A DNA stretch of 64,000 nucleotides, taken from positions 1 to 64,000 of the forward strand of contig QPMI01000530.1 in assembly GCA_004431415.1 (NCBI GenBank), read 5' to 3'. Both the position numbers and the translations under genes were made by a program. The DNA comes from Cyanophora paradoxa CCMP329. Lineage: Eukaryota > Plantae > Glaucophyta. This document shows, piece after piece, positions 1-64,000 of this stretch (position 1 is the first letter of the stretch; the number at the start of each line of letters is the position of its first letter). The notes beneath the pieces were generated by a model, which saw only the letters and a program-made list of their open reading frames with translations, did not search any database and was not told where the DNA came from.

Positions 1-28
1 ATAGGTACAAAGCTGCATATGTATACAC

Positions 29-1700
29 TTATAAAAGTGGCATACTTGATATGCTACATGTGCTCTTACTCGATATAACTGCTCTGCGAACAACTGCTTT
101 TTGATCGACAAAAACAGAAATCGGAATCGTAGAATTTGTAAACCAGCTCCGGCAAAATGTTACGGCCGGGTGGAAAAGTTTGTAATTGCCGCGCGTGCTT
201 ACAGTAAGCACCAAGGGAGGCATATTAGCGCGGGAAAAGCTAAGTAGATCCTTGCAAACAGCATCCAGCTGCTGCAAGCTTTCTCCGGACCCGATGGCCA
301 GTCCAAACTCCATGCCAATGTTCAACTTCACACCGAAGTTTTGGTAGCATCCCGCAATTTCCTGCAGTGCTAATGTCAATGAAAAGATGGATATCGACTC
401 ACTTCTGCACCACAACTCGCAGAAATGTCTTTCGATGATCCCTCCAGAGTGCTGTATGGTGATCCGACGGAGGGCTGGCCTCGCCGATCGTACCAGCTCC
501 ACCAGACTGTCTCCGTCCAAGGAATGCCGTCGACCGCAAGATGAGATTTTCAACTCGACCCAGTCCAAATTCTCGTTGCCATGCAGAAGAACTTCGGCCA
601 GCCCATTTGCAGTGGCCTGCAGCAGTTCACTTCCACCTCCACAAGAATCTTGACAGTCTCCGAACTGCGATCAGTATAAGGAGAGAGGGCGATCCAAGTT
701 TAAAAACGTACACATATGTCAAGATTCAGCTCGCGAAGTCCACGCAGCGTTCCTAGAGACGAAAGACATTTCCCGACTCGCAATCAACCTGCGAAATAAA
801 ACAAATCAATTATTAGATGCATTCAGACCGAGCGTCCGTACCTCAGCTCCAGCTTTGAGAAGCTCTAAATGGAATTGTGCTGACAGGTCGATTGGCTACT
901 GAAGAGTTGCAGAAATCGAGAGCCTCGCTCGAACGCCCCAAGAAGAAATTTGTGCAGCCCATTGATCCACCACAGTTGCGACGAGAACTCTGAGCGCTGG
1001 CAAGCTTTCATTATCATCCGCTGCCAGAATGTGTCGGTGAGATCGAAAGGAAGCTTTCAAATGTACGGAAAACATTAGTCACAGTCGTGTCGCGCAGGCA
1101 GCGCCAGATATAGAAAGGCTTCTCAGTTGAGGAAACACGTTGAACTCTCGATGCAACGCAGTAGCTGTTCCGCATTCCCAATCGCATGACAACGGATGAA
1201 ATGAAGAATTGTGCTCAATGACTCGCGATTGCACACAAAGGTGTGAATCCCAGCCATCCTCAGAGATGGTTACATGCTCAGCTCCACCATCGATTGTGAA
1301 GCAGCCAATAAAACTCCTGCATGATTCCATTTCAGCATTCCACAAGAACGTAATGCTGAGCTTACCCATACAGATTGGACAGCAACGGAGTACAGTGCGT
1401 TTGTGTTGACAGAAACGGCCCAAAGCCGATGTGGAGATGCCGGCAGCCCGCCAAGGCGCCTTTTCGAATCCGCGGGCGGCACGCTGCAATATTCTTACAT
1501 GTTCCTCGATTGCGTGTTCACATTGTGCATGAAGAGACGAAATGGAGGAATTCTCCACACGGAAAGCTCTCCACAATTGCTGTGCCCTGCGCTGCATCGC
1601 CTGAACTGCCTATTCACTAACCATACTTCGCTCGTGAAGAATTCCAAGTGTCAGATTGGAGAGAATCTTGGTGACAATGCCATCCAGAAGCTCTTCAGCT
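29..1700 (-). pseudogene. degenerate multi-exon leucine-rich (F-box/LRR-like) gene
   Basis: ORFs 1079-1597 and 29-568 have LxxLxL-type patterns (FPQLRSLSISG, RPALRRITIQ); a GTACGG donor lies near 840; an apparent in-frame stop lies near 895. Confidence 0.3.
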
Positions 1701-2401
1701 GCAGCTAGCGCTGGAGCATGTGACTGGCATGCTCATACTGCCTTTTACGCTTCCCCTTGAACATGGCAGTTAACGTTTCCCGCGCTACCGAACCAGTTGG
1801 GGTAGAGCATACAAATGGGGGATGAGAAGCTGCGAAGGAGGGGGGGGGGGGGGGTGCGCGGAGTGCGGTGGAATCAATTAGATATTTTCTCAGTGCATGT
1901 GCACATATCAGGGGCTCTCAATCAAGGATTCAGGTGGCAGGCGCCCTTGCAAATTCTTATTAAGTGTATCCTTGCAGGTTTCTCACGATAACAGATTAAA
2001 TATGCAATTATGCAAGGTTTTTCACGATAACAGATTAAATGTCCGAAAACATGTCTTCTCGACCGAAGTGCATAAGCGAATGTGCTCTGCCTGCCTGAGC
2101 TTGCTTGCCTAAGCTGCTCTGCTGAGATGCTCTGCTAAGTGACTAGAGCTTGCTTGCCTGAGCTGCTCTGCATATACTGCTCCAGCTCACTGCTGCTGCT
2201 GTTACTCTGACGTCACTGAATTCGAATCGAATCCATCATCAACCTGCAAAAAGCGTCAATCTGAGTCTGTCGTTTTATTAAAGCCGAACCTGGACTGGCA
2301 AGAGGCGCGATGTGCATCTTCGAATTCCATGACAGCGTTCTTGGCATTCTCAAGCACATTTAGCTTCGCATCGCCGGCAGCAGCCCGCACGGAATCGACT
2401 C

Positions 2402-2850
2402 CATTATCCACCTGGAAGGTGCGTCGAATTCAATTCGTAAACAGGTGAATTCAGGGGGAAAGAGAAACCATACCTGGAGCTGGCGCGACGTGCATCGATA
2501 TTGTCCTAAGATCGTTCTTGGAATTCTCAGTTTCATTAAGAATCGCATCGCCGTCAGAACCGGCACGGGCTGAACGCCGGTCGCCACGATTGCATCCTGC
2601 TCCTGCTCCTTTGACGTTTCGAGATCGAATGCATTATCCACCTGGAGATGCATCACATTATATTCATATGCAAGTGAACTCGGGGGAATGATGAAAACCA
2701 TACCTGGAGCTGGCGCGACGTGCGTCGATATTGTCCATAAGATCATTCTTGGAATTCTCAGTTTCATTAAGAATCGCATCGCCGTCAGGAACCGGCACGG
2801 ACTGAACATCGGTTACCACTATTTCACGCTGCTCCTGCTGCTTTGTCCGA
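2402..2850. repeat. tandem duplication of a ~230-bp exon+intron unit (2 diverged copies)
   Basis: CATTATCCACCTGGA...ACCATACCTGGAGCTGGCGCGACG...GAATTCTCAGTTTCATTAAGAATCGCATCGCCGTCAG occurs from 2402 and again from 2632. Confidence 0.85.
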
Positions 2851-3436
2851 TCAGAATCTTCGACCAAGATCCAGCAGAAGTCCCAACACCGGCACACTCG
2901 CAGCTTTACCTGGGGCTGGCGCAAGCGACATCCAGCACGTCACTCTCAGTGTCTGCAGAGCCAGATTGGAATTCAGAGATCCAAACACAATCAACAATTT
3001 AAAAGCGGCCGCGCACCAGTCTTTGAAACCTCAAATCCGGCGCATTGCCTTCGGTACGAGCACGCTTCTGTTGGTCATCACCGACCGAAGCCGGAACAAG
3101 TCCGTTGATGTTGCCGCGGCCGTCATCCATCGCACGCTTTGTGATTGTAGGACCGCATTCGTCCTGATGCTGCCCTATCTTGCAAGCTACAGCGTGCTCC
3201 ATGAAAACTTGATTTCCGTTCTGGTCGGTAACCCGGACAGAGGTACAGTATAATTGGAGCGAGGGTACAGAGGCTATCTAATGCAAAACACCGTTACAGG
3301 TGAAATTCTAAAAAGCAGCGCGCTATAGCCCGTCTAAATTTAAAGTTCTGTCCAAGAATCCCGGCCAATTGCAAGTAGCAATTGCAAGTTTGTAGTAAGA
3401 CAGAGAGAGAACGACAATATTTCTGGAAATTCACCA

Positions 3437-5910
3437 TCACCAGAAGCGAGCACGAGTGGCAAGAGCGTCTGCAACATGACTAAAGGCAATATGCCAACCT
3501 GGAAGCAAAGCTTTTACGAGTTTGGCCATGGGGTCCGAAATCGCGTCCTTCACAAAACGAATGTTGCACGAAGGCCATCTATTCAGTTGGGTAGCGATGG
3601 GACGGAGAGGTTGCAGAGCTGAAGCGAGGACACACAAATCGATCAACTCGTTCCGGGCGGCCCTGTACACGAGATCCACTCGTTCCAGATTCGCGCATCG
3701 CGCAAGCGACTGATTCTCGCACGCGACAGGCACGAGGCCCACCCGCTTGATTGCCGTGAAGACGTTGGGCTTTGTCATGAGCAGGTCCACCATGTGAAGC
3801 GCAAGAGATGTTTCAGCCAGCACAGAATCCTTGCTGTGAACATGGAATGGAATTTGATGGACGATCTCAAGTTTGACGGCTTGCAGAATCGCGCTCCACG
3901 CAACGACGGATGAAAGTTGCGTGAGCACACTCGCCAAGTATCCGCCGCAGCCAGTGACGGAGAGATCAAGTGAGCGCAAGTTTGCAAGAATTGGCGACAT
4001 GGATGCTTGATTGAAGCCGATTCTACTTTGATTGACGTCGGGAAGGTCAGTGCAAGCGAAGGCCGTCCTCGAGCTCGATCCCACAATCTCGCTACTGAAG
4101 CACGGGCCAGTGTCACCGCAGTCGTCAATAGATATAGCGACAGACAGTTGCCTCGGATAAGACTCAGGCTGCTTCTGCTTTTGCTTTTGCTTCTGCTTCG
4201 TGCTTTGCGATTGACTGGACGACGACTCGCCGAGCTCATTGCCTGCCAGACAGGTCATCACAAGGTCCACCAGCGAATAATGATTTGGAGCATTGAATAA
4301 CTCAATTCGATCAAGCTCCGGAGAACCTACTCGGATGTGAGCGAGATGTAAACTTTGCAATCGGAATTGATAAATAAACAATATAAGACACCTCCGTCTT
4401 AGTGATGGCTCCCATGGGCAGGCAATCCGACAAGGGCGCGGTAGCCCCGGTGAGGTCAACCGAAAACTTGCGAAGCTTCTTGAGATCGAAATCTGGCAAC
4501 CTAGTGCACAGCGCCAGGGCACGAAATGCGGTGTGATCTGCATATGAAGTCTTCAGAGGACGAAGCATACGTATACGTGCATACTTCGATGACAGAGCAA
4601 ACCTATATGCACGCTTCTCAGCTCTTTCATTTTTCCAATACGTGCAAACGCAGCCGGCAGCTGAGCATGATGACCAGGTGAAGCGTTGACAAACAATCGA
4701 AGATGCTTCAGCTTTGGAAAGCGCTCAGCAATTGCGACTGCACATTCCGTGATGACATCTTGATTCGAGCGCGGACCAGCTGCGGAAGATGTTCGACTGC
4801 TCGTGAGAAGAGAGAGAGAGAGACAGAGACAGAGAGAGAAAGAGAGTCGGGATCGGACCGTCGACGTCTAGTCCCAGAGATTCCAACTTTGGAAGTGCTG
4901 GCGCGAGCTCTTCAAGCATGCGCCTGTTTACGAGCATGCCTTCGCCGAAGTCCACATGCATGAGGGCTGGAAGGGCAGAAAGGGCCGCGACAATCCCATT
5001 GAATACTTCTCGTTCTGCATCGAATGCGTGAGCACATTTGCACGTGGCTACACGATAAATAAGACGTGGATGCATCTAACCCGACGAACCTGGACCTTCG
5101 CAAGCGGAAGAAAGTACCGGATCTATGTACAGTCAATGAAAACCACTGGAATATTAATGCGAATATGCGCTTGCTGAGGGTACCTAGCCAAGATGCGGAT
5201 AGGGACTTATCGTTGCGACCGTCGGAGACTGACAGAAGCAAACTCAAGTGCTCGACAGTCTTGGGGCATTCTTGTAGGACCTTCAAAATGTATGCATAAC
5301 GACGAGCAGTGCGAGATGCACGGATAAATTCGCTGTCTGGTGCCTGGTGAGCAATCCTGAGCGTGCGAAGCCCGTCGAGTTGGGAGAGCAGGCGGGAACC
5401 TGCCGTGTCGCAAAAAATGTGCGTAATTGAAAAATGTCACAATCACGAAAAACGAAAACGCAAGATTTCACCAGCGTAACGAAGACCTGATCGACTTGCT
5501 TGTAGAAACTGCCCTCCAAGCGAAACACACTTGTGCGAAAACCCCACGCCGCGGCACATCGAATGCAAAACCTCAAAAGCCGACTCCATGACGCTATTGC
5601 TTGCTCGCGCATCGTTTCCGTGACGCGTTGTGCCAGCCAGCGGACTTCCTCGCCGCCATAGAGGGTATGCAGATCGCAATCACGACCCCCGCGAGATTCA
5701 AGTGCGAACGATAGATTGAGCTCGCCAATAGCAAGATTTCGGAGCAGCTTGCCGAACGCTGGCGAAACCTTATGAATCCGTAACCCGTCCACAAATCGAC
5801 GAAGTCAGCGTTCTTGAGAGCTTCCACGATAAGAGCGTCGGGAAGATAGGCAGCCTCGCCGCCGCCTCCGGCCTCGAGCTCCACATGCGCAGACGAGTCT
5901 TCGTGCACGC
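3437..5910 (-). CDS. F-box/LRR-like protein, multi-exon (boundaries approximate)
   Basis: N-terminal LPDALIVEAL...VSPAFGKLLR resembles an F-box. Downstream exons have LRR-like LPALMHVDF, LPKLESLGLD, LANLRSLDLS and CANLERVDL. The last long exon ends at 3437. Confidence 0.5.
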
Positions 5911-6404
5911 GCAGTCAGCTTTACTTGCGAGACAGCAATGCATGCATGGATTCCGTCCGCGAACCGGTACGACTCTCGTTTCCCTCGCTGGCGGCGCCGC
6001 TCACGGGCATTGAGCTTGACATTCCGACCCCTGCCAGCGGGTGGCTGTCGGCTCCGCTAACGGGCATTGTGCTGGACATTCCGGCCCCTGCCAGAGGGTG
6101 CTAGTAAGATGAAAACGCGCTGACCACAAAAGCGCAGGTGTTCACCGGGCCGTTCAATCTTGCTCTGATGTTCACCGCCAGAATGTTCACCGCCCGGCGA
6201 AAGCGGCGCTTCATGGGATCTGGTTCTAGCGCCTTTCCAGTTTCAGTGGCCGCTGAGTGGCGGGGTGGGGGGTACTCGAAGTACGTGCAGCGCGCCCGCA
6301 GTCAGCGGTCAGAACGCAGTCAGCGGTCAGAATGTCAGACTGGAAGGTATGCTACTGGTATCGATGTCATAGCGCGTCATGCTAGCTCGTAGGCCGCGCT
6401 AGCT

Positions 6405-9400
6405 ATGGCGGGTCTTGGCCCTCATCCTCATTCTCGTCGCAGAGGAACTCCGTCGTGCTTTCGAGCAACCGTCCTCAACAGGTGCTTCTGCACGCGCACT
6501 CCGACAAACTTCGGACCATACAAAGGCTCTCGTTGCCCTCGCTTCGCTGTCAGCTGTGCTTCAGTGAGTGCGCGCATGCTCATCTTTCTTACGTAAGTCA
6601 TTCTGGTCCTCTGGAAGGGTGGCCGTGGAGAGTCTGGATCTGCACCTGCCCGATTCGCCTCCCGCAACGGTGGCATTCCTCGTCATCCTTGCTGTCCGCC
6701 GTGCCCTGCCTCCGCAGGCCAGCTTTGAAGATGTTATACGCGCGTTCAGGTGCATGTTTTTCGTCGACTCCCAGCCGCTAGCGAGCTGTCCAGACGTAAT
6801 TGATCATCAGGACCTGCTGCGCGCTGCCCAGTCCTGAGTTCGATGCCTTCGAGACAATAATCTTTGACGTCGACGGGTGTACATGGTCGGATACACACAA
6901 TAAGACTTCACTACAAACGTGGGGGGCAATAGCATCACACTTGCGGAGCGCATTGGCCGAGTGGGCGAGAGATTTTCATCTACCTGGATGACATACCGTC
7001 AGCGTCTTGATTACGACTTTGCCGGAGGATGGGCAGCGCAACGCACATCGTTTCGCGAACCGTGCAGCAGCTCGGCCACTCAATCAGGCAAGTCATGTGT
7101 ATGCACATTGCGAGAGCTTTTTGTCTCACTCTCGTCCAGTTTCTGGGAGCGCCTCATGGATCCAATCGGCTTCGATTCGGCTGCAGATTTTCTCTCGCGC
7201 GACATCTGCTTCGGTGATCGTAGCCCGAACGCATCTGAGGATCCGGATGAAACCGTGGGTGTCTTTTCATCAAGGGAATCGTCTTGTAAGATCCGTGTTA
7301 TGTCTCTCATTTGCTATCGCTCACTACTTACTGCCAGGTGACATTTCCAAATTGCGGGAACAGATCGAAGAAAACATAAATGTAATGTCCGGTCTAACTG
7401 TGACTACGCTGTCGAACGCTGGGAGCGTGTCAGACCTTGAGCCCGTGGTGTTTGAGGTGGCGAACCATGTGTGCCCTTCTGGTCTGCTGCTTATTATGGC
7501 TTTTTTCTTGATGATGCACTTTCCAGATCGCACGTAGTTCAGGAGAAGTTGGAGGATTCATCAACTGGCTCGAAGGCTCATGGGGCGCATCTCGCGGAGT
7601 GTTCGGTGTCAATCTCAAGAACGAACCAGCAAGCGCCACTGCTCTAGCCAATGCATATCCGGCAGGTCTGCTTTTGTCTGTTTTGATTGGCAATGCAAAA
7701 TCGTGATTGGGACTTTCAGAGAAGCGCATATGACCTTGCCTGCTGTCTACGAAAAGCATCCGCCAACTGATCAGATTAGAGGGGATCGTCTGGTTCACAT
7801 CGAGGAGGTGATCGACAACATCCGTCAGGTGACACTCTTTTAATCTATATTCGTCCGTGCTTCGGAGCAACGTCAACACTGACTCCGACCTGTAGCGCAT
7901 CGAACACAGGCGGCAGGCGGTGAAGGGTGTGGATGACACGTTAATGAGTCGTTCCATTCCTTTTGCTGACCTTCCAATCCGGATCATCGTCTGCGAGGCC
8001 GTGCGTGTCGATCCAGTCGAGGGGCTTCAATTCCTCTCCCTCGACTTCCTCATCCGGTTATCCGATCTGTGCTCTTGCTATGGAATTGCACTTGTGTTCG
8101 ACGAGGCACTCACGAGTTCGCATTGTTTTTCGCATGTACTACTTCTTGACTGCATACATTGTAACTGTCTTTTCTCGCGTCAGCGTGCTTCCGAAACGCT
8201 AGGACTTTTTTTGCCTTTCAAGATTTCGTTGACGCGGCAGTGGCCGCTGGGGGGCGTGTTCTTGTCCACGGCATCCTCATTGGAAAAGCTCTTATCCCAT
8301 CTTTCTTGTTGGTACGTGAGCTGTTGACGTGTCGAGAACTTGCAATTGTTCGATATGTGTTCACCATCAGGTCCACGCAATGGCTGACGGTACAGATCCC
8401 TGGGAGACGACGTTCGGGGCATCGACCAATTTAACTGCTTTGGAGCTGTCGAAGTCGTTCCATGGTTCGGAGCCACTTACAACATCGAACTCCCTTGAAT
8501 ATGAAAAAAGGATCGCAGAGATTATAACGTCCCAGCAATACCGATTGGCGCTCATTCAGACGATCGATCTCCTGCGCGGGTTGCGTGACAATGTAGACAC
8601 AAGCCGCCACACATTGGAACATCGATGCAGCTGTGTTCAAGAGCAGTTCCAACATGCTCTCCAGCTCATTCGAGCAAGCCACCACGATCCTTGCTTCGAT
8701 GTCGAGCGAAATATGATGGTAGAGAGCTCTGGTTCGCTTTCCATGCTCTACGCTCATACATTTCGAGCAAGCGCTTACATCTCCCGAATTCGAAGGGTTC
8801 CTCTTTGCAGTACCTTCCCAGTTAGCCAAGTATTCTGGACTTCCTTTCATCTCAACCGTCGGGACACGCGCGGGACCGCCTGTGTACCATCGCTTCCTCG
8901 TTCCTATTGATATTAATATCGACGTTTTTAAGCGGGCCTTCATCCCGCGTTCTGCCAGCGGGCACCAGACGTCGTTCGAGAGTATGCAGGTGCTTGAAGT
9001 GCAGGTTCTCGGGGACTCTCGGCCTTCCCCGCAGGGCATAACCAAAGTCGAAGGTTAGATATGAGTTCTGTTAATATAACCCGGCATCCCGCACCAGCCC
9101 GAGTTGAATCGCTGCGCAGGACCTGTGTCCGTGAAAATACCTAAGGCAGGTGGTTGGCAGGAGCAGCTTCTGCAAAAATCGATTCGGATGCTTGGCATCG
9201 AGGAATGCAGTGAACCTGAGTTGAGATTATACTACTTTGTGAAGAGGTGTGGGTTTTTTGACAGACCAGGCGCGTCGGTGAGCTCGGCACGCACGCGCAG
9301 ATGCTGGCAAAAGTTAATTGTGCGCGTTTAATTTGCGCCTGTGCAGGCGGAGCTGCTGCCAGGGTTTTACTACATTACGAAAGATTCACAGTGGCCAAGA

Positions 9401-9495
9401 GTGTACGATGTACCTTATTTGTGCTTGCCAAGGACTTGAATCTTTCCTTGCAATTGAAGCTTGCACCGATCGCGAATGGCGAAATGGGTATATAG
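6405..9495 (+). CDS. multi-exon gene or pseudogene with a divergent class-III aminotransferase (PLP) domain
   Basis: IIVCEAV...DFLIRLSDLCSCYGIALVFDEALTS (7980-8117) followed by VHGILIGKAL (about 8262-8292) matches the E...FL..L..LC..G.LLI.DE..T and D....GK.L motifs. A frameshift appears near 8250. Confidence 0.5.
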
Positions 9496-10039
9496 CTAGT
9501 ACGCACTGCGGCATGACATGATCATTATGATCACTGAGTCAAGGGGTTACGAGGCAGCAAGGCCCTGATCATGACTCAGTACTAGGGTACGGTAAGGCTC
9601 GACCTCAGAGCCTCCATCATGGCATGACGTCGTCAGTGTGCGACGGTCACTGATCATGATCACGAGTCACTGAGTCATGATCACCATATGTGATAATCAG
9701 GGAGCCAAACTTGAAACTTGAAAGGAAGCTGTCGACTCCGAGGCTCTGCGAGCCTCGCCGAGTCGGAGGCCCCGCCACATGAGCTCAAGGCTTCATGATC
9801 ATTTAATTATTAGGCCTGAGGGGCTCGGCGTAGTGCTTCTGAAGTTCATCATGATCACAAGGCCCTTGCCGAGTCGGCCAGAGTCACGTCAAGATCATGA
9901 TAATCGGATCTTGAGGGTCTCGGCCGGGCTTAGCGGGGGATTAGTGTTCACTAGCTTCATGACTACGACTCGACTTTGAGGGCTTCATCATCAGGGCTGG
10001 GCTTGGTCTACGCTCAGGGTCACTAGCTACGTATACGAG

Positions 10040-13000
10040 ACACGAGCTTCATGAGGTGCAATTTCGAATTCGAAATCAAGCCTACAGATAGGGCTGCGGC
10101 CCCCGCATGCGCAGGAATGGCTCCGGGATGCGGAGAAGGGTTGTTGCCCCCCCTCGCGTGCCCACCGCGACCTGCGGGACTGTCAGTCCAGCAGATTCGG
10201 GTACCGGTGAGAAGTTGCACCAGACTGGGGTTTTTGGTGAGGCAGCTAGGCAGGTGGCGATGTGGGCATCCACGGGTGCGGGAGGCGCCCCGGGGAGCCG
10301 TCGCTGGCGGTGCGCAGGCGGGGCCGGATGGCGGCACGTAGGTTGAGGGTGCAGGCAGGATGGGCGAGGCGGCCCGGCGGCAGAGTCCAGGCGAGGTTGG
10401 CGGGGCCCGGGAGAGGTCGAAGACGAGTAGGGACTGCCCTTTCCTCGACCGGGTGGCGAGGACGAAAAGGGCACCTGCATCGGCAGAGAGAGCGGAGGCT
10501 TCGAAGCGGGTGTAGCCCGGGGAAGGGGCGCGGCGTGGACGATCTGGAGGGCCATGGGGACGGGGCCAGCGGGGAGCGGGCGCAGGCGGGCGAGCACAAG
10601 GCGGTCCTCAAAGGTCACCGCCACGAGCTGTGCCAGCCGTGTCTCCTCCTCCGGGAGGTCCACCGGCGGCAGCCCGAACGGCAGTGGCGGGGGAGGCGGC
10701 GGGCCCCCGGGGCGCCGCGGCAGCGGTGGTGCCGGCGGTGTGCGCCGCGCCGGGTCAAACCCCTGCAGGAAGAAATGCACTCCTGCACCCGGAGGGTTCT
10801 TTGCTCAGCGGCGCGGGTGGGCGAGGCGCGCACCGCCGGGGACGACGCGGGCGGTGGATCCATGCGGGGCGGTCCCCGCGAGGTCCAGCTGCGCCAGTGC
10901 TGCGTGCTAGGTCAGAAGACGCCGCGCTGAGATAGGAAAGGTGGAAGGGGCGGACTGCAGTCCGGTGTGGGGCCGGCGCCCTCAGGCGGCTGCACGTTTA
11001 GCAACTCGGCGGAGGGCATGAAGAGTGCCAACAGGCTTCTGCGCCGCCCGCTGGAGGCGAGGACGGGTCGGCGGGAAGGGGGGCACAGGTCGAATCACGC
11101 ACGTCCCAGAGGCAGCAAAGGTGCAGTAGATCCAGCGACCCTCGGCGGTGGGGTCGGGGGTGGAGGCGTCCAGCGGGGCGGGGCGGGGCGCCGGGAGGCC
11201 CGGGTTCACCCACCACGCCCACGAGGGCGCCCGGCAGACCGTTGGCAGCACCGCTGCCACGGGCACCGTCTCGCCGCTGGGCCCGAGGCCGGCGGCGCAC
11301 TCCACCACAGGTCGCCGGCTCTTGAGGTTTGAGATCCGCACGCGACCCGTCTACGCGGGGCGATCTGAGAGAAGCAAGTAGCTGGAGGGCAAGGAGCGGG
11401 CGGGCGGGCACCTGTGTGCCGACGAGAACGACGTTGTTGTCGTGGAGGCTGAAGGCGATGGCGGTGGGCCACTGGGGTTCGCCCCAGGCCCCTCCGCGTC
11501 GCTCCGCATCAGCCCGAACCGCTCCCAGCGCGCGTGCCGCCCGTACACGCTGCCCCTCGCCAGGAGCGCCCGCGTCAGGGCCCCAGGAGCGCGGCGGCTG
11601 GACGTGCGGGGCACCTGAAGAGGTACCCCGCGGTGCCAAGGGAGGCGATCATGTACGCGTCGTTCTGCGCCGGCGTCAGTGCGGAGTCTGGCGGCCGGCG
11701 GGCGGGTGGGAGGGCGCACGCGGGAGAGGGCGAGGGCGGGGAGGGCGTGCGCAGGGCGCTGCGGCCCGACGCGCTGCAGCGCCTCCGTCGGCAGCTCCAG
11801 CGCGTGCGTGAACATCAGTGCCGGTGCCGCCGGCACCGCCAGTGCTGCCGAAGGCTGCGAGAAGGACCCGCCGAGGGGCTGCAATGCGGGCGGCGGCGAT
11901 GCCGGCGCCGCTGTGGGGGCCGCCGGCGCTGCCGCCGCTGGTGCTGCTGGTACCTCCACCGAGGCCGCTCTGCCCGGGGCGGCGCCGGCAGCCGCCGCAC
12001 CGGGGGCTGGGGCGGCGGGCTGGGGCACGGGGACCATGGGCCCGCGGGGGCAGGCGAGGATGGGGTCCATGTCGAGGTCGATCTCCTGCGGGGCCCGTGA
12101 GGCGGCGCAGCGCAAGGGGGGAGAGGGCCCGGGGGCGCACGATGGGGACCATGCCGACGATGTCGAGGGGGCCTGGCGGCGGCGGCTCCTGCACGGGGGC
12201 CTCCTCCGGCGCCGGCCGGCGCCAGTGGTACTTCTGCGCCTTGCCACAACGGTGTAGGCTCACGATGGAGTCGCTCACGGCGGGGCCCGAGAGCGCTGCG
12301 CGGCGTGAGGCGCGCGGGGGCCGGTGGACGGGGGGCGCACGGCAGGCGCCCCATGAGAAGGCGAGGGCGGCGACGGGCGAGGGCCGCGGCTCGAGCACCT
12401 GCTCCAGCACGCGCACCTCCTGCGGGAGCGCCTGGAGCGGTCAGCCGGCGCCGGGGAGGGGCGGAGGAGGAAGAGGCGCGCACGAGTGCGTCGGGCGCGA
12501 TGACCGTTGTCGCTGCCGCCGCCGGCGCGGCAGCCGCGGCGGGGGCGGGGCCGGAGGAGGGAGGAGGATGCGTGCCCCCGGGCGGGGCGCGGGCGCGCGG
12601 GCGGCGCCTCCGGCTCGCGCTTGACGAAGACGGGGCGGGCCGCGTGCGGCGCCTCCGGCTCGCGCTTGACGAAGACGGGGCGGGCCGACGGGGCGGAGTG
12701 CGGCGGCCGCTCCGCCGCGGTCGCCGCGGCCGGCGGCGCCTCCGCTGCGCGCCCCCGCTTGACCACGGCGGCCTGCGGCGCTGCCGGAGGCGCTGCCTTG
12801 CGCTCACGCTTGCAATTGATCGCCGGCGCTCCGGCCTCGCGCTTGATCGCCGGCGCTCCGGGCTCGGCCTGCGGCGCTGCCGGAGGCGCTGCGCATGCCT
12901 CGTGCTCGCGCTTGATCGCCGGCGCTCCGGCCTCGCGCTTGATCGCCGGCGCTCCGGGCTCGCGCCGGGGGGGGAAGGGGCGGGGCGCACGGCAGGCGCC

Positions 13001-13463
13001 CCTTGCGAAGGCGACGTTGGCGACGGGTGACGGACACGGTTCCAGCACCTGCTTCAGGACGTGAATCTCCTGCAGAGGGGTCAAGGTTGTCAGGCGCCCA
13101 AGTGACTCCGGAGGGATGACCGCTGCCGGTGTCGCCGGCGGTGCAACAGCGGTTTTCGCCTGGCCCCGGATCTCCTGCAGAGGGGTGAAGGGGACAGGCA
13201 CCCGCCGATAAGCACGCGCTCACATGCAAGTAGGAGGCCGCCGGAGTCGAAGGGCCTGGCTCATCGGACTCGGAATCGGTGATGTCGATGAGTTCGACAA
13301 GCTCCATGTCCCTGCTTGCGGTCGCCGTCTCCGGTGTGGTGGCCGCAGCCGGCCGCTCGAGCGCGAGCAGCACTTCGGCGAGCTCAGCCCGCGCTTTGAC
13401 CAGTTCCGTCTCCGCCCGTTCGACTTTCGCCAGTGCTTCATCCACTTCGCGGCCACGTTTCAT
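10040..13463 (-). CDS. large multi-exon Pro/Ala-rich protein with an N-terminal coiled coil, SIM-like motifs and repeated IKRE/VKRE motifs
   Basis: Starts MKRGREVDEALAKVERAETELVKARAEL at 13463; GTGCG/GTGAG...CAG introns; the 3' end is uncertain. Confidence 0.5.
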
Positions 13464-14165
13464 GACTCGCGGGCCGAAGCCCCTCGTACCCCTCATGGGC
13501 CGAAGCGGCGAAGCTCGCGAAGCGGCGAAGCTGCGGCGAAGCAGCGGCGGCGAAGCTGGCGCCGACGGCAAAGCCGCGCCACGGCCTCGGCCACGGTTTC
13601 GTCCAAGTCGTTGCGCGGCGCGCAGCATGGCGAAGACGAAGTTAAGGCCTGAAGACGCTGGAGAGATCCACCGGAGCCGACAGCCGACAGCGGAGCCGAC
13701 AGCGCTGATTGCTCTATACACGCCGCGACGTTTACCGCGGCTCGAGAACGAGGGCAGCTTTGTCGACGTGCGCGTTCTCGGGGATTGCCGGCCTTCCCCG
13801 CTACGCGTCACTGAAATGACAGGTGCAACCCCGGCCGGTTGCATCGTTGCTACGTCGCGAGGGATTCGGTGATCCCGTAAGTCGAGCATGTGCCCTTCCT
13901 GTGCGTGACTAGTACAGTGCGTGACTAGCCCGGCCCACGGCCGCGCACGGTTAAGATTGCGTATAGCTATATATAGATATTCAGTAGCATTCCTAGGCTT
14001 TTTTCACGTCAGGAGCCAAAGCCTGAATTAAAATTTAGCATGATGATTACACAAAGAACCGAGGAGCGTCGTTGACGTAGCGAGAGCTCGGTCTCTCGTG
14101 CTCGTTTGTTGTGAGCATTGGATGTCGATGCTTCGTAATATGCACTCGCCAGGGGCCGGAAGGTC

Positions 14166-14917
14166 CTACAAAATCGTTCTGTTTGAGGCAAATCCCGGAG
14201 AAGAAATCAACAAGACATGCCGCAGCATAGCTGGGATTCTGGAAGAGGGATGCCCTGAAAAAAATGTCGCGGCGGGCGCGGCACAATGGAGGAGGGGGAG
14301 GGGCCCGCGAAGCGGTTCGAGAGTACGTTCGAGATCAGCCAATACTGCAGAATCGCTTGTGTACGAATTCCGCATTCGACGTGATGGGCTGAAAAATAGG
14401 CCAACTTGCACCAACGACGCGCTGGCCTTTTGAATAGCCTTGCACTCCTCAACGACTGGAAGACTACCAACACGACGATATGATGTGATTCTATCCGAAT
14501 ACGTCGAAATGACCGCTGCTGCTTGCTGTGCAACTAATTCGTCGGCTTTATCAAACTCTTGAAGTGCAGTTCCGATCTCGTACGTTGGCGTTGACACGTC
14601 GACATTCTGCAATTTTGGAAGTCCGTATGCGATGCGTGTGTGATGTATGCTGAGAGTGAAAGTTTTAACAGCTTTCAGTGCATTGAACACTTTCTTGAGG
14701 ACGAGAGCTTCCAAAAAGCTGACAAGGCGATGCTTGCATCCTGAGAGCCTCAGCTCGAGGTAGGTCAAGGCTCGGATCATTTGCAGGGATTCCAGATTAG
14801 CCGCTGCCGAATTGTGATCCCGTTCTCGATACAACTGCTCATCGTCCATGTTGTTTACGTGTTGGTGGAAGCACCCAGAACAGCGATAGCCTTTAGGGCG
14901 CGGAGTCGCGGAATGCG
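14166..14917 (-). pseudogene. 5'-truncated ORF of unknown function abutting the FN3 array
   Basis: About 250 open codons in lower-GC sequence; it runs directly into the first 689-bp repeat. Confidence 0.35.
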
Positions 14918-17900
14918 TCACCGCCGCGCCCGCCTCGAGCAACAGCGCCAGGCTCTCGTGGAGCCGCCCGCGGGGCGCGCCCTCTGGCCCCGGCTCTCCG
15001 TGCGTTGCATTGCTGGTTTTTCGCGCGGATGGTTAGCGGCGCGAAACTGACGCGGCGCTCCCGCCGCGCGCAGGGCCTCGTACGCCGTCTTCAAGAACGG
15101 CCAGCAGGTCGCGACGGTGCCGGCCGGCGGCGAGACGAGCACCTTCGTGGCGTCCGGCCTGCAGCCAAACGTGCCGGCCGTCTTCTCGGTGGTGCCCCTC
15201 GCGCCGTCGGGCAGCCCGAGCGGCCCGGCCAGCGTGCAGGTGCCGGTGACGCCCTCGAGCGGCCTCGGCGCCGGGAGCCCGGGATCGGGCGCTGGCGCCG
15301 GAAGCCCCGCCGCCCCCTCGAACCTGCAGCTCACCAGCGTCTCGTCCGGCCTCATGGGCGGCACGTCCGCGACCCTCTCGTGGAGCCCGCCGGCCACCGG
15401 CGCACCGCAGAGCTACCAGGTCCTCAAGGACGGCGTCCCCGTCGGCAGCGTCTCGGGCAGCAAGACCTCGACGACCGTCTCGGACCTGCCGCGCGGCGGC
15501 GTCGCGACCCTGAGCGTCGTGCCCGTCGGCCCCGGCGGCGCGGCGGGCCCGGCCTCGGCCCCGCTCGCCGCCGGCATCCCGTCCAACCCGGCCTCGGAGC
15601 TCGTCCTCACCGCCGCGCCCGCCTCGAGCAACAGCGCCAGGCTCTCGTGGAGCCGCCCGCGGGGCGCGCCCTCTGGCCCCGGCTCTCCGTGCGTTGCATT
15701 GCTGGTTTTTCGCGCGGATGGTTAGCGGCGCGAAACTGACGCGGCGCTCCCCTCGCGCGCAGGGCCTCGTACGCCGTCCTCAAGAACGGCCAGCAGGTCG
15801 CGACGGTGCCGGCCGGCGGCGAGACGAGCACCTTCGTGGCGTCCGGCCTGCAGCCGAACGTGCCGGCCGTCTTCTCGGTGGTGCCCCTCGCGCCGTCGGG
15901 CAGCCCGAGCGGCCCGGCCAGCGTGCAGGTGCCGGTGACGCCCTCGAGCGGCCTCGGCGCCGGGAGCCCGGGATCGGGCGCGGGCGCCGGAAGCCCCGCC
16001 GCCCCCTCGAACCTGCAGCTCACCAGCGTCTCGTCCGGCCTCATGGGCGGCACGTCCGCGACCCTCTCGTGGAGCCCGCCGGCCACCGGCGCACCGCAGA
16101 GCTACCAGGTCCTCAAGGACGGCGTCCCCGTCGGCAGCGTCTCGGGCAGCAGGACCTCGACGACCGTCTCGGACCTGCCGCGCGGCGGCGTCGCGACCCT
16201 GAGCGTCGTGCCCGTCGGCCCCGGCGGCGCGGCGGGCCCGGCCTCGGCCCCGCTCGCCGCCGGCATCCCGTCCGACCCGGCCTCGGAGCTCGTCCTCACC
16301 GCCGCGCCCGCCTCGAGCAACAGCGCCAGGCTCTCGTGGAGCCGCCCGCGGGGCGCACCCTCCGGCCCCGGCTCTCCGTGCGTTGCATTGCTGGTTTTTC
16401 GCGCGGATGGTTAGCGGCGCGAAACTGACGCGGCGCTCCCGCCGCGCGCAGGGCCTCGTACGCCGTCCTCAAGAACGGCCAGCAGGTCGCGACGGTGCCG
16501 GCCGGCGGCGAGACGAGCACCTTCGTGGCGTCCGGCCTGCAGCCAAACGTGCCGGCCGTCTTCTCGGTGGTGCCCCTCGCGCCGTCGGGCAGCCCGAGCG
16601 GCCCGGCCAGCGTGCAGGTGCCGGTGACGCCCTCGAGCGGCCTCGGCGCCGGGAGCCCGGGATCAGGCGCTGGCGCCGGAAGCCCCGCCGCCCCCTCGAA
16701 CCTGCAGCTCACCAGCGTCTCGTCCGGCCTCATGGGCGGCACGTCCGCGACCCTCTCGTGGAGCCCGCCGGCCACCAGCGCACCGCAGAGCTACCAGGTC
16801 CTCAAGGACGGCGTCCCCGTCGGCAGCGTCTCGGGCAGCAAGACCTCGACGACCGTCTCGGACCTGCCGCGCGGCGGCGTCGTGACCCTGAGCGTCGTGC
16901 CCGTCGGCCCCGGCGGCGCGGCGGGCCCGGCCTCGGCTCCGCTTGCCGCCGGCATCCCGTCCGACCCGGCCTCGGAGCTCGTCCTCACCGCCGCGCCCGC
17001 CTCGAGCAACAGCGCCAGGCTCTCGTGGAGCCGCCCGCGGGGCGCGCCCTCTGGCCCCGGCTCTCCGTGCGTTGCATTGCTGGTTTTTCGCGCGGATGGT
17101 TAGCGGCGCGAAACTGACGCGGCGCTCCCGCCGCGCGCAGGGCCTCGTACGCCGTCCTCAAGAACGGCCAGCAGGTCGCGACGGTGCCGGCCGGTGGCGA
17201 GACGAGCACCTTCGTGGCGTCCGGCCTGCAGCCGAACGTGCCGGCCGTCTTCTCGGTGGTGCCCCTCGCGCCGTCGGGCAGCCCGAGCGGCCCGGCCAGC
17301 GTGCAGGTGCCGGTGACGCCCTCGAGCGGCCTCGGCGCCGGGAGCCCGGGATCGGGCGCGGGCGCCGGAAGCCCCGCCGCCCCTCGAACCTGCAGCTCAC
17401 CAGCGTCTCGTCCGGCCTCATGGGCGGCACGTCCGCGACCCTCTCGTGGAGCCCGCCGGCTACCGGCACACCGCAGAGCTACCAGGTCCTCAAGGACGGC
17501 GTCCCCGTCGGCAGCGTCTCGGGCAGCAGGACCTCGACGACCGTCTCGGACCTGCCGCGCGGCGGCGTCGCGACCCTGAGCGTCGTGCCCGTCGGCCCCG
17601 GCGGCGCGGCGGGCCCGGCCTCGGCCCCGCTCGCCGCCGGCATCCCGTCCGACCCGGCCTCGGAGCTCGTCCTCACCGCCGCGCCCGCCTCGAGCAACAG
17701 CGCCAGGCTCTCGTGGAGCCGCCCGCGGGCGCGCCCTCTGGCCCCGGCTCTCCGTGCGTTGCATTGCTGGTTTTTCGCGCGGATGGTTAGCGGCGCGAAA
17801 CTGACGCGGCGCTCCCCCCGCGCGCAGGGCCTCGTACGCCGTCCTCAAGAACGGCCAGCAGGTCGCGACGGTGCCGGCCGGTGGCGAGACGAGCACCTTC

Positions 17901-18735
17901 GTGGCGTCCGGCCTGCAGCCGAACGTGCCGGCCGTCTTCTCGGTGGTGCCCCTCGCGCCGTCGGGCAGCCCGAGCGGCCCGGCCAGCGTGCAGGTGCCGG
18001 TGACGCCCTCGAGCGGCCTCGGCGCCGGGAGCCCGGGATCGGGCGCGGGCGCCGGAAGCCCCGCCGCCCCCTCGAACCTGCAGCTCACCAGCGTCTCGTC
18101 CGGCCTCATGGGCGGCACGTCCGCGACCCTCTCGTGGAGCCCGCCGGCTACCGGCGCACCGCAGAGCTACCAGGTCCTCAAGGACGGCGTCCCCGTCGGC
18201 AGCGTCTCGGGCAGCAGGACCTCGACGACCGTCTCGGACCTGCCGCGCGGCGGCGTCGCGACCCTGAGCGTCGTGCCCGTCGGCCCCGGCGGCGCGGCGG
18301 GCCCGGCCTCGGCCCCGCTCGCCGCCGGCATCCCGTCCGACCCGGCCTCGGAGCTCGTCCTCACCGCCGCGCCCGCCTCGAGCAACAGCGCCAGGCTCTC
18401 GTGGAGCCGCCCGCGGGGCGCGCCCTCTGGCCCGGCTCTCCGTGCGTTGCATTGCTGGTTTTTCGCGCGGATGGTTAGCGGCGCGAAACTGACGCGGCGC
18501 TCCCGCCGCGCGCAGGGCCTCGTACGCCGTCCTCAAGAACGGCCAGCAGGTCGCGACGGTGCCGGCCGGTGGCGAGACGAGCACCTTCGTGGCGTCCGGC
18601 CTGCAGCCGAACGTGCCGGCCGTCTTCTCGGTGGTGCCCCTCGCGCCGTCGGGCAGCCCGAGCGGCCCGGCCAGCGTGCAGGTGCCGGTGACGCCCTCGA
18701 GCGGCCTCGGCGCCGGGAGCCCGGGATCGGGCACG
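14918..18735. repeat. near-identical 689-bp tandem repeat, about 5.5 copies
   Basis: Units start TCACCGCCGCGCCCGCCTCGAGCAAC at 14918, 15607, 16296, 16985, 17673 and 18361. Confidence 0.97.
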
Positions 18736-20559
18736 GGCGCTGCAGCTCCGAGCCAGCAGGCACCCTCGAACCTGCAGCTCACTAGCGTTTCGGCGGGCAT
18801 CCTTGGCAATACGAGCGCCACGCTCTCATGGGGTCCGCCGGCGTCTGGCGCGCCAGCAAGCTATCAGGTGCTGCAAGACGGCAAGGTTGTCGCCACGGTG
18901 CCGGGAGGCCAGACGGCCACGAACGTCGGCGGGCTTCCCAGCGACGGTGTGTCCGCGACCACTTTCCAGGTCGTTCCTCTCAACGCGAAGGGCGCCGCGG
19001 GCCCCGCGTCGTTCCCCCTCTCGGCGGGCGCGGCGTCGTCGCTCGACTCCGGCATCAGCCTCACCGCCGCCCCGGCCTCGACTAGCGGCACCAGCGCCAC
19101 GCTCTCGTGGAACTCTCCGTCTGGCCCAGCGGCCGCCAATGTCTCCTCGTGCGCTTGAAATTTCTGATGCTCTTTTTACCAGAATCTCTCTTCCGAAAAG
19201 CTTACTCGTTCTCTCATGCGTGCTGGAGCAGGTTTGCCGTTATGCTCAACGGCCAACAGATTGGGACGGTGCCGGCGACGGGTGCCGCGAACAACTCGTT
19301 TGTGGCAGCGGGCCTGCAGCCCGGCGCCCCCGCCGTCTTCTCGGTGGTGCCGCTCTCGCCGTCGGGCAGCCCGAGTGGCGCTGCCAGCAACTCCATCCCC
19401 CTCTCCGGCTCGAGCTCCTCGCCTTCTTTCGGGTCGGCCTTCAATGGGGATGGCGCCTCGGCGGCTCCGGACGAGCAGGCGCCCTCCAACCTCAGCCTCA
19501 CTTCCTCCCCCACGGCGACGAGCGGCCGCGGGGCTTCCTCCGGGCGGCTCTCGTGGAAGCACCCGTCGGCCGGTCCGCCCGCCATGTACGCCGTTACAAA
19601 GGACGGGCGGGTCATCGGCACCGTTCCGGGGAGCCAGACGTCATTCAACATACCGGCGGAGCCTCCTCGGCCCTCGTCGCCTGGGGCGCCGATGGACGGC
19701 AGCGGCTCGGGGGCGGCGTCCAAGTACGTCGTGGTGCCCATGTCGTCCCAGGGCGCGGCCGGGACGCCGTCGTTCCCCCTCGTCGCTTCCCCGGCGCAGC
19801 CCAAGAACGGCGGCCTCAGCCTAACGGCGGCGCCGATCGTCCCCGACGCATCGGCGGCAGAGCTGACGTGGGACGCCCCCGCAAAGGCCCAGGAGATCAG
19901 CGGGTGCGCGAAATCATACTCTGCATAATTTCGGTAAATAAATTCGCAGCCTCCGATAATCAATTCCCTTGCGCAGTTACGCCATCATGGTGAACGGGCA
20001 GCACGCGGCGGTCGTGCCGCCGTCAGCCAGCGGGAAGAACTTGTACACGGCGACGGGCCTGCCGCCCGGCGCCGTCGTTGAGGTCGTTCCGATGCAGTCC
20101 GCCGCGACGTCACCCGGCTCGCGATCGGCCGCCGGCCCGAAGCCGGCGCCGAGCGGCGCGAGCCTCGCGCTCCCGCTGCTGAGCACAGGGCGCGGCGCGT
20201 CCACCTACTCCGCCACGACCGTCGCTACGGCGTCGGGGGCGCCCAGCACCGGCGCCCCCGCCGACCTCGAGCTCAAGGACCTCGACAGCCCGCCCTTCGG
20301 CAACACGACGGGCACGCTCGCCTGGAAGCACCCGGCGGCCGGGGCCCCCGCCTCGTACACCGTCATGCAGGGCGGGATGCCCGTGGCGACGGTGCCGGGC
20401 ACGCAGACCTCCTGCAAGCTCGAGAACCTGCCGTCCGGACAGGCGGTGTCGCTGCAGGTCATCCCGATGTCCGCGGGCGGCGCCCCGGGGCCCGCGTCGC
20501 ACTCTCTGAACGCCGTCTGCATCCCGTGCATGCTCGCCGCCATGCTCCAGGGGAAATAA
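14918..20559 (+). CDS. fibronectin type III-like repeat protein (5' end missing, 3' end disrupted)
   Basis: Repeated APSNLQLTSV...ATLSWSPP...SYQVLKDG...TS.TVSDLP...LSVVPV..GP.S domains; a 74-nt GTGCGT...CTGAC...GCAG intron per unit (first at 15000-15073) joins 615-nt exons in frame. Confidence 0.75.
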
Positions 20560-21319
20560 ACTTCTATTTCGTGTAGCTTATATTACGTTACGTTTTCGAT
20601 GCGTTAGGAGAGACTTAGCTGCAGATAGTAAAAGGACGTGGACTTGCCGAGATCTTCGAGGCATGACTATAGGTCCGCGAATAGAGATATAGAGACCTCA
20701 GCAAATCAGCCACAATTGAAATCAGCTCAGCATGAAGTAGTCAGCAGAACAATTTATTACGGGAGTCGTTATCGTTTTTCGGCCAACTACCTGTCGCAGT
20801 ACTTGGAAAGTCGAGGTTTCCGCGAATGCTGTGGCAAAGAATAAAGTTGTTTGCACAGTCGAAGCACGTGCACTGTTTGCAGAGAGCTTCGATAGCAGTT
20901 GAGCTGGTACTGCTACTGCAAGCGCTAGCAGATCTACATCATGGCATTTAGCCTAGTAGACGTGGATGCCTTGATATTGTTCGTATACCAGTATACGTAT
21001 CTCCAGTATATAGCGCAGAGATTGCAGAACTTCACTAGTGCTGTAGCCTTGTAGCACCCCTTGGACGCCATATCTAGACTGGACGGTACGTATACGGCAC
21101 CTTCTGTGCACTCTCAGCGGCTGTCCCAAATATAATTGCAAGCACCAACCGCATGAACGAATTCGCACATCGCAGTTAGCAGCAATTGCGGAAGGGTCCG
21201 CAATTGCGGTCCGAACAGAGTTGTTGACCGCAATTGCGGAAGGGTCCGACGGTCACTTGCACATATATAACGACATATCCCATTTCCTGATGACGTTCCG
21301 AACGAAAAGTGGGCGTGAT

Positions 21320-21440
21320 GGCATCGGGGGCGCCCATGGCCAGCCCCGGCGCCCCCGCGGACCTAGGCCTCGAGCTCAAGGACCTGGACAGCCCGCCCTT
21401 CGGCAACTCGACGGGCAAGTCTGCCTCGCTCTCCACCAAA
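21320..21440 (+). pseudogene. detached FN3-repeat remnant
   Basis: CTCGAGCTCAAGGACCTGGACAGCCCGCCCTTCGGCAAC is nearly identical to 20266-20304. Confidence 0.75.
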
Positions 21441-21789
21441 AGTGTCGCCTCGCTGGCCAGCGGAGGCGAGTGTCGCCGAGTTGGATGAGAGGATTCCCAT
21501 CCGGTGCAGCGTCCGTGTGGCCACGCACGGGCTGAGGCAGTAGCTGGGAGCACAATTGATCTGCAGCTATTCACAAGTGCACGTACAGGGATCGCGTACC
21601 CCCAGATGGGGCCGCGCCCGGCGCTAACTCAGAATACAGAGAGTACTAGAGCTAGCTGCTCGATAGCACTAGACTAGGGCTAGCGGCTACGCAATAGACT
21701 ACCGGCTAGCCTAGCCCGAGCGAATCGCGGCATGCGACAACTCCTCACTCTGCGTACGGTGCGTCCTCGCTCGGCGGGGGATAGGGGCG

Positions 21790-22107
21790 AGGGCAGCGAG
21801 GGGTACGGGCGAGGGCAGCGAGGGGAAAGGGCGAGGGCGGCTGGGGCCGTGGGTAAGGACGTGGGCGGCTGGGGCCACGGGTAGGGGCGTGGGCGGCAGG
21901 GGCCACGGGTAGGGGCATGGGCGGCAGGGGCCACGGGTAGGGGCGTGGGCGGCAGGGGCCGCTGGTAGGGGCATGGGCGGCTGGGGCCACGGGTAGGGGC
22001 GAGGGCGGCAGGGGCCACGGGTAGGGGCATGGGCGGCAGGGGCCATGGGTAGGGGCGAGGGTGGCGGGGGCCGCGGGTAGGGGCGTGGGCGGCAGGGGCC
22101 GCGGGTA
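21790..22107. repeat. 28-bp G-rich minisatellite (GGGGCCACGGGTAGGGGCGTGGGCGGCA), about 10 copies
   Basis: Direct inspection. Confidence 0.9.
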
Positions 22108-22241
22108 GTACGGGGGAGGGATGCCCGCCGCGAGCGGGGCCAACGCCGGGCCGGGCATGCCGCCGGCGCCCAGCGGCACGAAGCTCCCGCGAGGACGCGG
22201 GAGCCGTCGAGGAAGGCGGGCGGCGCGAGGCGGACGGGGCC

Positions 22242-22345
22242 GGGCTCGGAAGCACCAGCGGAGCCGAGGCTCGGAAGCACCAGCGGAGCCGAGGCTCGGA
22301 AGCACCAGCGGAGCCGAGGCTCGGAAGCCTCAGCGGAGCCGAGGC
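22242..22345. repeat. 25-bp tandem repeat (GGCTCGGAAGCACCAGCGGAGCCGA) x4
   Basis: Direct inspection; no spacers between copies. Confidence 0.9.
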
Positions 22346-22365
22346 TTGAGAACCGGAGGCAGCGC

Positions 22366-25300
22366 TCACGCGAAGTGTGGGCTACCTGCAGCGCCGCCAG
22401 CGGCGAGGGCGGCGTGGCAGGCCTCCAGCGCGCGGCGGGCCGCCACGACGCGCCGCGAGTCTGGCGGGAAGTACTCGTCGAACGCCGCGTACAGCTGCAC
22501 GGGCGGCCGCGTCGGCCGGCGCAGCAGAGCGGCGGGGCGGGGCGGAGCGGGGCGGGGCGGGCGGCACGCCTGGATGCACTCCTCGTACGCCTCGACGGCC
22601 TCCGCGTGGCGCCCCGAAACGGCAAGCACGTCCCCCAGGGCGAAGTTGAGATGGGCGCTCTGCGGCGTCTTTTGGTACGTCCCCAGCACCTGTACCCCCC
22701 TTGCATAAGCGCGGGAGCAACAGCCAGAGCGCGGGTCGCGCCTTGAAGACGACAGCGAGGAGCTTCAGCATGCGGCAGAGGGTTCCGGGGTCGAGCAGAA
22801 GCCAGAAGTTGCGGCTGGTGTTGAGGTAGTCCGAGGTCGGGGCCGCCCACAGCTCTCGCCGTCGCTGGTCCTCCGCTACTAGAAGCCTCACGTACTTGAA
22901 GCCCTGGCGAGGGGCGCTCAAAGAATGCCTAAGCCTTCGACAGCAGGGATGGCGGGCTTACTGCGATGAAATTGAAGCGATGCACGCTCTGAAATATGCG
23001 GTCGACGATATAGTAGCACATGGCGATCGCGACCTCCAGCTCGGTAGGAAAATCGTCAGCAAACACCGTTTCATCCATCTTGGCGTAGAGGGCTTCCGCC
23101 TGTGCGTGGGCACCGCAGCCGGCGGCGATGTGCGCTGTCGGAGCCGGGGCGGGAAGGTGCGTGAGCGAGGCCGGCGGGGCGGCATGAGCGTCGAGTGCGG
23201 GCTTCGCTGACCCAAGAGGTGCGTTATGACCAGCATCTGGAACACGTCGCGCGGGGACCCAGAGTCCGCAAACCAGTACGCCGTTGCAGCTATCTCTTCG
23301 AGCATCTGAGCGTACTTGGCGCGCCGGGCGGCACTCTCTTCCCCCGCCGCAGCCACAGACACCGTGTCGGACGTAAGAAACTGACTCCTGCGGATTGCAC
23401 GCATCAGAGAAAAGTTCAAGGCGGCAGCACGGCGCGGCAGGCAGGCAGGGGGGTACGCACGCTGCGTTCAGGAAAAGCATGAGCAGCGCCAACACGTCGC
23501 ACTCGACGCGCGAGGGGACCAGCCCGTGCTTCCGCAGGAGGCTCCACCTGCGCCACGCGCCCCCTGGTCGACGCCTGTCGCATGGAAACGGAGGGGGAGG
23601 GGGGGGGGAGGGGAGTGGGGAGTGGGGGGGGGGGGGTGAAGAGAGAGAAAGGGAGGGGAAGGAAGGGAGGTAGGGGAGGAGGGGAGAGGGGAGGGACGGG
23701 GGGTGGGGGGGGGGGGCGAAGAGAGAAGGGGGTGGGGGTGAAGAGAGATAGAGGGGGGGAGGGGGAGGGGGGGGGGCGTACGCCTCGAGAAGCATCTGAA
23801 TCGGAACCTCGTCGAGCGGGTGCCGTACCCCTGCCCTCGAGATCGCACCGGCGACCAGGGCACGTGCCTTGAGCTCCGGGTCCTGTACCCGGCCCAGCGC
23901 CATTCAGTACCCCGAACAACGCCGGCGCGGGGCACGCCGCACCTCGACCCGCTGGGCGCAGTCAAGCATGACCCCAGCAACCGCGTCGACGCTCGGCAGA
24001 TCGAGCAGCCAGAGGTCCATAGCCCCGACGAGCACCTGGCGCGAAGAAGCGGGCCCCGGTCAAGTCTAGGGCAGCGCACGGGAGGCGTGTTCGAGCGCAT
24101 GGGGAAGGAGCGTGCCGTCCCGAACTCGAGGAGGGCGATGCACTGCTCCACCGCTGCGCAGAGCTGTTCCCTGCGCCCCGCCTGTCAAACTGCGCCCCGC
24201 GGGGCGGTGCTGCGCCCGCAATCTCACTGTGTAAGGGCCTCGGGGCGGCTGCGGACAGAACGAGACAATGCGTGAGCGGCGCGGCTGAGCGAGGGCCCGG
24301 CGCGGGGCCAGAGCGGACCAGGAAGCGACGCAGGCGACGAGGGAGGACGCGACGGCGTGCGGGCCGGCGTCCGAGCGCCGCGCGCCCCGCAGCGTCTGCA
24401 GCATGCGGTGCGCCCTGTAGCCCCCGATCCCGTCCTGCACGAGGCCCGTCGCCAGCACGCGCGCGTCGCAGCTGCGCCGGCGGTGAGCTTCACCGCACAT
24501 CGGAGGCACCCGGACCCACGCACAGCGCCTCCTGGAACTGCTCGCAGGCGCCCGGAAGCCCCTTCGCAGCCGCCGCGTGCAGCTGCGCCGGCCCCACATC
24601 GCCCGGCGGCGCCCGGAGAGGGGCCGGGGTCGGGGGGCACCTCGAGCAGCCAGGCCTCGAGCGCCGCCTTCTCATCGGCGGAAAGGAGAGTAGGGAACGC
24701 CGGAGGCGGGGCCGCCGGACGGTCTCCTCCGCCCGGCCCCTCGCACAGAGCGGCCGGCGCCGGTCCCGGAGGCAGGAGGACTCTGCACACGAGAATGGAG
24801 ACCGGATCGCGGGCGGTCCCTGCGCCAGCGGCGGCGGCGGCTAACGCACCGCCCGCGGAGATCGAGAAAAGCGTAGGCGTCGGGGATGAGCCCGATGCGC
24901 GGCCTGCGGGAGCGGCGAGTTCAGCAGAGAGAACGGGGACGGTGCCTCTGAGAGGAGGCGCGCACGGCAGGGCGAGCGGCAGTGCGGCCGGCGAGCCCGG
25001 AACCTCTCCCCGCATCTGCAACGGGGGCGGAAGGACTCTGGGATCGCAGCGGCGGCAGGGGCGAAGCGAGCGCAGGGGCGCGCGCACCGCGGGAGCGCCT
25101 GCGACTTGGAATGGGAGCCCGCCAAGAGTGCGGCTCACGATCCGCTCGAAGGCGCCTGAATAGTCATCCGATAGCTGCGCGAACTCTTCAAGAAGGAGCG
25201 ATCAGGCAAGAATCGGGTGCGCGGGGACGGGCGCGCAGGGCGCGAGTCCGACTGTAAATGAGGCCGGGTCGGAAGAGGCCTGCGTCGGACGGTGGAGATG

Positions 25301-25999
25301 TCGAGTGCGGCTCGGCGGGCAGGGGCGCGGGAGACCAGTCGAGCGCCCGGCGCCGCGCGCTCGTCTCGAACTCCTCCGCGGCGACCGCCACCGCCAGGCG
25401 GGAGAGGTCGGCCCCCAGCGCCTCCACCTCCGCGTCCTCCGGCGCCCCAGCGCCGGCGCCGGCGCCGTCCCGTCGCGGCTGCTGCACACTCCCCCCGAGA
25501 TCCGCCTCCGTCCCCCAGCTCGACGGAGACCGCTTGCGCCGCGGGGGGCGCGTGCTGTACATGTTGTCCGGTGCGGTCGGCGACGGGGCCGGGGACGGGG
25601 ACGGCCAGTTCGCCCCTGGCTCGAAAGCTGCTAATGAAATCTGGGGATTCGCCGGCGCCGGCGCCGGCCAGTTCAACGTGAGTGCAGGAGCGGCGCAGTA
25701 CTCCGCCGGACGGCCCGCGGCCGGCGCCGGCGCGTCAACGGGAGCGGGGCCCGGTTCGTCGTCGTCAGGGTTGGGCCTTCTCGCGTCGCGGGCCCGCACC
25801 AGCAGGTTCAGTCGCCCCGGCCCGATCTCGGCCCACGAGCCGTCCGGGCCGACGAGCCGCATGCGCAGCCAGAAGCGCTGAGGCAGCCGCCGCGCGCGCT
25901 GTTGCGTGCGGCGTCACGGGGGCCGCACGCGGGCGCCTCAAACGCTGGCACGGACCGTGTACGACCGGACGGCAACCGCGAACGGAGAGGATATCCCAT
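22366..25999 (-). CDS. multi-exon helical-repeat (TPR-like) protein
   Basis: C-terminal AHLNFALGDVLAVSGRHAEAVEAYEECIQ is a TPR consensus, with GAHAQAEALYAKM upstream; many short introns; the start at MGYPLRSR is tentative. Confidence 0.55.
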
Positions 26000-26684
26000 C
26001 AGCGTCCAGGGCGCAGCGAATTGATCGCCTGGCAAAGGCCGTCCACTCCTCCTCCCGCAGGCAGCGTCCGCCGATAGTCCGGAGATCGATAAGCACATTC
26101 GGGTTCTCTATAGCAGCCCCGGTAATGGCTTGCCTGCGCAGAGATCATATGCATGCACATATGCATGCCGCGCGCGGCCGCGAATGCGGGGATTACTCAC
26201 ACGAGCTCCAACTCCAGAAGCGCCCCAGGCTTGATCATGAAGACGAAGTCTCGAAGTCTCAGGGAGTGTGCGCGGTTGACTAAGATCGTGCACGCTACGC
26301 TGCCGCGCTCGCCTGGCTCCGGCTCGAAAAAGATTTCTCGCGTGTTGCGCCGCACGGAGAAAAGCTGGACCGGGAACGTGCTCGTTACACCCTCCATCTA
26401 CAACGGCAGAGTCTGAGCTGACGGCAACAAGTGCAAAGCGCCTCGTACGTCTCCCAGAACTCCCAGACCAAACCGGAGCTGATTCGGTAGCGACTCGGAA
26501 CTACAGCTTCAGCTAGCTACAGCTTCGGGGAGCGACTCGGAGGGCCGTCGATATCGGCGCCATCGGCCCATCGGGCCATCGCAAGCGGAGGGGTACATGC
26601 GTCCGAAACTTAAGTCGCAAGTCTGGAAAGAGCGCACCGGTACCAGATCAAGAGTCCCCAAGCTCGAGGCGAGGCGAGTGGGGA

Positions 26685-29136
26685 ATGTCGCTTGACGAGC
26701 TCCCGCCGGAGCTGCTGCGCCACGTCGCCAGCTTCCTCCCCGTCCTCGACGCGCTCCGGGCGGCCCGGGCCTGCCGCGCCCTCGCCGACGCCGTCGAAGA
26801 GGCCGTGCGCTCCCTCGCTCACGCCGCCGAGAGCGACGCGCCGCCCGCGGTCGGCGTCCCGCGCTGACCGCTCCGCGGCGCAGACCTGGCGCTCCGCTGT
26901 CATCCCGACGCGCGAGGCCGGGTCGCTGTTGCTGCGCGGCGGCGAGTGCGCATGCGCGGCGCAGCGGGCGGGCGTCGCGCGCCTCGGGTCCCGCCTCGCG
27001 GAATCGGCGGAGGAGATCCTGATGCCGGGCTCTGAGTGGGCCGAGGGCGGCGAGCGGCGCGCGGCGGAGGAGACGCTGCAGACCCTCCTGCTCGCCGCGG
27101 AGCGCTGGCCGCGCCTCCGGCGGGTCGAGGCCTGCGCCGGCGACGCCGCCGCGGCCGCCCTCGCCGCCCGCTGCCCCGCGCTCGAGTCCTTCGTGCTCCG
27201 GGGCGGCTCCCCCGCGCCCCGCGCCCTCTCCGCCTCTCCGCTCTCCGCCGTCGAACTCCGCTGCGCCCGCCTGGCGCCCCTCGCGTGGCTCCGCGCCGCC
27301 TCGGCCCCCGGCGGCCCCGCCCTCTCCCGCCTGCTCCTGCACCGGGGGTACACCCCCGGCGACGAGGACGACGAGGAGGGGGACGAGGAGGAGGAGGAGG
27401 AGGAGGAGGAGGAGGTCCGGGGTACCGCCCTGCGCGCCCTGGCCGCCCGCCACGGGGGTACCCTGACTGGCCTCTCCCTCCCCCGGCTGCCCCGCGGGGG
27501 CGCCCCCGCCCTCTCCGCCCTCCTCCCCCGCCTGACCGAGCTCCACCTCGAATCCTCCCTCCACAGCCCGGACGGTGCGGTACCCCCCCCTCCACCCTTC
27601 GAATTCGATCCTCAATTCTTGGGCAGGGCGGCGCCGGGCATCCCGTACCCTCTCCCGGGCCCTTCGGGGCCTGCCCTCCCTCCGCCGCCTCTCCGCCTCC
27701 TGCGCCGCCGCCGCCGCCCGCGCCCCGCGCGCCTTCCGCCGCGGCAGCGTCCGCGTACCCCTCCCCGACCTCCTCGCCTTCCTCGCATCCGGGTTCGGGT
27801 CCCGCCCGGCCCCCTTTCGCTTTGCTCACGGTACCCCCCAGGGAGGGAATCGAGCGGCTCGAGCTCGAGGGACCCTTCCACTGCCCCGCGACCCGTGCGC
27901 TCGCTCTGAACTCCCGTACCCCCGCTCATGTAACCCGGTACCCCCTCTCCTCCTCGCAGCGGCGGGACTGGAGGCGCTCGCAGCGGTGCTGCGGCGGCAC
28001 GGGCGGTCCCTAGAGCACCTCGTTCTGCCCAAACTGTTCCTCGAGAACGAAGAGGAGGGTACGGGGTTCCAGCCCCGCGCCTAGCCGGGCGTCCAACCGC
28101 GGGGCCGCCAGGGGACGAGGACGAACGGGACGGGGCGACGTACCCCCCGCCCGCTTCGGCCCGCGCGGGCGCCTTCCTGGCCGCACTCCTTCCCCGCTGC
28201 ACGAAGGTACCGCGTACCCCCCACCCCGCCCACGGCCACTCACCGGCGCTCCCCGTCCGTCTGCCCCGTTCTCCCCCTCTCTTTGCCTTGCCCCCCCTCC
28301 CCCCGGCCCGGCTCCCAGCTTCGTTCGCTCTTTTCGGCATTTGGCGGCCGGGGCGAGGAGCTTCCGCGCGAGGTTCGCCGTACCCCCACCACGCTTTCCC
28401 CCCTGCCGCTTACCCCCTGCGGCAGGCCCGGAGATGGCGGTGGGGTCGCGACACGGGAGGCGGCTGGGAGGTACCCCCCCCACAACGCCGTCCCTGTACC
28501 CCCGTCAGCTCAGCGCCGCACAGGAAAGCGAGGGCTCCTCGTCGGACGGGGAGGGTCGCGATCCTGTACCCCCGCAGCCTGTACCCCTGGCCCCGGCGGC
28601 CCCGCCCCCACCGGCCCCGCCCCTGCCCGGCCCCTGGCTCGCGTCCCTACCCCCCTCCCTCGAAGCCCTCTCCGTTCGAGGCGTCCAGGTACCCCTTCCC
28701 TCTCCCCCCTCCCTTCCCTTCCCCCGACGTCCAGGACCAAGGTCCGCGCAGGGCGTAACCCCCTCTGACGTCTCCCGTCTCCTCTCATCCCGCCCCTACC
28801 TCCGACTCGCCCTCCGCCGGGTGCGTACCCCTCCTTCCCCGCCCCTTTCCGTTCACGATCTTACGCCCCTGTACCCCCAGATCGAGCTTGCGAGCGCCTA
28901 CGAGGTGGGGGCTTGGAGGGAAGCCTCTGCGGCGCGGGCCCCCCCGGCCGCCCTCTACGAGTGCGACTCGGTACCCCCCCCTCTCCAACCCCCAACCGAC
29001 CGTACCCCTCTGACCCGGTACCCCCGAGGGCGAGGGCCTGCTGGAGTGCGCGGACGTGTGCAGGGGGCTCGGGGAGGGGGCGGGGGCCGGGGAGGCCCTT
29101 GCGGAGGGCGGGCCTGAGCTTCTGTACGTCATGTGA
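26685..29136 (+). CDS. F-box/LRR protein, multi-exon
   Basis: MSLDELPPELLRHVASFLPVLDALRAARACRAL is a classic F-box; intron 26805-26883; RCPALESFVL, LTGLSLP and LPRLTELHL are LRR-like; ends ...ELLYVM* at 29136. Confidence 0.8.
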
Positions 29137-30109
29137 TCTGAGATGTCTGAGGCGGCGGCGCTGCCGCCGCCATGGCTTCTCGTGCTCCTGAGGCATGCCC
29201 CCGGGCCCCTTTCCTGTTCATGAGTTGCGAGAAGAAATTTGCTTGGATAGGTCCGGCCAGGCATGCGCAGGAAGGGGTTTGCCGCCCTCCCCGCGCGCTG
29301 CTGTTTCCAGCGGCTCGGCCGGGCCGCTCCTGTGAGCAAGTGCCGGTGCCAGTCTGAAAGCCGGAGCGAGTGGCGGTGCCAGTCCGAAACTTCGCCAAGT
29401 TGAAAGCCAATTGCAAAGCCTTGCAATTGAAGGCGCCCAAACGGCCCGGCAGCCTCAGGGCCCGGGTCTATCTCTCTCCATTGCATGAATGTGTCCTCCG
29501 ACTGGCGGTCGGGCCGGCGGCTGAGCTCGAGTCTTAACATGTACGGCAGAAGCTTTATGAGAGCGCAGCCTCATGATCAGGAGTCATGATCATGAGCCAG
29601 CGCCGCTGCACTTGAGCGCGAGCGCAAGAGAAGAAAGCACTAGCCGCCACCGCGATTGATGACAATTTGCAATGACAGCTTCAGCGACTCTCGGCCTTCG
29701 ATTCCTCGCGGGCTTTGAGTACCCATTTTATTAGCGCTTGCACAGCGCTTCAGCTTAAACTTCTAATTCCGGTGTTGAAGTTGACCTTGTGCATTGCAGT
29801 TTCAACGAGCCATGACATGCGAGTTAATGTCTACGTATACGCCTCACACTACCTGAGAATCTGATGCTCTACGTAAATCACTCTACAGATCTATAGCTAA
29901 AGCTCATTATAAAAGCTAATGCGAACACCTTTGCCTTCAAGGCTTCCTGATGAGTCTGCGGCGAAGTATAAAACGTTCCTTTGTGAAATCCTGCTAAAGA
30001 GTAATTTGAAACGACCACCGTCCGGCTGCAAATACAGAGTTGAGGTGTTTTATTGTCTGGTCAATGAAGAAGAATCCATGCAATGATCCAAAAAGAAAGA
30101 AAGAAAGAA

Positions 30110-30400
30110 AGAGCTCGAGGTGCTCTAAGGAGGTCGCCCGCACCACGCCGCCGAAGATGAGAGCCCCCAAGTTCGTAGGCGCGGCGAGCGCCGCGTCGCC
30201 CTCGTGCAGCCGTCCGAGCTCGCGGTCCTGCTCGCCCGGCGCGGCCGGCGCCGCGGCCGCGGACCCGGAGGCGTCCCCATACACAGCCTGAGCGTCCCCA
30301 CCCTTGAGGTTCCGGCCCGGCCGGAACCTGAGCCACTGGGCCGTTGCCATGCGGCTCCGCCATGCGGATTCCTAACGGACGCGCGGCTGACCAGCTAGGG
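30110..30400 (-). pseudogene. decayed paralog of the small gene at 52560-53254
   Basis: GDAALAAPTNLGALIFGGVVRA versus GDAALAAPTSLGALLFGGVVRA; the downstream exons are absent. Confidence 0.65.
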
Positions 30401-30779
30401 GAGGGCTAAAGGCACCGCCAAGGCGATTCGCGGCAGCCGGAGAGGTGCGCGGGCAGGAGCCTGCTACCTACTTTCTCTCCAGGTCGGGGTACGCGAAAAT
30501 CGAGCCGATCTCTGTGCGAGCTCGCGAGGCCCGAGCATTGCTCCCGCCCGCCCATGGCCAGGTGCTTCTGCCGCATGTGCATGACCAGGCGCCGCTTTTA
30601 AAGCGCCGCTGACCGTGCCTCGGGCAGATGCATCCAGCCGATATGTGGGCGAGCTCGTAAGGCCCGAGCATCAGCTATTCCGAGGCCCTTCTTCTAGATC
30701 TGGGCTTCAACTCTTGGCTGCCCTCGCCCTAGGCCCCCCGACCCCCGTACGTGTGGGACCCACGCGCTCCTCTGACACC

Positions 30780-33700
30780 TCTAGGGCTCCTTCACTTGCG
30801 AGACCCGCCCACAGAACCCCCCTTGCAGTCCCGCGACGAGCTCGAGCTCTGCCGCAGGCGCCGGACCCCTCGCCGAGTCGCCACTTCCTCCTTCATTGGG
30901 ATTCCCCGGTGTGCGCGCTGCACGCCCCCTTGCTCGTCTGGGCCGCGCATTGACTTCCGGTTGCGGCAAAAGCCAGCGACATTAATGTGCAAGCGGCCCT
31001 GGGTTGCTGGGGTACTAGTTAACGTTGTAGAGTTGCGGGAAGGTCCCTCAATCATTACAGGTGGATGGTTCGAGCTTTGGGCGCGCGGTGCATGTGCTGG
31101 TGCTTGAGATCGAGGGCTTCCTTCGAGGTGCCGGTGCTGCTTGACCTCGAATTCGAATTCGAAGTAGCACGTCGGCGATCTGCCTTCCACAGACCCAGAC
31201 CCACGAAGCGATTCGTCAGCTTCTGCCAGCCAAGCTGCCGCAGCTCATGATCAGGTGCACGAGGCGTGGGAAGCAATTGCAAGCGAGCAAGCTCGAAGGC
31301 CGCTTACAACGAAGATGGGCCAGGACGCGATGAGCTGGTTCAAAAGGAGCAGGCTCGATGCCGCAAGGCCAAGGGAGATGGCGCCGTTCACACATTCTGT
31401 CGCGTAGGGGTCCTCAACGTCCAGGACCGCGCCCTGGCGGTCCTCATTCCGGCGTTTGCATTCAGTGACGGCGGAGAGTGAGGGAGCGGACCTGACGAAG
31501 AAGGACAAGCGTAGCAAAGTCTATGGCGTTCAGCACAAAGACGAGGGCGTGGTCATACCGCGTTCTGCAGCGAAGCGAGTGTACGTGAGCCGAGACAAGC
31601 TTAAGGCGGGAAGACGCCGACGTCGCACGCCACTCGCCTGAGAGGCCGCCCCACGAGAATCCATACCTGCACGGTCGACGTCGCAGCTCTTTCAGCATGC
31701 ATCATCGAAAGCCGGCGGTGCATTATCGAAAGCGGTGCATTATCAAAAGCCGGCTTTCTCCCCCGAGCGCACAGGAAGGGGGCTTCGAAATTCGATTCGT
31801 TAACGGTCACGTACCTCCTCAACCAAGATCATAGCGAGCGGAACAGCGGTCTGGGCAGCAAGATGCCAAACCATCAGGCGGGAAATCAACTCCATCGCTG
31901 ATAACGCTCGCCTGGGCCTGTGCCAGCGACGATCCATTGTCGTCCGTCACTGTCACCCGAGTCGTACGCGTCAGAGAACTTCCCCTTCTTTTATATATGC
32001 TGCGCGAGCTGGAGGCGCGAACGCACCCATCGTAGTCACGACGAATGCGATCGCTACTTTCTTCAGAATGTCCCTAGCGTGCGGGCTTAAGCTTCAGCAT
32101 GCCCATTTCGCAAACCACAACCGGGCAGTGCGTGTGCACGCACCACATGCCCATGAGAAATCCCAGCCCGCCGTAACGCTGCATTTGCATAAGCTGAATC
32201 CACCAGATGAGCGAAACTTCTAAATCCGTGCGCACGTAGTCGACAAAGAGGATCGCGAACGCGACGCGGAAGCGGAACCGTGAGAAAGCTCGCGATCGAT
32301 CCTTTTCCACATCCTCTGGCGGTACGTTGATCTGCACGTAGCGAGCTTGAGATTAATGACGAGTCCAATCGCAAGATGCCCATATGTACAGCTGAGCGCA
32401 CCTTCCACTCTCCGCATTCGAAGAAGAGCCATTCCCAAACAGCATCACAGTAGGCACGGAAGAGGCGGAAGTGATGCCGGAGCGCTGCGAACGGTGGTAT
32501 ACGTGCAGTCGATCGCTTCAGAGTGAGGGTCAATTGTTGTACCCCCATTCTTGGTCTGCTCGACTTCGCGAGCTGCCCTTGCTTCTTTGATTCGCTCCAT
32601 AAATGTCGGTTCCTGGTCATATACATCAGCACATACACGAGCGATCACGATGATTCAGGAAACTGGCTCTGTGCACCTCTTCAGTTTCAAATATAGATGC
32701 GCGTTCCTTGTATAGGATGCTGTGCATAGCTTAGCTGAGCACTCGGAAGCCCAATCCGGCACGCACAAGGAGACGGCGACGGCGGCGATAAACGCGATCC
32801 CCGCAAACGCGGCGAAGAGGATGCCAGCCACGGTGCCCCAGCTGCCGCCGTCCAAGTACGCCGTGCCGATCGTTGCGATGACAAAGCCTAATTTATAAAC
32901 AGGTGTCACGGTTGGGCAACGATCAGAAACCTTTGGAGATGGTCGCCCTTCGCACCCTGGAAGGCCGTGTACCCCGCCACCACCTGAAAGCGTGGCCACT
33001 CGAGGTCGCGCGGCGGTAGCCGCTGCGGCCGCCGCCAGCGCCAGACGGACAGAGCGAGGTACTGGAACAGCACCGTCTGCTGCCGCGTCAGGACGCGTAC
33101 GCTTCCGATTGCAGAGAGGACTTTTGGCAAGCGTTACCGCGAGCAGAATGATGCCGGTGTAGAAGAGGGATTGCTGCAGCTGCTCCGAAGCGAAGTCCGC
33201 CGCATCGCCTTCCGCAATGTCGCGGCCGCTAAGAAGAACCCGCGCAGTGCTTGGAAAGCGAGGCCGGGTGGCGCGGCTGGCGTTGAAGGGCACTGGCGGG
33301 CGAGATCTCAAATGAATTGCCGCAGTGCATCCGTGTCGGAATTGCCAAAACGACAATGCGCACGCTTGAAGTACAGTAAACTCCAATCCAAACTCTGCGA
33401 CATGTTGACGTAGGCGGTGCTTTTCCCGCCAATAAACATCGAGTAGTCTGTGCGGTTCGATCATCGAGCAGTAAAAAATGTTGAAACCTTCCCTCACATG
33501 TAAACTGCGCGTTGTTGACGACGGCGCGGGCGCCGCCCCCAAGATTTGCGCTGGACCGGAGAACCCGCACGAAACTGTTCGAGAACAATCCGGCTTGCAT
33601 TCCACCCGCGCTTGATCCGGCCAGCATTCCGCCCCCCGAAGCTCCATTTATGCCTGCTCCTATTGCTCCAAATGCTCCGCCTCCAATCCCACCAACTGCG

Positions 33701-36700
33701 CCGCCCGTTCCGGCTTTGAAGCCCAAAGTTGCTCGTGCTGGTCCTCCCATGCTGCCAGGGCCGGCGCCGGTGCTGCCTGAAGCTGCGCCAACAAGAATCG
33801 ACCCACCAAATGAGCTGCCGATTATGCCGCTGGGAATGCCACCAATGTAGTTAAAGATGAAAGCCCGCGACGCGGCCAGAAAAACGCTGACGGCTGAAAA
33901 TACCGTGATAACAACGCCTGCTTTCTCGCCAAGATCAGGGTCTGCGCTCGAGTCCCTGTGTAAGGACGGCCGGAGGTCAGGGTCTGGCAGGTTTCATATC
34001 ACCTCCTTTCGTCAAGCCCTGGATGCGGAAAGGCGAGGATATGCCCGAAGCGATCGTCACGCTGAAGCCTGGCAGGACGCCGTTCGCTGCCGCTGCCTGC
34101 TGGAGGCTGCGACGCGCTGGAGATGGCGCTGTTTTGTTGACCACCACAAAGCCATCTTTGCCCAGCAGCTTTCATTCGTAAATGCGATCAAATCAGAATA
34201 CAAAAGCGATGCAAACACGATGTACCTCCAGCCTTATGAAGTAGGTGTCCGGTTTAATTGAAGGTGGCAGGCTGATAGCCGCCCGGCCGTTTTTCGGAAG
34301 AACCGCCGCCAGTACAGTCAAGTTCTGCGCAAGCAGTGTTAGCTGCCAGCGCAGCGCTTAGCTAATTATGACACCGATTGACCGTATAGAACCTGTTCCC
34401 TAATGAAGTGTACAGCCTGCCAAATCACATCACTCCGAGCCACGTGAGTGTGGAAGCGAAAATCTAGCCAGCAACCTGCAAGTGTATCTGAACGTGTCCG
34501 CCGCGATCGACGCAAATGCCGACAAGTCGGGAAGGCCCTGATTGCGGCGCGATCCGTGATCATGATCAGGGCATCCCCCGACAGGAATTGTACATGTTGG
34601 TCTTTAGCTCGCACCTCGAGATCGAACGGAATCGCCTGCCCCGGCGCAAAGACGGGAAGCGAGCCGACCGTGCGCGTCGGCCTCGTTGATGTGATGGAAG
34701 TGACGCCGGCACCGGCGGCGACGTTCACGCTGACGGTAACGCGTACACTAATGACGATACTGACGATGGCACCCGTCGCCGGCAGCACGACGACGACTGC
34801 GAGGGATGTTTGCATGTCGCAGTTCACGTTATCACATGCATGGAAACGCTCTCACCCGAGTTCGGCGCCAGATCACCGACGAGAGTGAAGTTCGCACTTG
34901 CAGTTGCGCCCGTTCCGAGCGCGATAACTCGAAGAGAAAATTTATACGAGGAAAGGCCCAGTGAGACGCCTGAAACGTTGAGGAAAGGACCCGAGGTGGA
35001 GGAGAGGAGGGCTGCTGGAGGTCCTCCGATTTGATTCCACAGAAACGAGTACTGTCCGGGCGGCGCGTTGGCTGCCACAAGCCGTACGGTCATGACCTCG
35101 TAGGGTTCGAAGGGTTGGGATAAGTAACAAAGCACCAATGTCGTCCTGAGCAGAGAGGAGGACAAACTGCGTGGGCAGCGAGACGAGACCAGTAGAGCTT
35201 GCGCCAGCGACGACGCGAATTGTGACCAACGTGAAGAGGTCCCCGACAAAATTTCTGCAAAAAAGGTTACGCAAGCTTAAACAACTCCGGGGGATCCTCG
35301 TTCGGGGAGCTTCGATAAATAATTCTGCGATGCGAGCGCAGGCTAACCCGGAGCCAGTATTGTTGGCTGAGGTCAGAGAGGTCGGGGTCGGTGCGGGAGA
35401 GGGAACGTTGTTCGTCACTGGAGGGGTTGGAGTTGCTTGTGCGGCCGGGGTTGGACTCAACGCTATGGAAGGAGTGGGCGTCTGCGAGGGCGCCGCGGAA
35501 GGGCTGGGCGTTGGAGACGGGCTGGGCGTTGGAGACGGGCTGGGCGTCGGAGACGGGCTGGGCGTCGGAGACGGGCTGGGCGTCGGGGTCGGACAAGCCG
35601 CGAAAGAGGAGTTGAAAACGTTGTGCTTGTATATGCGGTTCTCTGCTCGTGTGCATTTGCGGATGCTATTTCATCAGATCTAGAGTCCCCCGGGGGGCCG
35701 GGAGGGGGGTTAATTATAACGTTGAATTGAGGCGCTCACCTCCCCAGCTCACGAACAAGTAGCCATCTGTAGCACTGGGTGCAACGGGTGTGACGGCGGC
35801 GAGACCGAAAATGGCAGCTCCGTCAGCCGTGTTCGCCAGAAGCGGCGACCCATCATATCTGCGAGCGCCGCTTGAATGCAATATGTGCATGTGTTTTTGT
35901 AGCGGGCGCACTTGAGCGGCGGGTTGATTTGCTCGTCGGACAGCAAGGCGCCCGCTCTGCGAACGAATGTCGGAATATATCAAACAAGAGGATAAGAGTG
36001 GCTGACGCACTGATTGTAAACAATGACAGGGCTGTCCCAGCCGCCTGGGTAGTTGCTCCAAGTATAAAGACTGAAATACATTCTCCAGAAGCAGTAGGGG
36101 TCGCTGCGTCATGATCATCGAGAAGTTTATATTGCTTCAATGGCGCCGGCCATGCCCATGCGCGACACATCTAGATCTGCGCACTGACGGACTATGTCGA
36201 TAGTTGACAGCTGTTTGGGGATCGAGGAAATGAAGGTCGTCCGCGTGCTCGCGGTCACATCGCTCGCGTTCAGGGTGAGCTGAATGCCGGCAGGCGTACG
36301 TTTGACGACAGTACGAGCGAGAATTTCGACAACTTTTGACGAATTTCGCACCTTGAAAACCGAAGATGGCGACGCCGGCGTGCCAGAAACAACTTGATAA
36401 GCAAATACCATCAGCGTTTGATCGCGAAATTGAGAGCGTGGCAAGGAGGGAAACATAAAACATCATAGGCTCGCAATAGAGGACCGAAACGCTCACCAGT
36501 AGCCGCCTGGTTCGCCAAGACAAAGTAGAGAACTTGCGATACGCAAAGTTTGGCATTAGCCCGCGTGTCAGATTGAAATGAGCGAAAAGCTTGAAACTGA
36601 TCATGATCATGATCAGCACTCACCCGGATCAACCGGATCAACCGCGAAACCACCAATCGTCCAGTCGGCGCGCCCAAAGGAGTCGGGTACGCTGTGCAGA

Positions 36701-38284
36701 GTGGACACCGCGCCCGTGCCTGCCGGGTCCCGATTGGCCGATCGGTACGCGCAAGCTTAAACCTGCTTGTCTGTGCTCACCATCCGCTGCGCAGCTGCCG
36801 ATTATGTTGTTGGCCGTCCCGTCCTGGTGACGCAAGTTGGCATTCGCGATAGGAGAACGAATTCAAAGCTTGAGCACCCAGTATATCCAATAAACCCTGT
36901 TTGTGACAGTGGAGTACTCAACGGAGAACGGAGACCCGCCAACTGTGGCAAGAAATTAGACCTGTCATTCTTGCTGGTACAGACCGTACAGCCCGTCCGG
37001 ATCCCTGTCACACCCCAAGGCATCTCGCTCCTGCTCTAGATCTTAAACTTGTTCCTTCGTTGGGAACCCGCCGCTTCGTTAAGCTTGATCCTCTCATTGA
37101 ACGCGCCAGAACCCTAGAGACGCATGCGCAGCAGATCGTGCGCACGGCCGGAAACGAGCGTCGTGGTCCCTGTTGAAGTCAGGTCGTACTGCGCACGTCC
37201 GCGGCAAGCTTAAGTGGTCAATGACGCGAAGGGACGTCGAGCCGGTGAAGGCCTTCAAGCTTCATTCAGCGCTCGGACCTTTCGAATCTTGGAATTGAAC
37301 TGAGCATCGACAAGTAAGATTGAGCATCGCAGCTGGAAGGCGATCAGCCGCCCCCGTGCATTTGCACTGACCGAGTCCGCGATGAAAAGAACGTTGCCCG
37401 GGGCGACCGCCACGTCATTGGGCTTGCTGCATGCATGCAAACGGTCACGGCGTCGTCGTAACTTTCAAAGCTTATTGTATTGCGCACTTGAATGTACTGA
37501 ATGTACCAAGTCCATCGGTGGAGCCTGCGCGAGATTCCCCTTTGAATATGGCTGCAGCTAAGATCCGGGAACGGCGCGCGCACCCTGGGCGAAATTCTGG
37601 CCAGCCAGCCACGTCACTGTGCACGGCGTGCCAAGGGCGACCTTGAAGAGGGAGTACCAACTGACTGCGTTCCAAATAAGAAGATCGAGATGATCATGAG
37701 CAGCTGCACATCCGGTCGCCAATTCAATGATTGCAAGCGGCTCACCGACATACAGGTTCCCGTCGTACTGACTGTATGCCATGCCTGCGCAGCAGAGTGG
37801 ACATCAACCTCGAGCTCGCTGCCCAGCGTGCTCCATATATATATGCATATGCATGGAGATGGCCAGCTCGTTCCCGGCCACGGGAGCACAGGCTCGTTTG
37901 GGGAAGCGAAGCCTTAGGAGGCACGGTGACTGCAGCGGCGCGGGCACCTCGAATCTCGTTGAAGATGGCGTTTGAACCAATCCCTGCTCAAAACGCGTCC
38001 GGGTCAACGCACGCAGACACACACATCGCATTTTAATGAAATGTGAGCCGCAAGGCGGGGCAATCGCACAGATCTACAGCTAAATCGCGATCAGAGCTCT
38101 ACGCACCCGGTTGTTCAGTTGACACGAACACCTCGCCCGCACAGAACTGGGCAGGGCTCAACGCCGACGCCGGATTGCCACGGATGAACATCAGACAGAG
38201 ACACAGATGCAGAGCGGCTGCAGATGGCCATGACATGCTAGCGCTCGGCATTCCGGATCCGCGCACAAATACAGGCGGCGCCAT
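30780..38284 (-). CDS. large membrane protein: signal peptide, NHL-like repeats, Pro/Thr stalk, Ig/PKD-like domains, Gly-rich segment and several TM helices (3' end approximate)
   Basis: [17 protein letters not shown] signal; [13 protein letters not shown] / [18 protein letters not shown] / NSKIRK NHL motifs; (PSPSPT)n; [10 protein letters not shown]...YKFSLRV; hydrophobic [25 protein letters not shown] and [11 protein letters not shown]. Confidence 0.6.
35500..35590. repeat. 18-bp coding repeat (PSPSPT)n
   Basis: GGGCTGGGCGT(T/C)GGAGAC x4 plus a partial copy. Confidence 0.9.
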
Positions 38285-38687
38285 GGCCTCGGCCGCTGTT
38301 TGTCCTGCAGGCTGCAGTTGCCGATCGATAGCAGTGTTTACGTCCGATCCGAGTCCAACGGTCCGATGAGCGCGTTGCGACTGTCCGGCCGCGGCCGACG
38401 GTCGCTGTCCGACTCGCGGCCCGTGAGTCGCGGCCGCGGCCCGCGACTCGCGGCCGCGGATCGACTCGCGAAAATTGTGAGTCGAGTCGCGATCGGCGGT
38501 CCGACGGCAAGCGGGATTGGGGATTGGCGTGACTTCAAATTGGCGTACCTTTACAGAACTACTACCGGTAGCCGGCGGTAGGCTTACTAGGCTATGACGT
38601 CGACAGTGACTCGACACTCACTGAGTCACTCAGAGTATACGTAAGTGACTGAACTTCGGACGGAAATCTGTCACAGTGTAGACTCAG

Positions 38688-38915
38688 TAGAGGTACAAAT
38701 TTTGCCGTGTACTTAATTTGCCGAGCCCAACACTTTTCGAAATTGGCGTGTTTTAAAATTGGCGAGAGCCGGAAATCCTGGTTGTATGGGGGTCCGGAGC
38801 GGGGGGGTAGGATTGGCGTGGCCAATGGATCAAAATTGGCGAGCTCGGCCGGGCGCCTCTCGCCAATTAACGCCAAAATTATCATAGTATGTCTCCGCCA
38901 AAATTTGTACCTCTG
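38688..38915. mobile_element. MITE, probably hAT-like
   Basis: 16-bp perfect TIR AGAGGTACAAATTTTG (38689) / CAAAATTTGTACCTCT (38899-38914); internal ATTGGCG repeats; the TSD is imperfect. Confidence 0.7.
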
Positions 38916-39540
38916 CAGACTGCAGTACGTGTTCTCAGAATCTCAGTCACTGACTTGACACTCAGTGACTGGAGTCTCATCGCCGAGACATCGGACTCCC
39001 GCACTCCCGGAGCCTCGGAGTCCGAGGCTCCGAGCTCGCCGCTCGAGGCTGTAGAGTCCGCCGGTCGGAGTCACTGAGTCTCGGAGTCTCGACTCAGAGG
39101 CTCCGAGGCTGTAGCTATAGCCTGTAGAGTCCGACGGTCGGAGCCGGAGTCTCAGAGTCTCGACTCAGAAAAGTGAAATAGCTAGCCGGCTAGACAAGCG
39201 GCACTTTTCGCGCGGCTCTGGCCGGGTTTCATGCCAGGCTAGCCGGCTAGCGAGGCCGGCTAGCCAGCCGCTGAGCCGGCTGGCCAGGCGAAAAAAGCCC
39301 CAGAAAGGGGTACTCCCCGTCAAGTAGCCCCTGAAAAATGGCCGTAAGCCTAGTACCGGCCGTAAGCCTTTATGGCAATTGCAAAGGCTCTGTTGTGGAC
39401 CTTGCAAGTTGCAATTGTGGTCCGACTCCGGGTAACTTAGTAAGCTTAAGGGATGGCCTCAGAGACGAGTCGCCTAGTACATGTACAGTAGTACTACTAG
39501 GCTAGCCTAGTAGTACTAGCCGAGTACAACAGTACATGTA

Positions 39541-39797
39541 CCGTATAACACAATATTAATGCGCTCAATATTAATGCGTTTTTGGACCCGGACCCCTAGG
39601 ACGACTAATAATGCGCCCCAAATTAATGCGTTTTTAGGCTTCTTCGCCTGCATTAGGGGGGTACTGAGGTCTACTAACAGCAGTTTCTTAGCAATCTGTT
39701 ATTAATGCGCCCCCAAATTAATGCGTTTTGACGGCAGAAAACGCATTAAATTGGGGGCGCATTAATATTATGCGCGCACTAATATTCTGTTATACGG
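39541..39797. mobile_element. Tc1/mariner-pogo-type MITE
   Basis: TA|CCGTATAACA.AATATTA.TGCGC ... GCGCACTAATATTCTGTTATACGG|TA; internal TAATGCG repeats in both orientations. Confidence 0.9.
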
Positions 39798-39949
39798 TAC
39801 GTGCTATCATAGTATACAGTCACAAGTTTCGAATATATTAATTCACAACACTGATGAGACTACTCAGTAGTAACTTGTATCCTCGTTGTGTACTACGAGT
39901 GGGCACGCCCACCGTAGATCTTTAAAAAAAAGACTACTCAGTAGTACTA

Positions 39950-40190
39950 CTGTAAAACGAGAAATGTCCGGCAGCACTTAATATTCGGCGCTTTTCGGCA
40001 TAGCCTCGCGGTGCCGAATATTTGAAACTGCCAGAATTGTGCAAATGTATGGCAAAAGAGGGATCGATGTACCCGCCGCCTAGGCGGACTGGCTGTGTTG
40101 CCGAAAATATGATGCCGATGAACCACAATTTCGGCGCATTTTTCAGTTTTTGCCGAAATAAAGTGACGCCGGACATTTCTCGTTTTACAG
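39950..40190. mobile_element. Tc1/mariner-pogo-type MITE
   Basis: 23-bp perfect TIR CTGTAAAACGAGAAATGTCCGGC; TA target duplication. Confidence 0.92.
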
Positions 40191-40379
40191 TAGTACTGTG
40201 TCACTGAGGCTGGGTTCCGGATGATGAACACAGGCGGTGGACTTGAACTTGATCATGACCGGGGCTGTCGTTTCGCCGGTGGTACCTATTTGTTCGGGTC
40301 CTAGGGCGGTCCTAGACTCCTAGGATGCCGGTCAAGTCTGACCTAGGAGGCTCTTCCGGAACGGCCCTTTTGGCAGGTA

Positions 40380-40629
40380 CTGTAAACGTAGGAATCTTCG
40401 ACAGCGTCTTTATTTCGTCCATATTCGTCAGACCTGCACTATGACGAATATTTGCTACTCTTGAACGGAAAATTTGTATGGAGAGGGGTACTAACGGCTG
40501 ATCCGTCTATGGCGGAGTCCTGGAGCTGACGAAAATATGATGCTGCCGTCAGCCTGCCGAACCATATTTTCGTCGCGATTTTCGGGTTTTGTCGAAATTA
40601 AGTCTCGACGAAAATTTATACGTTTACAG
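40380..40629. mobile_element. Tc1/mariner-pogo-type MITE
   Basis: TA|CTGTAAACGTA ... TACGTTTACAG|TA; internal TTCGTC/GACGAA motifs. Confidence 0.85.
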
Positions 40630-40780
40630 TATTTGGCAGGCATCCCCGACTCGGGGGACCCCGAGCTGGCGTCGACTCGGCGCCAAGCTACGTCGGCGAC
40701 TCGGCGTCGACTCGGCGACTAGTACTACGGTACTTGACGCGTACGGCGAGCTCGAGCCATGCCCACTATGTGGCTATAGC

Positions 40781-41187
40781 TAGGGGCGCTCTTTGAACGA
40801 ACACTGTTCGAATGAACGTGAACGAACAGCCTTTTTACTGAACTGAACGAACGTGAACAAAGAAACTGCTGTTCATGAACACCGACTTCATCGGCAGGGG
40901 GGCCCCCGGGCCCCGGTTTCGGGCCTCTTTCGGGCAAGTTTCGGCACGGAAATCGTCAGAAACAGGTAATTCGCGGCTTATTCGCCCTCTGATTAATGAG
41001 TTTTAGCAACTTCTATGACTTTTTCCTTATGTCGCGCGAAGCGCGAGAAGCTCTCGGGGGCGGGATCATCGGATGGGGGGGGAAGCGAGGAGCTCGCTGT
41101 TCGAACAGCGTTCACTGAACAATGAACACGGGGGCTTCTGAACGAACAAACACTGAACGCGGCGATTTTGTTCGAACAGCGCCCCTA
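40781..41187. mobile_element. hAT-type MITE
   Basis: TIR TAGGGGCGCT(C/G)TT(T/C)GAAC; 8-bp TSD GCTATAGC at 40773-40780 and 41188-41195; subterminal GAAC repeats. Confidence 0.9.
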
Positions 41188-42582
41188 GCTATAGCTATAG
41201 CTAGCGCTAGCGCCGCTAGCTATAGAGATCTAGTAGATGGCTAACTTAGAAAGTTAGCGTGCGCTAGCGCTAGCGCTAGCGCTACTAGACTAGCGCCTAG
41301 TAGTAGTAGCTAGCTATATAGCGCGCGCTAGCGCTAGCCTAGTAGCGCTAGCGAACATTCGCCGAGTCGGTTCGCAGAAAGTACCGAACTCGGCCCTATT
41401 GATATGTACGACTTGACCCCCTTCCGAAGTTCGGAACCCAGCCTGAGTCAGTCCTCCACTGCTGGCCACGTGCTGCCACGCGTACGGTGCTGGGCCAGTC
41501 TGGAGTCTGGACTCTGGAGTCTGGACTCGGAGTCTCGGAGTCTCGGTCCCTCGGACTGCCCGCGGCCGCGGCCGCGCGCGCCCGACGCGCTGGGCGGCCT
41601 GGGCCGGCGCCGGGCCGCGCTGATCGAGCAGCCGATCGCGACCCGGTGACCGACAGTTCGATCCGGAACTTTCTGAATCCGAACTCCGCAATCGGAAAAT
41701 CTGAAATCCGAAGCACTGCGGCCCGGCGCCGGCGCCGGGCCGGCGGGCCGGGCGGCATCAGGGCCTGATTCAGGGGCTCCGAACTGGGATCCGGAACTTC
41801 TGCTGACTCAGTGAGTCTGCTCCACCTACCTTTTTTTTTTGCCAAAGCCCATATCAAGGGCAGGACGATTGTATTAGTTCAGTAACTTTATCGTACGCAC
41901 TACCGGTTCGGAATGGGCCGAACTCTGGGTCAGAGCATAACCTGAGGCCGGGACACAGGGATAGGCGCTTCGACGCTACGGCTGAGCGTTTCTCTTGTAG
42001 GGGGGGAGCGTGGTAGGGGACCGTTGTTGAGAGATGTAGATGCGGGAGCCGTAGCCCCTAGGGGGCCTTTGTTGAGAGTGTAGAGGCGGGAGTCGCGGCT
42101 CCAAGGGGGCCCTTCTGGGGAGGCGGGGGTAGGGAGGGGGGGGGAAGGGGTGGGGGCGGCGCGGGCGAGGGTAGCGGGCGCGCCCCCTTATTTTTATTGT
42201 GCGTGGGGCGCGGGGGGTGTTTATGAGCCCGAGGGGGCGGGCGGTGGCGGGCGGGGTGGCCGCCCTGGTGGGGTCGTGGGAAGGAGGGGCGTGGTGGAGG
42301 CGGAGGCCGCGGGGCTAGGCTGTCGCTAGCGTTCGGGCCAGGGGGAGTGCTTAGGAGGGTGGGGCGGGCCCGCGGGCGGGCAGGGCTTTTCGCGAGGGCG
42401 GGGTAGGGGGGTGTCATTGCTTCATAGAGCTATCTAACTCAGAAAGGGAGGGCGGTGGGCGTTCATAGCGCCCCCTCCGTCGGCAGTCTGGCTACCGTAA
42501 ATCGTGGTAAAGAGAATAAAGAAAGCGGAGGCCGAGGCGGCGAGGGAAGCGGGGCCGCGGGGGCCTACAGAAAAGAGAAAAT

Positions 42583-42808
42583 CTACGCTGCCGCGTTGTC
42601 GGCGGCGGCCGCCCGGCGGCCTGCCAGGAAGGCCTCGACCGCGGCGGGGCCCCCGAGGGCCGAGGTGAGCTCGGCGAGCACGCGCTGGGCCGCCTGGTAA
42701 TTGGTGAGCGAGATGGTAGCCGGCCCGGGGCCGGGGGCGGGGGCCGGGCCCGGGGCAGGCGCGGGCACGGGGGCGGCGGCCGCGGCCGGCGCCGGGGCGG
42801 CGGCGGCA

Positions 42809-42839
<31 letters not shown>

Positions 42840-44762
42840 CGGCGGCGTCGGCGGCGGCGATGGGGGCGGCGGCGGCGGCGGGGGCGGCGGCGCCACCCTT
42901 GCGCTTCTTGAGGGCGTCGGGGCCGAAGCGCTCGATGGCGCGCTTGCGCGACTGGGCGGCGATGTCCGCCGCGATCTGGGCAGCCTCCTGGGGGGTCTTG
43001 TCCTCGTTGAGGGCGCTGAGGCGGTTGAGCCGGCGCGCGCCCGTGGAGTGGCCCTGGCGGTAGGAGGCGCGGCCGCCGATCCCGTCGGGGTAGTTGATGC
43101 GGTGCTCGCGGGTGATCTTCTTGCTCTTCTGGGTGGCCTCCAGGGCCACCGAGTCGGGGTAGAGCACCTGCCGCCCGGGCGTGGGCCGGCGGGCGGGGTA
43201 CCGGGCCGGCGGGCGGGGTACGAAGGTTGCCTACCTCCTGCTCCTCGCCCTCGGAGTCGTCCGAGTCCGGCACGGGCTCCATTTCCTTGCCCAGGACGGC
43301 GATGTTGTCACCGTCGCGCTTGAAGCGGCGGGGCTTGTCGGCCGTGAGGTTCACGGTCTTGATCTTGTCGTCGACGATGGCGGGCTCGAGCCAGACGGAC
43401 TGCGCGGGCAAGCCCGGGCGTGGGTGAGGGAGCCGGGGCGGGGCGCTTGGTTTTAGGTTCCTTTCCCCCATAGGGGGGGGGCGAAGGGCCCGAGGCGCGG
43501 GGCCTTCGCACCCGGGACATCTCGGCGAGGGCGTCCTCGGTGTACACCCCCGGGATGTCGCAGAAGATGCGGTAGGACCAGCCCAGCTCGCGCTGCTCCT
43601 CGGTGAGGCCGGCGTAGACCGCGTGGCGGCTCGCGACGGAGAGGTCCTGGCAGAGGCGAATCTGCACGCGCGCGCGCGGGCTTAGGCGCGCGATTGCGAG
43701 GCGAGTCGGAGGCAGACCTTCAGCTTGCGGTGCTCATGGCCGAGGGCGAGCTCGACCATAGCGAGGCAGCCGCGCGAGTCGGGGAAGCGGGCGCGCAGGT
43801 CGCGGTTCATGGACATGGAGATGTCGACGTCGGTGAGGTGGACGAGGGCCACCTTCTTGTAGCGGCCGATGAGGTAGACGTCGGCCATGACGTCGCGGAT
43901 CCGCTCGAGCCAGCCGAGCTCCTCGAAGGTCCGGTGCGCGAGGACCGTGAGGTAGTCCGTGCGCAGCGTGCCGTCGCGTTCGACGAGGTCCGGGAACTTG
44001 GTGAAGTCCACGCCGTCGTCGAGCTTCAGCAGCTTGTTGAACTGCGCCCGCGATTCGGGTATGGCGTTGAGCGCGGCCCGCGCGGTGCGCGATAGGGGTG
44101 CGCGCACCATCTCCTTCTCATAGAGGATGGCGTTGTCGGCCTTGACGGACGACAGGACGAGAGTGCGCTTCGATTTGTCGACGAGCACCTTGCCGCGCTT
44201 GGTGACACGGGTCGTGGCGCCGTTCGGCAGCGGCTTGGGTGCAGGGAGCGGCGCCTGGCGAGGCGACTGCTGCTCCTCGTCCTGTTTTTATTCGAGGCGT
44301 TATGTGGCGCGCGCATGAGAGGGGCGGAGCTTGCCTGGGCATCTTCGGGGGCCGGAGCTGGCGGGGCGGCCGTCGTGGTCTTTTTCTGCGACCTCGGCGA
44401 CGTGCGCTTCGGCTGGGCGGTCCCACGCGGGCGCCCGCGGCCCTATTGGCGGCGTCTGAGCTGCGGGCTCGACGGGGCCGGCGGCCAGGGGCGCGTACCG
44501 ACTTGGGCTTCGCCGAGCCGGACCCGGACGGGCCGGCCACGGCCGGCGGCGGCGGTGGCGGCGCCTGCGCGGCCTGCTTCTCCTTCAGCCTCTCGCTGGG
44601 CTTGGGTGGGGCCTGGAAGGCCTGGTGCGCTTGCTTCGGCGGTGACTTGGGCGGCGAGCCCGCGCGCGACCCGGCGGCGGCACCGGCGGGCTTCAGCGTC
44701 TTGGTCGGAGACGAATGCCGGGCGCCGTGCACGAGGAAGGGCATGATCGGAACCGCGGCCAT
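42583..44762 (-). CDS. 7-exon, predicted 589-aa protein with an AT-hook, an unknown globular core and an Ala-rich tail (inside the retrotransposon)
   Basis: Exons 44762-44499, 44442-44335, 44281-44108, 44041-43718, 43661-43512, 43399-43235 and 43167-42583 splice into one open frame; five GT-AG and one GC-AG intron; KPKS|GRGRPRG AT-hook. Confidence 0.8.
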
Positions 44763-44892
44763 GGTGGCAGAGGTCGGTCTTGGCGGGAGTGACTGCGAGG
44801 TCCCCGGTATGGGGGTCCCGGGGGAAATCCGGGCTATGATTGGGGATCGGGTACCCCTCTTGGGGGGGCGAGGGCCAATTTGCATCGGTGCG

Positions 44893-45568
44893 ATGGCGGA
44901 TCTGCCGGAGGAAGCGCTGGGGCGTGGCGCGCCGGCGTCTGCGGAGTGCAAGCGGGAGCGTAGCGATAGCGACTCGTCCGCCGACGAGCCAGCGGCGAAG
45001 CGGGCGGCTGTCGAGGGTGACCGCGCAGCAGCTGCGCCGGCCTCTCCGGTCAGTGGCGATGGGGTGGCTCTGAGCGGCTTTGCCGATGATGTTCTCGTGG
45101 CCGGGAGCCCCAGCGCGCAGCCTGGTGAGGTCGTGCCTGCGGACTTCCCGATGTTGAGGACACTCCGCGGCCAGCTTCGCGCCGCGGCGGCGATGTTCCG
45201 CGATGGCGAAGTCCGGGCGTATTTCTATGAGTTGCCCTATCCCGGCTGCACCCAGGTGCCGAAGAAGAGTACGCTGGCGTTTTACGCAGTGCGCAACGGA
45301 CTCCGGCCCGGGATTTACTCGATCTGGTGCGCAGTTGCGCCTGATGCATTGATCGCGGCGGATTTCGTGAGCGCTTATGACACCATATCGCCTGCTTCGG
45401 CGGGGGCCGTCTTTGCTCGTCTTCTGCAGGGATCAGACGGCGACCTATCCGGGGCGGCAGTGCGCCCTGGCCCAGGTGTGGCGGGTGCCGGGAGTTCGGG
45501 GTCGGGACTCCCGGCGCTTCCTCACCATCGATCAGGCGATGGATTTCTTGGTGCGCGCCTGGTCGTGA
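44893..45568 (+). CDS. 190-aa protein with a C-terminal RNase H1 hybrid-binding / caulimovirus viroplasmin (Cauli_VI-like) domain and no RNase H catalytic domain
   Basis: Removing intron 45327-45429 (GTGCG...CTGCAG) gives FYAVRNGLRPGIYSIWDQ...CALAQVWRVPG...SRRFLTIDQAMDFL, matching the FYAV..G..PGIY..W..C..QV...PG....F.T..EA..FL consensus. Confidence 0.85.
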
Positions 45569-45714
45569 CCCGCGCGCGCACCTTCTCCTCCGGCTGACGG
45601 CTCTCGCGCGGTTGCAGGAGGGTGATGGGACCGCTGCTAGCGGGCTGGAGGCGATCGAGCACTCTCGGCCAGCAGGGCTGAAATGCCCGTGGGAGTGAGG
45701 GAGGCGTACTCGCT

Positions 45715-48700
45715 TCACTCGTCGGAGGCGCTGTCGGAGTCGGATTCCGGCTGCGGGTCGAGGAGGGGCCCGCGGGCGAGAGTAGTCTCAGCTTCAGAGC
45801 GGTGTGCTGTTGCAATGAAGCCGTCTGCTGTCCAGAGTGCCCGGGGGGGCGCATGCACATTCGGCGCCGTGCTCTGGGGGGCGTCGGGGTCGGCCGGCTC
45901 CCAGCTCCAAGCAACGGTGTCGGGGTCTAGGGAGGGCTGCGCGGCGTCCTGGGGGAGGCCGCGGGCTGTGAGTTCAATCTTGCTCTGCTCGAGGAGGACT
46001 CGGGCCCAAACCGCTCGCTCAAAGGCGCGCCATATCGTCGTCTTGGTGACTCGCTGGGGCGATCCGGCGGGGTTATCCGGGGCGTGGTCCTGGAGGGTTC
46101 GGGCGTGGGCGGACCACGCCGCGCTGATCATGAGGCCGGCGAGCGCCGCGAGCAGGGAGCGGGGCATGCGAAATTCGCGCCTTTGGCGGGCGGAGCCGGT
46201 TTGGCGTTTCTGAGCGTCGTCGGGGACAGCGAGGAAGCCGGTGAGGGCGTGCGCGCAGTCGAGGGGGATGGAGGTCCCATAGTAGGTGTTCCATCTATCG
46301 AGGAGCTCTTCCCAGGCCCCGCGCGCTGGCTCGCAGTAAAATATTGCATGGTCGGATGTATCCGGGGGGACATCAGGGCCGGGGCAGGCGCAGCAGTACG
46401 GGGATGGGCGGGCCCCGATTTGGAAGAGAAAACGGCCGGCGGGGAGGCACGCGTGAGTGGCCCAGAGCCACGTCTCGCGGTTCCAGGGGGAGAGGTGGGC
46501 GTGTTGCGTGCCCGTACGCCACACCTGGGTCCAGCACTTGCCGGGGGGCGGGGGGCCGAAGCGGGCGAGGGGGCCCGGTTCGGGACGGGCGGGTTGGGCT
46601 CGGAGGGCGCGGTAGCCGGCCGAGATGCGGTATTGGAGCCAGGGGCGGGGCCCCGCCGGGGTCCTGTAGAGGAGCCCGGCGTGAATCCAGGGCGCGCGGT
46701 CGAGGCGGCCTGCCGCGACGGTGCGGCCGTCGGGCCAGCGGGTTTTTTGTTTCGCTGAGCCCGGGGGAACGGCGATGAGCAGGGCTCGGGGCAGGAGCGC
46801 GGGGGCGGCTGGGAGGGGCTCCGGGGGGGCTGGCGGGCCGAGGACGGTGCCGTCGGGGAGGGTGGGGGCTAGGCAGCCCTGCGGCGGCTCGCCGGGAGAC
46901 GCAAAGAGGATCCTCCCGGAGTGTGGCCGTCTAGGGCCGGAGCCCGCACCTGCCGGGTCGGCGGCGAGCCAGATCCGGGGGTCGATCTCGGGGAGGATGG
47001 CCTGGGGGGGCGTGTCGATTGGGGCGAGGCCGAGTTGGGTGGCGCGGAGGCGGACCTGAGCCCGGATTTCGTTCAGGCGCGTGTACGCGGCCGGGTTGAG
47101 GTTCTGGGGCGCGGGGCCCGTGACCTGGTGTACGGCGGCTAGCTTGGTCGCTAGGGCGTCGTCAAGCTTGCCGGTGCCCCACTGGTCCCCTGGCGGGGAT
47201 AGTACCGGGTTGAGCCAGAGCGGTTCTGCCCGGAAGCGGTCTCGCGTGAGCGGCAGAGATGTAACTGCGCGGTGCGGTGGGCAACGCAGAGGGAGCGGGC
47301 CGGACTCCGGCGGTCGGAGGAGCGTGAGGGCGCGCACCGCTGGCGCTAGGGGGCCCTGCATGGGGAGGAGAGAGGCGTACGAGCGGAAACGGAGCTCGGC
47401 GCCCAGTGCATTGAGGCCGAGCGCTCGTGCTGCTGCCGCGTACTTCTTCGGGACTAGCTCCGGCATCTCCTCTGCGGCGAAGAGTTTCCATAGCGCGAAG
47501 GAGGGATCGCAGAGCGCGCGGATGTACGTGCCTGCTTGGGCGAGGAGGCGGCTCTCCACGTCAAGCGCGCCGAGGCCACCGTGTGACGGCGGGAGGACGG
47601 CCTTGGCACGCGAGATCCGGCCGCGGGCTGTGCGTTTGCTGGGGGACGCCTCTGCCGAGGGTGGCCAGATGGCCGCCCAGTATTCATCCTTGATGGCCCG
47701 GAGCGCCGCAGGGGGGCAGGGGAGGAAAGCAGCCGCGTACATGTTAACTGATGCGACGATGGCCGTGGCTACGTAGACCCGCTGGTGAACACGCATCGCT
47801 CGTAGATTCCAGCGTGCCCTGCGGCTGCGCATCCCGTCTACACGCTTGGCCCAGTAAGGGTTGGCATCGAAATCGCCGCGCGGGCCTAACGGGATACCTA
47901 GCGTGGACGTGGTCTTGACCCAGCGGATCGGGATCGTTTGGGTCCATTCGGGAAGAGTCGTTGGCTTGCCTGGTTGTTTGGGAGGTGCTGCTGCACCGGC
48001 GAGCATGCCTTCGGTTTTGCTGAGATTGAGCGAGGATCCGTTGTAGCGGCCCGCCTTCTGATACTTAGCTATGGTTTTCTTCACCGGGAGACCTGGGTCG
48101 GGGCTGCGGGGGTTGATCTTGAGCGAGTGCGCTGCGTCGTCCGCGTATTGGACCAGCTTGGATTCGAGCCGGGGCTCTTTGGGGGTGGGTACGCCGGTAA
48201 TTTCCGGGTCCGCGAGGATGTCGCGCGTGGTGGGTTCTTGCTGAGTGTTAAAGAACATACATGCGAAAGGATCGCCCTGGAGCGCGCTGCGCGTGACAGG
48301 AATAATGATGGGGTAGATGGTACCGTTGATCATAACTTTTGATCGTGCGCCCTTCGTGATGGCGCGGACATCCGCCAGGAATTCAGGCGGGAAGCCTTGA
48401 ACGGCGAGGACCCGGAGTGCGTACAGGTGCTCTACGCGGTCATAAGCTTTCTCGAAGTCAGTATTCAGGATTACTACATGTTGATCCGTGCGGTTCGCGT
48501 GTCGGATAACCGCCTGCATCTGCCAAACATTATCTGAGCCGTTGCGGTCTTGCATGAACCCCGTTTGGACGGAGCTGATCGTGTGCTGGCAAGCGGGCGC
48601 GATGCGCTTTGCCAAGACCGCCCGAGGAGGCGGCGGTCTATCTGCAGGAGTGTGATAGGCCTCCAGTTCTGGATCTTATCGCGGTCGCCCTTTTTGTAGA

Positions 48701-50722
48701 GGAGCTGGATAAGCCCCGTCCGCTGGCGCTCAGACAGGATTCCAAGTGCGCGCGCGCAGTTGTAGCTTTCCGTGACTAGGGGGCCGAGGACGTCCCAGAA
48801 CTCTAGATAGAATTTGACTGTGAGGCCGTCCTCGCCCGGCGCTGTCGCTTTGTTCATGTCTCTTAGGCACGCCTCGACTTCGCCGACCGTATAGGGGGCG
48901 CGCATCGGGGGGTGCAGGGGCGGGGGCGCTGTATCTAGGCAGCGGGAGAGGAGCTCCGCCTCTTCGTGGGAGAGGGGGTCGGCTGGCGTGAGGAGATGGG
49001 CGGCTCGCAGCTTGGCGACGACTGCCGGGAAGGCGTCGGCTGCCGCCGGCGTCACGTCCACGGGGCTCGAGGCTCCGGGATCCGGATTCGGGCGAGCGCC
49101 ATCTGGCTCAGACCCCGGTGCTTGCGGGTTCGGCCAAGCCGTTCCCGGGAGCGGGCGAGCGCCATCTGGCTCGGACCCCGCGGGGCGTCTGGGCGAGCAG
49201 GTGAATGCTCATGCGCCCGCGCAGGAGGAAGCCGCGGCGGTGCCGGCGGGTCTTGGCCGGGGGGGTCGGGGGGGAGCGGGCGCTGGGCGGCGAGAAGCTC
49301 CGTGTAGTACGCGCAGGCGATCTCCGCGATGCCCGCCTCCGACGTAGCCGCGGGGGTACCCTCGCTCGGGGGGTACGGCTGCAGCGAGCGCATGTGGTTA
49401 TCAGCCGAGGAGTACTTGATGTGGCGCGCTAGGTCCGGGGGGACGGCGTGCGCATGAGCGAGAGAGCGTTCTAGGTGTTTGCGTGAGCTTAGGGCGGCGT
49501 CCGCGGCGTCGAGCGCTGCTTCCTGGACGGCTAGGTAGCCCATGTCGGCGACGGCATAGTCTTCTTCGGTAGTGTCCACTTCCGCGTCCTGGAGCGCTTG
49601 CTCTGCGTCGCGCCATAGGCCTGCGATCGACTCGCGCGCATCGCGGATTGCGGAGTCAGCCTGAGGGCGGGTCCGGCGGGCTATCTCCCTGTACTCGGCG
49701 AAGAGGTCGTCTAGCCAGGCTTGCCAGGCTGCGGTGCGGAGGGGCGGCTGCTGCGGCAACGCGACTGCCGTGCGCGCCCGTACCGCCTGCTGGAATTGGG
49801 GGTGTTGGAGGACGCGGTCGAGAAGCCGGAAGCGCGCAGCGCGGGGCTTGATGACGGCGTCGGTGTGGAGACGCGCGTACACTGCGTCATGGTCCGGGCG
49901 CGGGGCCGCGCCCGCTGTGCGGAGGACGCCGACGCGTTCCGCCGCGACGCAGAGGTCGGCGGACAGGAAGACGTGGTCGAGGCGCGCCGCGTTCTGGTCG
50001 AAGCGGTTTGTCTTGCGGTGCCAGCGCGTGTAGATGCGGTCGCGCGGACGCCTGCGGCGATGCTCATCAAACAGGTCGAGGTCGGCCATGAGCGCGGCCC
50101 AGTGCCCGAACGGGGGCGGGGCGCCGGCGCGGCGTCTGCTCTCGAGGTGCGGGGTCGCGTATGCGTTCAGGTCTCCTCCGAGGATGAGGGCGTCGCTCGG
50201 GGGGAGGTTGAGTGATTCGATCGCTTGGGTGACACCTGCCGCCGTGCGCTTCTGCGACGCCGCATCGTTCGGCACGTAGATACAGGCTATAGTGTACGAG
50301 TTAACGTCGCTGGCGAGGCGCAGGACCGTGGCGTCATGCGGCTTTAGACCGGGCGTGGGTGGGAGGGGCACGAGGTCTGCGGTGGCGCCCGGCAGGGCCG
50401 GGATGGTCTTGCGAACAAGGAATCCGGTTCCTCTGCTCCAGACATTCGGTTTGAGCTCTGCGGCGGGCGGAATGAGCACCCGCCAAGTAGATTCGATGCG
50501 CTGTGTAAGAGAGGCGATCTGCTTCGGGCGGAGCCGGTGGTCTATGATGCCCAGAACGTCTACTTTGGTGCGCTTGAGCCACCCGGTGAGCCAGATGCGG
50601 CGCGGTATGCCTGCGAGGCTTTCAACATTCAAAAAGGCGACCGTAAGCAGCGGGCGGGGCGTCGGGGCGCCCGGGGGCGCGTCCGACGGGGCCGCCGTCG
50701 TGTGAGCTGGTCTATCTGGCAT
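45715..50722 (-). CDS. L1/Tx1-type ORF2: AP endonuclease, reverse transcriptase and C-terminal CCHC finger; two frameshifts (about 49060-49280 and about 48615)
   Basis: APE motifs FLNVESL, IYVPN, GGDLN, RLDHVF, PDHDAV; RT motifs APGEDG, NWRPITLL, QTGF, DFEKAYDRV, QGDP, YADD, LNLSKT; zinc finger CCAC...HAIFYC. Confidence 0.97.
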
Positions 50723-51242
50723 GAGACCGCGTCGGGGCTGCTGGGGTGTGCTGGTTGTCGAGTTTGGTAATGCTGGGCTACTGGGCGTCGGCCGCGCGAG
50801 TTTTGGGACCAGCCACGTGCAGTGCTAGCGGGCACCCGCGTTAGGGAAGCCCCACTGCGCCGGCTTACTCGCTCGCGGGCCTTCGCTCAATTTTCCGGGG
50901 TACCGGAATCGATCCAATTTAAGCATTCCTACATGCATGCCTGCTCCACCTACCTACATAGTACATACCAGTATGTTATGATATGTAGTGCGCCAAATCA
51001 GCCTCTCAGGCTGGTCTCAATTCTGACCGAAGGGAAGAAGAGACCAGAGGCTATACTGCCGACTTCGGATCCGTAACCATCGAGCAGTACCATCACTATC
51101 GAGGTTTTTTGGTAGTAGGTATGAAGTGAATGAGTGTTATTGACCCTGGCGTAGATATTGACCCTTGGCTGCTGCCCCCCCCCCCCCCCCCCCCGGCCTC
51201 ACCCCCCTCCCCCCCCCCCCCCCCCCCCCCCCGCCCACACTG

Positions 51243-51896
51243 CTGTCAGCTCAGCCCCGCGCAGGAGAGCGAGGGCTCATCGTCAGATGGGGAGGGTCAC
51301 GGGGAGGGTCCACTGTCCCTCCCTGTACCCCCGGCCCCGCCGGCCCCGCCCCAGCCGGCCCCGCCCCTGCCCGGCTCCTGGCTTGCGTCCCTACCCCCCT
51401 CCCTCGAAGCCCTCTCCGTTTGAGGCGTCCAGGTACCGGTACCCCTTCCCTCTCCCCCCTCCCTTCCCTTCCCCCGACGTCCAGGACCAAGGTCCGCGCA
51501 GGGCGTAACCCCCTCTGACGTCTCCCGTCTCCTCTCATCCCGCCCCTACGTATACCTCCGACTCGCCCTCCGCCGGGTGCGTACCCCTCCTTCCCCGCCC
51601 CCTTCCGTTCACGATCTTACGCCCCTGTACCCCCAGATCGAGCTTGCGAGCGCCTACGAGGTGGGGGCTTGGCGGGAGGCCTCCGCGGCGCGCGCCCCGC
51701 CGGCCGCCCTCTACGAATGCGACTCGGTACCCCCCCTCCATCCCCCCGCACGAACATACCCCTCTGACCCGGTACCCCCCAGGGCGAGGGCCTGCTGGAG
51801 TGCGCGGACGTGTGCAGGGGGCTCGGGGAGGGGGCGGGGTCCGGGGAGGCCTCTGCGGAGGGCGGGCCTGAGCTTCGAATTCTGTACGTCATGTGA
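51243..51896 (+). pseudogene. 5'-truncated copy of the F-box gene 3' end
   Basis: Near-identical to about 28503-29136; CGA>TGA nonsense change at 51421 and small insertions. Confidence 0.85.
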
Positions 51897-52559
51897 ACAT
51901 GACCCGCTGAGTCACGGCTTCACCGGCTGGCCGAGGCTCGGCGCCGGCCACAGCGCTTCAAATTTGATTTCCGATACCGAAGTTAACCTTGTGCATTGCA
52001 GTTTCAACGAGCCATGACATGCAAATAGTCTAGTATGTCTATGAGTGCAGTATATCTGTGCGAATCTATTACTGTGCTCTACTTCAATTACTGTGCGAAT
52101 CAATAGCTAAAGCTAATGAAGAGATCAAATTCGAACGGCGTTGCCTTCCGGATCCTAGTGAATCTGTAGCTAAGAGTGAGAGTTTCCGAGTTCCTACATG
52201 TGTGAAAATCCTGTCTGAAACGACCACTGTCCGGCTGCAAATTTAGAGCGGAACAGCCTGCAGGCTGCAGCAATATTGATAGACCAATATTTAATTGATT
52301 AGCAGTTTACGTATTAAGGTGCACTGCAATATGAATAAAAAATTCCTCCCGCGGAGTCCGCGCGAACCGTCAAAAAATCAATACACCCAATCCGACGCTT
52401 ACTTAGTTTCTAACCAGAAGATCTCAAACGAGATCTTTCAGGTCTATCTCTCACGACGTTTTCTAAAATGTATTCTATGGCAGACATCATAAGAATATCT
52501 TCTCTAAGATTCAACTGGAAGCGGCAGACATGTAAATGTAGATAGAGGTAAATGAAACG

Positions 52560-53254
52560 GAAGAGAGAGAGAGCGCTACAGCACAATTGTCCTTGTGCCC
52601 GAGCCCCGAGGCGGCGGTGGCCGCTCTAGCGCGGCGGGGGCGGGCGACGGCAGCGACGAGCGGCGGCCTACATATACCTCGAGGCCAGCCGCGGGCGGCG
52701 GCTGAGGCGGCGGCGCCGAGGGCGGCGGGGGCGGGTCGGCGGGAGCGGCGGCGGCGCCCACGCGCTCCTGGGCGAGCTCGTGCAGCTCCTGCTCGTCGTC
52801 CTCCTGCGCCGGGCGTGAGAACATAGCGCGTGAAAGGCCGTACGCGGCTGCAGCTCGAAATAGAGAGCCTCGGAGGCGTTCTATGGCATCGATCACAGCT
52901 CAAGGCCGCAAGCCAAGGCCGCCCGCACCACGCCGCCGAAGAGGAGAGCTCCCAAGCTCGTGGGCGCGGCAAGCGCCGCGTCGCCCTGGCGCAACCGTCC
53001 GGCCTCCTGCTCGCGCCCGCCCGGCACCGGCGCGGCCGCGGCCGCGGGCCCGGAGGGATCCACATACACAACCCGAGCGTCGCTGCCCCCGGCGCCTGTG
53101 CCCGCACCGGGGTTCCGGCTCGGCCGGAACCTGAGCCGCTGGGCCGCTGCCAGGCGGCTCCGCCAGAAGACCTGCGCCAAAGGGCCCTGGGTTCAGCGGA
53201 CGCTCGAGGGGCCGGCTCGGTGAGTAACCGACTGCAAACAGCACGACTCGCCAT
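52560..53254 (-). CDS. small multi-exon gene of unknown function
   Basis: ATG at 53254; exons LAQVFWRSRL...LGALLFGG, NASEALYFELQ and EDDEQELHELAQER are separated by GT-AG introns; the 3' end is uncertain. Confidence 0.45.
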
Positions 53255-53359
53255 GCGGAAAATCCAGCGGAAGAGAAGGAAGATCTTTTGGAAGAAGAAC
53301 CTGGGGCAAATTCGCGAAATCAGATCTAAGAGAAGCGTTCACGCTGTCAGGGTTTTGTT

Positions 53360-56300
53360 CTAGATGTCTGATCGATCATAATCTACGCTGGAGCCGCTCG
53401 GAGCTCTAAAGATAGCCGCTCGGAGCTCTTTAGCTAGGCTCCTGCATCTTTGATGTGCAAAGAGGCGCACTCGAACATCTTGCGCTCGGCGCGGAACTGG
53501 TTCAGGAAGAGGATGCCCACCGCCACAATCTGCCCCCGCCAAAGTTCTATTAGACATATCGAAATTTATATATAAAGGATTAGCTCTTTTTCATTATGAT
53601 TTGTTGAAGATCTGCTCTCTTGCTCTGTTCGCACTGCGGGCCGGGCGGGGGCCACGCGGCGGGACCGGGGGACGATAAAGGGGCGCGCCTGGATGATGGA
53701 GGCGGCGAAGGCCATAGTGGGGACGCCCTCCGCCGCCGGGTCCCCCGCGATCTGCGACCGCAAAAGGCTCTAAGAAGAAGGGGCGACGCTTTGTTCGATG
53801 TCTTAGCTCTGGATCTTTGCTCTTTTAAGTTTAAATTTCATTTATTAATGTTCGGGGCGGCGCACGACGAGGAGGAGGGAAAGGACGGTTAGCTGGAGCG
53901 CGTTGATGACCAGCTGGACGTAGTTCTCGATCCTGCGAACGAGGGGCGGGGCGAACGTCAGGCGGGGATCGACCGGGGCCGGTTCGAGGCGTGGGAGCGG
54001 GATTCGCGAAACCCACCACTCGCTGCGAAACGGATCATAATTATGGTCAGAGGGGGCGGAGCGCACGCGCGCGACATCGCGCGCGGCGCGGCGCACCAGA
54101 ACGGCCAGGAAGCGATCACGTAGATAACCTGGCGAACCGGAGCTCAGTTCTAGATCTCAGAATCTTATAAACGAAAGCCGGACAGCCGACCTCGATTCCG
54201 TTGATGGAAATGAGGATCCCGAGCTGGAGGGCCGTGTACCTGAACCAAATTAAAGTTAGAAGGAGCTAAGACCTCGCCTAAATTAAAAGATAAAGAGCTG
54301 TAGCCAGGGCACCAGAAGGCGGGGCCGGCGTCGCCCGCGTTGGGGTCGATGATGAGGCCGACGGCGAGGCCCGAGAGCACCTTGCGGACCAGGTCCCAAA
54401 TCTGCCCGAAGGCGCGTCCCATCCCTTAGATACGTTTACATTCGAGACCGTCTCTACGAGATCATCACTTTAATAGAGCTCCCAATTTAAGAATATATAT
54501 GTAAAGGATCGTCTGTTTGTAGCGACGCGTCGCTTCCAACGAACGATTTCGCGCACCCCGAACCCTGCCCGCGAGAAGCTGAGTCAGCGGGCGCCGCACA
54601 AAGCGGAGACAGCGGGGGCTAATTTGCAATTGAGCATGACTCACATTTCCCGAAGTTGTCGCCTCTGGTCGCGGAGATCGCACGTGATCGCGAGTGAGTT
54701 GGGCGCGACCGAGCGCGTCGCCGAGCGCTGTCACCTGTAGGGCACGAAGAAGGGGTCGTACGTCCACCGGAAATTGCGCGCTGGGGACCCGCGTCAGCGC
54801 GCAGCCGCGGGTCGATCGCAGGCGCCGTTTTCGTTCGATCGCACCGCTCCACAGCTGCTTTCCGGCCTTCCGCTTCCGAGGGTCGAGCACCCCTGCACGA
54901 GGCATAAACGTTAACATCGAAGAGCGATGGAATGAGTCCTGTGGAAAACAGGCGGGTGCGCACAGGCGCCGCGCTCCCAGTTCATCCAGACGGCGACGAG
55001 GCGGAGGCGGTGGCGGAGGAGCGAGTCGTGCCACCAGCGCGCCAGGCGGCGCCGCCCCTCGCGGGACTCCCGGACCTGAAAGCAAAACTTAAGCACTTCT
55101 TCAAGGCTAAAACAGCAATTTATAGTAAGATAAGCCGCGCGCGCCATGCGCCGGAACCATCGCTTCGTGCGGTTGTACTCGTCCATGGGCTTCGAGTCTG
55201 CCGGGAAGAGCTCCAGCGCGGCGGCGGCCGCGCGCTTCGACGTGTTCGCCGCCGACGCCGATGTTGCCGCCGCCGGCTTCGAAATTTCCGCGGGGCGAGG
55301 CTCCGGATTCGCGCCGGAGCTGCCCAAAGGCACCGGGACAAGCTTGAACACCGCGGCGAGGGCGGCGCCGGCCCCGCCCCGATCGCGGGGCGCGTGCCCG
55401 TGGTGCCCTTGGTGTCCGTGGCCGTGGCCGTGATGGTGCACGTGCTCGTGCAGGAATCCCGGGGTCGCCACAGCGGCTGTGGCCGCGGCCGTGACGGCCG
55501 CCCCCTCCGCCCCTTCCATCATCGCCTGCTGCTTCTGGCGGAAGAGCCTGAGCTCGTCCTGCGCTCCGGGAAAACGAAGACTCGTCAGAAGCGCCCGGAA
55601 ACGTTCGGGCGAGGCGGCTCGGGTTGTCGCCGTCTAGATCTCGCATGCGCCCGATACTTGGTATATGACCATGGGCGATCTAGATCTAAGCGTCGTCAGA
55701 CTCGTCAGATACTTGGTCGAGTTTTGGAGTGTCGTCGCCGTCTAGATCTTGCAGGCGTCCGGATCCGACATTTGGCAAAAGCGAAGCAATATCCAGCATT
55801 GAAGCGATCTAGAGCTCTCGTGACCCGTGTTTAAAGCGATTTTATATAAGCGATTGGCCAGCGTGGCCCGTGGGCCCGCGCCTGCTCGTGCTCGAGGTTC
55901 TCCATCTCGGCGTCGTCGTCCTCGCGGTGCTCGCCCGCCCACATCGCCCGCCAGTCCGGCTCGTCGTGGTCCAGCCTGCGAGAATCGGTTTGCACTCAAT
56001 TTTGCAGATCGCAACGAAGACCGCGATGAATGCTGGCGCCGCCGACTCGGCGGGGCGAACCAGATGATCTCGCTCTCGAAGGAGAGGCGCCAGATGATGA
56101 CGCTGACCGTGAACACGAAGAAGAGCCCGCCGACGCCGGCCTGGAATCCGAGGAGGTCAGCCGCGGCCGAGATTAAAGTATATTATGTTAGTCAAGGCAA
56201 GCCGAAACTTTATTGTATCACGGGTATCACAGGGTGCGGCTGTGGCCAACCGATTGCAAGGCGACAACGGCATCGCTAGCGGCGGCGGCGGATTCTCTGG

Positions 56301-59300
56301 CGAAGGCAAGCGGCCTTTTGAAGGCGGAACTTCTTCTGTTCGTTTTCGATACGTATATACGGCGCGCACCACTAGGATTGCGCCGATGGTCTGCCAGTAG
56401 GTATCGTTGAGCCGCGCCGTTGCCGCGCAGGCAAGCACGAAGCCCTGAGATGGCGATTCAATTCGAGGCAAGAGCAGCGTTGACGTCGGTGTAGACGCAC
56501 TTCGTACGCGAGGATGAGGACCGTGATCTGGGGCTGGGGCCAGCGAGTAAGAACAAAGTAAGATTGAGCTTAAGCTTAATGACGGCGGCAGCACCTTAGG
56601 GAACCAAATGATCTTCGGCGTCTCCTTGAGCTTCAGGACGTAGCGGCAGAGGAGGAAGCCGACGGTCTGTAGGGTTGTGATGCCCACCATCAGAACCAGC
56701 GTCCAGAATCTGCGCGCGATTTCCAAGTCACGCGAATTCGAAGCAATTTCCAAGTCACGCGAATTCGAAGCAATTTCCAAGTCACGCGAATTCGAAGCAC
56801 TGCGGCACGATATCGGTGGCTTATATATAATTAAATTTACGCACAGGCTTTCTTCCAAAAACGGCGCGCCAAGTTCCCCTGTGCGTGCGAACCGCGCGAT
56901 CAGCGGCCGCGCGGAAGCCGCTAACGGAATTCCCGCACCTCCGGCCTCTCGGCTGAACGAGTTGAGGCCCAGGAGGCGCCTCCCGCGCGGCCCGGACGCG
57001 CCCTTGGAGCTGTTCTGCGTCCTCTGTCCGAACTGCTCGGCAGGGCAAGGGGTGGTCGCGGTCAGGGGCGGGCCGGGATTGGAGGAGCTCAGGCCGCGGC
57101 AGCGTACCCCTCCCAGGTAGAGCATGGTCCACTGAGGTACAGTTCAGTTCAGCCACGAGCCGCCCGGCGGATCGAGACGGCGCTGCGCGTGCGCGGCGGA
57201 CCTGAGTGGAGGATGCGGTAGAGTTGTACGTTCCCGGCAGATTCATCGCCAGGAAGCTGTCGGGGGCGTTATATATGCGTGGCTGCGGAAAACTAGACGG
57301 AAATTTGAATAGCGTCTGCTCGCTCACCTTGTCTCCGAAATGAATTGAGCCTGGTTGATAATTCCGTAGGCGCCGCTCCCGCTGCCTCCGCCGCCTCCGA
57401 TGCTGTCGGTGGCTTTAGCGTGTACTGCGACTCGCATCTGGCTGTGCCCGCGCCGACTCACCCCCCTCCCATGGACGCGCCGACCGAGCTCCCGACGGAC
57501 GAGGCAACGCCTGCAGATTGCGATTCATTAAAACGCCGCTCGAAAGCAAGACTCGTCGGCCGCACCCGATGCAATGGCGACGGCGACGGCGACGGTGATG
57601 GCGCGCCCGATGGTCTCACCGATGTCCGTCTCGTCGCCCCCCGGGGGCGCCTTCCCCTCGCAGATCGCCTGCGCGATGTCCCCCGCCGCCTTCTCCACCT
57701 CCTCCTGCAGCTCCAGCGTGATTGGGAACATCGTCGTCGTGTTCGGCTGCGATCGCGAGACGGACGGTCGGCTCGCTCCAAAGGAGGGGGCGGAGGGCGG
57801 GGGCCGGGGGGCGTGCCTGCGTAACGATTTCCCGGAAGAGGCCGAAGCCGTTGCCGAAGCCGTACGGATCTGAGACCACGGGCACCGCGAAGACCTGCGC
57901 ACGGAATGATAATGCGATCGAAGCGGACGAAAGTAAGGTTGTCACGTTGTTGCGCCGGATCGCGCGGATGCTCGCGTTGCGCGCCTCGGCCGCGTCCAGA
58001 GGCTCGTCGAAGCTAACGACCAGCATCGAGCGCACGACGCCCTGGAGACGGCGGCGTCGTCACAGACACGGACGGGCAGCCTCGACGTCGCACGTCCATG
58101 CGACACGCACCGTGCGGCGGCTGGACTCTATCGCGACGCGGCCGGCGTCGATGCCGCGCGCGAGCAGGCGCGGCATAACCGGATTCGTCTCCTGCACATT
58201 TCGCCGCGGCGTCAGGAAAAGCGAAGGGAAGCGAAAGGGAAGGAAAGCGGACGGAGGGGAGGGCCCGATTGACGACGGCGTCGTAGGCGGCCTTCACTTC
58301 GGCGCGGGCGATGACGACGCTCGCGTTGCCCGCCGGCGGCAGCCCGTACCGCACGATCCACGCGTAAGAGTCCGGGCCCTGCGCAGGCGACGCCTTGTGA
58401 GAAACGCGAAGCGAGAGAAGAAGCGAGATTGCGGTCGGGCGCGCCTGGAGCCAGAAGGGGCGCAGGAGTTTCTGGAGGAAACTGCCCGTGATCGCGTTGT
58501 ACGAGGCCTCAGAGGTGGACGCGTCCAGCAGGATAACGAGGTCCTGCGGGGCGGGGCGGGGCAGAGACTGTCAGCGCGTGCGCAGGCCAAGGGAGGGCCA
58601 CCGCTCGTAATCGGTGTCGCAAAGAGCCGAGCTACTCGCCTTAGCCTGCAATGAAAGGAATTACACGAAAGCAAAAAGCGGAGGAGGGGGCCAGAAAGCC
58701 AGAGCGCACCACATTGCAGGTGTACTCTTTTTTGCACGAAGCGAAGCACGGCAAAACGCGAGGCGAAGAGCGGTTAGATAGATGCATATGCGAAATTTGT
58801 ATCAATTTCAAACAGCGCCGGCAGACCGTCGACGACGTAGAGCGTCAGGACGTCCGACTCGGCGTACAGGTTCTCGTCGTCCAGCGCTGCGCCCAAGAAC
58901 GACAATTGGACGGGCAAGAGCCCGAATGAAAAAGCGTAAGCGAGGTCGACTTCAGAATAATAAAAGAATAATAAAACTAAGTGGGCTAAAGAGCAGGGGG
59001 TCGAGGAGCTCGTTAGGCACGCGGACCGATGGCGCGGACGGTGTAGTTGCCCGGCTTGAGCTCGAAGCGCGCCGTGTCCGTGGTCGAAGACTGGAGAACG
59101 TCGTCGAGGTACCTGCGCGTTACATTCCGCCCGTGAGGCCGGCGCGCGAGCGACGCCGAGGCGCCGGCTTCGGACCACTCGTAGAACTGCGCATCCACGA
59201 CGCCCGGTGGGCGGTCGAACGAGACGATCGCCACGTCGACGGTGCCGATTTTGGTCCGTTTGTCGACAATCTGCGACCGGAAGTTAAATCTCGCAGCGAG

Positions 59301-62300
59301 CTGAAAATGCAATGGATGTGCTTTGCGCACGATGTAGTTGTACTTTGAGGCGGGGACTATGGACAAAGGCGGCGTGCTCGGCGGCTCGTTCCCCAGCGGC
59401 CTGTTGGCGGAGAGGGAGACGCGAGTGGCCACGATGCGCGGGAGGCGACCCGTGCCGGACTGCAGAACGCCCCTGCGCGATCCGCTCGAAGACTTCGAAA
59501 AGTCCGCGGGCGTCATCTTCTGCAGTGCCTTAAAGATTTCCGTCCCCGTCGTGTCTGTCGTCAGGCGTGGCGTCAGAATCAGCGGCAAAGGCGGAGGTGG
59601 AGCACGGTGCACCGAGGACGGCGGGAATCTGGGCCGAGATTGCGCCCGAGCCGCTCCCGTCGTTGCAGCGCGTTGCCCGGACCTGTACATAACCGCATAA
59701 GCGCCAGCGCTCCAATTCTTCCGTATCCGCAAAGCCGGGATTTCATAAGGTGCGGCAGCGAACCTCGCCGAAGGATGAGGGATCCAGGGTTCTCCCGAGG
59801 AACCCTCCGAAGGCCGCGGCTACCGTCGGGGCCCCGGTCGTCGCGTTGAACCACGCCGCAAAGGCGGCCGCCTCTTGCTCGACGCAGACCACGGCGGTCG
59901 CAACTGCTCGCGGCTCAGGCCTCGACCTCAAATGCGAGCAGGGCCGACTTACTCATGCGGTGCAGCACGCGCACGCGGACAACAGTCGTGTTCGACTGCC
60001 CCAGCTTGTCCATCACAGTGAGCTGGAACCTGCGGCCAAGACGCGTTCAGTGCACTTGTGCGATTGCAATGGCCTGTCAGGCCGCGCACGTTGTTAGACC
60101 GACAAGCAGGCGCCGGGCCTTGGTCGAGACTGCTGTGGGCTCCTCGAGGACGGCGGGTCGCTTCGGGTTCGACAGCTCAATCTGCACCCACGTGAGACGC
60201 GGGGCGGCGAGGGCGTAAACAGTCAAAAGCGCGCCTGCGTCCAGGAGAAGGCAGACACCGGGCGCCCGTCGCAAGTGACGCTGCCGGTCGCGTCGAGAAG
60301 AATGTGCCTCCGTCCCGCCTCGACCGTGATGAACTCCGATGGGCCTACAGTGCCAGAACGGTGTCAACGGCATATGCAGATGCAGGAGATCGAGCGGCAG
60401 TTGCCCACGCCCCGCACGTCACTCACCGATCTTGTCGATGGGCTCTGAGACCCTCGCGAAAGCCGTTGGAGGTAGCCCGAGGCACGGGTCTGGTGTGGGC
60501 GCCGACTTGATCGGGAACTCATTGCTCCCGTTCGAAACTGCAAGGCTGGGACCGGTCGCGAGGCTGCTCCCGCTCGAGTTGCTCGCGCCACCACCGACGG
60601 TGACGTTTACAGTGAAGCGGTACTGGCCGGCCGGCAGGTCCCGTGGTAGCACCCAGTCGGAGCTCTGGATTCGGTTGTCTGTCGCGACAACCCGCACCAC
60701 GGCATTCGAGGCAACAGACACGAGCGCAACCCTTGCAGCCACATCCGCGCTGCGCGGTACGCCCGTCGAGTTCCATTTGACGCTGCGACGCAGTCAGACT
60801 GGATCAAAAGCTCGCAGTGGTAGGGCTTGACTGAGATTGCAAGGGCGCGCACGTGTACTGCTGGCCAGGTGTGAGTGCCAGGATTGTTGCGACGAAGATC
60901 GATGGCCGGGCGGCAGAAATTTCGAAAATGTTGCTCGTGCTGCTGAGCTTCCAGTTCTGGACGCCTACCTCGATGTTGTACGTGCCCCCCATCACGTCCT
61001 CTTCGACCTGCCACACGTACGAGCCCGTGTTTGGCGCCACGTCCGCGATTGTCTACGCCGACAGTGCGTAAGGCAAACGCGAACAAGGGGCACAAAACAA
61101 ATTAGAAGGACGCGCCCTGACGCGGTTGTCGCTGGCTCTGACGAGGCGAATGGACGCGTGAAGCGCGGCGACGTTTGCGAGGTCCCAGCGGATCGTGATG
61201 CGCTTGCCCGCACGGAAACCAGTGCGCCCGTCGGGCAGGCGGACGATGATGTACGCCGGCGGCATATCCAACACAAACTACGCATGACGTGAGACACGTC
61301 GTCGCAGATGCAAAGCAGGTGAATTACGTGCCTGAGTTGAGGCAGACTTGACGACAGCATCCACGAGACGCGTGCTGATCTCGAACGAGTAGACCCCCGT
61401 CGGAAGGCTCGGGTAGGGCACGAACGTGAACGTTCCGCTGTTTTGCCGCACGCAGATCTGCAGTGCATCGGCGTTAGCTCGTGCAGAGGCGCTTAGCCCA
61501 TCGAGCCGCTGAGCGCCAGCCATGGGGCGCACCGGAAGAGACTTGCCCGTCGCGAAATTCGTCATGGATATTTGAACGAGTGCCGTGCGCATTATGCCGG
61601 CGCTCGCCCATCGGATCGTGAAGCTCTTTCCAATGTACAAACGCGGCATTTCCGTCGAGCCCAACAGGGGCGCCGGGTTTCGGAAAATGAATCCCGCTGC
61701 GCGAGCGAGGCTCAGCGCACTTTGTTTTTATAATAATCAGTATACTGGACAGCGCACGTTCGCAGGAGAGGCCGACGCAGAAGGGCGGCGTCTGGCCCAC
61801 GGCAGCGTCCGAGAGAACGTCTGCTTTGAGAACGTAGAGCCCGAACGTGATGTCCTCCGGAACGTCCCATACGTATTCGCCCAGAATGTTCCTGACTTTC
61901 GTCTGGAGGAGAGAGCGGCGGGCGCGGGCCGTGCTGTTCCCGCCGGGAGACTGAGGCGCTGCCGTCGCGTTGGATGCGGCCGTCGCTGTCGACGTCGAGT
62001 TGGCCGCGCGCGTCGTATTGGCCGCGCGCGTCCCGTTGACGACGGATGTCCCGTTGAGGGCCTGGTTCGCGAGGCGGACGACGGGCGCGACCGTCCGCAC
62101 GAACTCGATGGGGGGCCACTTCAGCAGGGAGAGCTTGGCGAGGGAGGAGACGACGCTCCTCGGGTTGCCCGACAGGATCGTCAGCACGTACTGGTTCCGT
62201 GGGACCCACGTCGAGTCGACCTGTGGCCCCTCCAGCTCCACCTCGTACGCTGCCATGCGAGTTACATTACAGAAAGCCGCTGGCGGAACACTCGCAGCGC

Positions 62301-64000
62301 GGCGGGAGCCGCGCACGCGACACGGTGAACGGATCCGTGTTGGCGAAGTACGTCCCGACGGGCGTCTTGACCGTCACGCGGACGAAGAGGCCCGTCGCGA
62401 ACGCGTCCACTTCCGCCGCCCACCTCACGAAACCCGACGAGACTTCCTTGGGCGAGGTTGCGATGTTCTAGACATAATGTATCAGCTCGAGCGAGACGTC
62501 GCAGAAACAAAGAGATGGCTGGAAGAGAAAGAGGCAAGTCGGACCTTGACGAGCGTGTCGGACTCGGCGTCCATCAGATCGACGGTGACGACCTGCGGCA
62601 GCGACAGGCCGCGCGCGTACCACCCGATTTCCACGATCGCGCCCAACGTGATCGTGCCTGTTTCGCCGCCGTACAGCGCGGGTGCGTACACAATGACGTC
62701 AGGCGAGACTGTGCCCATGATGGCCTCGATGTCCGCCGGCACGACCTTGAACGGATCGCTCTCAAGGAAGAGGTTCGTGGATATGTTCGGACCGAGCAGA
62801 TCGACGGTCACTCGGTACATTCCGGTGGGGAAGTAGATCGGCAGCTCGGCGAGGCACAGTCCGATGTTCTGCGCGTCGCAGACGGTGAAGGCGTCGACGG
62901 AGCCGTCGATGGGGAAGGCCTGGACGCGGGCCCTTCTGTAGACGGAGACGTCGCACGCCCACGAGGCCGAGACGGGCCCGCCGGCCACGACGACCGTCGT
63001 CCCGTCTGGGTACAGCAGCTGCGGCGGAGAGTCCGAGGCCTGCAGCGCGCATTCGTTGGTCGAACGTCGAAGAAGACCGAGAAACTACTTCAAAATCCAG
63101 GAATTAAAAAGACCTTGGGGGGCTCGGGGATGTAAGGCGCCGTGGGTACCGCGTTCACGAAGGCTGCGACAGCTTCATCAATATTTGAGAGAGAAAGTCG
63201 AGAGCGATCGCGAGCGCCAGTGCAGTTGTACCGTTCGCGAAGCTCGGCACACGGCGGAGGCCCCAGGCGATCAGGCCCGAGGGCCCTCCGACGTAGAAGT
63301 TGCCCGAGTAGAAAAACGAGGCGCGCGAGCCGGCGGCCGGCGGCGCGCCGGACGGGACGAGCTTCATCCAGCTCCCGAGCGGCACGTCGTAGATGAAGAG
63401 CTCCGAGGCCGCGACGGGCTCGTCCGCGGGGCCGTACCCGCCCGTGACGTAGACCTGCGCCTCGCGTGGGCAGGCAGCGCAGATCTCACCGATCTTTTAA
63501 CAAAGGCGAGAATGAAGAACCTGGGAGCCCGTGGAAGAGACCTGGACCGCCGCGAGGGCGCGCGGCGAGGGCGGTTCCCCGAATGCAGCCTCCATGACGA
63601 GCTCGCTGAGCGGCGGCTCGCCTGTCGCAACGGAAGCGTCCAGCCGTGCTAATACGAGCTCGTTGAAGAATTGCTGTGCGCCCTCTCCGGATGTCACTCC
63701 GCCGAACACGAAGAAGGGCGATGCGCCAAAGGCGCCGGGGCTAGCGGCGACGCCGACGCCAGTTCGAGCGGGGCTCGTGAAACGCGTCGTGGGCGCGACG
63801 AGCGACCATTGCAGCGAAGTTAGCTCGAAGGACCACGCGTCGGTAAAGCCTTGGCTGGCCGCGCCCGCGCCTCCCCTGCGCGACGGTGCAATCATGAGCG
63901 CAACAGATTCGGATGCGAGAAGAAATGATGAGAGCGCACGCGAGGAACAGAGTCGTGTCGCCGGCTCGGGCTAGAAGGGCGCCGTAGCGCGGGGCGGGAC
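53360..64000 (-). CDS. very large membrane protein (5' part outside the window): kelch-like propeller, several Ig-like domains, Ser/Thr/Pro stalk and a multi-pass C-terminus resembling Pkd2/Flc TRP-like proteins
   Basis: FTDAWSFELTSLQW...FFVFGG...FFNEL kelch-like; repeated I.W...G...W.VP..LP.G.Y Ig-like units; TM exons YTALQLGILISING, VIYVIASWPFL, DRIENYVQLVINALQLTVLSLLLV and IVAVGILFLNQ; stop at 53360. Confidence 0.65.
56719..56799. repeat. perfect 27-bp intronic tandem repeat x3
   Basis: ATTTCCAAGTCACGCGAATTCGAAGCA x3. Confidence 0.95.

Follow-up and report, generated by a model that had tools for sequence, protein, structure and literature searches.

A young LINE insertion of Cyanophora paradoxa encloses two spliced genes downstream of ORF2

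Results

A 9.1-kb insertion with the footprint of retrotransposition

The locus described here lies in a 64,000-nt stretch of genomic DNA of the glaucophyte Cyanophora paradoxa, referred to below as the window. In this sequence, two exact copies of a 14-bp target site duplication (TSD) flank 9,110 bases that terminate in A10 on the minus strand (Table 1). The 14-mer occurs only these two times in the window, against a chance expectation of 0.01. Read 5' to 3', the element consists of a leader, ORF2, an antisense gene with an HBD-like product (RNase H1 N-terminal, hybrid-binding), a sense AT-hook gene, a tail and the poly(A) tract. A first-pass annotation, made from the sequence alone, had proposed the direct repeat, the poly(A) end on the reverse transcriptase (RT) strand, a 218-nt leader, a 130-nt divergent intergenic region and a 3' tail of ~740 nt, and all of these were confirmed.

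Table 1. Features of the insertion, in window coordinates.
Feature	Position	Strand	Remarks
TSD copy beside the poly(A) end	41817..41830	.	exact 14-mer, twice in window
Poly(A) tail	41831..41840	-	T10 as read, A10 on RT strand
Non-coding 3' tail, 742 nt	42582-41841	-	between AT-hook stop and poly(A)
Sense 7-exon gene; product an orphan of 589 aa with a single RGRP AT-hook	42583..44762	-	RNA contigs
AT-hook gene exons	44762-44499, 44442-44335, 44281-44108, 44041-43718, 43661-43512, 43399-43235, 43167-42583	-	introns all phase 0
Region between two divergent ATGs, 130 nt	44763..44892	.	ATGs at 44762 (-) and 44893 (+)
Antisense 3-exon gene, 211 aa, HBD-like (RNase H1 N-terminal, Cauli_VI)	44893..45698	+	RNA contigs
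Antisense gene exons	44893-45326, 45430-45550, 45618-45698	+	GT..AG joints
ORF2: APE endonuclease, RT, putative C-terminal Cys/His motif	45715..50722	-	three frames as assembled
Non-coding 5' leader, 218 nt	50940-50723	-	stops in all three frames
TSD copy at the element's 5' end	50941..50954	.	exact 14-mer

Runs of at least six A or T are confined, across the whole element, to the poly(A) tract and positions 46743-46748. No terminal repeats of at least 60 nt were found at the element, and LTRs are absent. A BLASTN search with the element and its flanks detected neither a further copy nor a paralogous empty site in the remainder of the window. The insertion is a genuine, young LINE of C. paradoxa, of the APE type and L1-like, and, because it has one TSD and one A tail, the entire 9.1 kb was integrated by a single event of target-primed reverse transcription. 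In composition, the target site is not T-rich.

ORF2 is assembled in three frames and ORF1 is absent

The Pfam searches identified Exo_endo_phos on residues 45-265 of the first ORF2 piece (24.6 bits, cut-off 24.5, E 2.5e-5), a family also matched by the paralogues P0004, P0005 and P0007, and RVT_1 (49 bits, E 7.8e-13). The zf-RVT match is weak: the window's ORF2 piece and the paralogues score 14-17 bits, where the cut-off is 27.5, and a C..C..H..C pattern is readable in the translation. In the PDB, the top match of ORF2 is human L1 ORF2p (44.8 bits), marginally above the R2 RT (39.6). Seven ORF2 paralogues are present in C. paradoxa, at 51-97% identity, including P0005-P0007, which represent the ORF2 lineage at 82-90%. 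The paralogues begin at the same Met region, and the ORF2 stop falls within one codon of that in the 51-61% paralogues.

The single APE-RT-zf ORF and the intact frames reported in the first-pass annotation do not hold for ORF2 as assembled. In the minus-strand ORF listing it falls into three pieces, each in a different frame (50722-49052, 49061-48474 and 48615-45715), and the coding segments as assembled are 50722-49052, about 49193-48621, and 48618-45715. The frame shifts thus lie near 49193-49280 and at 48619-48620, and paralogous proteins are continuous across both the linker and the second break. As many as 79 combinations of GT/GC..AG intron ends can restore the frame at the first break, so that a test for an intron there is without power; since the paralogues read the linker as coding, comparison with them makes an indel more likely than an intron. 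Given the two breaks, this copy may be dead, or mis-assembled at homopolymers. RNA contigs additionally remove four segments from ORF2 (47652-47740, 47472-47531, 47226-47337 and 47002-47055), that is, cryptic introns.

All three frames of the leader contain stop codons and, therefore, no ORF1 remnant; ORF1 is absent from the element. The nearest relatives outside Cyanophora, the metagenomic L001 and L002, encode a canonical ORF1 of 489 or 641 aa immediately before ORF2. The ORF1s of distant relatives show no similarity to P0011, a paralogue of the AT-hook protein.

Two spliced genes diverge from a 130-nt region

Both introns of the antisense gene have GT..AG ends and are supported by RNA contigs, 45327-45429 in X15, and 45551-45617 in X15 and X17. 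By way of the second intron the gene extends past 45568, so that the gap of 146 nt previously placed after ORF2 shrinks to 16 nt, between the antisense stop TGA (45696-45698) and the ORF2 stop (45715-45717). The antisense mRNA runs on antisense into ORF2, to at least 45823, and the antisense strand of ORF2 serves as its 3' UTR. The gene had been annotated as an antisense gene for a hybrid-binding domain: the RNA contigs bear out the antisense, spliced gene, and the domain is matched below threshold and in one exon. Specifically, Cauli_VI (PF01693) is matched in exon 1 only, with scores of 20.0 and 16.6 bits that fall short of the gathering score of 21, over profile positions 2-20 and 2-15 of a domain of ~44 residues. 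The HBD-like motif is split by intron 1, and its second half was recognized by eye in exon 2, which on its own has no Pfam match.

The seven-exon structure of the sense gene proved correct: all six intron joints, with GT/GC..AG ends, are present in RNA contigs of two studies (X15 and X17). The exon lengths total 1770 nt, that is, 589 codons and a stop, and the exon-wise translation is open. The AT-hook core is a single motif, RGRPRG, at the start of exon 2, with GRGRPK at the same place in P0011. Upstream, RNA contigs extend the minus-strand gene to 44805, and the plus-strand gene begins by 44926. Both inner genes are transcribed from the 130-nt divergent region, presumably a bidirectional promoter.

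The AT-hook mRNA ends near 42400 (RNA contigs begin at 42398 and 42409), about 570 nt short of the element's end. Below ~42400, the tail has scant RNA-contig coverage. Many DNA contigs contain this part; those from other copies depart from the element at 42401, and 42005-42151 and 42448-42581 are missing from variant forms. An Rfam search of the element returned no match, and the final 135 nt of the tail have an unremarkable fold (z-score -1.56). At position 41952, the window has G and every overlapping contig has A.

The AT-hook gene belongs to an orphan family

Two diverged paralogues of the AT-hook protein were identified, both from C. paradoxa: P0011 (60-96% identity per exon) and P0012 (about 68%, without the N-terminal half). 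No homologues outside Cyanophora were found among 1.84 billion representative proteins, and exon 4 retrieved a single match from this set, namely P0012 (E 7e-4). A protein search with the 168-aa ORF around exon 4 also returned nothing, which is uninformative given that its length limits left out proteins of 589 aa. Pfam yielded no family for any AT-hook exon or for P0011, the PDB sequence search with the AT-hook protein gave only low-complexity noise, and a metagenome scan with P0011 recovered no relative. An AlphaFold model of P0011 residues 118-470, built from a 6-row alignment, had a mean pLDDT of 41 and was unusable; an ESM Atlas feature search linked the protein to fungal clusters at 0.90, with few shared features, and provided no lead. 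P0011 is encoded on tig00000137 and P0012 on tig00020734, and neither contig contains any of the seven annotated ORF2 paralogues. Judging by these sequence comparisons, the AT-hook genes are a multi-copy orphan family specific to Cyanophora, not a single-copy host gene.

DNA contigs retain the introns and point to truncated copies

The six introns of the sense gene and the two of the antisense gene are spliced out in RNA contigs and never in DNA contigs, and no intron-less copy of either gene was found among the DNA contigs. Both inner genes are spliced by the cell, yet the RNA that served as template had kept its introns. In each of two independent DNA data sets, X1 and X10, contigs covering 43783-45333 and 45305-46567 run across the AT-hook/HBD and HBD/ORF2 junctions without a mismatch. 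Contig joints and loose ends near 44525-44563 and 42170-42307 were set aside as unreliable, these being proline/GC-rich low-complexity sequences.

The 3' exons of the AT-hook gene recur together with the tail in DNA contigs that are nearly identical and apparently truncated at the 5' end, and contigs with these exons and the tail outnumber those with the ORF2-HBD part. One of them, from X10, departs from the element at 43218, inside intron 6, into unrelated, AT-richer sequence, which fits a 5'-truncated copy that retained the intron. Position 47548 is A in RNA contigs of two studies and G in the window, and X1 DNA has both. The RNA contigs with A join ORF2 at 47204 to AT-hook exon 7 at 43001 through a non-canonical joint, and in both DNA runs the contigs are interrupted at 47202-47231. 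The break points and this one RNA joint fit a putative second copy, internally deleted and transcribed, that would link ORF2 to AT-hook exon 7.

No second full-length locus with RT, HBD and AT-hook genes was seen among the contigs: those with at least 95% identity over 43939-44336 and 44735-45132 were the window's own only. The window differs from near-identical copies at five positions (2 synonymous, 3 conservative), too few to judge selection.

Discussion

A proposed integral three-gene LINE and its alternatives

The evidence supports a single retrotransposition in which ORF2 moved together with the antisense gene, the sense gene including its introns, and the tail. We consider an integral three-gene LINE the best reading of the locus, with a probability of about 0.5. 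The two inner genes had been proposed to be an accessory module that travels with the element, as opposed to a one-off 3' transduction. In favor of this proposal are the single retrotransposition of all parts, the lack of an internal poly(A) or LINE 3' end, and the multiple copies of the AT-hook gene; the signs of recurrence are indirect (truncated contigs, tail variants and the joint of ORF2 to exon 7 from another copy), and no second full-length locus with its own TSD was seen. The integral reading is further favored by the mismatch-free junctions, the native position of the ORF2 stop and the leader devoid of ORF1; weighing against it are the two frame breaks in ORF2, the sub-threshold HBD match and the location of P0011 and P0012 on contigs without an annotated ORF2 paralogue.

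Under the integral reading, the HBD-like/AT-hook pair would be a regular 3' module of a LINE lineage, and a rare, unspliced read-through RNA, starting at the 5' end of the element and finishing at its terminal poly(A) site, would be the transposition intermediate. With such an intermediate, copies truncated at the 5' end or deleted internally would still contain AT-hook exons along with the tail. The basic AT-hook protein might act as the nucleic-acid-binding partner, the role of ORF1p in canonical L1, and the small HBD-like protein might bind the RNA:DNA hybrid formed in reverse transcription; both functions are purely conjectural. More tentatively, the element could represent an autonomous LINE lineage in which ORF1 has been replaced by a downstream, divergent two-gene cassette with its own promoter and spliceosomal introns, encoding an orphan AT-hook protein and, antisense, a stand-alone RNA:DNA-hybrid-binding protein. 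Such a lineage would propagate through unspliced read-through RNA and would be the master of putative RT-less, intron-keeping gene retroposons.

The strongest alternative, though a less likely one, is a one-time chimera, in which read-through of adjacent insertions or template switching joined a single-ORF LINE to an RT-less, gene-carrying retroposon (the AT-hook gene and tail, either alone or together with the HBD gene). The family norm would then be ORF2 directly followed by a tail, and the composite would exist in this copy and perhaps a few descendants. The excess of DNA contigs with AT-hook 3' exons and tail over those with the ORF2-HBD part is in line with such an origin, as are the P0011 and P0012 contigs without an annotated ORF2; with its own promoter and poly(A) site, the AT-hook gene could be an independent RT-less retroposon. 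However, the inner junctions carry no remnant of a poly(A), a TSD or a LINE 3' end, the native ORF2 stop lies only 16 nt from the antisense stop, the antisense mRNA draws its 3' UTR from the antisense strand of ORF2, and the probable second copy also connects ORF2 with AT-hook exon 7. The DNA contigs further suggest, weakly, that truncation points are scattered and that the copies do not share a fixed 5' end. The chimera stays a rival because no second full-length copy was seen.

A 3' transduction, whereby a LINE upstream of two host genes was read through into both and the RNA was retrotransposed once, appears improbable. It would account for expressed, intron-bearing genes between ORF2 and poly(A) within one TSD, and ordinary C. 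paradoxa genes often have convergent UTRs that overlap (PMC6704402). However, the A tail and TSD of the source LINE would be expected after ORF2 and are not there: 41841-45714 contains no A or T run of at least 6 and no LINE 3' end remnant. Also at odds with host genes, the AT-hook gene is a multi-copy orphan without a homologue beyond Cyanophora, and its truncated copies are joined to a high-copy retroposon tail. Least credible of all is an assembly artefact, with the 14-bp match and the gene order produced by mis-joined repeats: the tail is repetitive, the two ORF2 frame breaks lie at or near homopolymer runs and are possible consensus errors, and the window stands alone at 41952, but two DNA contig sets of independent origin, one of 2019 and one of 2024, provide overlapping, mismatch-free cover of 43783-47231, the exon structure agrees with the RNA contigs, the exact TSD adjoining A10 is the expected footprint, and the 2019 gene model P0001 has an identical ORF2 C-terminus.

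Comparison with known elements

LINEs are typically compact and intron-free, with ORF1-ORF2 or a single ORF, and L1/Tx1 elements normally consist of ORF1-ORF2 and a short 3' UTR. The Cyanophora element shares with canonical L1/Tx1 LINEs (human L1, L001 and L002) the N-terminal APE, the RT, poly(A), a TSD of ~14 bp, apparent 5' truncation and, putatively, the C-terminal Cys/His motif. Unlike these elements, it lacks the upstream ORF1 present in L001 and L002, has about 3.9 kb after ORF2 with two separately transcribed, spliced genes, and occupies a target that is not T-rich.

Mammalian L1 is known for 3' transduction and for chimeric retrogenes that arise via template switching. Such products likewise have non-LINE sequence between ORF2 and poly(A) within one TSD; by contrast, the Cyanophora element lacks both an A tract and a LINE 3' end in its interior, its cargo is an orphan gene that exists in multiple copies and is fused to a retroposon tail, and the introns have been kept. 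Penelope-like elements retain spliceosomal introns, too. Spliced antisense transcripts are described for Drosophila TART (PMC1636488). These parallels, introns that survive retrotransposition in one case and spliced antisense RNA in the other, come from other clades, whereas the introns of the Cyanophora element reside in separate accessory genes 3' of ORF2 and, cryptically, within ORF2. Dinoflagellate SymbioLINEs carry a DNA methyltransferase (cited in PMC12344493) and are APE-type LINEs with an additional protein function as well; in contrast, the Cyanophora cargo is a pair of independent genes, one in antisense orientation, that have a promoter of their own.

Implications

To our knowledge, the mobile elements of glaucophytes are almost undescribed. 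The 2019 C. paradoxa genome paper reports that LINEs account for 2.47% of the genome and contains nothing further on LINEs (PMC6704402). An element that is mobile as a unit and includes separately promoted, spliced genes implies that the RT uses unspliced nuclear RNA as its template, and that a LINE is able to hold a gene cassette, much like some DNA transposons. If the integral reading is true, the cassette would provide a candidate non-homologous substitute for ORF1p, and the element would be the first LINE shown to have recruited a hybrid-binding protein.

Insertion footprint and ORF2

An exact 14-mer direct repeat, with two occurrences in the window against 0.01 expected by chance, encloses 9,110 bases, and its left copy runs directly into T10, read as A10 on the minus strand. 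The repeat of 14 bp around 9.1 kb with poly(A) on the RT strand, claimed in the first-pass annotation, is thus present, and this perfect target-site duplication (TSD) and poly(A) end are the footprint of target-primed reverse transcription (TPRT). The insertion was generated in one TPRT event whose 9.1-kb RNA template was unspliced. Within the tail, position 41952 is G in the window, and every DNA and RNA contig covering the site has the A found in the high-copy tail; the G is either a private change in the window copy dropped by the contig builder or an assembly error. A dispersed repeat of about 1.8 kb (28504-30303 and 51245-53088, same orientation, 82-98% identity) has one copy beginning 290 nt past the 5' TSD and does not extend to the insertion site. 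Other repeats in the window are a 689-bp unit in six to seven tandem copies (14918-19388, 96-100% identity) inside a block of 65-77% GC and an array of about 10 copies of a 28-nt unit (21771-22164).

ORF2 comprises about 1,670 codons that are open except for two breaks. The single APE-RT-zf ORF proposed earlier is in three frames as assembled. Pfam places Exo_endo_phos in the first of the three pieces; the last has RVT_1 along with a weak zf-RVT. Across the ORF2 region, seven C. paradoxa paralogues (51-97% identity) can be aligned. Three of these, P0004, P0006, and P0007, run uninterrupted across the break at 48619-48620 and are coding across the Pro-rich linker at 49280-49193; given this continuity at both places, both breaks look like 1-nt-type frameshifts. 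The breaks are located at or near homopolymer runs and could be either genuine mutations or errors in the consensus. In paralogues with 51-61% identity, the stop is displaced by no more than one codon. Among the protein hits, which bear the EukProt name EP00741_Cyanophora_paradoxa, the paralogue P0001 (tig00021015_g17151) has a C-terminus identical to that of the window ORF2. The variable APE-RT linker also contains, beside the first frame break, a tandem duplication (49090-49180, minus strand) that reads SEPDGARP twice in the paralogue-supported frame.

The leader is 218 nt long, as previously described, and contains stops in all frames, so that no truncated ORF1 is found in it. In contrast, the closest relatives from outside Cyanophora, at 24% identity, carry a canonical ORF1 immediately 5' of ORF2, namely, 489 aa with a weak zf-CCHC at 393-1862 of a TARA ocean scaffold (L001) and 641 aa at 1420-3345 of a JGI metagenome contig (L002).

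Coordinates of the features of the element
Feature	Position	Strand	Source
14-mer direct repeat	41817-41830, 50941-50954
T10	41831-41840
AT-hook exons	44762-44499, 44442-44335, 44281-44108, 44041-43718, 43661-43512, 43399-43235, 43167-42583	minus	RNA contigs
HBD-like CDS (211 aa)	44893-45326, 45430-45550, 45618-45698	plus	RNA contigs
HBD-like gene introns	45327-45429, 45551-45617	plus	RNA contigs
ORF2 coding region	ATG 50722 to stop 45715-45717	minus	ORF listing
ORF2 pieces	50722-49052, 49061-48474, 48615-45715	minus	ORF listing
ORF2 introns	47652-47740 (89 nt), 47472-47531 (60), 47226-47337 (112), 47002-47055 (54)	minus	RNA contigs

Transcription and splicing of the inner genes

Logan contigs were mapped on 41750-47700 from two DNA runs, X1 (2024) and X10 (2019), and two presumed RNA runs, X15 and X17, from two different studies. 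Joints that skip introns and have canonical ends occur in X15 and X17 and in neither DNA run, which identifies X15 and X17 as RNA-derived. Both inner genes are divergently transcribed and spliced.

The AT-hook gene has the seven sense exons reported initially: all six introns, each in phase 0, are confirmed by RNA contigs, and the exons, whose borders were set after allowing small joint shifts in contig mapping, are each open in frame, for a total of 589 codons plus stop. Its mRNA contigs extend upstream to 44805 and end near 42400, which places the gene's own 3' end about 570 nt short of the element end. An RGRP AT-hook core opens exon 2 and is conserved in the paralogue P0011 (tig00000137_g8148; 569 aa, same architecture, 60-96% identity per exon); a second paralogue, P0012 (tig00020734_g13600; 273 aa, about 68% identity), starts within the equivalent of exon 4. 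The protein is an orphan, with no Pfam family, no PDB relative, no useful lead from an Atlas search, and, among 1.84 billion representatives, a single match, a Cyanophora fragment; its structure model (pLDDT 41) is unusable.

The antisense gene is likewise spliced, and its assignment to the hybrid-binding domain (HBD) is weaker than originally proposed: Cauli_VI scores 20.0 and 16.6 bits against a cut-off of 21, over the first 15-20 profile positions and in exon 1 only, and after splicing, a stretch of exon 2 resembles the domain's second half. RNA contigs reduce the supposed 146-nt gap between the CDS and the ORF2 stop to 16 nt, and the transcript extends antisense into ORF2, at least to 45823. 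There, an X17 contig continues with 25 letters absent from the window (plus strand, GT at 45823-45824), which could reflect either another splice, into a remote exon, or chimerism of the contig.

Four introns with GT/GC..AG ends, their summed length a multiple of three, are also removed within ORF2. The paralogue P0003 is coding without interruption across this region, and the splicing of the LINE transcript here is cryptic.

A proposed single mobile unit and its alternatives

We assign a probability of about 0.5 to an integral three-gene LINE. A composite that arose once as a chimera is a less probable origin. Counting against a single unit, no annotated ORF2 paralogue is found on the contigs carrying P0011 and P0012. 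In its favor, the element lacks the internal A tract and LINE 3' end that a chimera of two RNAs should leave, with no A or T run of at least 6 in the element beyond the terminal tail, save one within ORF2. The same absence counts against 3' transduction of host genes, which is improbable. An assembly artefact is the least credible explanation, because mismatch-free contigs in both DNA runs (43783-45333 and 45305-46567) span the AT-hook/HBD and HBD/ORF2 junctions.

Signs of additional copies count in favor of the integral-LINE reading. No intron-removed forms occur among the DNA contigs, and one X10 contig, departing from the element at 43218, in intron 6, into unrelated AT-richer sequence, fits a 5'-truncated copy with the intron kept. 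Tail variants in DNA contigs (skips of 42005-42151 and 42448-42581, divergence at 42401), together with summed contig depth that increases toward the 3' end, hint at many short copies, and no more than hint, since contig depth is not copy number. Position 47548 is A in RNA contigs of both studies and G in the window, with both variants in X1 DNA; as C. paradoxa is probably haploid (PMC6704402), two loci are favored over two alleles. The RNA contigs with A-47548 have 47226-47337 spliced out and then join 47204 directly to 43001 through a non-canonical joint, and contigs of both DNA runs break exactly at 47202-47231, the figure for the upstream contig being roughly double that for the downstream contig. 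Taken with the probable haploidy, these observations point to a probable second, transcribed copy that has ORF2 and AT-hook exon 7 together, with a 4.2-kb internal deletion. Counting against the integral-LINE reading, no contigs other than those of the window itself cover, at 95% identity or above, the HBD gene, the ORF2 C-terminus, or the AT-hook gene in its 5' half.

The observation in the first-pass annotation is largely right and its interpretation plausible and partly supported. In an integral three-gene LINE, the transposition intermediate would be a rare unspliced read-through transcript, the AT-hook protein may act in place of ORF1p, and the HBD-like protein may act on the RNA:DNA hybrid.

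What the first reader, a model, noticed from the sequence alone, without database searches (positions are those of the whole stretch)
44893..45568. Stand-alone RNase H1 hybrid-binding (Cauli_VI-like) protein encoded antisense in a LINE
Seen: the spliced 190-aa ORF has a basic NLS-like N-terminus (KRER...PAAKRA) and ends right after the HBD, which carries a ~9-aa insertion; there is no RNase H catalytic domain here and none recognisable in ORF2. Known: this domain binds RNA:DNA hybrids and dsRNA in RNase H1 and occurs in caulimovirus P6, a silencing suppressor. Inference: it could shield the TPRT RNA:DNA intermediate from host RNase H1 or act against RNA silencing.
Basis: partly seen in the sequence, partly recalled or inferred. 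Interest (0 to 1): 0.82.

Follow-up and report, generated by a model that had tools for sequence, protein, structure and literature searches.

The report
LINE-borne antisense hybrid-binding-domain gene
A jumping gene (LINE retrotransposon) of the alga Cyanophora paradoxa carries, on its opposite strand, a small expressed and spliced gene whose protein is only the RNA:DNA-hybrid-binding module of RNase H1 without the nuclease, an accessory gene I found no report of in this class of element.

Summary
The window is Cyanophora paradoxa. A 9.1-kb minus-strand LINE (41832-50940) is bounded by an exact 15-bp target-site duplication and a poly(A) tail, and the plus-strand gene lies inside it, tail-to-tail with ORF2.

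The CDS therefore has three exons (44893-45326, 45430-45550, 45618-45698; 211 aa). The mRNA is polyadenylated at 45832, and no nuclease domain follows.

The window's exons were searched separately and never joined:
- Exon 1 alone gives a partial Cauli_VI match.
- Public paralog gene models, 81-92% identical to the three exons, pass Pfam's threshold over the whole domain.
- A profile comparison with canonical hybrid-binding domains (HBDs) gives 98.5% probability.
- The best structural match is the human RNase H1 HBD.

The 110-aa module was found only in Cyanophora, as seven gene models in three subfamilies. In a second subfamily, about 50-60% identical, the HBD gene model is again numbered next to the ORF2 model. 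The five listed differences in an expressed paralog are all synonymous.

So this is a conserved, expressed LINE accessory gene. Shielding of the RNA:cDNA hybrid, or suppression of silencing, remains inference. First-reader notes of this scan report similar antisense HBD genes on other pieces of this genome.

The parts
41832..50940 (-). Full LINE insertion (about 9.1 kb). In minus-strand order: short 5' leader, ORF2 (EN, RT, zinc-finger region), antisense HBD gene, sense accessory gene, 3' tail, poly(A).
   Evidence: An exact 15-bp repeat flanks it on both sides and occurs only twice in the window. The only A/T run of 7 or more in 41.7-51.1 kb is the terminal T10. GC is 65-73% against 54-61% in the flanks.
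41817..41831 (.). Target-site duplication, left copy (CTGCTCCACCTACCT), followed by the T run 41832-41840, which is the element's poly(A) tail.
50941..50955 (.). Target-site duplication, right copy.
45715..50722 (-). ORF2: Exo_endo_phos endonuclease (50722-49052), RT (RVT_1) and a weak zf-RVT match (48615-45715). In this copy it is read in three frames, with shifts near 49187-49280 and near 48619. No RNase H domain.
   Evidence: Pfam; tblastn of the paralog ORF2 P0033. Public model P0030 = tig00021015_g17151.
44873..45832 (+). HBD gene transcript as seen in RNA contigs. 5' contig ends lie at 44873-44895 and the poly(A) site at 45832. The 3' UTR overlaps the last 118 nt of ORF2 in antisense.
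   Evidence: read laying pieces and the loose end A9+adapter at 45832.
44893..45326 (+). CDS exon 1 (144 codons + 2 nt). Holds the low-complexity, NLS-like N-terminus, the conserved family-specific beta-hairpin region and HBD strands beta1-beta2 (LAFYAVRNGLRPGIYSI + the first 2 nt of Trp).
   Evidence: 100% identical to P0001; partial Cauli_VI match at positions 2-15.
45327..45429 (+). Intron 1 (GT..AG, 103 nt).
   Evidence: Contigs end at 45327 and begin at 45429 in X3 and X12. Paralog models P0002/P0029 read straight across the join.
45430..45550 (+). CDS exon 2: the rest of the HBD (W-DQTATYPGRQ insertion, helix, RRF strand, IDQAMDFL helix).
   Evidence: 88-92% identical to P0002/P0029. RNA contigs run through it unbroken.
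45551..45617 (+). Intron 2 (GT..AG, 67 nt).
   Evidence: Joint 45549/50->45617/18 in contigs of X1, X3 and X12.
45618..45698 (+). CDS exon 3: a 26-aa tail EGDG...RPAGLKCPWE plus the TGA stop.
   Evidence: The tail is conserved in P0002, P0029, P0003 and P0004.
44823..44872 (.). A gap of about 50 bp between the outermost RNA contigs of the two divergent genes: a candidate bidirectional internal promoter.
   Evidence: Contig ends at 44811-44822 (minus gene) and 44873-44895 (plus gene). Inference only, because contigs cannot define transcription starts.
42583..44822 (-). Sense-strand accessory gene, divergent from the HBD gene. ATG near 44762. Introns 44442-44497, 44281-44333, 44042-44107 and 43662-43717 were seen, and at least one more lies downstream. 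No family match.
   Evidence: Joints; sequence; no Pfam or Atlas hit.

Best explanation
Shown here: the locus is an integral accessory gene of a Cyanophora paradoxa LINE lineage.
- The gene sits in the element's 3' half on the antisense strand and converges on ORF2.
- Its RNA is spliced twice and polyadenylated.
- It encodes a 211-aa protein with a variable, NLS-like acidic/basic N-terminus and a conserved module of about 110 aa.
- The core of that module is one RNase H1-type hybrid-binding domain (beta-beta-alpha-beta-alpha) with a 9-aa insertion, a family-specific N-terminal beta-hairpin and a C-terminal PAG[LM][KR]xPW tail.
- There is no nuclease domain.

Inferred, not shown:
- The gene probably has its own promoter, placed back-to-back with a second accessory gene.
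- The protein acts in trans as a binder of A-form duplexes made by the element. The most likely target is the LINE RNA:cDNA heteroduplex formed during target-primed reverse transcription. Occupying it could delay or direct host RNase H, since this LINE has no RNase H of its own.
- A second possible target is the dsRNA formed by the 118-nt sense/antisense transcript overlap.
- Because the gene lies at the 3' end and seems to have its own promoter, it would survive 5' truncation, so dead copies could keep supplying the protein.
For: Inside the LINE:
- A 15-bp exact TSD plus the terminal poly(A) enclose ORF2 and the gene. No internal A/T run of 7 or more exists that would mark a nested retroposon.

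Expressed:
- Spliced contigs occur in three RNA runs from different studies. Intron 2 is seen directly, and a poly(A)+adapter lies at 45832.

HBD identity:
- Pfam Cauli_VI scores 30.4, 26.5, 29.4, 27.6 and 27.6 bits (cut-off 21) for paralog models P0002, P0029, P0003, P0004 and P0016.
- The locus's own public model P0001 scores 22.9 bits.
- The window's exons are 81-92% identical to P0002/P0029.
- hhalign of the family against canonical HBDs gives 98.5% probability, E 2.4e-15.
- The best structural match is 3BSU, the human RNase H1 HBD bound to a hybrid: Z 3.6, rmsd 2.0 A over 46 of 50 residues.
- Binding residues: the Trp equivalent to human W43 is invariant, and K59/K60 are RR in the window. 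Mutating W43, K59 and K60 in human RNase H1 gives a non-binding protein (PMC6868509).

Conserved with the LINE:
- HBD models g16046 and g24612 are numbered next to ORF2 homologs g16045 and g24611, just as g17150 and g17151 are here.
- ORF2 identity between subfamilies is 51-64% and HBD module identity 50-58%.
- In a copy whose ORF2 is 74-90% identical (P0034), the gene model also holds a piece of the sense accessory gene.

Selection:
- The five listed differences in an expressed paralog (45466, 45493, 45496, 45511, 45517) are all synonymous third positions (with the reading frame).

No RNase H in ORF2.
Against: - No binding or retrotransposition data exist.
- The AlphaFold model has low confidence (pLDDT 60), and Foldseek alone is not significant.
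- The aromatic residue at the human F58 position is Ser or Ala in two subfamilies, and Y29 is Ile in the P0004 subfamily, so hybrid specificity may differ.
- Linkage in other loci rests on gene numbering, not on DNA. No paralog DNA could be fetched.
- For three of the six named HBD loci no neighbouring ORF2 model was found.
- ORF2 of this copy is frame-shifted twice, which is either decay or assembly error.
- Contigs cannot show transcription starts or relative expression levels.
Confidence: 0.6

Rival explanations
1. Silencing suppressor. The protein mainly binds dsRNA, for example the duplex formed by the convergent ORF2 and HBD transcripts or other LINE sense/antisense pairs, and so blunts the host's RNAi. 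This would be analogous to the silencing-suppressor role of caulimovirus P6.
For: HBDs also bind dsRNA (established knowledge about RNase H1 and P6). The HBD mRNA overlaps the ORF2 3' end by 118 nt in antisense. C. paradoxa is reported to have a primitive RNAi pathway (PMC6704402).
Against: Overlapping 3' UTRs are reported as common in this genome (PMC6704402), so the overlap need not be special. No small-RNA data were examined. As far as I know, P6 suppression has not been pinned to this domain.
Confidence: 0.15
2. Passenger. A host divergent gene pair, one member carrying an HBD, was picked up by 3' transduction and is carried along. It is expressed from its own promoter but contributes nothing to the LINE.
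For: The pair has spliceosomal introns and what looks like its own promoter, like host genes. LINE 3' transduction is well known. A captured PF01693 gene is reported in a Pleurotus Helitron (PMC4289320).
Against: The adjacency recurs in a subfamily whose ORF2 is only 51-64% identical, with the HBD module diverged to a similar degree. Variation is synonymous-only. No copy of the 110-aa module was found outside Cyanophora among 1.84 billion representatives, and none was shown to lie outside LINEs.
Confidence: 0.15
3. Self-restraint or host-serving regulator. The HBD protein competes with ORF2p or host factors on the hybrid and lowers retrotransposition, or it has been co-opted for host R-loop biology.
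For: The accessory genes give RNA contigs while the sampled part of ORF2 (45924-46500) gives none in three RNA runs. ORF2 of this copy is frame-shifted while the HBD gene is intact.
Against: Contigs cannot show absence of RNA. A repressor would not obviously be kept by the element across subfamilies.
Confidence: 0.1

Closest known systems
N-terminal hybrid-binding domain of eukaryotic RNase H1 (Pfam PF01693; human structure 3BSU)
   Same: The same domain family by Pfam, profile-profile and structural comparison. The Trp and the basic pair that make up the human binding triad are kept.
   Different: No RNase H catalytic domain on the same protein. There is a 9-aa insertion after the Trp, extra conserved N- and C-terminal elements, and the F58-equivalent aromatic is not conserved. 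It is encoded by a retrotransposon, not a host housekeeping gene.
Caulimovirus P6 / transactivator-viroplasmin (the protein that gives Cauli_VI its name)
   Same: A reverse-transcribing element encodes a protein that carries this domain without a nuclease. BFVD entries named transactivator/viroplasmin appear among the top, non-significant, structural rows.
   Different: P6 is a large multifunctional protein of a pararetrovirus, encoded on the sense strand. Here the protein is small, the gene has introns, it is antisense, and it sits in a non-LTR element. No closer sequence relationship to P6 than to other HBDs was shown.
Antisense products of LINEs: primate L1 ORF0 (from my own knowledge) and the spliced antisense transcripts of Drosophila TART (PMC1636488)
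   Same: Transcription from inside a LINE on the antisense strand; splicing of the antisense RNA in TART.
   Different: As far as I know, those products have no recognised folded domain or conserved protein function. Here the antisense gene encodes a recognised nucleic-acid-binding domain and is conserved between subfamilies.
LINEs that encode their own RNase H domain in ORF2 (e.g. I, Tad and plant L1 with an archaeal-type RNH; from my own knowledge), and LINEs that carry unusual cargo genes (SymbioLINEs with a DNA methyltransferase, mentioned in PMC12344493)
   Same: Element-encoded functions that deal with the RNA:DNA intermediate, or accessory enzymes carried by LINEs.
   Different: Only the hybrid-binding half of RNase H1 is present. 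It is a separate gene on the other strand, not a domain of ORF2.
Helitron-captured PF01693 gene (capE) in Pleurotus ostreatus (PMC4289320)
   Same: A transposable element carrying a stand-alone gene with this domain.
   Different: That is a DNA transposon, the gene is described as captured, and it is found in one subfamily copy. It has no link to reverse transcription.

Membership tests
RNase H1 N-terminal hybrid-binding domain (Pfam PF01693 Cauli_VI) | Sequence match to the family profile above the curated threshold (21 bits) | tested here: met
Paralog models score 30.4, 26.5, 29.4, 27.6 and 27.6 bits, four of them over profile positions 1/2-44. The locus model P0001 scores 22.9 bits. The window's exon 1 alone scores 16.6 bits and exon 2 alone gives no match. 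hhalign of the family against canonical HBDs gives 98.5% probability.
RNase H1 N-terminal hybrid-binding domain (Pfam PF01693 Cauli_VI) | beta-beta-alpha-beta-alpha fold superposable on a solved HBD | tested here: inconclusive
   The AF2 model of paralog P0029:70-188 has the right order of elements, but pLDDT is 60. The VIA-align top hit is 3BSU_G, Z 3.6, rmsd 2.0 A over 46/50. Foldseek E-values are not significant.
RNase H1 N-terminal hybrid-binding domain (Pfam PF01693 Cauli_VI) | Binding residues equivalent to human W43, K59 and K60 | tested here: met
   The Trp is invariant in all 16 aligned sequences. K59/K60 are RR in the window, P0002, P0029 and P0004, and QK in P0003. Their role in human RNase H1 is taken from PMC6868509. 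Y29 is Ile in P0004/P0016, and F58 is Ser, Ala or Tyr.
RNase H1 N-terminal hybrid-binding domain (Pfam PF01693 Cauli_VI) | Actual binding of RNA:DNA hybrid or dsRNA | not testable with these tools
   Needs EMSA or fluorescence anisotropy with recombinant protein.
Full RNase H1 enzyme | C-terminal RNase H catalytic domain (PF00075) on the same polypeptide | tested here: not met
   The stop is at 45696-45698 and the poly(A) site at 45832. No RNase_H hit was found in any family member.
APE-type non-LTR retrotransposon (LINE), L1-like | Endonuclease + RT ORF, poly(A) tail, target-site duplication | tested here: met
   Exo_endo_phos, RVT_1 and a weak zf-RVT match; T10 tail and 15-bp TSD. Clade assignment (L1 versus Tx1) was not tested.
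Accessory gene of the LINE family (as opposed to a one-off passenger) | Present at the same position in independent, diverged copies | tested here: inconclusive
   Gene numbers are adjacent at two further contigs of a subfamily about 50-60% identical. The order of genes is supported in one closer copy by P0034. DNA of those loci was not available. Three unverified first-reader notes describe the same layout elsewhere in the genome.

The most novel reading that the evidence does not exclude
A non-LTR retrotransposon lineage has replaced the usual 'own RNase H domain or rely on the host' choice with a separately expressed, nuclease-free hybrid-binding protein. That protein guards or hands over its RNA:cDNA intermediate, or sequesters its dsRNA from RNAi. 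It would be the first LINE-encoded counter-defence or hybrid-management factor, encoded antisense with introns and apparently its own promoter, so that even 5'-truncated copies keep producing it.
Probability: 0.3. Interest if true: 0.85.

Novelty: new variant of a known kind. Interest (0 to 1): 0.66.

Why it matters
LINEs are usually described as one- or two-ORF elements whose only dealings with the RNA:DNA intermediate are an optional RNase H domain or host enzymes. This lineage keeps a separate, spliced, antisense gene for just the hybrid-binding module. That widens the known gene repertoire and gene architecture of non-LTR elements.

It is also a natural counterpart of the engineered 'HBD-only' R-loop probes, and it parallels caulimovirus P6.

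The case offers a concrete way to ask how retroelements protect or process their replication intermediate. It also shows how intron-bearing genes can ride inside a retrotransposed element.

Tried and rejected
- **Joined exons:** Public gene models of the locus and its paralogs stood in for them.
- **Paralog DNA:** The look-up of encoding contigs held nothing for P0002, P0029, P0004 or P0003. Their position inside LINE boundaries, their orientation and their dN/dS could therefore not be checked.
- **Shorter ORF2 models:** a third word search, with the ORF2 C-terminus as query, tried to catch shorter ORF2 models beside the remaining HBD loci. It returned only the window's own model.
- **Structure searches:** Foldseek against PDB and BFVD gave no significant hit. 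Only the VIA-align second look put 3BSU first.
- **Sense accessory protein:** the ESM Atlas gave nothing, and Pfam gave nothing at E<=1 apart from chance-level rows.
- **Other copies in the window:** a self-BLAST found no second copy of the element, and tblastn found no second HBD gene.
- **Promoter scan:** the bacterial-type scan of the intergenic gap was empty and is not meaningful for a eukaryote.
- **Chance ORF in GC-rich DNA (rejected):** the long unspliced ORF 44239-45597 is indeed a GC artefact. The spliced CDS, however, is backed by RNA, by paralogs and by synonymous variation.
- **Nested poly(A) retroposon (rejected):** an earlier follow-up found that at another locus, but there is no internal A/T run here.
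- **Splicing on to an RNase H domain (rejected):**
- **Public model's extra intron (rejected):** the 60-nt intron 45476-45535 in P0001 is not supported, because RNA contigs run through it.

Full report
**Source and setting**

The public gene models that match this window are EukProt EP00741 Cyanophora paradoxa, contig tig00021015. The window has a background of about 50-60% GC with islands near 70% GC. One island, 41.8-51 kb, holds a minus-strand retroelement.
- ORF 50722-49052 matches Exo_endo_phos.
- ORF 48615-45715 matches RVT_1 and, weakly, zf-RVT.
- No RNase H family appears even at E<=1.

**The element's limits**

The 15-mer CTGCTCCACCTACCT occurs exactly twice in the window, at 41817-41831 and 50941-50955.
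- The left copy is followed directly by a T run (41832-40), which is the poly(A) tail of a minus-strand element.
- That run is the only A/T run of 7 or more between 41.7 and 51.1 kb, so nothing marks a second, nested poly(A) retroposon.
- The insertion is therefore one 9.1-kb LINE, 41832-50940, and the finding (44893-45568, plus strand) lies inside it.
- There is room for only about 220 nt upstream of ORF2, so there is no upstream ORF1.
- ORF2 of this copy is read in three frames, with shifts near 49187-49280 and near 48619. I could not tell real decay from assembly error.

**Gene structure from RNA**

I laid contigs of three RNA-type runs (X1, X3, X12, from different studies) and one DNA run (X15) on 43500-46500, which is 3,001 letters and within the operators' limit. 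The three runs are labelled only as 'RNA?', but their contigs lack GT..AG segments on both strands. They are therefore RNA-derived.

On the plus strand:
- Contigs cover 44873/44879/44895 to 45268/45327.
- Further contigs cover 45429 to 45549, joined directly to 45617-45832.
- The skipped 67 nt is GT..AG, with the cut one base to the right (45551-45617).
- At 45832 one contig continues with A9 followed by Illumina adapter sequence, which marks a poly(A) site of a plus-sense mRNA.

Exon 2 ends in phase 0 after ...AMDFL. Exon 3 (45618-45695) reads EGDGTAASGLEAIEHSRPAGLKCPWE and is followed by TGA at 45696-98.

Intron 1 (45327-45429, GT..AG) is not bridged by a reported joint. Contigs do stop and start exactly at its edges, with the one-base ambiguity a splice join would give. 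The paralog models P0002 and P0029 also read straight across the same join.

The CDS is thus 434 + 121 + 81 nt = 211 codons. It does not reach any nuclease domain. The public model of this locus (P0001, g17150) has the same three exons but also removes 45476-45535. The RNA contigs run through that stretch, so I regard that extra intron as an annotation error.

**Is it a hybrid-binding domain?**

By rule I searched the window's exons one at a time and did not join them.
- Exon 1 alone matches Cauli_VI positions 2-15 (E 0.0097), and exon 2 alone matches nothing. That is expected for a 44-residue profile cut in two and carrying an insertion.
- Database proteins returned by the tools supply the joined reading. 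P0002 (111 aa) and P0029 (188 aa) are 81-92% identical to the three window exons.
- P0002 matches Cauli_VI over positions 2-44 at 30.4 bits against a cut-off of 21. P0029 scores 26.5 bits, but its best stretch covers only profile positions 2-21. P0003, P0004 and P0016 score 29.4, 27.6 and 27.6.
- A profile of the five family members aligned to a profile of ten canonical HBDs gives 98.5% probability (E 2.4e-15), with a 9-residue and a 3-residue insertion.
- An AlphaFold model of P0029:70-188 has low confidence (pLDDT 60). It shows a beta-hairpin followed by beta-beta-alpha-beta-alpha.
- Foldseek is not significant. In the VIA-align second look the top chain is 3BSU, the human RNase H1 HBD bound to an RNA/DNA duplex: Z 3.6, rmsd 2.0 A over 46 of 50 residues.
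- The Trp aligned with human W43 is invariant, and its codon is the one split by intron 1. K59/K60 are RR. The human W43A/K59A/K60A mutant is used as a non-binding control (PMC6868509).
- The F58 position is Ser, Ala or Tyr, and Y29 is Ile in one subfamily, so specificity may have shifted.

**Family and linkage**

An exhaustive HMMER scan of 1.84 billion representatives gave 15 hits at E<=1e-3.
- Only Cyanophora proteins share the whole 110-aa module.
- The rest are ordinary RNase H1 enzymes or multi-HBD proteins that match only the domain.
- With cluster members there are seven gene models in three subfamilies: the window/P0002/P0029 group (81-92% identical to the window's exons), P0003 (58% identical to P0002), and P0004/P0016 (50% identical to P0002).

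ORF2 homologs found with the RT ORF include tig00020930_g16045 and tig00000383_g24611, at 51-56% identity.
- Their numbers are adjacent to the HBD models g16046 (P0004) and g24612 (P0016), just as g17151 and g17150 are here.
- tblastn puts ORF2 identity between the two subfamilies at 52-64% and the HBD exons at 36-58%. The two genes have diverged together.
- In a closer copy (P0034, ORF2 74-90% identical) the gene model runs from ORF2 into the last exon of the sense accessory gene. That fits the same gene order.
- For g18405, g8147 and g19981 no ORF2 neighbour was recovered. Those could be 5'-truncated copies or unannotated ORF2s.
- DNA of the paralogs could not be fetched, so the linkage evidence is indirect.

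First-reader notes of this scan describe antisense HBD genes in retroelements on three other pieces of this genome: s1-525254, s1-569560 and s1-573986. I did not verify them.

**Selection**

A variant contig from a paralog differs at 11 positions in exon 2. The five positions listed (45466, 45493, 45496, 45511, 45517) all fall on third codon positions and are all synonymous: Ala, Gly, Val, Ser, Arg (with the frame). Thirty-nine residues of the 110-aa module are invariant across subfamilies, including positions outside the HBD core.

**Neighbourhood**

Divergent from the HBD gene is a minus-strand (LINE-sense) gene.
- Its ATG is near 44762, and four introns were seen in RNA contigs. It matches no family.
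- The outermost contigs of the two genes lie about 50 bp apart (44822 and 44873), which suggests a bidirectional promoter. Contigs cannot prove transcription starts.
- The three RNA runs give no contig over ORF2 45924-46500, while the DNA run covers it. This hints that the 3' gene pair is expressed independently of ORF2, but contigs cannot show absence.
- The HBD mRNA's 3' UTR overlaps the end of ORF2 by 118 nt. Overlapping UTRs are said to be common in this genome (PMC6704402).

**Mechanism**

Shown here:
- The gene is a conserved, expressed, nuclease-free HBD protein.
- It is encoded antisense inside a LINE that has no RNase H.

Inferred:
- The protein binds A-form duplexes made by the element.
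- I favour the RNA:cDNA hybrid of target-primed reverse transcription as the target. The protein would shield it from host RNase H, or time the hand-over to it.
- dsRNA sequestration against RNAi is the main alternative.
- A mere transduced passenger, or a self-limiting or host-serving factor, are further rivals.
- The 3' position and the apparent own promoter would let 5'-truncated copies keep expressing the protein in trans.

**Comparison and novelty**

The domain is known, and a retro-element protein carrying it without a nuclease is known (caulimovirus P6). Antisense LINE products are known (TART antisense transcripts, PMC1636488; L1 ORF0). One Helitron with a captured PF01693 gene is reported (PMC4289320).

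Full-text searches found no report of an HBD-only gene in a non-LTR retrotransposon. The C. paradoxa genome paper gives only the LINE share of the genome (2.47%) and no element structure. I therefore rate it a new variant of a known kind, of fairly high interest, with its function still open.

Noticed in passing
window 42583-44822 (-): A LINE-sense accessory gene keeps at least four spliceosomal introns inside a poly(A)/TSD-bounded retroelement, and they are spliced in RNA contigs. Its protein (basic/AT-hook-like N-terminus, globular middle, Ala/Pro-rich tail) matches no Pfam or Atlas family. How the template RNA escapes splicing is unexplained.
   Followed up: partly
window 45268-45335 (+): One RNA contig (X1, depth 9.8) joins 45268 to 45335 (66 nt, GT..AG, in frame) and then runs on through the 3' part of intron 1. 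This is a possible isoform or paralog lacking the first half of the HBD.
   Followed up: no
window 45476-45535 (+): The public gene model tig00021015_g17150 (P0001) removes 60 nt, which is 20 residues of the HBD. RNA contigs run straight through, so this is probably an annotation error.
   Followed up: yes
window 48619 and 49187-49280 (-): ORF2 of this otherwise intact-looking, TSD-flanked copy is split over three reading frames. It is undecided whether these are real frameshifts or long-read assembly indels.
   Followed up: partly
window 51245-51500 and 28504-28750: A 256-bp direct repeat at 86.7% identity sits just outside the LINE's right TSD and in another GC-rich island. It encodes proline-rich low-complexity sequence.
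   Followed up: no
window 44873-44890 (+): The sequence GGCCAATTTGCAT (a CCAAT box overlapping an ATTTGCAT octamer-like motif) sits right where the HBD-gene RNA contigs begin. It may be chance.
   Followed up: no
window 10000-30000: Further islands of about 70% GC contain long ORFs with no Pfam match, apart from a weak fn3 hit at 16943-18478. None is related to this LINE by BLAST.
   Followed up: partly
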